From assembly GCF_963921235.1 (NCBI RefSeq), contig NC_086108.1:78184001-78248000 (forward strand): DNA of 64,000 nt, read 5' to 3'. The notes beneath the pieces are model-generated. The model did no database searches. It worked only from the letters and a program-made list of their open reading frames with translations, and had not been told where the DNA came from. Numbering within the stretch: the stretch's first letter is position 1; each line of letters opens with the position of its first letter. This document shows positions 1 through 64,000 of the stretch, in pieces. The translations under genes and the position numbers were made by a program. The stretch is from Mobula hypostoma. Lineage: Eukaryota.

Positions 1-1313
1 TAAGCAGGCTAATTGGTAGCAGGTGAGGTATCATGACTGGGTATAAAAGTAGCGTCCATCAAAGGCTCAGTCTTTGCAAGCAAGGATGGGTCGTGGCTCA
101 CCCCTTTGTGCCAAAATTCGTGAGAGAATTGTTAGTCAGTTCAAAAGGAACATTTCTCAACGCAAGAGGGAATTTAGGTCTTTCAACATCTACAGTACAT
201 AATATTGTGAAAAGATTCAGAGAATTCAGAGACATCTCAGTGCGTAAAGGGCAAGGTCGGAAACCACACGTGATCTTCGAGCCCTCAGGCAGCACTGCCT
301 AAGAAACTGTCATGCTACTGTGACAATTATAGCCATCTGGGCTTGGGAGTACTTCGGAAAACCATTGTCACTCAACACAGTCCGTCGCTGCATCCAGAAA
401 TGCAACTTGAAACTGTATTACGTAAGGAGGAAGCCATACATCAACTCTATGCAGAAATGCCAGCAAGTTCTCTGGGCCTGAGCTCATCTCAGATGGACCG
501 AAAGACTGTGGAACCGTGTGCTGTGGTCAGATGAGTCCACATTTCAGCTAGTTTTCATAAAAAAACGGGCATTGAGTTCTCCGTGCCAAAGATGAAAACG
601 ACCATCCAGATTGTTATCAGCGAAAGGTGCAAAAGCCAGCATCTGTGATGGTATGGGGGTGCATCAGTGCCCACGGCATGGGTGAGTTGCATGTATGTGA
701 AGGTACCATTGACTCTGAAACGTATATTAGGATTTTAGAGAGACATATGTTGCCATCAAGGTGACATCTCTTCCCGGGACGTCCATGCTTATTTCAGCAG
801 GACAATGCCAGACCACATTCTGCACGGGCTATAACAGCGTGGCTTTGTAGAGACAGAGAGCGTGTGCTTGACTGGCCTGCTGCCAGTCCAGATCTATCTC
901 CTATTGAAAATGTATGGCGCATCATGAAGAGGAGAATCAGACAACGGAGACCACGGACTGTTGAGCAGCTGAAGTCTTGTATCAAGCAAGAATGGACAAA
1001 ATTTCCAATTGCAAATCTACTACAATTAGTATCCTCAGTTCCAAAACGATTAAAAGGTGTTATTAAAAGGAAAGGTGATGTAACACAATGGTAAACATGA
1101 CTCTGTCCCAACTTTTGTTGAGTGTGTTACAGCCATCAAATTCTAAATTTGTGTATGTTTACAAAATACAATTCAGTTAGTCAGTAAAACTATTGAAAAT
1201 CTTTTCTTTGTACTTTTGTCAGTTAAATAAAGGTTCACATGAATTAACATATCACAGATTTTTGTTTTTATTGCATTTTGGAAATATCCCAACTTTTCTG
1301 GAAACTGGGTTTG
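1..1313 (+). mobile_element. Tc1-family DNA transposon, right part (left TIR lies outside the window)
   Basis: Transposase remnant 86-1094. Right end ...tcccaacttttctggaaactgggtttg is followed by TA (1314-1315). An inner copy of tcccaactttt at ~1106 suggests an IR/DR-type TIR of ~210 bp. Confidence 0.93.
86..1094 (+). pseudogene. Tc1 transposase (DD34E), frameshifted with stops
   Basis: ATG at 86 (MGRGSPL). HTH-like LGLSTSTVHNIVKRFRE..GQGRK, VLWSDES, and FQQDNARPH..WPAASPDLSPIENVW with 34 residues between D and E. Stop at 1092-1094. Confidence 0.92.
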
Positions 1314-1510
1314 TAGGTAGCAGGCTGGGTTTTGGCACAAAGGAAATGGCAGTGAGTTAGACTGGTTTGAGGCCTCCACCCACATAGTTTCAGAACTCTT
1401 GGCCTTTGACCTTGTATACTAATAGGTTGGAGAGGTGCCTATTCTGGATTTCAGAAAAGAGATTAGTTGGGGTGGTGTGCCTTGGAGACATTCAAGAGGG
1501 AGAGAAATAA

Positions 1511-3130
1511 AATCAAATCAAGTCACTTTTTATTGTCATTTTGACCATAAGCTGCTGGTACAGTACACAGTAAAAATGAAACAATGTTCCTCCAAGACCA
1601 TGGTGCTACATGAAACAACACAAAATTACACTGGACAAAGTGAAACAGCACAAGGCTACACTAGACTACATAAAACATCACAAAAACTACACTAGACTAT
1701 AGACCTGCACAGGACTACATAAAGTGCACAAAACTGTGCAGGGCAGTACAATAAATCATAAACAAGACCATAGGCACAGCAGAGGACAAATTACGATATA
1801 ATAATGAATGATGTCAGTCTAGACTTTGGGTATTAAGGAGTTTAATGGCTTGGGGAAAGAAACTGTTGCAGTCTGGTTGTGACAACCTGAATGCTTTGGT
1901 ACCTTTTGCCAGATGGCAGGAGGGAGAAGAGTTTGTATGAGGGGTGTGTGGGGTCCTTCATAATGCTGTTGGCTTTACGGGTGCACCGTGTGGCGTAAAT
2001 GTAATGGTGGGAAGAGAGACCCCGATGATCTTCTCAGCTGACCTCACTATTCGCTGCAGTGTCTTGTGATCCGAGATGGTGCAATTTCTAAACCAGGCCG
2101 TGATGCAGCTGCTCAGGATGCTCTCAATACAACCTCTGGAGAATGTAGTGAGGATGGGCCATGGGAGATGGACTTTTCTCAGCCTTCGCAGAAAGTAGAG
2201 ACGCTGCTGGGCTTTCTTGGCTGTAGAGCTGGTGTCAAATGACCAGGTGAGATTCTCTGCCAGGTAAACACCAAGAAATTTGGTGCTCTTAACAATCTCT
2301 ACAGAGGAGTCGTCAATGTTCAGTGGAAAGTGGTCGCTCTGTGCTCTCCTGAAGTCAACAACCATCTCTTGTGTTTTGTTCACATTCAGAGACAGGTTGT
2401 TGGCTCTGCCCCAGTCTGTTAGCCAATGCACCTCCTCTCTGTATGCTGACTCGTCGTTCTTGCTGATGAGACCCACCACACTCTGCCATCCGCGAACTTG
2501 ATGATGTGATTCGAGCTGTGTATTGCAGCACAGTCGTGGGTCAGCAGAGTGAACAGCAGTGGACTGAGCACACAGCCCTGGTGGGCCCCTGTGCTCGGTG
2601 TGATGGTGTTGGAGACGCTGCTTCCAATCCGGACTGACTGAGGTCTCCCAGTCAGGAAGTCTAGGATCCAGCTGCAGAGGGAGTTGTTCAGGCCCAGCAG
2701 TTTCAGCTTTCCAATCAGGTGCTGAGGAATGATTGTGTTGAATGCTGAACTGAAATCTATGAACAGTATTTGAACGTAGGTGTCTTTTTTGTCCAGGTGG
2801 GTGAGGGCCAGGTGGAGGGTGGTGGCGATGGCGTTGTCTGTTGAACGGTTGGGACGATATGTGAACTGCAGGGGGTCCAGTGAGGGGGGCAGCAGGGTCT
2901 TGATGTGCCTCATGACAAGCCTTTCGAAACACTTCATTATGATGGAAATGAGTGCAAGAGGACGGTAGTCGTTGAGGTAGGACACTGAAGACTTTGGCAC
3001 AGGGACTTTGGTGGCAGCCTTGAAGTACGTTGGAACGACAGTGCTGCTAAGGGAGACGTTGAAGATATCAGTGAGAATCTCTGCTAGCTGGTCTGCACAT
3101 CCTCTGAGCACTCTGCCAGGAATATTATCA
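1511..3130 (-). mobile_element. Rex1/Babar-type non-LTR retrotransposon, 5'-truncated RT
   Basis: [79 protein letters not shown]. The 3' UTR ends with aataaa and short gattt repeats at ~1511-1535. Confidence 0.85.
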
Positions 3131-5398
3131 ATTGTGCCAATTGTCAAGATAAATGTAGTCAGGAGGCTGGATGTTGTAGATCTCCGCTGCTGTGAGTGAA
3201 ACTCTCCAAGGTGATTCTGTTGTCTGCCCTTTGTTGGATTTAAGGAGATTTTCTCAGGATTGAATGGATCCTTGGAAGGGGAGAGGGTAGATAGGTCCTG
3301 ATAGATACAATGACACTGGAACAAAAGTTCTATTGAAAAGGAGAATGAAGTGCTAAATTAACAGATAGAGCATTGCAATGAATACACTACTGGTGTATGT
3401 AGCTTTGAATGTGAAATCAGAATTAAGTGTGGACACTGACAGTGTATGTATTAAAACAAGAGTAAATCAATGTAACTTCGTCTAGGTAAAAAAAATCTAT
3501 CTTTTTAACAGAAGTATATGTGAAGAACTATGCCGTGGATGATAGCACTTCAATCTTAAACTATAAAAGCAAGCAGTTGCTAAATATTGGATAAAAATAG
3601 TAATAATACAATGAAATATATTTATGCAGAGACGCACAAAAGACTGCAGATTCTGGAGAAAGCAAATTACTCTGCAGGTTGAGCAGCATCTGTGTAGGGA
3701 AAAGAATTATTTCAGGCAAGTGCATGTATCAAGAGGAGATGGAGTAGTGAGAAAGGGTCCAGTAGGATATAGGTGGACCAAGGAGAGGAATGACAGGCAG
3801 ATACAGCCAGATGGGGGAGGGGAGAGGTGGAGTCAGGTGACAGGCAGGGCAGGTGGGTTATCAATGGAAGCAGGCAAAGAAAATAATAGGTTTTATGTAA
3901 TTCTGTAACAGCTTTCTGACGCAAATTGTTAGTTTTTTTTTAGCCCATTAAGAACTCAACGTGTTTTCTATTTGTGTCTGCTTTAACACATTTTCTTACT
4001 CTTTGTGACACAATGATTTGGAATATATTCTGTCTTCCTGTTGAGTAACTGGGTGGATGGACCTTGATAAATCTTAAGCTTATTCCAGTGGCCGCCTCAG
4101 CAAGGTCCCATGTAGCATTTGCATTTGCCGAGCAATTTAGATTTCACTTCTTTTGGTGTGTTAACTTGGTGCTCCTATTCACTCTGATGAAATATTGAGG
4201 GTCAGCAAAATAAAAGGGATGTACTCGTCTTTAAGAAGCAATACAAACCTAAATTGAAAATAAAACCCATGTATGCAGCCATGTGATGAGCGAAACCTGG
4301 TACTCTAAGTGAAATATCACTATATGGTTAAGCCTACAACATTCTCTTGCTGATGTAACCAGGTGTCCATTGAATATCATTATGTATTCACCCTGGTGAT
4401 ACTAAAATAATTGCCTGTCCCTTTAAGAGAAAACGGTGACGTCATTATTCACATGTGGAGTAGCAGAAAGAGTTGCAAGGTTCTAGAAATGACGTCAAAT
4501 TCTAGTCATATGGTGAGGAAATGTGAATAATATTTGAGAATATCCATGTATATCTGTTACATTTGTTTGTAAATCTAGAATATCGGTAACTTACATGTGG
4601 ATGCTGTATATTTTTGCGAGTGAAGTGTTGCCGCTTAATAGCGTGGTTGTGCAAAGTTCCTTATTGGCCTGGTGGGTTAGTCTTTCTAGTAATTTAAACT
4701 CCAAAGCAATAAGTTGTAAAAGTTTTTGTAAAAGTTTATTTTTTTTGTCTTTCTTTATTGTTTCATGACCAAATGTGAATGTAACAGTAATGTGAATGTG
4801 TTAATCTCTGTTTATGTAGCGTGAGTGAGGAGAACTCGTTTCAAGGTCTACCCTCTGTGTTTGGAAGTTAAGCATGTGTGTGCCAATCACTTAGTTAGGA
4901 TGAGATGTATTTATTCATATTATTGATGTGTACAAGGTTGGTGGGATTCTAACATTTGTATTGTTTTGTAGAACTTCCACTATCATGTTGGTTTTGTATA
5001 ATTTGTTTTAGTTATATTCATACTGCATACATAACAAGTGTGTGGACAGAAATTAAACTGAGATTATAACAGCCGGAACTGTTTTTTAAATTCATTTTGT
5101 CATTTTAATTTTGATACCCTCTTTCTGCATTCAAACATCTAAAACAGATAAAGGAAATAAAGACGCAGAAAATTATTTGTTGTCTTGCATGTGCATTTTT
5201 CCCCAGGCTACAAAACTAATTCATAAGTCATTAAGACTTGGCAGTCTGGCTCTTGTGATGTGCTTTCCCATCAACGCTGAGTGTAATGTCAAGCTTTAAA
5301 AAAAGCACGGTCACTTGGTGGGAATAATTTACCAAGCAACTGACAAAAACACAGTGGGTGTTTGTCACATTTGTTCAGATCAACACCATCATAACTTG

Positions 5399-5935
5399 AA
5401 CAACAGGAATTCTGCAGATGCTGGAAATTCAAGCAACACACATAAAAGTTGCTGGTGAACGCAGCAGGCCAGGCAGCATCTGTAGGAAGAGGTGCAGTCG
5501 ACGTTTCAGGCCGAGACCCTTCGTCAGGACTATCTGAAGGAAGAGTGAGTAAGGGATTTGAAAGGGGGAGGGGGAGATCAAAAATGATAGGAGAAGACAG
5601 GAGGGGGAGGGATGGAGCTAAGAGCTGGACAGGTGATAGGCAAAAGGGGATACGAGAGGATCATGGGACAGGAGGTCCGGGAAGAAAGACAAGGAGGTGG
5701 GGGGGGGGGGGCCAGAGGATGGGCAAGAGGTATATTCAGAGGGAGAAAAAGGAGAGTGAGAGAAAGAATGTGTGCATAAAAATAAGTAACAGATGGGGTA
5801 CGAGGGGGAGGTGGGGCCTTAGCGGAAGTTAGAGAAGTCGATGTTCATGCCATCAGGTTGGAGGCTACCCAGACGGAATATAAGGTGTTGTTCCTCCAAC
5901 CTGAGTGTGGCTTCATCTTTACAGTAGAGGAGGCC
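5399..5935 (-). mobile_element. Penelope-like element 3' end (C-terminus of GIY-YIG domain, 3' UTR, hammerhead)
   Basis: Nearly identical to 31247-31790. Encodes ..EATLRLEEQHLIFRLGSLQPDGMNIDFSNFR* on the minus strand. Confidence 0.9.
5496..5531 (-). ncRNA. Minimal type I hammerhead ribozyme (intact core)
   Basis: Minus strand reads AGTC-CTGACGA-A-GGGT-CTCG-GCCT-GAAA-C-GTC-GACT. Confidence 0.8.
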
Positions 5936-7019
5936 TTATTGCTAATAAAGTAGAAAAGATCCCAGAGCACATCAGGAACACATCTAAAGAAAAATCATGA
6001 TATTAAGGGACAACAGAGCCACTAGGACAGATGACAAAAAAAGTGATCAAATTATGTTTTAAGAAATGCATTTAAGAGAGGTAAGAGTTCACTGAGGCAA
6101 TTTAGGACTTGAGGCTTAGATTCAGTGTTAGACTCGTGTTGTGTCATCAGCTCAGATGCCACCTATGTGGGATTTGTATATTTTCCTTCTGACTCTGTGA
6201 ACTGCTCCTGTTTCTGTGCACATCACAAATACGCGCTGGTACGTTAATTCACTACTGTAAACTGCCCTGGCATAGATAAATAGTATAAGAATCAAAAGGA
6301 ATGGATAGGCATGTGAGAGAGAATATGTGTGCATGATTACAGGGGTAATAGTATCCTAAGTTATAGTAATTAAATAATTGCTACAATAATTAACAGTTCT
6401 TTGTTAATTCCAAGGTGAAATCCTCAAGAGTATGAAGTCACTTGGTGTAGAGGTTGTGTGTGGAAAGCAGGTGATACGTCAGTGTTATTTTTATGGTATT
6501 TGGGTGATCACTAACATATAAATGATGGAAATTATTCACTGTAGATTTTGTATCATCAACCTATGTAGAAAATGCAAGGATCCTAAGTTCTCCTATTAAT
6601 GGAACCATCCTCTCCATGTATACTCTTTTCATCTCCTTTAGTATTCGGTAGGTTTCAGTGTGATCCTCTCGTCCTTCTGAACTCCAGCGAGTACAGGCCC
6701 AGAGCCCTCAGATACTCTTCATATGTTAACTATCTCATTCCAAGGATAATGGTTAAATTAAAAAAAAACAAGCTGATTTTGGTTTTGTGTTGGAGAAATA
6801 TTAATGTTGAAAGATGTGTACGGAATCGTGAGAAGGAAATGAAGGAGTACACGCTGAGTGAGCTCAATGCATGACTGTCATTCCTACATTCTGTATGTAG
6901 AGAGGCTTTGCAAGCCATGACACGTAACTGAGTTCCAAACTCAGATGTATTTCAAGTGGCTGACTCATGCCCAAAAAAGCAATTTTTGGGAAGAACCTGT
7001 TATTTAAAAAAAAAAATCG

Positions 7020-8232
7020 TAACAAAACACATTGATGAGATGTAACAAGACACATTGATGAAGGTAGTGCAGTGGATGTAGTGTATATGGATTTTACTAA
7101 GGCATTTGATAAGGTTCCCCATGCACGGCTTCTTCAGAAAGTGGGGAGGCATGGAAACTAAGGAGACCTTGCTTTGTGGATCCAGAATTGGCTTGCCCAG
7201 AGAACGCAAAGGGTGGTTGTAGATGGTTTGTATTCTGCATGGAGGTCGGTGACCAGTGGTGTTCCGCAGGGATCTGTTCTGGGACCCCTCCTCTTTGTGA
7301 TTTTTGTAAATGACCTGGATAAAGAAGTAGAAGGGTGGGCTAGTAGGTTTGCTGATGACAAAGGTTGGGGATGTAGTGGATAGTCGAGGGATGTCAGAGG
7401 TTATAGCGGAACATCGATAGGGTGCAGAACTGCACTGAGAAGTGGCTGCTGTGAAGTGGTTCATTTTGGTAGGTCAAATTTGAAGACAGAATGTAATATT
7501 AATGGTAAGACTCTTGGCAGTGTGAAGGATCAAAGATCTTGGGGTCCGTGTCCATAGGACACTCAAAGCTTTTGCGCTGCTTGACAGTGTTATTAAGAAT
7601 GCGTATGATGTGTTAGCCTTCATCAACCATGGGATTGAGTTCAAAAGCCGTGAGGTGATGTTATAGCTATATAAGACCTTAGTTAGACCCCACTTGGAGT
7701 ACTGTGTTCATTCCTGGTCACCACATTACAGGAATGACATGGATCCTATAGAGAGAGTGCAAAGGAGATTTACAAGAATGTTGCCTGGATTGGGGAGCAT
7801 GCCTTATGAGAATAGATTGAGTGAACTCAGCCTTTGCTCCTTGGAGCGACAGAGGATGAGAGGTGACCTGATAGAGGTGTATAAGGTGATGAGAGGCATT
7901 GATCGTGTTGATCGCCAGAGGCTTTTTCCCAGGGCTGAAATGGCCAACACAAGGGGCATAGTTTTAAGGTGCTTGGAAATAGGTGCCAAAGGGATGTCAG
8001 GGGTAAGTTTTTTACTGAGCGAGTGTCGGGTGCGTGGAATGCACTGCCGACGGCAGTGGTGGAAGTGGATGCAATAGGGTTTTTTAAGAGCCTCTTAGAT
8101 AGGTACATGGAGCTTAGAAAAATAGAGGGCTATGCAGTAGGGAAATTCTAGGTAGTTTCTAGAGTAGGTTACATGGTTGGCACAACATTGTGGGCTGAAG
8201 GACCTGTAATGTGCTATAGATTTCTATGTTCT
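7020..8232 (+). mobile_element. CR1 LINE, 5'-truncated RT and 3' tail
   Basis: [74 protein letters not shown]. Tail ttctatgttct. Confidence 0.9.
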
Positions 8233-9881
8233 TAACTTTTTTTTCCAGAAGTACTGTACATTTGTAAGCATCTTTATAAATTTAAATATTGCATCCTAAA
8301 GTTTAAAGTAAAATTTATTATCAGAGTACATACATATCACCACATACAACCCTGAGATTTGTTTTCCTGTGGGCATACTTAGCCTATCTATAGAATGGTA
8401 ACTGTAAACAGGATCGATGAAAAGAGCAAGTGGAGCATTGAAGACAACAAACTGTGCAAATACAAACATAAATAGCAAAAATGACAAGATGAAGAGTACT
8501 TAAACTGAGATCCGTTGGTTGTGGGAACATCTCAATAGATGACTATGCTGCAGTTCCATATGCCTTATAAGATACTTCTAAGCAACTAAAGTAACACGAA
8601 ACTGTCTTCTAACATTGAACATCAAACATATAATATCCCTTTTAAAGCAGTTGGTATTCCTTGTTGATAGCTGATTTCAGTGACATGAGTTTGTTACAGC
8701 TTTGTTTACTATTTGCTCACCGGGAAGCTGTGTTTGGGATGCACATCACAAGCTGGTTTTTGCTCAGGTGCGAGACTTTCAAAACAATACAACATTCATG
8801 GCATAGAGAGTCCCCGTGAGTGCCCTATTGGAGTATAGGACTCAAGATTTGAGATAGTTAAGCAAATGTTTTTCTTTCTCTTGCCAATATCATTCTCTGC
8901 CTTTTCCTTGACATCTTTGTTGTTGACAAGTTAGACTGGGAACCTGTGCCATGTCTGCTAATGGCAGGATCTCCCTCTGATATGGTCCTATACTAGACAA
9001 AGTGGCCTACTTCCAGCTCCTTTGGTTAGGAAGACTTAAAATATGTGGCTATGTGACCAGAATGCCTTCTGCATATTGCCACGAAATCATTACTTTACAC
9101 AAAGCCACTTTAGTTTCAGGAATTGCTTGAAATCTGACAACTCTAAACAAACATTTATTCTTCGGGCCAAGACCCTTCATCAAGACTGATCTTGGCCTGA
9201 AATATCAACTGATTATTCCTCCATCATAGACACAAGAGTTATAGATTCACTGAGAAGTACAGCACAGAAACAAGCCCTTTGGCCCATCTAGTCCATGCTA
9301 AAACTGATTAAACTGCCTACTCCTATCGAGCTGCATCAGGAGCGTAGCCCTCTGTATTCATACTATCTGTGTACCTATCCAAACCTCTCATTCTGCCTGA
9401 CCTGCTGAGTTACTCCGGCATTTTGTGTTTTATCTGGATTTCCAGTATCTGTGGAATCTCTTGTGTTTAAACTTTTAAGCATAGTGATTTTCATTTCACC
9501 TCTATTATTCTTGGAAAACTGTAGATGACATGACATCTGAGGCCATTATACACATTTCATACTATTCTAAACCACCCAGGGAGCTGTTTAGATTTGGGGT
9601 AATGCCTGCTCTTACGATCCATAAACAGTGGGCTCTTTGAGGTTAAATAAGCATGGATTGTTTACTCTGGGGTGTTAGAAGCTGAGAAAGCATCCTGAGA
9701 TAAGTATATAAAATTAAGAAAGGCATTAACAGGGGAGATAGACATTTTCCCCAGAGCAGAAAGATCAAACATTGGAGGATGCAGGTTTAAGGCAAGAGGG
9801 GGAAACTTTAAAGGAGAATGAAAAGGAAAGTTTCTTTTGAATGATAGGTCAGCAACATCCCATCAAGAAAGGTGATAGATC

Positions 9882-10714
9882 AATGAGGAAGGTGCAGGAT
9901 AGATGCACTCCAAAAACAGAGGAGTACTCAAATAGCAAAATAATATGTCTGAGGCTGACAAGAGAAGTCAAAGCTAATGTAAAAGCAAATGAGAGGGCAT
10001 ACAACAAAGCAAAACTTAGTGGGAAGATAGAAGATTGGGAAGCTTTTTAAAAACCTACAGAGAGCAACTAAAAGAATCATTAGGAGGGAAAAATTGAAAT
10101 AGGAAAACAAGCTAGGAAACAATATCAAAGTGGATAGTAAAAGCTTTTCCAAGTATGGAAGAAATGAGAGATGTGAGTGATAAAGAACTACTTTTTAAAA
10201 AAAAATGAGGCCAGAGAAATAACAATGGCAGCAAGGAAATGGGCAGATGAACTAAATGAGTGTTTTGCATCAGTTTTCACTGTGGAACATACTAGCAGTA
10301 TGCCAAATGTTGAAGGGAATGAAGGAAGAGAAGTTGCTATTATAAAGGAGAAGGTGCTCAAAAATCTGACAGACCCACAGGTTACACAAGTCACCCCGAC
10401 AAGATGAACTGCACCTTTGGGTACTAAAAGAGGTAGCAGCAGAGACTGGAGGCATTAACAATGATCTTTCAAAAATCATTGGACTCTGGCATGGTGCCAG
10501 GTAATAGGGAAATTGCAAGTGGCACTCCACTAGTTCAGAAAATAGGAAGGCAGCAGAAAGGAAATTATAGACCAGTTAGCCTGACCTCAGTGGTTGGGAA
10601 GATGTTGGAGGTAATTGTTAAAGATGAAGTTATGCAGTACTTGTCGAGACAGGACAAGATTGGACAAAGTCTGCATGGTTTCGTTGAGGGAAAATCATGC
10701 CTGTTGAACTTGTT
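9882..10714 (+). mobile_element. Older CR1 ORF2 fragment, 5' half (continues at ~14858)
   Basis: ADELNECFASVFT, GNYRPVSLTSVVGKMLE, HGFVEGKSCL. Breaks just before the LLEYFE motif, which resumes at ~14857. Confidence 0.85.
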
Positions 10715-11906
10715 AGACCATAAGACCGTAAGACAAAGCAGCAGAAGTCGGCCATTCGGCCCATCGAGCCTACTCGGCCATTTTATCATGAGCTGATCCA
10801 TTCTCCCATTTAGTCCCACTCCCCTGCCTTCTCACCATAACCTTTGATGCTCTAGCTACTCTGATACCTATCGATCTCTGCCTTAAATACACCCAATGAC
10901 TTGGCTTCCACTGCTGCCTGTGGCAAAAAATTCCATAGATTCACCACCCTCTGACTAAAAAATTTTCTTTGCATTTCTGTTCTGAATGGGTGCGCTTCAA
11001 TCCTTAAGTCATGCCCTCTTGTACTAGATTCCCCCATCATGGGAAACAACTTTGCCACATCCACTCTGTCTGTGCCTTTCAACATTCGAAATGTTTCTGA
11101 GGTCTCCCCTCATTCTTCTAAACTCCAAGGAATAGAGTCCAAGAGCAGACAAACGTTCCTCATATGTTAACCCTCTCATTTCCGGAATCATTCTAGTGAA
11201 TCTTCTCTGTACCCTCTCCAAAGTCAGCACATTCTTTCTTAAATAAGGAGACCAAAACTGCCCACAGTACTCCAAGTGAGGTCTCACCAGCGCCTTATAG
11301 AGCCTCAAGGTCACACCCCTGCTCCTATACTCTATTTCTCTAGAAATGAATGCCAACATTGCAATCGCCACCTTCACCACCGACTCAACCTGGAGGTTAA
11401 CCTTAAGGGTATCCTGTACGAGGACTCCCAAGTCCCGTTGCATCTCAGAACTTTGAATTCTTTCCCCATTTAAATAAGTCTGCCCGTTTATTTCTTCTGC
11501 CAAAGTGCATAACCATACACTTTCCAACATTGTATTTCACTTACCACTTTGCCCATTCTTCCAATCTATCCAAGTCTCTCTGCAGACTCTCCATTTCCTC
11601 AGCACTACCGGCCCCTCCACCTATCTTTATATCATCAGCAAACTTAGCCACAAAGCCATCCAAATCATTGATGTATAATGTAAAAAGAAGCGGCCCCAAC
11701 ACGGACCCCTGTGGAACACCACTGGTAACCTGCAGCCAACCAGAATAGGATCCCTTTATTCCCACTCTGTTTCCTGCCAATCAGCCAACGCTCTATCCAC
11801 GTGTGTAACTTTTCCGTAATTCCATGGGCTCTTATCTTGTTAAGTAGCCTCGTGTGGCACCTTGTCAAAGACCTTCTGAAAATCCAAATATACAACATCC
11901 ACTGCA

Positions 11907-12113
11907 AACAACAGGAATTCTGCAGATGCTGGAAATTCAAGCAACACACATCAAAGTTGCTGGTGAACACAGCAGGCCAGGCAGCATCTGTAGGAAGAGA
12001 TGCAGTCGACGTTTCAGGCCGAGACCCTTCGTCCTGAAACGTCAACTGCACCTCTTCCTACAGATGCTGCCCGGCCTGCTGTGTTCACCAGCAACTTTGA
12101 TGTGTGTTGCTTG
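11907..12113. mobile_element. Fold-back mini Penelope-like insertion (two inverted 3' ends) inside CR1 RT
   Basis: Perfect 13-bp TSD aacatccactgca at 11894-11906 and 12114-12126. Minus arm 11907-~12033, plus arm ~12033-12113. Confidence 0.9.
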
Positions 12114-13985
12114 AACATCCACTGCATCTCCCTCGTCTAGCCTACTTGTAATTCCCTCAAAAAATTGTAATAGGTTTGCCAGGCAGGATTTTCCTTTAAG
12201 GAATCCATGCTGAGTTCTGCATATCTTGTCATATGCCTCCAGGTACTCTGTAACCTCATCCTTGACAATCGACTCCACAACTTCCCAACCACCGACGTCA
12301 AGCTCGCAGGTCTATAATTTCCTTTTTGCTTCCTTGCCCCCTTAAATAGCAGTGACATCTGCAATCTTCCAGTCCTCCGGAACCATGCCAGAATCTATCG
12401 ACTTTTGAAAGATCATCGCTAATGCCTCCGCAATCTCCACAGCTACTTCCTTCAGAACACGAGGGTGCATTCCATCTGGTCCAGGAGATTTATCTACCCT
12501 TAGACTATTCAGCTTCCTGAGTACTTTCTATGTCGTGATTGTGATTGCACACACTTCTCTTCCCTGCCACCCTTGAGTGTCCGGTATACTGCTGATGTCT
12601 TCCTCAGTGAAGACTGATGCAAAATACTTGTTCAGTTCCTCTCCCATCTCCTTATCTCCCATTACAATTTCTCCAGCATCATTTTCTATTGGTCCTCTAT
12701 CTACTCTCACCTGTCTTTTACTCTTTATATACTTGAAAAAGTTTTTAGTGTCCTCTTTGATATTATTTGCTAGCTTCCTTTCATAGTTAATCTTTTCCCT
12801 CTTAATGACCTTCTTAGTTTCCTTTTGTAAGCTTTTAAAAACTTCCCAATCCTCTGTCTTCCCACTAATTTTTGCTTCCTTGTATGCTCTCTCCTTTGCT
12901 TTAATTTTGGCTTTGACTTCTCTTGTTAACCACGGTTGCATCCTTTTTCCATTTGAAAATTTCTTCTTTTTTGGAATATACCTGTCTTGCTCCTTCCTCA
13001 CTTCTCACATAAATTCCAGCCACTGCTGCTGTGCCATCTTTCCTGCCAGTGTCCCTTTCCAGTCAACTCTGGCCAGTTCCTCTCTCATGCCGCTGTAATT
13101 TCCTTTACTCCACTGAAATACCGACACATCAGATTTCTGCTTCTCTTTTTCAAATTTCTCTGTGAACTCAATCATGTTATGATCACTGCCTCCTAAGGGT
13201 TCCTTCACCTCAATCTCTCTAATCACCTCCGGTTCATTACACAATACCCAATCCAGTACAGCTGACCCCCTAGTGGGCTCAACAACAAGCTGTTCTAAAA
13301 AGCCATCTTGCAGACATTCTACAAATTCTCTCGAGATCCAGTGCCGACCTGATTTTCCCAATCCACTCGCATGTTAAAATCCCCCACAATTATCATAACA
13401 CTGCCCTTCTGACAAGCCTTTTCTATTTCCAGTTGTAATTTGTAGTCCACATCACTGTAGCTGTTTGGAGGCCTATAAATAACTGCCATCAGGGTCCTTT
13501 TACCCCTGCGATTTCGTAGCTCAACCCATAAAGATTCTGCACCTTCCAATCCTATGTCACCTCTTTCTAATGATTTAATATCACTTCTTGCCAATAAAGC
13601 CATGCCACCCCCTCTGCCTACCTTCCTATCTTTCCGATACACTGTGTATCCTTGGACGTTCAGCTCCCAGAGACATGCATCCTTTAGCCACGTCTCAGTG
13701 ATGTCCGCAATATCATACCTGCCAATCTGTAGCTGTATGACAAGATCATCCACCTTATTCCTTATGCTGCGTACATTTAAGTATAATACCTTAAGACCAG
13801 TATTTGGTACTTTTCGCTTTGATTTCACTGCAACTTTATTGCACTGCAACTCATCCCAATGGCTACAAATTTGCTTCATCACCTGCCTGTCTTTCCTGAC
13901 ATCTTTACTGCTCACTATCTTAGATTTATTTCTGTTTTCCCCTTCTTCTGCTCTATCATTCCATTTCCCATCCCCCTGCCAAATT

Positions 13986-14857
13986 AGTTTAAACCCTCCT
14001 TAACGGCTCTATTAAACCTTCCCACCAGGATATTGGTCCCCTTCGGGTTCAGGTGTAACCTGTCCATTTTGAACAGGTCATAATTCCCCCAGAAGAGATC
14101 CCAATGATCCAAGAATCTGAAGCCCTGCCCCCTGCACCAGTCTCTCAGCCACGCATTCATCTGCCTGATCCTACCATTCTTGCCCTCACTAGCACGTGGC
14201 ACAGGTGCAATCCCAAGATTACTACCCTGGAGGTCCTGCTTCTCAGCTTCCTTCCTAACTCCCAGAAATCTCTCTTCAGGACCTCCTCCTTTGTCCTATC
14301 TATGTCATTGGTACCAACATGTACCAAGACAACTGGCTGCTCACCCTCTCCCTTCAGAATATTCTGGACCCGATCCAAGACATCCCGTACCCTGGCATCT
14401 GGGAGGTAACACACCATGTGGGTATCTCTATCAGGCTCACAGAATCTCCTGTCTGTTCCCCTGACTATGGAATCCCCTACGACTACCGCATTCCTCTTCT
14501 CCCTCCTTCCCTCCTGCACAACAGCGCCAGGCTCAGTGCCAGAGACCCGGTCACTGTGGGCGTCCCCTGTCAGGTCATCCCCCTCAACAGCATCCAGAAC
14601 AAGATATTTGTTGCTGAGGAGAACAGCCACAGGTGTGCTCTCCACTATCAGGGCATTTCCCTTCCCTCTGTTGACAGTGACCCAGTTTTCTGACCCCTGT
14701 AGCCTAGGGATAACTACCTCCCTGTAGCTCCTGTCAATCAACTCTTCACTTTCCCTGATAAGCAGTAGGTCATCAAGCTGCAGCTCCAGATCCCTAACAC
14801 GGTCTTTGAGGAGCTGCATCTCGGCGCACCTGGTGCAGATGTGGCCATCAGGGAGGC
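13986..14857 (-). pseudogene. CR1 ORF1: partial zinc finger, coiled coil and SGNH/GDSL esterase
   Basis: HICTRC, then MQLLKDRVRDLELQLDDL, AVVVGDSIVR, VLVHVGTNDI, and after a frameshift FKMDRLHLNPKG. Confidence 0.85.
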
Positions 14858-16020
14858 TGTTGAAATACTTTGAGGAGATTACAAGAAGGCTAGAGAAAGG
14901 GGATTGCAGTGGATGTTGTATATTTGGACTTCCAGAAGGCCTTTAACAAGATACTACACATGAGGCTGCTTACCAAGTTAAGGACCCATGGTATTACAGG
15001 AAAGTTACTGGCATGGTCGGTGTTAGGCTCACTTTTTATGCTGTATATTAATGATTTAGATGATGGAATAGATAGCTTTGTTGCAAAATTTGCAGATGAT
15101 ATGAAGATTGGTGGAGGAGCAGGTGGTGTTGAGGAAACAAGTAGGATGCAGAAGGACTTAGACAGATTAGGAGCATGGGCAAGGAAGTGGCAAATGAAAT
15201 ACAATGTAGTAAAATGCATGGTCAGCACTTTGGTAGTAGAAATAAATGTGCAGACCGTTTTCTAAATGGGGAAAAGATCAAAAAATCTGAGATGCAAAGG
15301 GATTTGGGAATCCTTGTGCAGAACACCCTAAAGGTTAACTTGCAGGTTGTGTCAATGGTGAGGAAGGCAAATGCAATGTTAGCATTTATTTCAGGAGGTA
15401 TGTTATTCAAGTGCAGGGATATGATGCTGAGGTTTTATAAAGCACTGGTGAGGCCTCACCATGAGTATTGTGAACAGTTTTGAGCTCCTCATCTCGGAGA
15501 AGATGTGCTGGTATTGGAGAGGGTTCAGAAGAGATTCACAAGGATGATTCCAGGAATGAAAGGGTTATCATAAGAGGAATGTTTAATGGCTCTGGGTCTG
15601 TACTTGCTGGAATTTAGAAGGATGAGGGGGCGTCTCATTGAAACCATTTTGAATGTTGAAAAGCCTAGACAAAGTTGATTTGGAAAGGTTGGTTCCCATG
15701 GTGGGTGAGTCTAGGACAAGAGGGCACAGCCTTAGGGTAGAGGGGCGTTCATTTAAAACAGAGATGCAAGAAGTTTCTTTAGCCAGAGGATGGTGAGTTT
15801 GTGGAATTTGTTAACCACATACAGCTGTGGAGACTAGGTCATTTGATGTATTTAAAGCAGAGATTGATACGTTCTTGATTAGACACTGCATCAGAGGTCA
15901 CAGGGAGAAGGCCATGGATGGGGAGCTGAGGGGAAAAAAGGATCAACCATGATTGAATGGTGGAGAAGAACTTGATGGGCCAAATAGCCTAATTGTGCTC
16001 CTATGTCTTATGGTCTCATA
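14858..16020 (+). mobile_element. Older CR1, 3' half (RT and tail)
   Basis: DVVYLDFQKAFNK, FADDMKIGG, LVRPHHEYC. Tail cctatgtcttatggtctc at ~16000-16018. Confidence 0.87.
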
Positions 16021-16054
16021 TAGATACGATAACATTTTGAGAGGCAGAGCAACA

Positions 16055-16245
16055 GACTTAGTAGGTCAGACAGCATCTATGGAGAGGAATATACAGTCAA
16101 CATTTCGGGCCAAGATCCTTCATCAGGACTGGAAAGGAAAGGGGAAATCCTGTCCTGATTAAGGACCTCAACCAAAATACTGACTATTTGTCCCTTTCCA
16201 CAGATGCTGCCTAATCATTGAGTTCCTCCAGCATCTTGTGTGTGT
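16055..16245. mobile_element. Old Penelope-like 3'-end module in inverted pair, with decayed hammerhead
   Basis: Minus strand 16095-16130 reads AGTC-CTGATGA-A-GGATCTTGGCCC-GAAA-TGTT-GACT. A plus-strand module cagatgctgcc..gagttcctccagcat follows at ~16200-16245. Confidence 0.65.
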
Positions 16246-17674
16246 TTCTTTTAAGAGGCATTTAGACAGACATATGAACAGACAGGGAATGGGAAGATAC
16301 AGACTCTGTGCAGACAGATGGGTTTAGTTTGGCGTGGCATTATGATTGACAAAGATACCATGGGCCGAAGGTGTTTTCCTATCTTCTAATATTCTGTGAT
16401 CCAGACCATTATGAAAATTTTACTTGTCTCAGCACCTACACAATTCATATGAAAGGGTGTCTTCTGGTTTTGTACCTAATGGGCCAACTCTAATTTTAAG
16501 ATTGTGGCTTTTTCTTGCACCAGAGGAACTGTTGAATTCTTGAATTGTTTCAAACCTCCATGTAGCATCACCCTTTGTTTATGTTACATTAAAACAGCGA
16601 GTTTCTCATGGAAATATTTCCATAAGACATGGAAGCAAAGGTGGTGGTGGGATAAAATGCTTTTAGTGCAGGTAAAATGCAGATGAGGGACTATTGAGGG
16701 TATGAAATATTGGGGTCAAGCAAAGACACTGAAATTTGGAACCATAAAGAAAAACACAAAGGTATATTAAGTAGGAGAGTAACATATTTAGTTTTTAACT
16801 TTCTAACAAAATAGAAAAATAATTCATTTGGGTCGTTGGCGGATAAATCTATAAGAACAGGAGCTTTTCTTGCATATTTGTATTCTGGAATTAGCTTTAT
16901 TTTTCAGTGTCTGCCTCCACATTGTCCTTGGGAGGATACAGCAACTATTCTTGCACATTCTCCTCCCGCCCCTTCCCTGAAGTCACTGTCAAAATAATGT
17001 CAGAAATTTTAAGGAAGGCTTTATTGGCTGGAATGATTTGTGTCCCAATTTTACAGCTCTCTTTCTGAGAAAATGACCTTTTCCACACAATTTCTCCCCA
17101 ACAGCCTCGCAGATAAATTGACTGCATTGACACCTACAGGGAGCTGCTTATTTAAGCACAGACATTTATTACTCTGCCAAGAAATGTTACTGTCTTCACT
17201 GCTCAGCCACTCAGTCAAGAAATGGAAAACTCTAGTTTGCCATGAAGTTACTATATAATGTATCTGTATATAAACTAAGATAAATTCCTTGGAATTTTCT
17301 GAATAGTAGAAATACTATGATTTTGGCAAGAACAGTTTTGTCAGACTGCTAGTTTTGGTGCCATTATGAGCTGGAAGGATTGTTCCAGGTTGATTGTGCT
17401 GTTTTTTTGCACCACATGAAGCTGGCAGCCTCCAATTGTTAAATCTGTTCCCAGGAGTTCAGTGCGAGCTATACAGCTGTGTCAATAATATAAGTTGAGT
17501 GTTGGCCAATTCACAGCAAGTCTGTGATGAAATAGGTTTCTGTCTTTTCTGCTGGCGCAAGAGTGAGATGTACATAGGGATTTTGACCGAAATTATGTTG
17601 AACTCCTAAGGAAGGATAAGTGGTAGGTTTAGACTGGTAGACTCTCTTGTGAATTTTTTTAATGATTCTCTGAA

Positions 17675-18105
17675 CAAAGACATAGGAGAATAATTAGTCC
17701 GTCGGATCTCTCTTGCTTTATTATCCCACTCAACCCCATTCTACTGCCTTCTCCCCATAGCCTTTGACACCCTTACTAATCAAGAACCTATCAACTTCTG
17801 CTTTAAATATGCCCAATGACTAGACCCATGGCAATGAATTCCACAGATTCACCATATTCTGGCTAAAGAAATTCTTCCTCATTTCCATTCTAAAGGGATG
17901 TCCTTGTATTCTAAAGCTGTGTCCTCTGCTCCGACACTTACCCAATATAGGAAACATCCATGTCCACTCTAAGCCTTTCAGTATTTGACAGGTTTCAATG
18001 AAATCTCTCTTTTCTCTCTCCCCCCCCCCCACCCCCATTCATTTAAAATCCAGAGAGTACAGGCTCAGAGCCATCAAATGCTCCTCATGCATTAACCCTT
18101 TCATC
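17675..18105 (-). mobile_element. CR1 3' fragment
   Basis: RSRGHSFRIQGHPFRMEMRKNFFSQNMVNLWNSLP, followed by CR1 3' UTR. Confidence 0.8.
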
Positions 18106-19527
18106 CCCAGGAACTGAGGGTCTGAACTGCCATTCCAGAATGGAAAATACTAGTTTGCTTGTATTTCTGGAATACTGAAGCAGCAAGATATTCTTTTGAA
18201 ATAAACTCCATATGCTTGAGCTCCAAATTTCTGGACTGCAGGCCAACTGCCTGACTACCAATACTTTGACCCTGTTGCACTGCTGAGTGAAGCCATAATG
18301 GCTCTCCCACTCTGAGAAGCTTTCAGCAGTAGTTGCATTAACAAGTAGAAGGTTTAAAAGATTAATAGCACTGATTGGATTGAAAGAATGTTAGCATTCC
18401 TTCTTGAGCAGTCTAATTTGTCAATGTCAGCAGAAGAAAAAAAACAAATATTGAAACACCACCACTAAGAATCTGGCATCCAAAATGCATACTTTACAGA
18501 GCATAGCTTTTAAAGGAGAGGTTTGGAGGTACATCTGTGTCCCTGCAGGAATTTTCATTTCAAGGAGATATGATAGCCCCAAAAAAACACACAATTGAGC
18601 CTGTCACTCCAGCTGCCATTTTATACTGGCAAGCACTCTTTGGAGCACTAAATTAAAAGTTGCATGGCAATTATATACAAAAGAACCTTCTGCAAATTGC
18701 TCCATCTTCCTGAAGGAATTTGCAGATTGGTTTATTTGTTTATATATCCACATCACAATTACATCAATCATATCTAATAGCTTACCATGTAACACTTCTG
18801 TTGGAGACAACCCATTGCATTTCTCACTTCCACGCATTGCTAGGCACATTTCTATGAAGGCAATTATTTTCTTGATAAACAAATGCTTTCTCCTGGAGAT
18901 TAATGTGCACTATACTGTAGTCATAATACTTCCTCCTTTATGTATCAGGTTTCTTTCCCCTGTTATCTAGTCTACAACTGTTAATCTTTGCTGTGAAGCC
19001 CCGTCCTAGAGCAATTTATGCTGGAAGTCATGATTAGAGTTTAATCAAGATATTTATGACTAAGTAAAATTAAAAAGGAAAGTCATCCACTGTTGAAAAA
19101 GATTTATAACAAATCAAATAGCAGCTGGGGGAGGGAAAAGACAAATTGCACCTTTAAGAGTGTGTGTATCCTTGAGAACTGGACTCAGCTGTGTCTATTT
19201 CCCAGGAAGAAAATAGATGAAAACAGCAGCATTTTTAAGAAAGTGCATCTCACAAAATCCTATGAAAAATGACCAGCCTCAAATGAGAGGGCATCAGTCT
19301 TCAGATGTATCTGCATTCTTCCCGAAGCCAGTTGCTGGCACCTCCCCACCATTATTCTTAAACTTGAACCAAAGAAGACCTTAAATGTGTTGAGAAGAAT
19401 CATAATCAGGTAAATTGAATGGTTTTAAATGATTATAGCCACATAAGACATTCAGGCAAGTAGTTAGTCCATGACCAGCTTCATCTAGGCTGGTTGCACA
19501 CAGCAACCACACAAATAAGGATCATCA

Positions 19528-19835
19528 GACACAAAAAATGCTAGAGGAACTCAGCAGGCCAGGAAACATCTATAGAAAAGTGTATAATCAATGATTTGGG
19601 CCAAGACCCTTCATCAGGACTGGAAGATTTAAACAGCTACAGGGTAGGCATCCCTGGAAGAGACTTTGCAGTGTAGTGGTCCAATCACAAGCAAAAGAAA
19701 ATCTGCAGATGCTGGAAATCCAAGCAACCAACACGCACTCCCTCACAGCCCAAACATCGCCTATACTTGTTACCATAGGTGCTGCTTGGCCTACTGAATT
19801 ACTCCAGCATTTTGTGTGTGTTGCTTGGATTTCTT
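19528..19835. mobile_element. Old Penelope-like 3'-end modules in both orientations
   Basis: tgctagaggaactcagcagg..gggccaagacccttcatcaggact (minus), gaaaatctgcagatgctggaaatc (minus), tgctgcttggcct..ctccagcattttgtg (plus). Confidence 0.65.
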
Positions 19836-20719
19836 TTGCTTGTGAGGATCAGCAGAGGCATGTTGCTTGCATATCAAAACCTATTCTTTGCTGCTGTCCA
19901 GTTTATCTTACAGCTATCCTTCTCCATACCACCCAGTTCATTCTTAGATCAAAATATAATTTTCTGACTTTGTAGGGCAGAGTTGATACACTTTTCTTTC
20001 TGGATTTGAATTAATAAATATGAGAAAATATTATGATATGAATGGTAATGAGTATCCTAAAATCAAAATGTTTCATCCCACATTCTCATGTGTTCTTAAC
20101 TTAGGAGAAATGTCAGTGCCACTTTCGGACACCCTGTTAGTGAAGGCAACCCATGTTATTGCAACTATAGTTGTTGATGAGAAGGAATTATTGTGGTGCT
20201 TTGACCCTGAGAAGGGTCTTTCTGCAAATTACTCTGTGTTCCATAGACAGGCAATGGCATTTGTTTACATCTTCAATCTGACTTCAACGTCCTCAGAAAA
20301 TATAACTGGAGTACAGCCTTTCTGTTATCTGCTTCACTGATCACTCCCCTTCAAGTCCTTTGCCCCCATCCATCATAGGATGGAAAATAGAAAAATCAGG
20401 GCAACTCCAAAAATTTACCTAGTTTAACAGCAAGGAGCAATAGAAGTCTCAGTGGAGCCACAATGATGTCCCAAACAAAGACCACATCACTGACCCTGCA
20501 GCTTCCTATGCATTACAAGGACAGCATTAACCAGATATCAACTGGACAAGGAAGATGTATCAATATTTTATAGGATTGGAAATGTCTATCCAGTCCTTGG
20601 GAATGCAGCTGCATAAAAAGTGAAATACTGTACATCTACAAAGACAGTTTATTGCAGTACTGATCTAACACAGCCATATCATGGAATAACCTGGCTCCAA
20701 AATCCTCCCAAGAAAATAC

Positions 20720-21282
20720 ATCTCAAGGTAGTACAGCATGACATATGCGTACTTTGATAATAAATTTACTTTGAACTTGAAAGGATAATCTTACAAAAAG
20801 TAGTGAATATGGCCCAGTCCTTCACAGGTAAAGCCCTCCCCACCAATAAACACATCTACATGGAACGCATCCATCATCAGGGACCCCCAACACTTGCTAC
20901 TACCATCAGGAAGAAGTCTCAGGACTCACACCATCATGTTCAGGAACAATTAGTATACCTTAATCATTTACACCTCAACCATCAGGCTTTTGAGCCAGTG
21001 AGGATAACTTCACTCACCCTATTACTGAACTATTCCCACAATCTGTGGACTCACTTTTCATCTCATGTTCTTGATATTTATTACTTGTCTTTTCTTCCTG
21101 TTATATTTGCGCAGTTTGTTGTCTTTTGCACATTGGTTGTTTCTCCAGCTTGTTGGGTGCAGTCTTTTTTTGATTCTATTATGGTTCTTGGATTTACGTT
21201 TTCTTGTAGGCATATTCTGTATCTCAGGTTTGTATATGGTGACATATACACACCTTGATAATAAATTTACTTTGTACTTTGA
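20720..21282 (+). mobile_element. Rex1/L2-like LINE 3' remnants
   Basis: Decayed LQKVVNMAQSFTG motif and two tails of gataataaatttactttg. A similar tail lies on the minus strand at ~8296-8500. Confidence 0.55.
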
Positions 21283-21502
21283 AAAGTAGTCATCAATATG
21301 TAAGCCACTGCCATTGTAATACAACAAGAAGAATTGAAAAGCGTGATGGGAACATACTGCACATGACCTGAATGTACTATGCTGACACTTAGAAATGGAA
21401 TAACACCTGGATGAGCATAAAATTTAGCAAGGCATATTTCATTAATTAAATGTTTTGATTTCTCCAGTGTGAATTCCGGTTAAGACTGTCTCAGATAAGC
21501 AA

Positions 21503-21525
21503 GTGTGTGTGTGTGTGTGTGTGTG
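21503..21525. repeat. (GT)n microsatellite
   Basis: gtgtgtgtgtgtgtgtgtgtgtg. Confidence 0.95.
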
Positions 21526-22304
21526 AGGCAAGCATTCATTTTTAGCAGGAAGCAGTCATAGATTCCCATACTTTAATGATACAGATTACAATCTGACCCA
21601 TGACATACAACTTCCACATGAAGCATGTGTCAAAATAATGTTTGCAGTGTTAAAACCATGTACCGGAAGAACCAAAGAGAGGACATGGGAGTACAACCAC
21701 CACAAGTTTCATCATCAAGCTGTTTCTGCTGCTAGTTTGTTCTGTTTGGAGATTTAGAACTGAAATTAGGTGAAACTTGAGAAACTCACCTTGTGATGTG
21801 ATGCTTTCGTGTGCAAGGACTAATAGTCCGTGTATTTTGTTCTTTTGCCCTCTGGTTGACAATTGCTCCAAGTAACAGTTTGATCAAATATCTTACTGCA
21901 ATTTTCCCCATGTCAAGCATTGCCTGGTTTGCATCACTTCTTGCCTTAACAATAATTGTGCCTCATTTTCAATCTTTGAATTAATAACCTCATTTTGAGG
22001 ATCATGTGATCTTCCTGTGTGTCAGCTGTTCATTCCCTCACAAAGCACGGCAATAGGTACACTATTTCTGAGTAGCTACAGAGTTTGGTGTAGTGAATAA
22101 AGCTGATCTTAAACAGAGGACAACATAATGATACAAACATTCTCATCTCATTCCAAAAAATGCAGTTGCATTATCCTTTTTGGAATGATGAAGGATTGTT
22201 TTAATATTTTCCAATTAAGGTTATTTTTCAGCTCTTACAAATCTTTTCTGCAATACCATTCATCTAATAGTTTAATATTATCTGTATTTTATTAACTTAT
22301 ATTC

Positions 22305-23192
22305 AACCTCTGCAATTGGATCCTCGACTTCCTAACTGAAAGACCACAGTCTGTGCGGATTGGTGATAACATATCCTCCTCGCTGACAATCAACACTGGT
22401 GCACCTCGGGTGTGTGCTTAGCCCACTGCTCTACTCTCTGTATGCACATGACTATGTGGCTAGGCATAGCTCAAATACCATCTGTAAGTTTGCTGATGAT
22501 ACAACCATTGTTGGTAGAATCTCAGATGGAGACAAGAGGGCATACAGGAGTGAGCTATGCCAACTAGTGCAATGGTGCCACAGCAACAACCTGACACTCA
22601 ATGTCAGTAAGACAATAGAGCTGATTGTGGACTTCAGGAAGGGTAAGATGAAGGAGCACATACCAATCCTCAGAGGGATCAGAAGTGGAGAGAGTGAGCT
22701 GCTTCAAGTTCCTGGGTGTCACGATCTCTGTGGATCTAACCTGGTCCCAACATATCGATGTAGTCACAACAAAGGCAAGACGGTGGCTATACTTTATTAG
22801 GAGTTTGAAGAGATTTCAACAAAGATGTCAACAAATAAATTCAAAAACTTCTATAGTTGTACTGTGGAGAGCATTCTGACAGGCTGCATCACTGTCTGGT
22901 ATGGAGGGGCTACTGCACAGGACCTAAAGAAGCTGCAGAAGGTTGTAAATCTAGTCAGCTCCATCTTGGGCACTAGCCTATGAAGTACACAGGACACCTT
23001 TAGAGAGCGGTCTCTCAGAAAGGCAACATCTATTGTACTACTTTTAAAGTCTATTCAATATATGTAATTGATTTACTTGTTTATTAATATTATTTTTATT
23101 TTTTTCTGTCTGCCAGATTATGTATTGCATTGAACTGCTGCTGCTAAGTTGACAAATTTTACATCACATGCTGGTGATAATAACCCTGATTC
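22305..23192 (+). mobile_element. Rex1/Babar-type LINE 3' fragment
   Basis: [56 protein letters not shown]. Confidence 0.82.
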
Positions 23193-23258
23193 CGGTGAAC
23201 ACTTTGGGTTCTGAGATCATTGTAATTTCATAGAAAAAATGAAAAATTCTTAGTATAG

Positions 23259-23397
23259 TCACAAACGAGAGAAAATCTGCAGATGCTGGAAATGCAAGCA
23301 ACACACACACAAAATGCTGGAGGAACTCAGCAGGCCAGGCAGCATCTATGGAGGAGTAAACAGTTGATGTTTCGGGCCAAGGCCCTTCATCAGGACT
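23259..23397 (-). mobile_element. ~140-bp Penelope-like 3' module starting at the hammerhead (23362-23397)
   Basis: Minus strand AGTC-CTGATGA-A-GGGC-CTTG-GCCC-GAAA-CATC-AACT, then the conserved agatgctg/cagcatct domain. Flanked by tcttagtata / tcttaatata (possible TSD). Confidence 0.75.
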
Positions 23398-23839
23398 CTT
23401 AATATATTAGCAAAATTGTTGTGGGAATTTTAAACATAGAAATTTACTGCACAGAAGGAAGCTATTTGACAGTGTTTCTGCTGGCTGAGTAACAGAAGCT
23501 AGCCACCAAGTGCTACATTGCACAGCTACATCATTGTTACAACACTGCACATCAAGTACTTGTTAAGAAAGTTCATGCTTCCATGACACTTTGAGCTAAT
23601 ATCAAGGGAATGATGGAGACTTTGTTTGCCAGCATGGGTATATTATAGGGTGAACATTCATAAATGTATGTTCATGAAATACATTCGTAATCGTATGCAT
23701 ATTTGTTGATGATTCCTGACCAAGTGGTGGGCAACAGTCTTCCTGTATGCCTACACTTATGCACATCCTTGGATTTGATTTCTAGAACTACTTCATATCT
23801 GGGTGAAAAATAACCTACACTCATCTACATGTAAATGGT

Positions 23840-26797
23840 TCAATATGGTGAAAAAAAAGATAGCATGCAGTCAGACTGTCAGGAAGAACAGGCAGATGAT
23901 GGAACAAAACTGCAGGCAGCAGAGTGAGTATCAGTGCACTAGGGATGCAGATCAAAGAGTAGTAAATACTCAATGCACGGAGTATAAGGAATAAGGTGGA
24001 TGATCTTGTGGCACGATTACAGATTGTTGGGTATGATGTGTTGGCCATCACTTTATTGTGGCTGAAGGATGGTTATAGTTGGGAGCTGAATGTTCAAAGT
24101 TGCCCATTGTATGAGGAGGTGGTATGGCTCTGTTGGTAAAGAATGACATCAAATCGTTGGAAAGATGTAGCATAGGATTGGAAGATCTTGAGTCCATGTG
24201 GGTTGAGTTAAGAAACTGCAAGGGTAAAAGGACCCTGATGGCAGTTATATACAGGCCTCCCAACAGCAGATGAGATATGGGTCACAGATTACAACGGTAA
24301 GTAGAAAAAGTGTGTCAAAAGGGCAATGTTACGAGATTTCAAATGCAGGTCGATTGAAAAATCGGGTTGATAATGGATCTCAAGAGAGTGAACTAGTTGA
24401 TTGCCTCGGAGACGCCTTTTAGAGCAGTTTGTTGTTGTGCCTATTAGGTGATCGGCTATACTGGATTGGGTGTTATGTAATGAACTGCAGGCGATTAGGG
24501 ATCATAAGGAAAATAGCCCTTAGGAGGCAGGGATCACAATATGATTGAGTTCAACTTGAAATTTGATAGGGAGAAAGTAGCAGTAATTCAGTGGAGTAAA
24601 GGAAATTACAGTGGTATGAGAGAGGAGTTGGCCAAAGTAAATTGGAAAGAGAAGCTGGCAGGGATGTCAGCAGAGCAGCAATGGTGTGAGTTTCTGGGGA
24701 AAATGAGGAAGGTGCAGGATAGATCTATTCCAAAAACAAAAATATACTCAAATGGCAAACTAGTACACCCGTGGCTGGAAAGGGAAGTCAAAGCTAATGT
24801 AAAAGCAGAAGAGGGGGAATACAACAAAGCAAAAATTAGCAGGAAGATAGAGGATTGGAAGGCTTTTAAAAACCTACAGAAATGAACTAAAAGGTCACCA
24901 GGAGGGAAAAGATGAAACATGAAAGCAAGGTAGCAACCAATATCAAAGTGGATAGTAAAAGCTTTTTCAAGTATGAAAAAAAAATAAAATAAAAAATAAA
25001 AAGAGAGATGAAAGTGGATATAGGACCACTAGAAAATAACCCTGGAGAAATAATAACAGGGGCCAAGGAGAAGGCAGATGAACTAAATGAGTATTTTGCA
25101 TCAGTCTTCACTGTGAAAGATAATGGCCGTGTGCCTGATGTTGAAGGGTGTGAGGGAGGAGAAGTGAGTGTATTAACTATTACAAGGGAGAAGGTGCTCA
25201 AAAAGCTAAAAGATCTGAGGGTACGTGAGTCACCCAGACTAGATGAGCAGCACCGTAGGGTTGTGAAAGAGGTAACAGTAGAGATTGTAGAGGCATTAGT
25301 AATGAAATTTCAAAAATCGCTGCACTCTGGCATGGTGCAAGGCAATAGAAAAATTGCAAGTGTCACTCCACTCTTTAAGAAAGAAGGAAGGCAGCAGAAA
25401 GGAAATTATAGACCAGTTGGCCTGACCTCAGTGGTTGGGAAGATGTTGGAGGCAGTTGTTAAGGATGAGTTTATGGAATACTTGGTGACACAGGACAAGA
25501 TAGGTGAAAGTCAGCTTGGTTTCCTTAAGGGAAAATCTTGCCTGATAAACCTGTTGGAATTATTTGAGGAGATTACATGTAGGATAGATAAAGGGGTTGC
25601 AGTAGAAATTGTATATTTGGACTTTCAGAAGGCCTTTGACAAGATGCCACACATGAGGCTGCTTACCAAGTTAAGAGCCCATGGTATTACAGGAAAGTTA
25701 CTGACATAGTTAAAGCATTAGCTGATTGGTTGGAGGCAGCGAGTGGAAATAAAAGGATCCTTTTCTGGTTGGCTGCCAGTGACTAGTGGTGTTCCGCACC
25801 AGTCTGTTTTGGGACTGCTTTTTTTATGCTGTATAACAATGATTTTGATGATGAAATAGATTACTTTGTTGCCAAGTTTGCAGATGATATGAAGATTAAT
25901 GGAGAGGCATGTAGTGTTGAGTGCAGAAGGTAGGCTGCAGAAGGACTCAGATTAGGAGAATGGGCAACAGGGTGACAAATGAAATACAATGTTGGAAAAT
26001 GCATGATCAGACACTTTAGTAGTAGAAATAAATCTGTAGACTATTTTCTAAACAGGGAGAAAATCCAAAACTCTGAGATGCAAAGGGACTTGGAAGTCCT
26101 TGTGCAGAACACCCTAAAGGTTACCTTGCAAGTTGTGTTGGTACTGAGGAAAGCAAATGCAATGTTAGCATTCATTTCAAGACATCTAGAGTACAAATGC
26201 AGAGATGTGATGCTGAGGCTTTATAAGGCACTGGTGAGGCTTCACCTTGAGTGTTGCAAACAGATTTGGGCTCCTCATCTAAGAAAACATGTGCTGGCAT
26301 TGGAGTGGGTTCAGAGGAAGTTCACAAAGATGATCCCAGGAATGAAAGGGTTATCATACAAGAAACGTTTGATGGCTCTGGGTCTGTAGTTGCTGGAACC
26401 TAGAAAAATGAGGAGGATCTCATTGAAACATTTCAAATGTTGAAAGGCCTAGACAGAGTTGTTGTGGAAAGGATGTTTCCCATGGTGGGGGAGTCTCGGA
26501 CAAAAGGGCACAGCCTTAGGAAAGAGGGGCATCCATTTAAAATAGAGATGTGGAGAAATTTCTTTAACCAGAGGGTTGTGAATTTGTGGAATTTGTTAGC
26601 ACAGGCAGCTGTGTCATTGGATGTATTTAAGGCAGAGACTGAAAGGTTCTTGATTGGAGTTGGCATCAAAGGTTACAAGGAGAAGGCTGGGCAGTAAGGG
26701 TGAGGAGGGGAACAAAGGCTTAGCCATGTCTAAATGGCAGAGAAGACTCGATGGGCCAAATGGACTAATTCTATTCCTATGTCTTATGGTCTTATGG
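23840..26797 (+). mobile_element. CR1 ORF2 (APE-RT) pseudogene with 3' tail
   Basis: APE remnants (NARSIRNKVDDL, VIYRPP), RT (GNYRPVGLTSVVGK, YLDFQKAFDKMPH, FADD), tail cctatgtcttatggtcttatggtc. Confidence 0.92.
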
Positions 26798-27289
26798 TCA
26801 ATATTGATTCCTCTTAAAAATGGCCGGACCCTAGGTCCGCAAATCTCTGCGACTCTGCTGGGGAAGTCAAAGGTCCGATATCTGCAAATCCACCTGTCCG
26901 CTGGAGGCTGAAAGGACGGGTTCAGGGGAGAGAAAGTGTGTGTGTAAGGCAGTGAAAGCCAATTCATTAAATGTATTCAAGAAGGTATTAGATTAATTTC
27001 TCATTGTTAAAGGGACCAAAGGATTTAGGGAGAAGAAATGAACAAGGTATTGAGTTGGATGTTCAGCTTTGATGGTGTTGAATTTTGGAGGAACCCTGAA
27101 GGGATGAATGACATTTTCTGTCTTGCTATCTTAGTTTTGATGTTTATGTTCAAGATATTATCTAGGGTTATTACTTCATAATTCATAACTTTTAAACACC
27201 TTAGTGGAATATGCTGTCTGCCTTCTCTTAAAACAAATCAGCCTAAGGCCAACTCGGCTAAATAAAAGCTAGAAGTTCTCATAAGGCCG

Positions 27290-30200
27290 ATCCTGTCCAT
27301 CCTGTCAGCTTGTTCAAGTCTGGCCATTCTCCTCTGACCTCTCTCATTAACAGGGTGTTGATCCTGACAGAATTGCCACTCAGTGGGTTTGTTTTGTGTT
27401 TATTGTACCATTCTCTGTAAACTCCAGAGATAGTTGTGCATGAAAACCTCAGGAGAGAGTATTTTCTGAGATATTCAAGCTACCCATCTGGAATCAATAG
27501 TCATTCCACAGTCAAAGTCACAGATCACTGCATCGTAGCTGAAATGAGGCCATAGTTTAACATTAGAGGATGCACTTTGTATTGAAAGGACAGGCAGGAA
27601 GGCATAGGCAGTGGCGTGGCTCTGTTGGTAAGAGATGAAATTACATCTTTAGAAAGAGATGACGTGTTGAATCTTTGTGGGTGGAATTAAAAAACTGCAA
27701 GGGTAAAAAAAATTATGGGAATCATATATAGGCCTCCAAATAGTAGCCAAGATGTGGGGTTGAGATTGCAAAGGGAGCTGGAAAAGGCATCTAATAAGGA
27801 TAATGCCACAATTGTAATGAGAGACTGCAATATACAAGGGGATTGAGAAAATCCTGTTGATGTCTGATTGCAAGCGAGGGAATTTGTTGAATACCTATGA
27901 GATGGCTATTTAGAGCAGCTTGTGCTTGAGCCTACTAGGGGAAAGGCTACCTTAGAATGGATGTTATGAAATAACATGTGTTATTACACAACCCAAATCT
28001 TATTAGGGAGCTTAACGTAAAGGAACCCATAGGAGACAGTGATCATAATATGATTGAATTCATACTGCAATTTGTGATAGAGAAGCATAAGTGATATATA
28101 TCAATATCTCAATGGAATAAAGGGAAGTTACAGAGGCATGAGAGAGGAGCTTGCCCAGGTAGATTGGAGGAGGATACTGACAGCAGAGCAGAGATGGCAG
28201 AAGTTTTTCGGAATAGTTCACGAGGCACAGGATAGATCTCAAATGGCAGGGGTAGGCAACCATAGCTGAAAAGGGAAGTTAATAACTGCATAAAAGCCGT
28301 GGAAGGTGCATATGATGTAGCAAAACTGAGTGGGAAGTTCGATGATTGGGAGGCTTTTAAAATCCAACAAAGGGCAACTAAAAAAGCTTTAAGAAGAGAA
28401 AAGATGAAATGTGAGGGCAAACTAGCTAATAATATAAAGCAGGATACTAAAAGTGTGTTTCAGTTCCATAAAGAGTAAAAGGGAGGTGAGAGTTGATATT
28501 GGACCGCTGGAAAATGATGCTGGTGAGGTAGTAATGGGGGACAAAGAAATGGCAGATGAACTTAATGAGTACTTTGCATCTGTCTTCACTGTGGAAGACA
28601 CTAGCAGTCCTAGAATGTCAGGGAGCAGGAGTGGATGCCATTGCTATCACAAAGGAAAAAGTGCTACGCAAACTCTAGGGTCTTAAGTCACCTGGATCAG
28701 ATGGACTACATCCCAGAGTCCTGAGAGAGGTTGCTGAAGAGATAACATGCATTGATCATGATCTTTCAAGGATCACTTGATTCTGGCATAGTCCTGGAGG
28801 ACTGGAAGATTGCAAATGTCACTCCACTCTTTAAGAAGGGAGGAAGGCAAAAGAAAGAAAATTATAGGCTAGTTGCCTAACTTCAGTGATTGGGAAAGTG
28901 TTGGAATCTATTATTAAGGATGAGATTTTGGGGTACTTGGAGACTAAGGATAAAATAAGTCAAAGTCAGCTTGCTTTCTGTAAAGTGAAACCTTGCCTGA
29001 CAAATTTGGTAAGAGTTATTTGAGGAAGTAACAGGCAGAGTAGACAAAGGAGAGGCAGTGGATGTCATTTGCTTGGACTTTCAGAAGGCATTTGATAGGG
29101 TGCCACACATGAAGCTGCTTAACAAGATAAAATCCTATGGCATTACAGGAAAGATACTGGCATGGATGAAGAAATGGCTGACAGGCAGGAGGCGTCAAGT
29201 GGGAATAAACGGGCCTTTTCTGGTTGGCTGCCATTTTGACTAGTGGCGTTCCTCAGGGGTCCATATTGGGACCACTACTTTTCACATGGTTTGTCAATGA
29301 CTTGGATAATGGAATTCATGGCTTTGTGGCAGAGTTTGCTGATGATACAAAGATAGGTGGAGGGGTAGGAAGTGCTGAGGAAGCAAAATGATTGCAGCAG
29401 GACTTAGACAAATTGGAAGAATGGGTAAAAAAGTGGCAGATGGAATACAGTGTTGGGAAATGTATGATGATGCATTTTGGTAAAAGGAACAACAGTGCGG
29501 ACTATTATCTAATTCAGACATCAGAGGTGCAGAGGGATTTGGGATTCCCAGAAGGTTAATTTACAAGTTCAGTTTGTGGTAAAGATGGCAAGTGCAATGT
29601 TGGCACTTATTTCAAGGGGAATGGAATACAAAAGCAAGGAGATAATGCTGACCCTTTATAAGACCCTAGTCAGGCCACACTTGGAGTATTGTCAACAGTT
29701 TTGGGCCCCATATCTCAGAAAGCATGTGTTGTCATTGGAGAGAGTCCAGAGGATGATTCAGGAATGAAGGGGTTAACATATAAGGAGCGTTTTGGCAGCT
29801 TTGTGCTTGTACTCACTGAAATTTAGAAGAAAGTGGGTGCGATCTCATTGAAATCTACTGAATGTTGAAAGAACTGGATAGAGTGGATGTGGAGAAGAAA
29901 TTTCCTGTGGTGTGGGTATCCAGAACTAGAGAGCACAGCTTCAAAATTGAGGGGGTGACCTTTTAGAACAGAGGTAAGGAGGAATTTTTTTTTTAGCCAG
30001 AGAGTAGCGAATCTGTGGAATGCTCTGCCACGGACCGCGGTGGAGGCCAAGTGTGTGTGTGTGTATATAAAAAGCGGAAGTTGTTTGTTGCCCCAACCAG
30101 TCAGGAAACTAAGTATATGGCAAGAAGGCGGGTGTATTGGGTTGAGTGGGATCCGGGATCAGCCATGATGGAATGGCGGAGCAGATTCAATGGTCTGAAT

Positions 30201-30371
30201 GACCTAATTCTCCTCCTATGTCTTATCACATTTCTTCTCGCATTCTGATGTTTGAATTGAACCTCTTGACCATGCTTTTATGTATTGAGTTGCTGCCATA
30301 TGATTGTCTAATTTGGTATTTGCATTAACAAACGGATGTACAGGTGTACCTAATAAAGTGTTCACTGAGTG
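27290..30371. mobile_element. Tc1-like non-autonomous remnant (27290-27528 and 30225-30371) interrupted by CR1
   Basis: Terminus ..caggtgtacctaataaagtgttcactgagtg followed by TA (30372-30373) resembles Tc1-type TIRs. atcac is duplicated on both sides of the CR1 (27524-27528, 30225-30229). Confidence 0.6.
27529..30224 (+). mobile_element. CR1 ORF2 pseudogene with 3' tail
   Basis: IYRPPNS, DSDHNMIEF, ADELNEYFASVFT, DVICLDFQKAFDRVPH, LVRPHLEYC. Tail ctcctatgtctta. Confidence 0.9.
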
Positions 30372-31241
30372 TATACACTTCCTTTTCAGTGCTCTTAGAA
30401 TACTAATCTGGCTACACTACAGTATAGTCAATACAAGTATGTATGATTGTAACAAGTAACAACAGAGCTGTAAATGAGTGAGACCTGAAATCGAAAGGAG
30501 AAGGCTGGAAATGCCCAGGAGATCGGGCAGTGTAGGTGGAGAGAGAAAAGCTGTCAATATTGCAAATTGGTAATCTTGCATTAGAATTGGTCAGTTCTGA
30601 TTCAAATTGTAAAAGTTTTTAAATGCCAGGCTACTCAGGAATAAATTGATTTAAGTAAAATGGAGAGAGTGAGAGTGTAGTTATGAGAATGTGACATAGA
30701 TTCTCTGATCATTCATGCATTTTGCAGTCTACGAGACTGTTGTGTGCAAGTGGGGTATCCTTTTTGCTTACAAAATAACAGATGATCCAGGTGCACATAT
30801 GCAGCAGCCTTTGCATGGGAAATGAGGCTTGGGAAATCTCCCATAGGGTAAATTAAAAATAAAAGGAACAGCTGTCCCCCTGTCTTCTACATCTCATATC
30901 TGCTGGCTGCATATGGCACGGGCTAGATTCCAATTTAAACTGGGATGTAGGCTGTGTGACTAAGTTACTAGTTGTGGTCAATCCGTACCACATGTAGGCA
31001 GCTCACATGGGAAGTTATAGGCGGCCTTCACCTTAGGTGTGGAGAGAGCTGTGCTGGCCTCAGTTCCACAGATGGAGTAGCCCCGCTCTCTGCCATGCAC
31101 ATGCAGCAACTACATACGGAAAGCATCCTGTTAGATTACTACTTCAAACAATTGCTAGTTGAAGTGCACAGAATCTGTTGTGAGCATCTCTTGGAACTAC
31201 AGCATAGGGAAAGAGGGAAACATAGCTTTACCAGAAGGATA

Positions 31242-33097
31242 ACGCAAACAACAGGAATTCTGCAGATGCTGGAAATTCAAGCAACATACATCAAAGTTGC
31301 TGGTGAACGCAGCAGGCCAGGCAGCATCTATAGGAAGAGGCGCAGTCGACGTTTCAGGCCGAGACCCTTCGTCTGGACTAACTGAAGGAAGAGTGAGTAA
31401 GGGATTTGAAAGTTGGAGGGGGAGGGGGAGATGCAAAATGATAGGAGAAGACAGGAGGGGGAGGGATAGAGCCAAGAGCTGGACAGGTGATAGGCAAAAG
31501 GGGATACGAGAGGATCATGGGACAGGAGGTCCGGGAAGAAAGACAAGGGGGGGGGTGACCCAGAGGATGGGCAAGGGGTATAGTCAGAGGGACAGAGGGA
31601 GAAAAAGGAGAGTGAGAGAAAGAATGTGTGCATAAAAATGAGTAACAGATGGGGTACGAAGGGGAGGTGGGGCCTTAGCGGAAGTTAGAGAAGTCGATGT
31701 TCATACCATCAGGTTGGAGGCTACCCAAACGGAATATAAGGTGTTGTTCCTCCAACCTGAGTGTGGCTTCATCTCCACAGTAGAGGAGGCCGTGGACAGA
31801 CATGTCAGAATGGGAATGGGATGTGGAATTAAAATATATGGCCACTGGGAGATCCTGCTTTCTCTGGCGGATAGAGCGTAGATGTTCAGCAAAGCGGTCT
31901 CCCAGTCTGCGTCAGGTCTCACCAATATATAGAAGGCCACATCGGGAGCACCGGATGCAGTATATCACCCCAGTCGACTCACAGGTGAAGTGATGCCTCA
32001 CCTGGAAGGACTGTTTGGGGCCCTGAATGGTGGTAAGGGAGGAAGTGTAAGGGCATGTGTAGCATTTGTTCCGCTTACACGGATAAGTGCCAGGAGGGAG
32101 ATCAGTGGGGAGGGATGGGGGGGGACGAATGGACAAGGGAGTTGTGTAGGGAGCGATCCCTGCGGAATGCAGAGGGGGGAGGGAAAGATGTGCTTAGTGG
32201 TGGGATCCTGTTGGAGGTGGCGGAAGTTACGGAGAATAATATGTTGGACCCGGAGGCTGGTGGGGTGGTAGGTGAGGACCAAGGGAACCCTATTCCTAGT
32301 GGGGTGGTGGGAGGATGGAGTGAGAGCAGATGTACGTGAAATGGGGGAGATACGTTTAAGAGCAGAGTTGATAGTGGAGGAAGGGAAGCCCCTTTCTTTA
32401 AAAAAGGAAGACATCTCCCTCGTCCTAGAATGAAAAGCCTCATCCTGAGAGCAGATGCGGCGGAGACGGAGGAATTGAGAGAAGGGGATGGCGTTTTTGC
32501 AAGAGACAGGGTGAGAAGAGGAATAGTCCAGATAGCTGTGAGAGTCAGTAGGCTTATAGTAGACATCAGTGGATAAGCTGTCTCCAGAGACAGAGACAGA
32601 AAGATCTAGAAAGGGGAGGGAGGTGTCGGAAATGGACCAGGTAAACTTGAGGGCAGGGTGAAAGTTGGAGGCAAAGTTAATAAAGTCAACGAGTTCTGCA
32701 TGCGTGCAGGAAGCAGCGCCAATGCAGTCGTCGATGTAGCGAAGGAAAAGTGGGGGACAGATACCAGAATAGGCACGGAACATAGATTGTTCCACAAACC
32801 CAACAAAAAGGCAGGCATAGCTCGGACCCATACGGGTGCCCATAGCTACACCTTTAGTTTGGAGGAAATGGGAGGAGCCAAAGGAGAAATTATTAAGAGT
32901 AAGGACTAATTCCGCTAGACGGAGCAGAGTGGTGGTAGAGAGGAACTGATTAGGTCTGGAATCCAAAAAGAAGCGTAGAGCTTTGAGACCTTCCTGATGG
33001 GGGATGGAAGTATATAAGGACTGGACATCCATGGTGAAAATAAAGCGGTGGGGGCCAGGGAACTTAAAATCATCGAAAAGTTTAAGAGCGTGAGAAG
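31242..33097 (-). mobile_element. Penelope-like element (Neptune-type), left inverted arm, 5'-truncated within RT
   Basis: Reverse complement of 33574-35384 plus ~45 extra terminal nt. TMDVQSLYTSIP, QTKGVAMG, LRYIDD, CKRNKCYTC, GVIY..YIGET. Confidence 0.95.
31344..31379 (-). ncRNA. Minimal hammerhead ribozyme, core-mutated (CAGACGA)
   Basis: Same as 35292-35327 except U4>A (position 31374). Confidence 0.65.
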
Positions 33098-34996
33098 CAT
33101 CAACCGTCTCGACTTCACCGCACCTTGTCCCCATTCCAACCTCACTCCTTCGGAACGCTCTGCTCTCCACTCCCTCCGCACTAATCCTAACCTTATTATT
33201 AAACCCGCCGATAAGGGGGGTGCTGTTGTAGTCTGGCGTACTGACCTCTACCTTGCCAAGGCAGAGCGACAACTCACGGATACCTCCTCTTATTTACCCC
33301 TCGATCGTGACCCCACTAAGGAGCACCAGGCCATTGTCTCCCACACCATCACCGACTTTATCCGCTCAGGGGATCTCCCATCCACTGCTACCAACCTTAT
33401 ACTTCCCACACCCCGCACTTCCCGTTTCTACCTCCTACCCAAGATCCACAAACCTGCCTGTCCTGGCCGACCTATTGTCTCAGCTTGCTCCTGCCCCACC
33501 GAACTCATTTCTGCATACCTCGACACTGTTTTATCACCCCTTGTTCAATCTCTTCCGACCTATGTTCGTGACACTTCTCACGCTCTTAAACTTTTCGATG
33601 ATTTTAAGTTCCCTGGCCCCCACCGCTTTATTTTCACCATGGATGTCCAGTCCTTATATACTTCCATCCCCCATCAGGAAGGTCTCAAAGCTCTACGCTT
33701 CTTTTTGGATTCCAGACCTAATCAGTTCCCCTCTACCACCACTCTGCTCCGTCTAGCGGAATTAGTTCTTACTCTTAATAATTTCTCCTTTGGCTCCTCC
33801 CATTTCCTCCAAACTAAAGGTGTAGCTATGGGCACCCGTATGAGTCCTAGCTATGCCTGCCTTTTTGTTGGGTTTGTGGAACAATCTATGTTCCGTGCCT
33901 ATTCTGGTATCTGTCCCCCACTTTTCCTTCGCTACATCGACGACTGCATTGGCGCTGCTTCCTGCACGCATGCAGAACTCGTTGACTTTATTAACTTTGC
34001 CTCCAACTTTCACCCTGCCCTCAAGTTTACCTGGTCCATTTCCGACACCTCCCTCCCCTTTCTAGATCTTTCTGTCTCTGTCTCTGGAGACAGCTTATCC
34101 ACTGATGTCTACTATAAGCCTACTGACTCTCACAGCTATCTGGACTATTCCTCTTCTCACCCTGTCTCTTGCAAAAACGCCATCCCCTTCTCTCAATTCC
34201 TCCGTCTCCGCCGCATCTGCTCTCAGGATGAGGCTTTTCATTCTAGGACGAGGGAGATGTCTTCCTTTTTTAAAGAAAGGGGCTTCCCTTCCTCCACTAT
34301 CAACTCTGCTCTTAAACGTATCTCCCCCATTTCACGTACATCTGCTCTCACTCCATCCTCCCACCACCCCACTAGGAATAGGGTTCCCTTGGTCCTCACC
34401 TACCACCCCACCAGCCTCCGGGTCCAACATATTATTCTCCGTAACTTCCGCCACCTCCAACAGGATCCCACCACTAAGCACATCTTTCCCTCCCCCCTCT
34501 GCATTCCGCAGGGATCGCTCCCTACACAACTCCCTTGTCCATTCGTCCCCCCCCATCCCTCCCCACTGATCTCCCTCCTGGCACTTATCCGTGTAAGCGG
34601 AACAAATGCTACACATGCCCTTACACTTCCTCCCTTACCACCATTCAGGGCCCCAAACAGTCCTTCCAGGTGAGGCATCACTTCACCTGTGAGTCGACTG
34701 GGGTGATATACTGCGTCTGGTGCTCCCGATGCGGCCTTTTATATATTGGTGAGACCCGATGCAGACTGGGAGACCGCTTTGCTGAACATCTACGCTCTGT
34801 CCGCCAGAGAAAGCAGGATCTCTCAGTGGTCACATATTTTAATTCCACATCCCATTCCCATTCTGACATGTCTGTCCACGGCCTCCTCTACTGTGGAGAT
34901 GAAGCCACACTCAGGTTGGAGGAACAACACCTTATATTCCGTCTGGGTAGCCTCCAACCTGATGGTATGAACATCGACTTCTCTAACTTCCGCTAA
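33098..34996 (+). pseudogene. PLE reverse transcriptase / GIY-YIG endonuclease polyprotein (no native start, two frameshifts)
   Basis: IIKPADKGGAVVVW, FYLLPKIHK, GRPIVS, TMDVQSLYTSIP, QTKGVAMG, LRYIDD, PFLDL, YYKPTD. After shifts at ~34495 and ~34550: CKRNKCYTC and GVIYCVWCSRCGLLYIGETRCRLGDRFAEH..GMN. Stop at 34994-34996. Confidence 0.93.
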
Positions 34997-35291
34997 GGCC
35001 CCACCTCCCCTTCGTACCCCATCTGTTACTCATTTTTATGCACATATTCTTTCTCTCACTCTCCTTTTTCTCCCTCTGTCCCTCTGAATATACCTCTTGC
35101 CCATCCTCTGGGTCACCCCCCCCCTTGTCTTTCTTCCTGGACCTCCTGTCCCATGATCCTCTCGTATCCCCTTTTGCCTATCACCTGTCCAGCTCTCGGC
35201 TCTATCCCTCCCCCTCCTGTCTTCTCCTATCATTTTGGATCTCCCCCTCCCCCTCCAACTTTCAAATCCCTTACTCACTCTTCCTTCAGTT

Positions 35292-35327
35292 AGTCCTGAC
35301 GAAGGGTCTCGGCCTGAAACGTCGACT
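35292..35327 (+). ncRNA. Minimal type I hammerhead ribozyme (intact core; predicted cleavage after GUC at 35323)
   Basis: Stem I AGTC(35292-95)/GACT(35324-27), CTGACGA (35296-302), extra A, stem II GGGT-CTCG-GCCT, GAAA (35316-19), palindromic ACGT in place of helix III. Confidence 0.82.
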
Positions 35328-35717
35328 GCACCTCTTTCTATAGATGCTGCCTGGCCTGCTGCGTTCACCAGCAACTTTGATGTAGTTTACCAGAATGATA
35401 CTCAGTTTAAATGCTTTGTGGAGTGATTACGCAAACTGGTGTTGTATTTACTTGATAGAGAAAAAGATGAGGGCATTTGACCAAAGTTTGCAAGGCATTT
35501 CAGAGAGCCTTACACTGTATATAAAGAGGATCTATTTCCAGTGATTGGGGAGTTCAGAACTAAAGTGAGCCAGCCAAGAATGTCATTAATTAAACTTTCC
35601 TATGCATAAATGATAACAAACATTTGGAGTGCTAGTAATTAACGTGAAGTAAGTTGTTAAGTTTAAATGTAAGATCTATAGTGTTTCCTTAGCCAAAACT
35701 CAACATACTTTAGCTGG

Positions 35718-36087
35718 CAAAACACATAAAAGTTGCTGGTGAACGCAGCAGGCCAGGCAGCATCAAAAGGAAGAGGTACCCCCCCCCCCTTTCTTTCTCC
35801 TTAGGCCTCCTGTCCCATGATCCTCTCGTATCTCTTTTGCCAATCAACTGTCTGGCTCTTGGCTCCATCCCTCCCCCTCCTGTCTTCTCCTATCATTTTG
35901 GATCTCCCCCTCCCACTTTCAAATCTCTTACTAGCAATTCTTTCAGTTAGTCCTGACAAAGGGTCTCGGCCTGAAACGTCAACTGTACCTCTTTCGATAG
36001 ATGTTGCCTGGCCTGCTGCATTCACCAGCAACTTTTATGTGTGTTGCTTGAAATTCCAGCATCTGCAGATTTCCTCGTGGTTGCGTG
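35718..36087. mobile_element. Fold-back Penelope-like insertion of a related subfamily
   Basis: Perfect 13-bp TSD atactttagctgg at 35705-35717 and 36088-36100. Short minus arm 35718-~35779, plus arm ~35780-36087 with a mutated hammerhead (CTGACAA) at 35949-35984. Confidence 0.88.
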
Positions 36088-36149
36088 ATACTTTAGCTGG
36101 ATTATGGGGCCAAGGTACCTGGAATAGGTTATTGATCGGCTTATCCAAA

Positions 36150-36930
36150 TAAGTATGAAGATTTGCATTTTGGGAAGTGAAAGCAGGGCAGGATTTACAC
36201 AATCAATGGTAGAGACCTGGGGATTGTTGTAGAACAGAAGGACCTTGAAATGCAACTACATAGTTCCCTGAAAGAAGCATCTCAGGAAGATTAGCCTGGA
36301 TAAGGCGGCATTTGGCACGCTGTGCTTTGTTAGTTAGGGCACTGAGTAGAGCAATTGGGACATCATGTCACAGTTTTCCAAGATGCTAGTGAAACTGTAC
36401 CTGGGGTATTGGGTACAGATTTGGTTACCTGATCATAGGAATGATGTCACTATGCTGGAAGGAACACAAACAAGACTAATGAGAATGTTACCAGGGCTCG
36501 GGGGCCTGAGCTAAAGAGAGAGGTTAGGTAGGCTGAACTTTATTCATTGGAACACAGGAGAGTGAGGGGTGACCTTATAGCAGTGTATAAAATTACAAAG
36601 GATATAGGGTAGATGCACACAGCCTTCTTCCCAGGGAAGGGGAATAAAAAAAAACTAGAGAGTATAGGTTTAAGGTGAGCAGTGAAAGATTTAAAAGAGA
36701 CCTAAGGGGACAAATTCTTCACACAGGGTGGCGCATATATGGAACGAGCTGCCAGGAAAAGTGGTTGAGGCAGGCGCAATACCAATATTTGAAAGACGTG
36801 GATAGGAAAGATTTAGAAGGATGTGGGCCAAATTCAGGCAAGTAGGACTAGCTTACATGGTTGACATGGATGAGTAGGATGGAGAGGCCTGATTCCCTGC
36901 TGTATAGCTCTATGACTCCATGACTCTATC
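36150..36930 (+). mobile_element. Decayed CR1 3' fragment
   Basis: Degenerate LHFG, RDLG, RGDLIAVYKI and FFTQ motifs. Tail ctctatgactccatgactcta. Confidence 0.78.
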
Positions 36931-37688
36931 AGTTAGGACCTTATTGATTAGTAAAGGGTTCAAAGTGCTGAATGATCGGCTGTTTTTCCTACATTCCATG
37001 TCCCAACAATGAATGCACTATGTTAATGCAGGAAATAAGTAACAATTGACTTGTAGTCTGCCTCAGAATTCACTTCCACCTTTTTCAATAGAATTGAATT
37101 TTGGAAATGGAATATCAATTTACCAAACAGTGATCTAATTGGCAAATCATGACGTTAGTCTTTAAATTAATATCCATTCTCTTAAATGGATGAGATGTCA
37201 CAAAAACAGATTGGTAACTTCTTAACTAATGCCTTTCAATGAAGTAACATTCACCTAATTTAGTTACTTTCTAAGCTTTAATTGCTTTGGCAAGTTTGAA
37301 TGTTGCAAAGAGAACAAAGGTTAACTGTGCCCAATTTTTTGAGAGAGTTTTTATATTGTAATCCCTGAATGAAGCACAGAATGGGAACCGTCTGGAGCTC
37401 GCGGAGCTGGCGTTCTTTGCCTCTACCGGGAGCTGAAGCTGTGCTTTACTCCTCATTCCAGGAATTGACTACAGACGGAAATTTACTCAAGCAGACCAGC
37501 CTCAATCCCCCTCTGACCCTGTGCCATATGGAGCCGGCAGCTTTGAGATGAAGAGGACAAGAAAGACAGCTGTGTCTTTTATTTCTCCCTCTCCCTGTGG
37601 AAATATACTCTGGCTTTATTTTCCATGCATTAATTGCGAGTTGCTCGAAAGTTAAACTCTTGGTTAGTTTCTACTGGTGATTTCTTAT

Positions 37689-37972
37689 GGGCACAATGGT
37701 AGCATAGTGGTTAGCATGACACTATACAGCTTGGGTCATTGGAGTTCAGAGTCCAATCTCAGCGTCCTCTGTAAGCATCCCCACAGAACACATGGGTTTT
37801 CTCCGATTCTTCAGTTTCCTCGACCAGTCCAAAGACATACCGGTTACTAGGTTAATTAGCCATTGTAAATTGTCCTGTGATTAGGTTAGGGTTAAATCGA
37901 GGGTTGCTGGGCAGTGTGGCTCGAAAGGCTGGAAGGCCCTATTCCATGCTGTATCTCTAAATAAATAATAAA
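37689..37972 (+). mobile_element. tRNA-derived V-SINE (HE1-like) with CR1-type tail
   Basis: A-box-like tggtagcatagtgg, V-domain-like gggttttctcc..agtttcctc..cagtccaaagac, 3' aaggccctattccatgctgtatctct(aaat)n. Confidence 0.75.
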
Positions 37973-39009
37973 GCTCTGAGAATGGGAGCTTAGTAGTGTC
38001 AGTGATAAGGGAGCAAATTGGAACTGTTTTGTTGGATGGCTACTGTCCTTGATAAGAGAGCGGTGTAGATTACAGTGATAATTACAGTGTAGATAGACAG
38101 CATCAAATGTGGCTCCAACCTTGGAATTCATTATTTGTGGTGGAATTACTGAGTATTTAAAGATTGATAAGATAATAAAAAGACAACTAAGATAGCTGTA
38201 GAAAAAGCAATTTCGCTTGACAAGTATAATTACATTTTTTAAGAAGGGACTGTGTGTGTTCATAAAAGGAACGTGGCTGAAATATGCATGGATTATCAGA
38301 AGCTATTGTGTAAAAATCCTTTTCAGATGTTTGTAGGTACAGACTAATACACAAAAAGGTGACACAAGTTAAAGGCTAATTGTCGGGAAATAAAATGTGC
38401 GTTACTATAAAGGAGAAGGGTTATAAGGAATGTAATCCATTTTTGTTTTGATTATTTGTGTGTAAATAATTTAGATCTGGGCACAGGGAGATCCATATAA
38501 ATATTTTGGGGAACAAATAATGAGTAGCATTGATAAGGACTTGGTGGTGAATGGGCAGTTTTTATTAATTAGGAACAGGCATATTCAGGAAGGAAAGGCT
38601 AGGGTTGGGATGGTGATTACATGCTGAGCGAAAAGCTGCAGAGGTGTTCTAGCTTCCTCTCTCATGCTGCTAGTGGAAACAATAAAATAATCATGGGCAT
38701 TTCAAACAGCAGCACAGCCTTTCTTCATTTGTTCTGTAAAACTACATAACCTTTAAAAGTTCTGTTAAATCTCACTTGAATACTCCAAAGGAAAGCTGAA
38801 ACTTCGCCATATCCACCTGAATGCAGATAGCTAAGGTCATTGAGAGGTTTATTAAATAGTGAGGTTAAGTAAAGGAAAAAAGAAATTACATTAAGTTGAA
38901 CAAGACAGTGAAAAAGCCTTCGAGAGAGTTCAATACATAGTTTTGTAGGGCATGCTGAGCTACAGATTGAGCATTTCAGTCTGTGAAGAGTACTGCACTA
39001 TTTAGTTAC

Positions 39010-39300
39010 CTTGTGAGCAGTTTGGGTCCCATATCTCAGAAAGAATGTGCTGTCATTGGAGAGGGTCCAGAGGAGGCTTACAAGAATGATCCCAGGTATG
39101 AAAGGGTTTTCCATATGTCTCTGGGCCAGCACTCGCTGGTGTTTTGGAGGATCTCATTGAAGCCTACTGAATATTAAAAGGCCTAAACAACGTGGATGTG
39201 GAGTAGATGTTTCCAGTAGTGAACAAGTCTAGGACCAGGGGGCACAGCCTCACAATAAAAGAGTGTCACTTTAGAACAAATGAGGAGAAGTCAGAGGGTA
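39010..39300 (+). mobile_element. CR1 RT C-terminal fragment
   Basis: cagtttgggtcccatatctcagaaag..ttggagagggtccagaggagg, homologous to the other CR1 copies here. Confidence 0.7.
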
Positions 39301-39529
39301 GGATTCATTCACAGCTTATGACTATGATCCATAATTAACTTGTGAGTAAATTCTCAACTGTTTACTTAATCTGTACAGTCTGTATCTGTAACAGATATCA
39401 ATAGATACTCAGTTACTTTGGCATTAATTGGGAAACCAGATCTAGTATAGACTCTATTCTAAACTCAGGCGGTAGTTAGGGATGGGTAATGGTTGCTACC
39501 TTTGCCAACAAATTTAAAAAAAAATGAAC

Positions 39530-40140
39530 ACCATGCACAAAATGTTGGAGGAACGCAGCAGTTCAGAAATTACTGTAATTTCTTTTTATGGAAATGAATA
39601 AACGGTTGACGTTTACCCACCTGATTTAAAAGATGATGGGGTGGGGAGATGAAGGAGGATTAGCTAAAAAGTGATAGGTGGAGCCAGGTGGGTGGGAAAG
39701 GTAAAGGGCTGGAGAGAAAGGAATATGATAGGGCAGAGTGGACCACAGGAGAAAGAGAAGAAGTGCACCGGGAGGAGGTGACAGACAGATGAGGAGAAGA
39801 AGTAAGAGGCCAAAGTGGAGAATAGAAGAAGTGGGTAGGGGATGGAAAAAAAAATTACTGCAAGAAAAACCTCGATGTTCATGCCAACAGGTTGAAGGCT
39901 GCCAAGATGGAATATAATGTGTTGTTTTTCCACTGGGAGAGTGGCCACATCATGGCAAAAGATGAGGCTGTTGACCGACATGTTGGAATGGGAATAGGGA
40001 TAGGAATTAAAATACAAGGCCGCTGGGAAATTCCCCTCTTGGCAGATGGAACAGAGGTGCTCAACAAAGCGGTCCCCCAATTTATGTTGGGCCTCACCAA
40101 TGTAGAGGAGGCTGCATCAGGAGCACTGAACACAATAGAT
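39530..40140 (-). mobile_element. Old Penelope-like 3' part (GIY-YIG remnant)
   Basis: GDRFVEHLCSI..YFNS..EKQHIIFHLGSLQPVGMNIE, 3' UTR and terminal module. Confidence 0.8.
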
Positions 40141-42471
40141 GATGAATGTCCATTGACATTACATAGTGTATTTAAGCAAAGCATCCAGTCTCTTTGTAAA
40201 GAAAAGTTAACATCCATTGGAGCTTGGAAATGTTGTTGCTTATGATTTTACAGCATTTATTAATTGTTATTAATCATTTTGACAGAATTTCAAGGGCATG
40301 ACCCCAAATTGCCAGCATCACATCAGATTATCCCATAAACAAGAGTATTAGTATCCATGGCAACTGGGACAAAAGATTCAGTTGGTTGAAACATAACATT
40401 GGCAACTGAAACAAAACATTGGTTGAACATACAGAATAAGGTTTTTATTCCAGTAAATTAATAGAAATTCCCAAAATATTGTTTTCTCCACGGGAAACTA
40501 TTTAAATATGGTTATTGCAAAGTGTATAATCATTTGAAAGTGAGATTCCGTTGTAGCTTTATCTCTCTCCCTCCCCTGGAAATTCCATTAAAATTAAAAT
40601 TAAAATTTTATCTCTGCTTTTTATAGCTAAGCTCTTTATGGCTTCTAATGTTCTAAACTACTTTATGCAACTTATTACTTAACAGAACTAGATTTTTTCC
40701 TGAATATTTTTGGTGAAGTAGGATAAGAGAGGCAGAAGGGAAATGAAGGTTGTCAGGCAGTGGGTGTAGTGGTGGATATGACAGATAATGAGCACCAGGA
40801 GATCCTGAGAACATTTTGCGGATTACAGCTGAGATAATACTGGCAACGTGGATGGGGAAATGAAACTGGCTAAATGAAAGAGATTGCCGCTCAGCTGTGG
40901 GAATACACTAGGACCTGCCTACTTGTTTTAATATTTGTTGGGATGCCTGTGAACACATCAAAACGGGAGTCTCATACAGCACTCGAGGAAAAAACTGATT
41001 GTTTTTCTTTATTTTATGATTGTGTCTACCAGAGGTGGTGGAAAAGCCCAACAGAAAGACAACTGAACATGAGAAACAAAATGTTTCTCAGAGGAAATCT
41101 TTTCTAAATAAGCCAATAAGGAGACAGTCACAGTCCCAGTGTCATCAAAAAGCAAGCAAGAATTTGCTTTTACCCAAGGGGGTCAGAAGTAATAAAGAAC
41201 TAAACTGTAGCAATTTAAAGGAAATGTGTACAGTTGAATGAGTGTTCATTGCTCGTATACATGTACAGCTTAAAATTCTTAAAGGACCACCTGCATACCT
41301 GCATTTTCTCTGGGGTTTGAATGATTTTAAGGCTCTACAGCTGAAAGTCCTCCAGTTTATAAACTGCAATTTTTGCTTGCAAGAGTATTCTTAAAGTCAA
41401 ATTGGTTAAACAAAGCAATACATATAACTCATTTAAAAGGATGAAAGTCAAATATTTCATTGCACTACTTTCAGAAATTAACAAATATTGCCTCGCAGTG
41501 TAAAAAATGTAGCCGTGTGCTCTGCCTACCGCCTACTTGACTATCTTTGTGCTGGTAGCTGGAACCAGCTCATTGGAAGTCACAATGCCTGGCACTCTAT
41601 AAAACACAGACTTCCAGCTTTAATTCCATCTTGATTCTTGCTTTTTGCTGAGAGTGCTTATTACTATTGCCAAATTCAGTCATATTGCTGCCAGGTAGAG
41701 CACTAAAACCTACACAACGCCAATGTGTAGATCTCCAGAAATGAACACAAAATATAAGAAAGTAGCCAAGTCAGAAATTCCCAGATCTCACACCTAAAAA
41801 AAACTAAATGCCTAGCAAAGTAGAGCTACACAATTAGGTCATACCCTTTGTTCTTAAGTGTTGGCTGCCAGACAGTGATTCTCTTACTTAATGACTTGTG
41901 GTTTTCAACAGGAATGACAGTAACCACAGAATAAATGACTTAAGCTACTGCAGTGAAAACCCATTCCTATGTGACTTAACAGGCTTTTGAAGAAAGTCAG
42001 TCCAGTCTTTTCTGAAGTGAGGAAAATTAATTTGATACTGACCTTAATTGATAAATCTCAAATCTGAGCTCTAACCATGCTTGTCATGAAATACTGTAAT
42101 GTATTCCAGAAATTCAAAGGTGAAAAACAGTGATAATCTAAATATATGTTTTGAAAATGTAAGAATATAGGAAAATTTTAAACACTATGTTATGATAGTA
42201 AAAATATGATACAGGCGTAGTAAGCTTTAATGTTTCATGTATTTGTAGGCTTGTTACTGTTTGGCTTCTACATTGAGGTTCCTCTACAACAGATTTGAAG
42301 TATACAGGACTGGATTTATACAATGAGCCCTTGAAAATCAAATATTATTATTTGTCCGAGGGAAAGAAGCAATTTTCTCATGGCATATGATTTCCTACAG
42401 CATAGAAGGAGACCTTTCAGCCCATCAATTCAATGTCAGCTCTCAAAGCAACCCTATCAATCTCAATCACT

Positions 42472-42740
42472 TGCAACACAAACAAAATGCTGGGGGAACT
42501 CAACCGGTCAGGCAGCATCTATGGAAATGAATAAATAGTTGATATCTCAGGCTGGGACCCTTCTTCAGGGCTGGAAAGGAAGGGAGAAGATTCCAAAATA
42601 AAAAGGTGGGGGAGGGGAAGGAGGATAGCTAGAAGATGATAGGTAAAGCCAGGTGGGTAGGAAAGGTAAAGGGCTGGAGAGGAAGGAATCTGATAGAAGA
42701 AGGGGAGTGGACCATAGGAGAAAGGAAAGAAGGAAGGTCT
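42472..42740 (-). mobile_element. Old Penelope-like 3' UTR and terminal module
   Basis: gcaacacaaacaaaatgctgggggaactcaac..ggcagcatctatgg..gggacccttcttcaggg (decayed hammerhead). Confidence 0.7.
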
Positions 42741-43199
42741 CCTGCCCTGATTCTCTTGCCATCAATCAGCACTGTATGCAATTCAAGGGAGCAAATTAAC
42801 CAAATAATTGGCACATTTTTGGGATGTAGGAACAATCCTATCAAACAGAGAATATCCAACTTCACATAGCACCTGGAATCAGGCTCAAGCCCATACAGCC
42901 GGAGTCTGTGAGAAGCTTCAGCAACAATTATATACAGTAAATTACAAATATGGTCAGAGGCTCAACTGTGTTTTTCATACAGCTATCTAACTTTCCATTT
43001 CAAAAATTAATAAATGGGTTTATTATTGGCACATATACCTAGGTACAGTGAAGAACCTGGTATGCCATCCAATAGATCATTTTATTACAACCATGCATTG
43101 AGACAGTAAAGAAGAAATCAATAACAGATTGCAGAATAAAGTGTTACAGGGAAAGAGTAAGTGTAGCGAAAGCAGGGAAGGAGGTGTAAAACCATGGCA

Positions 43200-43470
43200 A
43201 TTAGATTAGATTCGCTTTATTTTTTCTCTGTGTACATTGAAACACAGTGAAATTTGTCCTTTATGTCACCAACCAACACAGTCTGCACATGTGTCTGTAG
43301 CAGCCCACAAGTGTCCCCACGCTTCTGGCGCCAACATAGCATGCTCACAACTTGCTAACCCTAATTAAATCATATGTCTCTGGAATCTGGGAGGAAACCA
43401 GAGCACCCGGAGGAAACCCATGTGGTCATGGGGAGAATGTATAAACTCTTTGCAGACAGCGGTAGGAAAT
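43200..43470 (-). mobile_element. V-SINE remnant
   Basis: tgggaggaaaccagagcacccggaggaaaccca is the reverse complement of the V-domain core. Confidence 0.65.
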
Positions 43471-44919
43471 ATCCTATGAATTCCAAGGACCAGTTATGAT
43501 ATTTGGAATTCTTCATGGAATCCCGTTGATGCTTTCATGATATTAATAACAATGTGATGACTCTAGAATAATCATTACCTATGGCAAATAGTGGTTACAA
43601 AGCATGAAGATACTTCCCTTTTGATGGAACATTAAATTAAGTCCCATCGATCCTTTTGGATCGACTGAAGTTATCCTACTGTATAAAATTAATCAAGACA
43701 GTAGAATTGTTATTTATTCCTTAAATATCATTAAAACTGGATTTCAACAAAATGCAAATGCTGAAAATCTAAAATAAAAATAGACAAGTACTCAGAAGGT
43801 ACATCCTAGGAAATGAATGGTAGTGACTCAAACAGCAAAAGAGCAGCAGAGAGTTATATATATGTATATGTTCTTATTTCAGATTATGCTGTTTTCCCAC
43901 CATTTAATTAATCGTTGAATTCAGTGCCATTTCTATTTGAGGAAATCCAGTTCTGATGAAATATCAACAATCTGAAACATTAACCCTATTTTGTCTTCAC
44001 AGATTCCTCCTGACCAGCTAAATATTTCTACCAGTTTCTATTTTTAATTTATTATGACAGATAATGGTGATTAAGTAGCATGCAAATAAATTGGCACCTT
44101 GGCTGCAAAGCCCTCAGGAAACTCACAATATAAATTTATATTTTTCAATATAAATTTGAATGTCTCTTTCATTTAACGTCCCTAGAATTGTGATCTTGTG
44201 ATTGGGGTGGTTACATGGGAAGGTGAGTATTGACAGAAGTTGGGGTATCACTTCATCTCTTGTCCAAGTTGAAGACCCTCATGTGCATGAATTTAGATTG
44301 CCAAATTCAGAGAGAGTTAGCTGTCGGAGGATGCATGGATGTGAGTACTTGAAGTGACACAAGAGTGTTGATCATATAGTTTGACCTGTCCACTGAGTGA
44401 CCATGGGGGTTAAAGAAGAAAAGACATGGTCAAAATTTCAACTACCTCTCTCTGTTTCTGTCCTGCTCTTTCTCACTTCCCCTTTTGCTGTGTTCTCTTA
44501 CGTTGAAAAAGCCCTCAATTCTCTCTTGGATTGTTTTTTGTTCATTTCTGATTTTTCAGCTATCTGCTGTCTCTACTGTATAGCTGGTTGGCTCTATAAG
44601 TGTTGGTACAATTAGCATTTTTTCCTACATAATGACTACACCTTTGGAAGAAAATAAATAATGAATTGGTTATGAACTCTATCAACAGTTATGGTTCTGG
44701 AAGAGAATGCAATTCAAATTGAAAGAATAAATGAATGTAAATGACCAACAATAGACTTAATATAGCTTTTATTTAACTATGTGCTTTTTATAAACTTCAG
44801 AATATTTATGGTCACCTAGCAACACTGGATGTCTGTTTCACATGGAGGTATTAATTTGATTCTATAAAACAATATTTGTATTTTTAAAAATACTTTTATT
44901 TGTATTTGGAAAGGTTAGA

Positions 44920-46130
44920 AGTAGTCATCATGGCTTTGTTCATGGAAACATTTGTCTCATGAATTTGACTGAGTTTTTTGAAGAAGTGACCAGGAGAATT
45001 GTCGAGGGCAGGTTGGGAGAAGTCTACAGGGATTTTAACAAGGTATTTGAAACGATCCCTTACAGTAGTCTTGTCTAGTAGGTTTGAACACATGAGATCT
45101 AGTATTAGGTACTCAATTGAGTACAAAAATGGGTTGGTGGTAGGAGGCTGAGGGTGGTAGTGGAGTGTTGCTTTTCAGATTAGAAACTTATGACCAATGG
45201 TGTGCATAGGGATCAGTGCTGATCCACTGTTGATTGGATGAGAATGTAGGTGGCAAGATCAATACATTTGTAGATGACACCAAGACTGGTGTCACCAGCA
45301 AACTTACTAATCATGTGGACAATGAAGAAGATTCTCTAAGGTTATACTAAGCTACTGATTAAGTGGGAAAGTAGGCGGAGGAATGGCAGATAGAACTTAA
45401 CTCACACAAGCATGCAAAGATCCTGGATAAATTAGGGCAGGATATAGAACGTAAATGGCTGGGCATGGGATGTTTTGTTGATTAGAGAAACGTAGAACAT
45501 TTAGATAGTTGCCTGAAAGTGGCAACATAGGTAGACAGGGTAGCAAAGAAGGTAAATGGGGAATGCTTGTCTTCACGGAGCTTGACGTCATGTGCAGGAG
45601 TTCAGATGTTGTGATACTGTTCAGTGAAACATTGGATAGACCACACTAAGATACTGTGCGCTGTTCTGAACGCCATGCTATAGGAAGGATGTGATTAAGC
45701 TAGAGAAGTCTTAGAAAAGATTCACAAAGATATTGTATAGGCTGTGACTGTTTTCTCTGGAACAAAGGAAGATGAGAAGTGACCTTATAGAGGTTTGTTA
45801 AATCTTGGGGGACATTGATAAGGTAGAGAGTCATAGTCCTTTTCCCGGGATAAGGGAATCTAAATATAGAAGGTATCCATTTAAGGTGAGAGGAGACAAA
45901 ATTAAAGGGGATTTGAGGGACAAGTTTTAAAAAAATGGTGGTGATAATATGGAATGAGGAAGTAGTAGAAGTGTGTACTATCATATTTAAAAGGCATTTA
46001 GCCCAGTAAACGGATAGATGCATTCTAGAGAGAGATGTCCAAATGCAGGAAAATGGAACTAGCTAAGAGTCAGCAAAGATGAGCTGCACCAAGGGGCCTG
46101 TTTCTATATGGTATAACAACTCTATGACTA
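44920..46130 (+). mobile_element. Highly decayed CR1 RT
   Basis: HGFVHG..CLMNLTEFFEEVT, VDDTK, gaccttatagaggt. Tail ctctatgactatgac. Confidence 0.75.
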
Positions 46131-47533
46131 TGACATCGGGATATGTTAGACTGGTTACTAAATATGTTCTCATCTGGTAAAACGAACTTCACCTACATTT
46201 ACTAAGCTTCCACAGAATAATTCCACACATGATTTGTCTTTGATGTTCAAAAGCTCCTTTCACAGACATATAGCACGATCAAATAGGATTACCACCATCT
46301 GGGTGCAGAAAGAGGGTGACTTCCCCTTTAAATTTCTGCCCACCTAAAACGTGTGCTGTATTTATCTGCAGAGTTCAGTGAGTTGTGTTTAATCCCTGAT
46401 TCTTCAGTGCACCATGTGCTGTGTTAGCATGCCAGCTTCCACTCAGTGCATTCACAGTAATCAAGCATGAGTATGATCAAGTGGCGGCAGTACATCTGTT
46501 TACCCTGCAGCACATTTAATGGTAACAGTAGAATATGGAAAGCACAGAAGTTCTGAGTGTATTAAAGTTTGAGAATGGTTTGTCTTTGGATTAACCTTGA
46601 TGTTTTTGCTGCACAGGTTATGTTTGTATCTTTTTGTAAATGCTGGACACATGCAGTTTCTATAGTAATTCAAAGGCTGAACCCAATTGTAATTTCGCTG
46701 CATAGAGGCATCATTAGTGATTAGAATATCATAAAAAAAACAAGTATGTAGTGTTTTTATGTTCTTGATTGTTCCAATCAGGACTCTTTTTAAGAAGAGT
46801 TGGTGCAGTTTAATGCTGATCAACATAAAGGTTGCCAAACCTTGCAGGATGAAGGGCAACTCCTGTTAGGAGTCCTTTCTATCATTAGTAAACATGGCTG
46901 GATCATCCTATGGTGTGATTAGACACACAGAATTGTAGTCTATTTGCTCTGTATTCATTATCCATAACCACAAACAAACAGTCCATTTACCACATCACTA
47001 TAACACATTTCTCAAAGTAGTTGCCCTCAGTAAGATTATGAGGAGAAATTCATCTTCATATTCTTATGTTAGACACTGCAAGTGTTTGGACTGCTTTTTT
47101 TTGTCTCACCCTTGGACAATGCTCTGGCACCCATGTGGCTTCAGCAACCAAAGAATAACTTCTGCAATGTTTGTCTCTTTCTGAGCGCAGACTTGCTAGT
47201 TCGACAAAGGATCAGAACATCTGACCCATGGGACAGTAACTTCCTAGTAATTGCTCTGTCCATTCCTCCACAAACCCTTGGCAGCCCTATCAAACCTGTG
47301 ACAGAGTTCAGCAGTCTCTCCTAGCAATATGCTTGCCACATAAATGTGAGGCATGTCACGCGACTGGTACCTCCCATGTATGCTGATAATGTCAGCATTA
47401 AAAGCACAGCTTCCAAGCTACTCCTCAGATAAAATCCCTGAATGAATAAGGAAATTACAGCATGTTTTGATAAAAGAACAGGACAGCATAGTACAGACCC
47501 TTCAGACTACAATGTTGTGCCGACCTGTTAACC

Positions 47534-48259
47534 CAGGGGTCCCCAACCTTTTTTGCACTACGGACCGGTTTAATATTGACAATATTCTTGTGGACCGGCC
47601 CGGGGGGGGGCGGGGGGTGGTCAAGTAGGGTTAAACTCGCCTCAACATGTCTTTTACAGTTAGGGTTGCCAACTTTCTCACTCCCAAATAAGGGACAAAA
47701 GTAGCAGTCAAATCCCGGGATACTTTACCCCATGAAAGACTACCATGACCATGAAGCCTTGCGCGGGCACCTGTGTGCGCATGCGCGTACGTGCCGAATT
47801 TTTCCCCCGCAAATCGGTTTTGCCTTCATCTTCCCGACTATAAAGTTATTTCTACTTTATATAGGCTGTGTATTTATCATATCATTCCTGCTTTCACTAT
47901 ATGTCGGTGTTACTTATTTTCAGTTTTATGTGTTATTTGGTATGATTTGTTAGGTTATCTTTTTGGGTCTGGGAACGCTCAAAAATTTTTTCCCATATAA
48001 ATTAATGATAATTGCTTCTTCGTTTCATGCCATTTCGGCATGAAAGGTTTCATAGAAACGCTCTACCTTAGCGGGGGAAATACGGAACAAGGGCGGTCCC
48101 GTATGGGACAAACCAATTTAGCCCAATATACAGGATGTCCCGGCAAATACGGGACAGTTGGCAACCCAATGTTCAAGTTCAACAGTGCATGACAGGGAAT
48201 GAGGAAAGGTGCAGCTGACTCGTATCGTTTCCTCACGGCCCGGTGGTTGGGGACCACTG
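47534..48259. mobile_element. hAT (Charlie-like) MITE
   Basis: TIRs caggggtccccaacc / ggttggggaccactg. 8-bp TSD tgttaacc (47526-33) / tgttaccc (48260-67). Inserted into a CR1-type tail. Confidence 0.85.
47661..48169. mobile_element. Internal hAT (Blackjack-like) MITE
   Basis: TIRs tagggttgccaac / gttggcaacccaa, with subterminal aaatacggga-like repeats. No clear TSD. Confidence 0.7.
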
Positions 48260-48476
48260 TGTTACCCTACTCCAAGATCAATCCAATCCTTCCTTCTCAC
48301 TTAGCTTATTTAAACTTGGAGTTTACTTTAAAGTGAAAAGTGGAAAAAAAATAATGCAGATGATGAAAATGTTCAGCAGGTCAGACCACGTCTGTGGGAA
48401 GAGAAACAGAACTAATGTTGCAGGTATATCATTTATTAGTACTTGAAAGGAAACATAAGCAGTTTGAAGCTTTAGA

Positions 48477-48555
48477 CCGAGGTTCCCAACCTTTTTTATG
48501 CCATGGACCCTTACCATTAAACAAGGGTCCATGCACCCTTGGTTGGGAACCACTG
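48477..48555. mobile_element. ~80-bp hAT MITE
   Basis: ggttcccaacc...ggttgggaaccactg, with ctttag on both flanks. Confidence 0.7.
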
Positions 48556-49489
48556 CTTTAGGGAATCTGGGGGAGGAGGATACAACCAGAGCAGCCTTGG
48601 AGACAAGCTGTATGTATACCAGGATATCTGTAAAATGTTATGATTTTGGAAACCAAACAACATCAAATCACATTGCATTTAAAATTCAGCTGCTCAAACA
48701 TCAATCTAATTATATTGTCAACTTCAAAATTATAGAATGCGTTAGAAATGTTGTTCTGACATGTTCACTGCAATTCGATTGACAGAACTGAAAAACCGGC
48801 CAGAGCATTATGATTAATCCTACAAACCAAAGAAAAAATTTTCTGGCTCACTTGTGATATCAGCCAGAGAGCAAGTATATCCACATTTGGCATTATTTAG
48901 AAAAGAGGACTTTGGTACCCTATGTCTCTTGGATGAGAAGTTAGTTTTGCTAAGGAATGTAGTAGCAGCCAGCCTTAGAGAGACTATGGGCAAAAAATGG
49001 TATCCTCCAATCAAAATCATTAGCTCAGCAGAAGCATATGTCCCTGAACTTTAATCAGTTTGCAATAGGTCTTTGGAGACCATTTTTGATTGAATAAATG
49101 AGCAGATATTTCTGGTTGCATAAAGCTCTTTTGCTTCCACTGCTATTTTGTAAATAAGTAGCAGGCTTCTAGAGCGTAGCTGCTTTTATCTGCTCCCCAG
49201 CAAGCTCCACTAACTAGAATTAGTATGAAATATTAACTCCATTTCTCCATGTGCAGACACTGCTGAGTAGACACAGCATTTTATGTTTTGTTTCCAATGA
49301 TGAACATCTGCAGTGTTTTGCTTTTCAAGCAGTGAAAAGATATGTTTTGGAGGGGATGAAATATGCAATAGTTTCTCAGTGGTTTTGGTTTTGTATATAC
49401 AGGGCACAATTTCCAAACTATGAGGAACATAACAATATGCTTCAAAGATATAAACTCCAGCTGATTGACAGGGTGATTAGGTCTGGATG

Positions 49490-50210
49490 AATGTTAATAA
49501 TAGGGAGAGCAAAGAATGAGATATTGACGAATAAAATGGCGGACATAATTCTAAAAGGCATCCAGCAACAGAACGATCTGATGGTACAGGTAAGTAATTT
49601 GTTAAAAATGGCAGGGCAGGTTAAAATTGGACAGGATTCTGGACTTTATAAGTAGAAACAAGAAGTAATAGAAGCAAAGAATTTATGACAAAGCTTTAAT
49701 AAAATATTGGTTCAGCCACAGGTGAGAGTAATCTAGTTTTGGGCAATGTATTTTAGGAAATATGTGAAGGTTTACAAGAGGTACAAAAGAGATTTATTTG
49801 GATGATTCAAGGGTTAAGGAATTTTAGTTATGTGGATAATATGAAAAAGCTTGGTGATAGTTCTTGAAACAGCTGAAGTTGGATGGAGATTATGAAAGAA
49901 ATTACAAGAGTAGATAGAGAGACACTTCCCATTGCCTGAAAGGTCCAGGGATTTGAGGACATAGAATGAAGATGATTCACAAAAGTTTCATGAGGATAAA
50001 CTTTGTTTACACTGTGAGAGATTAATATCTGTGATAAATCTGGATTCAATTGAGATGCTCAGCAAAGAACTGGAAGAGTATCTGCAAAGGAAGTATTTCA
50101 GCACCAAGGGAAAAGACTGGGAGATGGGACGAGCAGGACTACTCTTGCACAGAGCCAGTACAAACTCAATAAGCACATGGGCTCTGTGCTTAACCATTCT
50201 GTGATTCCAT
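49490..50210 (+). mobile_element. Highly decayed CR1 3' fragment
   Basis: Degenerate LYKxLVQP, FWAxYFRK and RVQKRF motifs. Tail cattctgtgattc. Confidence 0.6.
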
Positions 50211-50284
50211 TATAAATTGTCACGTACATGACTGAACTTGTCATTATGTAATTAAGAGACTTCCTGCGATTGATGTAGCAGTAG

Positions 50285-51455
50285 ACTGCAGATTATGGAA
50301 TATGGCACAACAGAAAATCTTCTGGTGACACTCAGCAGGTTGAGGAGCAGCCCTTGTGGGGAAAGGATTTGTTGATGTTCAGGTTGAAACCAGTATCAGA
50401 ACTAAAAATGGACTGGGAAAGGTGCCATGTATATAGAGAAAGTGAATAGTGAAACTGTAATCCAAAGTGATTGATGAGGGATGGAAGTTGATGGGCAGGT
50501 TCCACCAGCCACATTCTTGTCTTAAGCAATGAACACTCCTTTGCAGATCTCTAGTCTACTCTACTTAATCCCCTGTGCCCCCTGCCACGATTCCTTACAA
50601 TGGCAGGAACTGTAACATTTGTTCTTACACTTCCCTTGTCACCATCCAGTACTTAAACAGCTCTTCCAGGTGCGGATTGGTGGCCTTCTCTACACTGGTG
50701 AGACCAAGCACAGACTAGAAGACCTATGCTCTGTCCCCAGTGGCCAACCCAAGATCCCAGCTGCATGCCATTTTAATTCCCTTTCCCATTTCCATACGGA
50801 CCTGTCAATTCTCAGCCTTCTCCATAGAGGTCCGATGCAAGGAAGAGGAACGGCACCTCATATTCTGCCTGAGGAGTCTGTATCCAAGTTACATGAACAC
50901 TGAGTTTTCCTATTTTACTATAACTCTCCCTTTGGTGGGTTTTTCCCTCACATGTCCTCCCTCCTTTCCAATCCTCCTCTGGTCCCCCCATTTTATAAGG
51001 TCCTCTTTCAGATTTACCACCTACCCCCACCCCCACCCATCTGGTTCTAGCTCCACCTGCCTCTCCCCTAATGGTTCCCATTATCATCTCCATTACTTCT
51101 CATATTCTACCATTGGTTGACCTTTATGTTCCTTTATGTTAGTTACTTCACCTTTCACTCTCCCCTGCCCCTGTCTTGCTCAATCTCCCTCTCCTTTATT
51201 TTCTCTTTGCCTCCATGTAACCTCCAGCTGGCACTCCCCCTCCCATCTCCTTCATCTGGCAAAATCTGTCAATCTTTTGCCACTCATCCTCAGTCCACCA
51301 GCCACCTGGGGCTCCTGTCTTATCACTTCCACTCTTCCCTTTATATTGGCCATCTCCCCTCGACACTCTTGAGTTCTGATGCAGGGTCCCTGAGGAAACA
51401 CATTGATGAATTCTTTTCCTAGATGCTGCTTGACTTGTTATGTTCCTCCAGCAGA
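50285..51455. mobile_element. Old Penelope-like element with inverted short 3' end (minus ~50285-50420; plus ~50500-51455)
   Basis: GLLYTGETKHRLED, HFNSLSH, EERHLIFCL..MNTEFS. Decayed hammerhead ttctgatgcagggtcc..gaaac at ~51374. Terminal agatgctgcttgac..ttcctccagca. Confidence 0.72.
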
Positions 51456-51461
51456 TAATTT

Positions 51462-51710
51462 GGGATGACATGATAGCACAACGCTTCACAGTTCTAATGA
51501 CCCGGGTTTAGTTCCTGACGCAGCCTGTAGGGAGTTTGTACTTTCCTCTAGGTGGTCCAGTTTCTTTCCACAACCCAAAGACGTACCAGTTGATAGGTTG
51601 TAAATTGTCCTGGTGATTAGGCTAGGATTAAATGGGGGGGGGCGGGGGGGGGGGTTGCTGAGCCGTGTAGCTCCAAGGGCCTGTTCCACACTGTATCTCA
51701 ATAAATAAAT
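51462..51710 (+). mobile_element. V-SINE (HE1-like)
   Basis: Homologous to 37689-37972. Tail aagggcctgttccacactgtatctc(aata)n. Confidence 0.72.
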
Positions 51711-53537
51711 AGATTGTTGTTACTGCCACTGTTAATTTTGTGGTGACACCATCGGAGAGGGTGGAATTACAAGATGATATATTGATAACTTGCATTATAA
51801 ATGTGGTGGTACCTCTCAAACACCAAAAAAATGAGAAGAGGTATGTCAGACATGGTTATTAATATACAGTTTAAAATGAGGGTCTCTATTTATTGCTGAG
51901 AATAAATTTGCTTTAATTACAAGCACCCTTTTGTACCAAAATTGCTTTCTAAAATGCTGGAGCATAGCCAGGAAATTAAACTAAGTTCTTTATTAAACAA
52001 AACAATTGATAGAAGGGCATACATGTTTTTTTCTACTGTGTGTCTGCCACCGGCAGGCAAGTACTCCAAAGAAAGAGATTTTTTGGAAACTTCCCCCTAA
52101 ACATTGTTGCAATAAGAACTAAGAGCAGTGGATAAATGCTATAATCTTCAAGGATTACATTGGTCACATAAATTTAATTGTAAATCTTCACTACAGTATT
52201 TTAAATTTAAAATCTCCAGCTGGCATGTATTGTTGACAGAATGCAAACAAGTGCGTGTTAGATTTGCATAGAGGCTGTTTTGACAGGATGCTTTTCCTCA
52301 ATGAAGTCATGTGCTACAACTGTGTTTTTGTTGTTCTTAAAGGAGAATTGTACTTTGATGTAAAAAGTGAACATTTTCAATGGATAATTCACCAAAAAAA
52401 AGAAAAAAAAATCCTCCTGCATTCCAAGTGTTTAAGTACTGCGGAGAGGTCTCTGGAATGTTGTATTTTTTCCAGCACATGGAGCGCTGTCAGTTTTCCT
52501 TCCCCCCCAGAGTACAATGTAGGTCGAGTGATATCACTGTGGGGGGCTTGATGCTAGAGCTGATTGACACAGAAGTTTACAACAATAAGATAAAAGTTTA
52601 TTTCAAAGAACTTTGGGCAAAGTTCGAAAATGCAACTTCACATCACAAAGCAGTAGTAGTTACTGGCTGTTTGGAAGATATGTTAAATGACAAGATTACA
52701 GCCAAGGCGAGAAGAATGACAAGATGTTGGCTAAACTGCTGTAACTAGGTCAGATTACATAATTTCCTGATGTGTGCAGTACAGTCATGTCTTTGTCAGC
52801 AGCTATGTGACTATCCTTGGTTTATTACATTTTATTTTATTCCCATTTTTGCTGCTGACTTGTTTTGCCTGTCTGGAATTGATTAATCTCCGCCTTCATG
52901 TTGCATCATGTACCCCCGATTAGCTCTGAAATGGAAAGTGAACCACTCTTTATGCCACCTGCACTTTGTGGTTCCTCAGCCTAAGAAAATTAGTTAGTTC
53001 TTTTTGTTTTATCTTATTGAGTGCAGACAGAAGTAAGTGACTATTTATGCTATAAGTTTTGAAAGACTCTGTTTTTCAGTCATGCTGGTTATATCTTTAC
53101 CTTACACAAACTTCAAAGATGGTCTGCGTAAGTGTGCAGCTCTCAACTTTAGGTAACTTATATTTAGTCAATGATTTTCCTGTTGCCTTCACATTGAAAT
53201 TTGGATTGCAAAATACACAAAAATGCAATGCTGCACTGCTACTTCATATCCAACTGCATTAGCATCTGCTGGCTATTTGTGCAGTTATCCTGCATTATTT
53301 TGCAGGGAGCATCATTTTAGTCCGCTGTGCAGTATTGTCTTGACTTTATATTGTTACAACTCAAGTACCTTACCACAAATTTCTACTCATAATTTTTATT
53401 TTTCTATAGACAAAATGGAGAGCCCTGTTGGCAGCTGATGGAGTAACATCATTTTAGATTGCTCCTACCGTATTTACTTTGTCTCCTACCAGTTTTTTTT
53501 TTGAAACATTATTATAATACTTTACTACTGCTCTGCT

Positions 53538-54323
53538 ATGGCTGGGAAAAAAAACAAAAGCTTCTGCAAAAGAAAGGGAAACAGAAGATGAATCTCCAGT
53601 CACTTTGGATTCAATCAGCGACTTCCTTCAACAGCAAAAATCGGAATTTTCTGAGGAGTTTCAATGACTTAATGGCAAATTGGATACAATCCAATAATCT
53701 TCAACTGAGCACAAGAACCAAATTCAGGAAAATACTGCAAAGCTGTTGACACTTGAAGAGGATGTTGAAGATACAGTTCAACTCTGCAAAGAGTTATCTT
53801 TATCCAATGAAAAATTGATGAAAAGGATTATCAATCTAGAAAATAGAAACAGGAGAAATAATTTGAGAATTCTGGGTCTTGAAGAATCAATTGAAGGCGC
53901 TGACTCTACGAAGTTCTTTGCAAACTTTCTGAAGCAGCTGTTCCCGGTTTTATTCCCTTCTGAGCCGAAACTCGATCGAGCATATCACTCGCCGACTTCC
54001 AAGCCACTGTTGTCGGCAGTGAGACCTAGGTCAGTCATTCTAAGTTTTCATGAATTTCGTATTAAGGACCTTTTAATTCGCCATACCCGTCAACAAGAAA
54101 TGATCGATTTCTATGGTTACAAGGTCAAATTTGTGGAGGACTATTCACCTGAAGTTATGGCTGATGGTATGGAATATAAAGAATATATGTCGGAATATTA
54201 TAATAAAGGATTTAAACCATCCCTTCGGTTTCCCGCCTGTCTGAGTATTGTTTTGAAGAACGGTTTGCAAAAGAGAATAAAGTAGGTTGAAGACGCAAAG
54301 GAGTTTCTGAAGGCTGAAGTCTA
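53538..54323 (+). pseudogene. L1 ORF1 (coiled coil, RRM, CTD)
   Basis: LENRNRRNNLRILGLEESIEG, LDRAYHS, RPRSVIL, FVEDYSPEV, SLRFPA. Confidence 0.88.
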
Positions 54324-54813
54324 AAACTGTTATATTTCTTATTTGATCAATTTTTTCTTCTGTTAATATGAATTTGAAATAAGGTTTCAATAAACTTACG
54401 TTTTGGCTGTTCATATATTGTCTTTTTTTTGATACTTTTTTATCATATTCCTTTTTGAGGCTTTATTTTAATGTATCTTTCTTTGAATTTGTTTAAATTG
54501 ATCCTTTTATATTTTCGAATACTGAGTTATTTTTCTTTTTATGTTGTGTCTTGGTAGGGACATAATTAACCTTGAAGGACTGGAGTTTCTGGGGATTTTT
54601 TGGGGAGGGAACTTTTTAGTTGTTAGCTCGCTGACTGTCTATTGGTCACCCTTCTGGCTTTGAGTGGGGGAGGGGGGAGGACCTATTTCTCTCTGGGAGC
54701 TGTGTTGGGTTGATTATACAATTGTCTGTTTGACTACCTTACCCTACGGTTTGCTTTCTAGTTTTAATAACTTATGGCCAGATCTTTTAATTACATGATG
54801 ATTGGTATTTAAC

Positions 54814-57800
54814 ATGGTTTGAAATATTAACTTGTTTAGTTTGAATGTGAAAGGGCTGAATCACCCCCTTAAACAGACCAAAGTGTTTGCTTTTATTAAA
54901 AAAAATTAAAAGCACCCATTATTTTCTTACAAGAAATGTACATACGCAGCTGTGATAGCTTACATTTTTTAACTCGGTGGAAGGATATGCAATTCCATTC
55001 TTCGTTTAATGCAAAATCACGTGGAGTTTTGATTTTTGTAGATAATACGGTTTCTTTTGTTCAGCATAATACAGTTTTTGTAGATAATACGGTTTCAGTT
55101 GTTTCAGATCCTAATGGTCGATTTATTATTGTATCAGGGAGTTCAAACAGTAAATAGATTATTTTTGCTATGTATATGCCCCCAACGTAGATGATCCAGG
55201 ATTTTTTGAATGTCTATTTTCGTTTTTGCCGGATTTGTGTACTTATTCTCTTGTGATGGGAGAAGATTTTAACTGCTGGTTAGATCCAATATTAGATCGC
55301 TTATCTGTTAAACCAGCCATACTTAATAATTCAGCTTTGTTTATCCAATCCTTTCTAACTAAATGTGGTACAGTTGATGCTTGGAGTTTTCTTCATTTGG
55401 CGGACAGGGAGTATTCTTTTTTTCTCTCATGTCCATCATTCTTATACCAGGATTGATTATTTTTTTATTGACAGTCAAATGATTCCATTGGTTCGATGGA
55501 TCGAATATAAAGAGATTGCTATTTCTGACCACTCTCCTGTACTTCTATCTTTAAATCTTCCTGGTCCTATCCCTATGAGTAGATGTTGGTGATTTAATTT
55601 AACTCTGTTATCCAATGAGGACTTTAAGAAATTTATGGAGAATCAAATTACTCTTTTTTTTTGAAGAAAATACGTTGGAAGAGACCTCTAGTCTTATTAT
55701 ATGGAATACTTTTAAAGCATATATCTGGGGTCAATTTATTTCTTATACTGCAAACATCATTAAAAAAGTTAACAAAGAGAGAAATAAACTAGCTAATCAG
55801 TTAGAACAACTGGACCATAAATATGCTTCAGTACCTGATCCTGAAATATATAAGAGATGTATTGAAACCAAAACTAAATATGATCTTATTTTAACGTATC
55901 CAATTGAAAGCCAGCTTTTGAAAGATAGAAGTCAATTTTATATTCACGGAGATAAAACTGGTAAGCTACTGGCTAATCAATTGAAACCATTCATAGCCAA
56001 GCGACAAATTAAAGAAATATGTAAAATTAATGGTGACATGACAACTGATCACTTTGAAATTAATGAGACTTGTAGGGAATTTTATTCCAATTTGTATAGT
56101 TCTGACTCTGTTAATGATATTGCAATGAATAATTTTTTGGATCAATTAAATATTCCTAATCTTTCGATAGATGATCGTAGGCAACTGGATCAACCTATTT
56201 CCCAGGAGGAAATTGCTCAGGCTATTTGAGAATTGCATTCTGGGAAATCCCCAGGACCCAATGGATTCTCTGGAGAGTTTTATAAGCCTTTTCCTCCTTG
56301 CTTATACCACACTTATGTTCTACCCTTACAGATTCCTTTCAGCTAGGAAGACTACCACAGTCTTTTTACGAAGCTTCCATTTCGCTTATTCTTTAAAAGA
56401 ATAAGAATCCTACTGAATGTCCTTCATATAGACCTATTTCTTTACTCATATTTGATACTAAAATTTTATCTAAAGTGTTGGCTCGCAGACTTGAAAATAT
56501 TATATCTTCTATAGTTTTGGATGATCAGACAGGATTTATTAAAAATCGATATTCCCGTTTTAATATACGGCATTTGTTAAATTTTATGCATTCTCCATCT
56601 AAGGAAATATCAGAATGTGTGATATCTTTGGATGCGGAAAAGGCCTTTGACAGAGCTGAATGGGATTATCTTTTTACATCCTTAAAAAAAAATTAATTTT
56701 GGACCTAATTTTATTCATTGGATTTAATTACTTTATTTATTTCCCTCTGCTCAGATTCTTACTAATCTTCAGGATTCTAAACCCTTTAAACTCCAACATG
56801 GGACTACACAAAGTTGTCCTTTGAGACCTCTGCTTTTTGATTTAGTATTAGAACTCTTAGCAATGGCTTTTCAAGAACCTAGAGATTACTGGTATTTTAA
56901 GGAGAGGTACTATTCATAAAGTGCCACTTTATGCTGATGACATTGCTTTTTATATCTAATGTTACAACCTTTTTACCATCTGTGTTCCGTTTACTGACTA
57001 AATTTAGTCAGTTCTCAGGATATAAATTAATTTTACATAAGAGTGAACTGTTTCCTTTAAACAATTTAATACCAACTGATATTAACCTTCCTTTTAAAAT
57101 TTTCAGAAAACAGTTTACATATTTAGGAATAACAATTACTAAGAATTATTAAGATTTATTTAAGGAAAATGTTTTAACTTCAATGAATTATGTTAAAAAA
57201 CACTCTAATTGGTTGCCTCTCTCTTTATCACTGATTGGCCGAATTAATTCTATTAAAATGAATATCTTACCTAAATTTATATACCTTTTTCAAGCTGTGC
57301 CTGTTTTTATTCCTAATTTTTTTTTTTGACTCTTTGGATTCAATTCTTTCTTCCTATATATGGAAGAATAAAAATCCTCGTATAAATAAAGCTCACCTTC
57401 AAAAAACCAAAAAGAGTGGAGTCTTTGTCTTACCTAATTTTAGATTATATTATTGGGCAGTTAATATACAAAATATTACATTCTGGATATATTACATTAA
57501 CCATGAGAATTGTCCTATATGGGTCTTTTTGGAAGTCAATTCTGTTATGAAATTTTCCATTTTTTTTTACTTGGATTCTCGCTTCCCTTATCTTTAAATA
57601 AACTAACTGACAATGTGGTAGTCAAACATACTTCGAGGATTTGGTTACAGTTTACAAAACATTTCGGTTTATTGAGATTCTCCCTCTCGAGTCCCATCTT
57701 ATCTAATTATTTTTTTAAACCATCTATAATTAACTTATCTTTTTAAGAATGGGATAGATTGGGTATTAAACGATTTCAGGATCTTTTGATGGAGGAAATC

Positions 57801-58600
57801 TCTCTTCTTTTGTGCAACTTTCAACAAAATTTAACCTTTCCAATACCCACTTTTTTCGTACTTACAGATTAGAGATTTTTTAAGATCTCAATTACATACA
57901 TTTCCTACAAGTCCAGATAAGAATATAATAGATACAATTTTTAATCTGAAACCCTTTGACAACCGTCCAATATCTTTCATTTACGGTCTGCTGTTGGGAT
58001 TGAAAAAGGCTTCTTTAGATAAAATTAAAGGAGACTGGGAAAAGGATTTACAGATTTTCATATCTGAAGAGAGCTGGAAGATTATTTTAAAACTGATTAA
58101 TTCTTCATTATGTGCTCGTCATTCTTTATTACAATTCGAAGTGGTACATCGAGTTCATATGTCTAAAGGTAAGCTCTCCCGTTTCTACGCAGATATTTCT
58201 CCTTACTGTGATGGATGTACTAATGGAGTGGCCACACTAATTCAATTGTTTTGGACATGTCCAAGCCTTGAAAAATTTTGGAAAGATGTATTTCAAACTT
58301 TTTCTGTACTTTTCAATGCTAGTTTTAAGCCCAATCCCTTGACTGTCATGTTTGGTATTGTTGAGGATAGTACTACAATACTGAAACCATCTAATTTGCA
58401 GGTACTGGCCTTTGTCACTTATGGCCAGGAAGGTGATCTTGCTCAAGTGGAAAGAGACCACCCCGCCCACTCATGTTCAATGGCTATCTGATATTATGTT
58501 GTGCCTTGATCTACAGAAGATTCGGTGTTCAATTTCTGATTCTAAACATGATCTTCTAATGTTATGGGGACCCTTTCTGAGTTATTTTCATAATCTTTGA
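54814..58600 (+). pseudogene. L1 ORF2 (APE, RT, C-terminal Cys-rich domain)
   Basis: SLNVKGLN, FLQE, YTRIDYFF, ISDHSPV, GDKTGKLLA, DDQTGFIKNR, ISLDAEKAFDR, LYADD, CDGC..LFWTC. Confidence 0.9.
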
Positions 58601-59454
58601 ACTGTTATTAAAGTATGGATCTGAGCCATTATCATAGTAATATTATATGGTAAGGTTTTTTCCTTTTTTTTTTAACCAACCAGCTCATTTTGGTAGTGGA
58701 GGTAGATTTTTTTTTAATAAAATAAAATTATTTTATTCTATTTCATTTCATATTTCAATTTTTTTTCTACATAATTGATTTGGAATATGGGATACTGTGA
58801 TCATATTACTGTGATTTCAATGTAATGTAATTCGTATTACTTGTATCCTTATGAATTTTGTATTTATATTCATGCAATTTATATAATATTAATAAAAATA
58901 TTGAAAGAGACAAGATGAATTTCAAGACTTGACTCTGACCAGATATTGTTAATGCTGTCTTTGAATCTGATTCATGTGATGCAGCCATTGTGTTTCTGCT
59001 TCTTTGCAATCCTGTCACGACCAACTGCACCCAACTGTTCCTGACAAACACCCCTCACTCTGGTCTGTCTATTTGTCAATTGCCACTGAACGTCAGCCCT
59101 TCCATTCACTTGCGGAGCCATTCTACCACATAGGGGAACCAGAGGGGCATTGCAGCTAATTTTGATCAACTGCAACAGCTCCATCTACTAGTTTGAAAAT
59201 TCCCAGTGCGTGGGCTTCAGTTTTGTTTCCCTGGAGACTCCCAGACTCTAACTTTCAGCTTGGTGTTCAGTAAACCTCCAGTGTGGAGGCCTCTGCTCCT
59301 CACTAAATTACATGCACTGCTTACAGCATCCCCCTTTGTCTACTACTAATGACAGTAATTGAAAGACAAATCCAATTTATAGTGCTTCACATTCAATGAA
59401 TCACAGATTGGGTGGACAAAATGAGGTCAAAGCCAGTTTCAATGAAAGGTGCTA

Positions 59455-59708
59455 GTCCATTAGGTACAGAGGAGATATCAGGAGGAAGTTTTTTTACACA
59501 GTGGTGAGTGCGTGGAATGGGCTGCCAGCGACGGTGGTGGAGGCGGATACGATAGGGTCTTTTAAGGGACTCCTGGACAGATACATGGAGCTCAGAAAAA
59601 TAGAGGGCTATGGGTAACCCGAGGTAATTTCTCAGGTAAGGACATGTTCGGCACAGCTTTGTGGGCCGAAGGGCCTGGATTGTGCTGTTGGTTTTCTATG
59701 TTTCTATG
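59455..59708 (+). mobile_element. Short CR1 3' end
   Basis: Homologous to 7980-8232. Tail ttctatgtttctatg. Confidence 0.82.
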
Positions 59709-59934
59709 CTTGTCCTGCAGGAGCCTCTGACTAACTGGGATAAAAGCATAGAAATTGACAGTGATCTGTTTAATGAATGCCAAGTTTGAATGGAGATTAA
59801 TTTCCTACAGTCCCAAACTCCTTAAAACTCATTGACATATATTGATAACTCTCTACATCCTTTCTGCTCTTGTTACTTTATCACCCATAGGCAAACTGGT
59901 GTCAGTTTCTCATGCATTCTAGCTGGACTATGAA

Positions 59935-60350
59935 GAACTTTTTTTCTTAATTTCAAAAGGTACGTTATTAGTAATGTTTACAGTAAGTACAGTTGGGACA
60001 TGTCTTTCCCTAGATTGATCCAGTTCAGTACATTCTCTTACAAAGCAGCAGCACCACTCCTGTCTACTCCTCAAACAACACATCCTTGGGTCACCTGCGA
60101 TCATTTTACACGGAGCCTAGTAGTGCCATGATCCCAGCTTTCCCTACAGTGCCATTCTAGTGTCTGAACCCAGCTTTAGTCTATCCATCAGTGTGTACTT
60201 CTGCACCCTGGAATATGTTAGATGGCAACATTCATGTGTGAATACCTCCTTATACTGGAAGACTAACAAGATTCAGGGAGAGAGAAGTGCATCTTTCATG
60301 AGTTGATGATCGTTCATTTTTGTTTGAAAAAGATCTGAAGACCTTCCGAC
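59935..60350 (-). mobile_element. Tx1-like LINE 3' remnant
   Basis: Minus strand encodes remnants TIINS..KDAL..NLLVFQ and ECCHLTYSRVQKYTLMDRLKLG, resembling Tx1 ORF2 C-termini. T-rich end at ~59938. Confidence 0.5.
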
Positions 60351-61404
60351 TCCAGAAATACTCAGTCGTGTTCATGCAAGGGTTGACAGTTACAGGCTGA
60401 TATCTTACATGGCAATATGGTTTAGTGACTAGTTACCTGGAACATTCCAAAACATTGGGCATGGCTGTTTATTTTCTAACCCTTCTTACTGAGGTGATTG
60501 TTTGGTTGCAGAAGTTTAGCAAATAGTGATTCAATGGGATTATGTACGATGGTGCGACAACATTCTTAGATTGTGGTCAGAATGTTCTGAAAATAAGAAA
60601 TTCGGCCACGAAATCCAAGCAAGTGCTGTGATGGGCTGTTTCCATGTGATCGAATCGCAAGCAGCTGTAAACGGTAGCTCTGTGCAGAATACTAGAAACT
60701 GTGAACTGTTTGTAGCAAGCTGATTTGGAATCTCGGCTCCAAAATCTCATGCGTTACTCCTTTGGCAGAGATTAGATTCGATGCACTCTAATCAAATTGA
60801 AAACACTGAACCATTGATGTTGATATTCCAACAAGGGGCTACATTGTTTACATCAAATAACAAAGTTTTGTTTTTTACTTCCACTGCATGGAGTTTAGGG
60901 GGACACAAACACTATCATTCCACAGGCTGTCATCGGTTTTGTTTATTGGATAGTTAAATGGGATGGGACATACTGGCATCTCTCCAACATGAGACATAGG
61001 AGCAAAAATTGGCTATTCGGCCTATCAATGTTGTTCTGCCATTCCATCATAGCTGATTCCTCACAACCCTATTCTCCTGCCGTTCTCCCTGTAACCTTTG
61101 ACATCCTTGCGAGTCAAGAGCCTATCAATGTCTGTTTTAACATCTCAGTAGGTTACCTGCATGCATGAACTTAGACGGACGTGGTAATTGGATTGTGTAG
61201 GGCATAGTAGTGTCTAAACCAGCGCATCTGCAGCAAAAGATAGAGGAGACCAATCAGGGATTACAGAATAGTTTGATATTTTACCTTGGGAAACATAGAA
61301 GCCAGTTGTGGAATTAAAACAAAACTGGGGATATTCAACAGCTTATGTGGAAAGATTGACTGCAAGTTAGTGTTTCAGGCAAATGAAACCAATTGGATGC
61401 CATT

Positions 61405-61575
61405 TTCCCCCCCCTCTTTCCCCCCCTCTCTCCCCCCTCTCTCCCCCCCTCTCTCCCCCCTCTCTCCCCCCCTCTCTCCCCCCCTCTCTCCCCCCTCTCC
61501 CCCCCTCTCTCTACCCCCTCTCTCTCCCCCCTCTCTCTCCCCCCTCTCTCCCCCCCTCCTCCACCCCCCCATTCC
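61405..61575. repeat. Polypyrimidine tandem repeat (CCCCCTCTCT-like units)
   Basis: Almost pure C/T on the plus strand for ~170 bp. Confidence 0.95.
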
Positions 61576-62076
61576 CTCTTTCTTTGTGTCTATCCATCAT
61601 TCTCTCCACTGAATGTGGGTTTAGCCCATGCACTTCACACACAGACATAAACAGAAAGGATCTTTAGATTTGCATAGCATATTGAGTCTCCTGGGAAACA
61701 CTGGAGACCTTATCAGTTAATTCAATAATACTGTTTTTCTAAACATGCTTGTTGGTTATACAATGGTGCTACGTAACAACTTACCATGGAAGACTACTGT
61801 TGAGGTGGTAAGTCTCTAAAGATCCCAGATACTTGTTCTGAAGGAAAAGAAGACAACTAGAGAGGAAAGATTGTGGACAATCTGTAATACCACATCCATT
61901 TCTCACTCCAGCTAATACCATATATTGCCAAGTGACCATTTGTACACTTTGTTCATCTAATGGCTACTGCCTGGCAAGGGCAGAGACCTGAGACTGGTAG
62001 CCTGGTGCCCATTTTCTCTGGGGAAGGTTTTCATATGGAATAACAAGCCAATGTGAACTAACATTGAAAATAATTA

Positions 62077-63768
62077 TACTGGACAGCATTTTAAGGTGTT
62101 GCTTCCTCAGAATTTTGTTTTGTTTATGATAGACTGCTTGAAGCTGAACACAAGTATAATTTCAGACTACGTGTATCACGTAGGAATTTGGAGAAACAAG
62201 AAATCAACTTTTATTGAATACAATGTGTTAAATTGCATAATGGTACTGATGCTGTGCAATAGTTCAACTAGGTTAAAAATGTTTTGCTGATGATTTTTGT
62301 TTGTACTCAGTGACTCAAGCTTCTCGCTTAAGTGTCCAATAATAATCTGCCAGCACTGGTGGATTCCAGTTGCCCTGATACTGTTCCACCATGTTCTGGT
62401 GAAACTTTTCACTGTGCTTGTCACTGACAGTGCCAATATTTGCAGGGAAGACGTCAAAATAGGAAAGCAGATAATGAATCTTTAGTGACACATTGTAGTT
62501 CATGGTTTTGTATACTTGAAGCATGTTGTCAGCCAGCTGCATGTGGTTTGGTGCTCTGTCATTGCCAAGAAAATCTTCAACAACATTCTTGAATGCAGTT
62601 TTCTCCGGTCCCACTAGAAGTTCTTCGAATTGTCTGTAATTGATGACCTGTTTGATTTGTGTGCCAGCAAAAGTGCCTTCCTTAGTCTTGGGATCAGTTA
62701 TTCTGGGAAACATCTGTCTCAAGTATTGAAATCGTTCATGGAAATGTTTGCACTTGGTGACAGCAGATTCCATCCGTGCAGTTTTGAACCCAGTAGTTCT
62801 GTTTTTGCCTTTGACAAACCCAAGTCTCTGACCACGTTATTTAACTGAGATTGAGTTATCAGATGAGGCTTACTCAACATAAAGGGATTAAAATCTGTAT
62901 CGATATCAGTGTCATTTTCCATTCCTGGCTCGTGCATCATTGCACCTTCATCTGCGTCCTCTAGACTGAATGTCTCTGGTAGCTTTGTACTGGAAAATTA
63001 TCGTCATGCAACACAGGTCTCATGGCTGGAGGGGAGATTGGGGTATTCAATGGATTTCTTGTTATTAGCGGAGAAACCAGACACGCTGGTCAGACAGAAG
63101 TAGCTGTCCGTCACATGATCCTTCTGATCTCACCATATCATCCGGACAGCAAACGACATTAACTTCTGAGTACCACTGAGCCAAGCTCTAAGATAGAGCT
63201 TGTTGCACAACAAGTGTAAGGAGCCCAGACATTGTCTTGATCACCAATTTTACACCCAAAGTAGAGCTCATAGGCATTCTTAATAAGAGGAGTCCTGCTC
63301 CTCCTTTGAGATTTAAGTGTGTACTCGTCACAAATATAACAACAAGTATCACAGCTGTTGCAACATTGGTGAGACATTTTGCTATCACAAGTACATCTGA
63401 AAATGAGTACACGCAATATGCTCTGCTCATGGAACACGTGCATCAACCTGATCGCAAACCAATATACTTGTAAACGCAATACATAGCACAATGTGTGCGT
63501 GATGCTTTTATATCCCTTCTAAAACCTGCCCTGCCATGTAGCATCCACCCTGCCTAAGCATGCCTGGACAAGACAGAAAACTTTTCAGCTTACATTGTGG
63601 GTAACATTTTAATTGACCTGAATTGTGAATTGAAATAACAAGTATAGGCGACTTCAAAAAATAAAATGTATGATAGGGAAATTTCATGGTGATTTTCATG
63701 ATCAGCAGCCCAATATCCAGAAGATACATCCAAAAGTACTTATGAAGCAAAATCTTTGTTGTCCAGTG
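62077..63768 (-). mobile_element. Chapaev3-type (CMC) DNA transposon, internally deleted
   Basis: Termini tactggacagca (62077) and ttgttgtccagtg (63768, = cactggacaacaa). 3-bp TSD TTA at 62074-76 and 63769-71. Transposase remnants inside. Confidence 0.8.
62285..63377 (-). pseudogene. Chapaev3-like transposase remnant
   Basis: MSHQCCNSCDTCCYICDEY..YFGCKIGDQDNVWAPYTCC; PHLITQSQLNNVVRDLGLSKAKTELLGSKL; FPRITDPKTKEG; SLKIHYL..VSDKHSEKFHQ..YQGNWN..LADYYWTLKRE. Confidence 0.78.
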
Positions 63769-64000
63769 TTACATGTTTCATTGGCAGGGGACTATAAAGT
63801 GTTTAAGACACAAACTGCCGTAGGAAATCAATGAATTGAGCATAATCTGTGGGGTGGGAGAGGGAGAAATTTGATTTCCCCCAAAGATGCTGCTTAACCC
63901 CCTGAGTTCCTTCAACAGCTTGTTCTTTTTCCCCTGATTCCAGCATCTGTATTCTCATGTGCCTCTGCTATAGAGTGTAACAGAGCTTGGTTTCTAGGGC

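What the first reader, a model, noticed from the sequence alone, without database searches (positions are those of the whole stretch)
31227..35400. 4.1-kb Penelope-like insertion forming a giant inverted repeat inside a single TSD
Seen: minus arm 31242-33097 and plus arm 33574-35384 are reverse complements with only scattered substitutions. The ~476-bp spacer (33098-33573) is extra 5' RT sequence of the plus copy. Both 3' ends face outward. The flanks are tttaccagaaggata (31227-41) and tttaccagaatgata (35386-400), a 15-bp direct repeat with one mismatch. The left end is complete (acgcaaac..) and the right end lacks ~45 nt. Established: PLEs can carry inverted pseudo-LTRs, and L1 twin priming gives inversions without duplicating the 3' end. 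Inference: one event in which both target-strand 3'-OHs primed long cDNAs from near the RNA 3' end (two RNAs, or one reused), which were then joined head to head.
Basis: partly seen in the sequence, partly recalled or inferred. Interest (0 to 1): 0.78.

Follow-up and report, generated by a model that had tools for sequence, protein, structure and literature searches.

The report
Large head-to-head Penelope-like retroelement insertion
A dead jumping gene sits here as two back-to-back partial copies inside one duplicated landing site, a layout already described for this class and common in this genome, and the sister copies suggest that it was likely built by copying RNA into both cut DNA strands at once.

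Summary
Real, but a known layout. Arms 31287-33097(-) and 33574-35384(+) match over 1811 bp (24 substitutions, no gaps). They sit in one 15-bp target duplication, with a 45-nt tail on the minus arm only. The element is an endonuclease-bearing Penelope-like retrotransposon, Neptune-type by its linker motif. The inverted truncated copy, one-sided tail and TSD are in print (PMC3846280, PMC8557442), and this scan noted them before on other DNA (60 notes). In this genome 54 of 138 sampled sister loci have the same form, 52 of 54 with exactly one tail; three have longer arms. Best mechanism: both target strands primed RNA-templated cDNAs at two start sites, which were then end-joined; in vitro support comes from a Poseidon element (PMC11167929). 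Points I did not find in print: the tailed arm is the shorter one in 35 of 45 simple units, which argues against fold-back copying; target sites have a symmetric T-rich flank; and an 866-bp block is identical between this unit's arms, likely later gene conversion. One RNA versus two is unresolved. A relative's contigs fit an empty site.

The parts
31227..31241 (+). Left copy of the target-site duplication (15 bp)
   Evidence: chance 2 of 20,000
31242..31286 (-). 45-nt PLE 'tail', on this arm only; in tandem copies it is the sequence that follows the pLTR end
31287..33097 (-). Minus arm: 5'-truncated copy (unit positions 1702-3514), the shorter and tailed arm; its hammerhead core has a substitution at 31374
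33097..33098 (.). Head-to-head junction, blunt: no inserted bases, no microhomology
33098..33573 (+). Spacer: extra 5' RT-coding sequence of the plus copy, with the DKG motif at 33210-33218
   Evidence: DKG named in PMC8557442
33574..35384 (+). Plus arm, paired part; the whole plus copy 33098-35384 is unit positions 1226-3514, without tail
33102..34487 (+). Truncated RT frame (YIDD at 33933-33944); frame shifts against the EN frame in a C/T tract near 34490
   Evidence: Pfam RVT_1 E 1.5e-6, 28.5 bits, just under the 29.6 cut-off
34592..34618 (+). Linker C-x4-C-x2-C motif (fits CX2-5CxxC of Neptune/Nematis)
   Evidence: translation; definition in PMC8557442
34700..34996 (+). [quoted passage not shown]
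   Evidence: Pfam GIY-YIG E 0.0015, under cut-off; atlas neighbours at 0.96-0.97 carry PF01541 in 13-56% of members
33849..34714 (+). 866-bp block identical in both arms (mirror 31957-32822), with 4 substitutions shared by the arms of which 3 were in none and 1 in one of the other copies
35290..35330 (+). Minimal type I hammerhead motif in the pLTR (CUGAnGA, short stem II, GAAAC-GUC)
   Evidence: pattern and fold; no Rfam match at E<=1; motif class described in PMC4209133
35386..35400 (+). Right copy of the target-site duplication, preceded by one extra G at 35385

Best explanation
This is one insertion of an endonuclease-bearing Penelope-like retrotransposon, two 5'-truncated copies joined head to head inside one target duplication, likely made when both cut target strands primed reverse transcription on element RNA and the two cDNAs were then end-joined. 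Shown: the anatomy, the element class and its regularity in the family. Inferred: the endonuclease cuts both strands about 14 nt apart; one 3'-OH starts at the pLTR-end site (no tail) and the other about 41-45 nt further 3' (tail); both cDNAs stop early and are joined bluntly, by 1-6 nt microhomology or with filler bases; fill-in gives the TSD. The templates come from the same source lineage, either one RNA or two closely related ones. Later, arm-to-arm gene conversion likely homogenised an 866-bp block. The copy is truncated and frameshifted, so it cannot encode the full protein.
For: 54 of 138 sister loci are head-to-head; 52 of 54 have exactly one tail; 52 of 54 have a TSD, 46 of these 13-15 bp. 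3' ends fall in two clusters, -4 to +14 (49 of 52 tail-less sister arms) and +39 to +54. The tailed arm reaches less far 5' in 35 of 45 simple units (P 2.5e-4), and in 22 of 28 in the second sample alone (P 0.004); a fold-back copy cannot carry a tail that its template lacks. Two loci (L040, L055) have only the tail as inverted arm, inside a 13-14-bp TSD. Target flanks show the same T-rich pattern reading outward on both sides (T at +7 in 40 of 53 left and 38 of 53 right), as expected for a symmetric two-strand cut. Of 20 junctions without filler, 14 have 2 nt or more of microhomology against 13% by chance. Arms agree at the linked subfamily marker in 31 of 32 to 35 of 36 pairs (50% expected) and share rare alleles 25 times more often than random pairs. 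In vitro, PAc cleaves and extends both strands, starts at two RNA sites that bound the tail, and is predicted to be a dimer (PMC11167929). A relative's contigs stop matching at 31241 and run on 343 and 346 nt, which would end them 27-32 nt inside the next repeat beyond the right flank, as an empty site predicts.
Against: The in vitro work is on a Poseidon element, started from end-labelled DNA, and did not show a joined two-armed product; this element is Neptune-type. The tail is on the longer arm in 10 of 45 units. Arms differ at 72 of 485 diagnostic site comparisons (14.8%, random 37%), and three quarters of 51 pairs differ at one or more, far above mutation since insertion, so a single RNA does not explain all pairs; this unit's arms differ at 3 of 12 such sites. 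No listed contig bridges the central junction 33097/33098 (tables cut). The 866-bp block could be an assembly consensus effect.
Confidence: 0.72

Rival explanations
1. Self-priming or fold-back: one cDNA, or an antisense RNA as Arkhipova et al. 2013 proposed, folds back and copies itself, giving the inverted arm before or during integration.
For: Proposed in PMC3846280 for head-to-head junctions with palindromes. 11 of 45 units have arms within 100 nt of each other against 4.3 expected (P 0.002), and arm lengths correlate (Spearman 0.39). Arms nearly always share the subfamily marker.
Against: Here and in 35 of 45 units the shorter arm carries the tail that the longer arm lacks. This junction has a 476-nt spacer, no palindrome and no microhomology. 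Arms often differ at diagnostic sites. An antisense RNA from an existing inverted unit would give recurring junctions; junction positions differ among the 45 units.
Confidence: 0.1
2. Two independent insertions in opposite orientation at or near one site, later homogenised.
For: The family is abundant (1246 and 4501 first-look candidates), has a target preference, and three loci hit the same site of another repeat. The arms differ at 3 of 12 diagnostic sites.
Against: One TSD encloses both arms and none lies at the centre; 52 of 54 sister units have one tail and 52 of 54 one TSD; rare alleles are shared outside the identical block too (34835, 34966).
Confidence: 0.04
3. Fold-back read or assembly artefact.
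For: The 866-bp identical block; the central junction was not seen in listed contigs.
Against: 24 differences between the arms, unequal 3' ends, different collinear flanks with a TSD, contigs of the same organism that cross the left junction by 23-26 nt without a mismatch, and 54 sister units with the same rules.
Confidence: 0.03
4. Re-transposition of a ready-made inverted unit: a transcript of an older head-to-head copy was reinserted as a whole.
For: It would explain alleles shared by the arms, including a shortened C/T tract. L122 and L135 share the same two arm end points.
Against: No other of 138 loci has this junction; the one-tail rule and variable break points point to assembly at each landing; L122 has 23 filler bases at its centre, and L135 was not analysed there.
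Confidence: 0.06

Closest known systems
Insertion units of EN+ Penelope-like elements: Pen2a_Av and Pen2_Av of Adineta vaga (PMC3846280); general scheme in Craig et al. 2021, Fig. 2 legend (PMC8557442)
   Same: Inverted 5'-truncated copy next to the 5' end, 3' ends outward, one-sided tail, one TSD around the whole unit; head-to-head named the most frequent arrangement.
   Different: Arms of 1.8 kb rather than about 0.2-kb pLTRs; tail 45 nt rather than 30-40; TSD about 14 bp rather than 8-10; no palindrome at the junction.
Neptune clade of PLEs (linker CX2-5CxxC plus CCHH; PMC8557442)
   Same: RT, linker C-x4-C-x2-C, C-terminal GIY-YIG with CxxC between the motifs, DKG, minimal hammerhead in the pLTR.
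   Different: No tree was built, so Nematis is not excluded. No microsatellite targeting was seen in the 53 listed sites; these show a symmetric T-rich flank.
PAc, Poseidon element of Anolis carolinensis (PMC11167929)
   Same: Two reverse-transcription start points that bound the tail; both DNA strands cut and extended.
   Different: Another clade (no linker zinc finger); the parts of the paper I read do not treat the joined two-armed product or arm lengths.
L1 twin priming (recalled, not read)
   Same: Both target strands prime cDNA; the products are joined by microhomology.
   Different: In L1 the second primer anneals far inside the RNA, so the arms are non-overlapping parts of the element; here both start within about 45 nt of each other and the 3' region is doubled.

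Membership tests
EN+ Penelope-like element | RT with PLE motifs (DKG, YIDD) | tested here: met
   RVT_1 E 1.5e-6, under the cut-off; DKG and YIDD read; DKG named
EN+ Penelope-like element | C-terminal GIY-YIG endonuclease with two cysteines between GIY and YIG (CCHH) | tested here: met
   GVIYCVWCSRCGLLYIG; Pfam GIY-YIG E 0.0015; atlas; the two histidines were read by eye, not aligned
EN+ Penelope-like element | Partial tandems forming pLTRs | tested here: met
   L061, L073, L076, L091, L106, L119 are a truncated copy followed by a full unit
EN+ Penelope-like element | Optional tail at one end; inverted 5'-truncated copy; TSD | tested here: met
EN+ Penelope-like element | Hammerhead motif in the pLTR | tested here: met
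   Core pattern in the plus arm and in 121 of 139 main copies; Rfam gave no match; cleavage not testable
Penelope/Poseidon clade | No CX2-5CxxC linker between RT and EN | tested here: not met
   CKRNKCYTC at 34592-34618 (definition)
Neptune clade | CX2-5CxxC linker plus CCHH | tested here: met
Neptune clade | RT phylogeny groups with Neptune rather than Nematis | not tested
   No named reference sequences were fetched
L1-type twin-priming inversion | Inverted segment does not duplicate the 3' end | tested here: not met
   Both arms hold the same 1811 nt of the 3' end; the definition is recalled

The most novel reading that the evidence does not exclude
A dimeric PLE enzyme cuts a symmetric site and runs two reverse transcriptases in file on one RNA: the one that starts at the inner site (no tail) leads, the one that starts at the tail end trails and must displace the first cDNA, so it cannot pass it. 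This explains the one-tail rule, the shorter tailed arm, the excess of equal-length arms and the tail-only inverted arms; the long palindromes it leaves are then homogenised by gene conversion.
Probability: 0.35. Interest if true: 0.55.

Novelty: new member of a known kind. Interest (0 to 1): 0.3.

Why it matters
How Penelope-like elements build their inverted repeats is called undefined in PMC8557442. This locus alone adds little, but the family statistics give rules that a mechanism must meet and that the existing in vitro system can test: one tail per unit, tailed arm usually shorter, a symmetric cut about 14 nt apart, arms from the same source lineage. The process also seeds kilobase near-perfect palindromes, which by general knowledge (recalled) can form double-stranded RNA, extrude cruciforms and undergo arm-to-arm conversion; none of these was tested here.

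Tried and rejected
Rfam scan of 31000-36200 at E<=1: no match, although the minimal hammerhead pattern is there. PDB sequence search with the RT frame: no match at E<=0.01. Poseidon label: my first working label, dropped after the linker motif check. 'Giant and exceptional': rejected; L117, L089 and L071 have longer shared arms. The shared short C/T tract near 34490 is weak evidence of common origin: the tract varies (37-42 nt over the measured segment in 15 other copies). Conversion as the general source of shared rare alleles: inconclusive; 18 of 45 lie in the longest identical run against 14.5 expected, though 34 of 45 are in pairs with arms of 1 kb or more. Sites 3176, 3333 and 3481 differ between arms as often as between random copies and may be recurrent hot spots, so they say little about templates. 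Contigs within the element come from many copies and cannot test the 866-bp block. Paper searches found no statement on which arm carries the tail or on this target pattern; subscription papers such as Evgen'ev and Arkhipova 2005 and Arkhipova 2006, supplements and figures were not seen and may hold it. Whether the insertion lies in a host gene was not tested.
Full report
OBSERVATION. The inverted repeat is real. The arms 31287-33097 (minus) and 33574-35384 (plus) align over 1811 bp with 24 substitutions and no gap. The minus arm runs 45 nt further at its 3' end (31242-31286); the plus copy runs 476 nt further at its 5' end (33098-33573). The unit is bounded by a 15-bp direct repeat with one mismatch (31227-31241, 35386-35400) and one extra G at 35385; 2 of 20,000 random junction pairs in the window gave such a repeat. 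The central junction is blunt. The substitutions are not scattered: 4 lie in the inner 275 bp, none in 33849-34714, 20 in the outer 670 bp; 0 of 20,000 permutations give an identical run of 866.

WHAT THE ELEMENT IS. The plus copy encodes a truncated RT (Pfam RVT_1, E 1.5e-6, just under the cut-off) with DKG and YIDD, and in another frame a C-x4-C-x2-C linker and a GIY-YIG domain with CxxC between the two motifs (Pfam E 0.0015, under the cut-off; atlas neighbours carry PF01541 in 13-56% of members). By the motif rules in PMC8557442 (passages) the linker puts it with Neptune or Nematis, not Penelope/Poseidon; no tree was built. The 3' end holds a minimal hammerhead pattern (35290-35330), intact in 121 of 139 main copies and changed at one core base in the minus arm; PMC4209133 describes such motifs in PLE pLTRs (passages). 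Six fetched loci are partial tandems that give the full unit, about 3.5 kb, and show that the 45-nt extension is the sequence following the pLTR end, the known tail. The arms are 65% and 52% of a unit, so the copy is dead.

THE FAMILY IN THIS GENOME. Four searches of G000 each scored 40 candidates (first-look candidates 1246, 908, 4501, 245). Of the 163 rows I fetched 138 loci (38, 38, 34, 28); dropped were the window itself, partner arms and loci already held, and one row not fetched. All have one arm of about 380 nt or more, so stubs are not sampled. 54 of 138 are head-to-head with outward 3' ends (20 of 38, 7 of 38, 11 of 34, 16 of 28). Two-armed units have up to twice the chance of being drawn, so the true share is about 24-39%. 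A few complex loci (L013, L040, L055, L074, L088) were not counted as inverted by the script. 52 of 54 have exactly one tail (L135 runs on into the next unit, L043 has none). 52 of 54 have a TSD, 46 of them 13-15 bp. Three units have longer shared arms than the window (L117, L089, L071). Of 84 other loci 37 are tailed and 49 show a TSD.

ARM RULES. Leaving out 8 complex units, the tailed arm reaches less far 5' in 35 of 45 units, the window included (P 2.5e-4); in the second sample alone 22 of 28 (P 0.004). Permuting arms among units, a tailed arm longer by over 100 nt is seen 6 times against 14.7, and arms within 100 nt of each other 11 times against 4.3. L040 and L055 have only the tail as inverted arm. 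Of 45 junctions 25 have filler bases (some inflated by nearby substitutions) and 20 do not; 14 of these 20 have 2 nt or more of microhomology against 13% by chance. Reading outward from the TSD, both flanks are T-rich at +3 and +6 to +9 (T at +7 in 78 of 106 flanks; 40 of 53 left, 38 of 53 right), a symmetric preference.

ONE TEMPLATE OR TWO. Arms of one unit are closer than random copies: 14.8% against 37% discordance at 16 non-CpG polymorphic sites, 1-2 discordant pairs of 32-36 at the linked three-base subfamily marker (50% expected), and 1.22 against 0.049 shared rare alleles per kb. But only 25% of 51 pairs agree at all sites, and L010 differs at the whole marker. Some of the sites may be hot spots. 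The data fit the same source lineage, not always the same molecule; they do not separate one RNA from two RNAs made at the same time. In the window the arms share 8 non-majority substitutions, 5 seen in no other copy of the first sample, and differ at 3 of 12 diagnostic sites. Other copies carry rare variants at 0.85% in the block region, about 7 per arm; the two arms carry the same 4, as expected if one arm overwrote the other. Conversion is inferred; an assembly effect is not excluded.

READS. Contigs of the window's organism cross the left junction by 23-26 nt without a difference (X1, X3; one sample, possibly the assembled one). Contigs of a relative (X5, X8; one sample) match the left flank, stop at 31241 exactly and run on for 343 and 346 nt. 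If the site is empty they would end at 35743 and 35746, about 30 nt inside the next family fragment at 35714-35717, where such contigs break. This fits an empty site, but the run-on letters were not seen. The central and right junctions have no direct read support here.

MECHANISM. Shown: anatomy, element class, family rules. From print: PAc cuts and extends both strands, starts at two RNA sites that bound the tail and is predicted to be a dimer (PMC11167929, parts 1-2 of 4 read). Inferred: a staggered cut of about 14 nt, two RNA-templated cDNAs from the two start sites, end-joining and fill-in. Fold-back (PMC3846280, Discussion read) cannot put a tail on the shorter arm. Two enzymes in file on one RNA would explain the length bias but not all allele differences; a tandem RNA with a short upstream unit as template of the tailed arm would explain both and is untested.

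KNOWN OR NEW. PMC3846280 (passages and Discussion) and PMC8557442 (passages) describe the inverted truncated copy, one-sided tail and TSD. The scan has 60 notes with these words in at least 20 genomes, and several in this genome; they are leads, not support. The shorter-tailed-arm bias and the symmetric target flank were not in the passages read or in the listings of six paper searches, nor in the six notes listed; older subscription papers, figures and supplements were not seen. Verdict: a large, clean example of a known layout, with modest added value from the family statistics. Interest 0.3.

Noticed in passing
window 11894-12126: Stub-sized head-to-head unit of the same family, tail on the left arm, perfect 13-bp TSD.
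   Followed up: partly
window 35705-36100: Older (85-89% identical) head-to-head unit 300 bp right of the finding: 54-nt tail-less minus arm, 268-nt tailed plus arm, perfect 13-bp TSD.
   Followed up: partly
window 5399-5935: Single tailed 5'-truncated copy on the minus strand, no TSD found.
   Followed up: partly
L067, L084, L137 (G000:C2, C22, C58): Three different insertions share flanks (94-99%) and overlapping TSD letters, one in the opposite orientation: the same site of another repeat was hit three times.
   Followed up: partly
L089 (G000:C52:34274891-34282890): 4.4-kb near-perfect palindrome: 2.1-kb arms, about 90-nt spacer, only 9 differences and 9 shared rare alleles, a stronger case of arm homogenisation than the window.
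   Followed up: partly
L122 and L135: Two loci on different contigs have the same arm end points (unit 3326 and 2967); L135 continues into the next unit. Possible re-copied composite.
   Followed up: no
L091 (G000:C12:13749723-13757722): Tandem copy with an internal duplication of about 210 nt (unit 717-928); L039 and L069 show the same repeated segment.
   Followed up: no
window 9882-18107 and 23857-30225: Old, 67-82% alike LINE fragments in both orientations; translations look like CR1-type RT and endonuclease (by recall, not scanned).
   Followed up: no
window 35364-35384 and 31242-31286: The pLTR end plus first tail bases fold into a short hairpin (5-bp stem, 10-nt loop) whose 3' side lies where tail-less arms end; PAc starts in a stem-loop too.
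   Followed up: no
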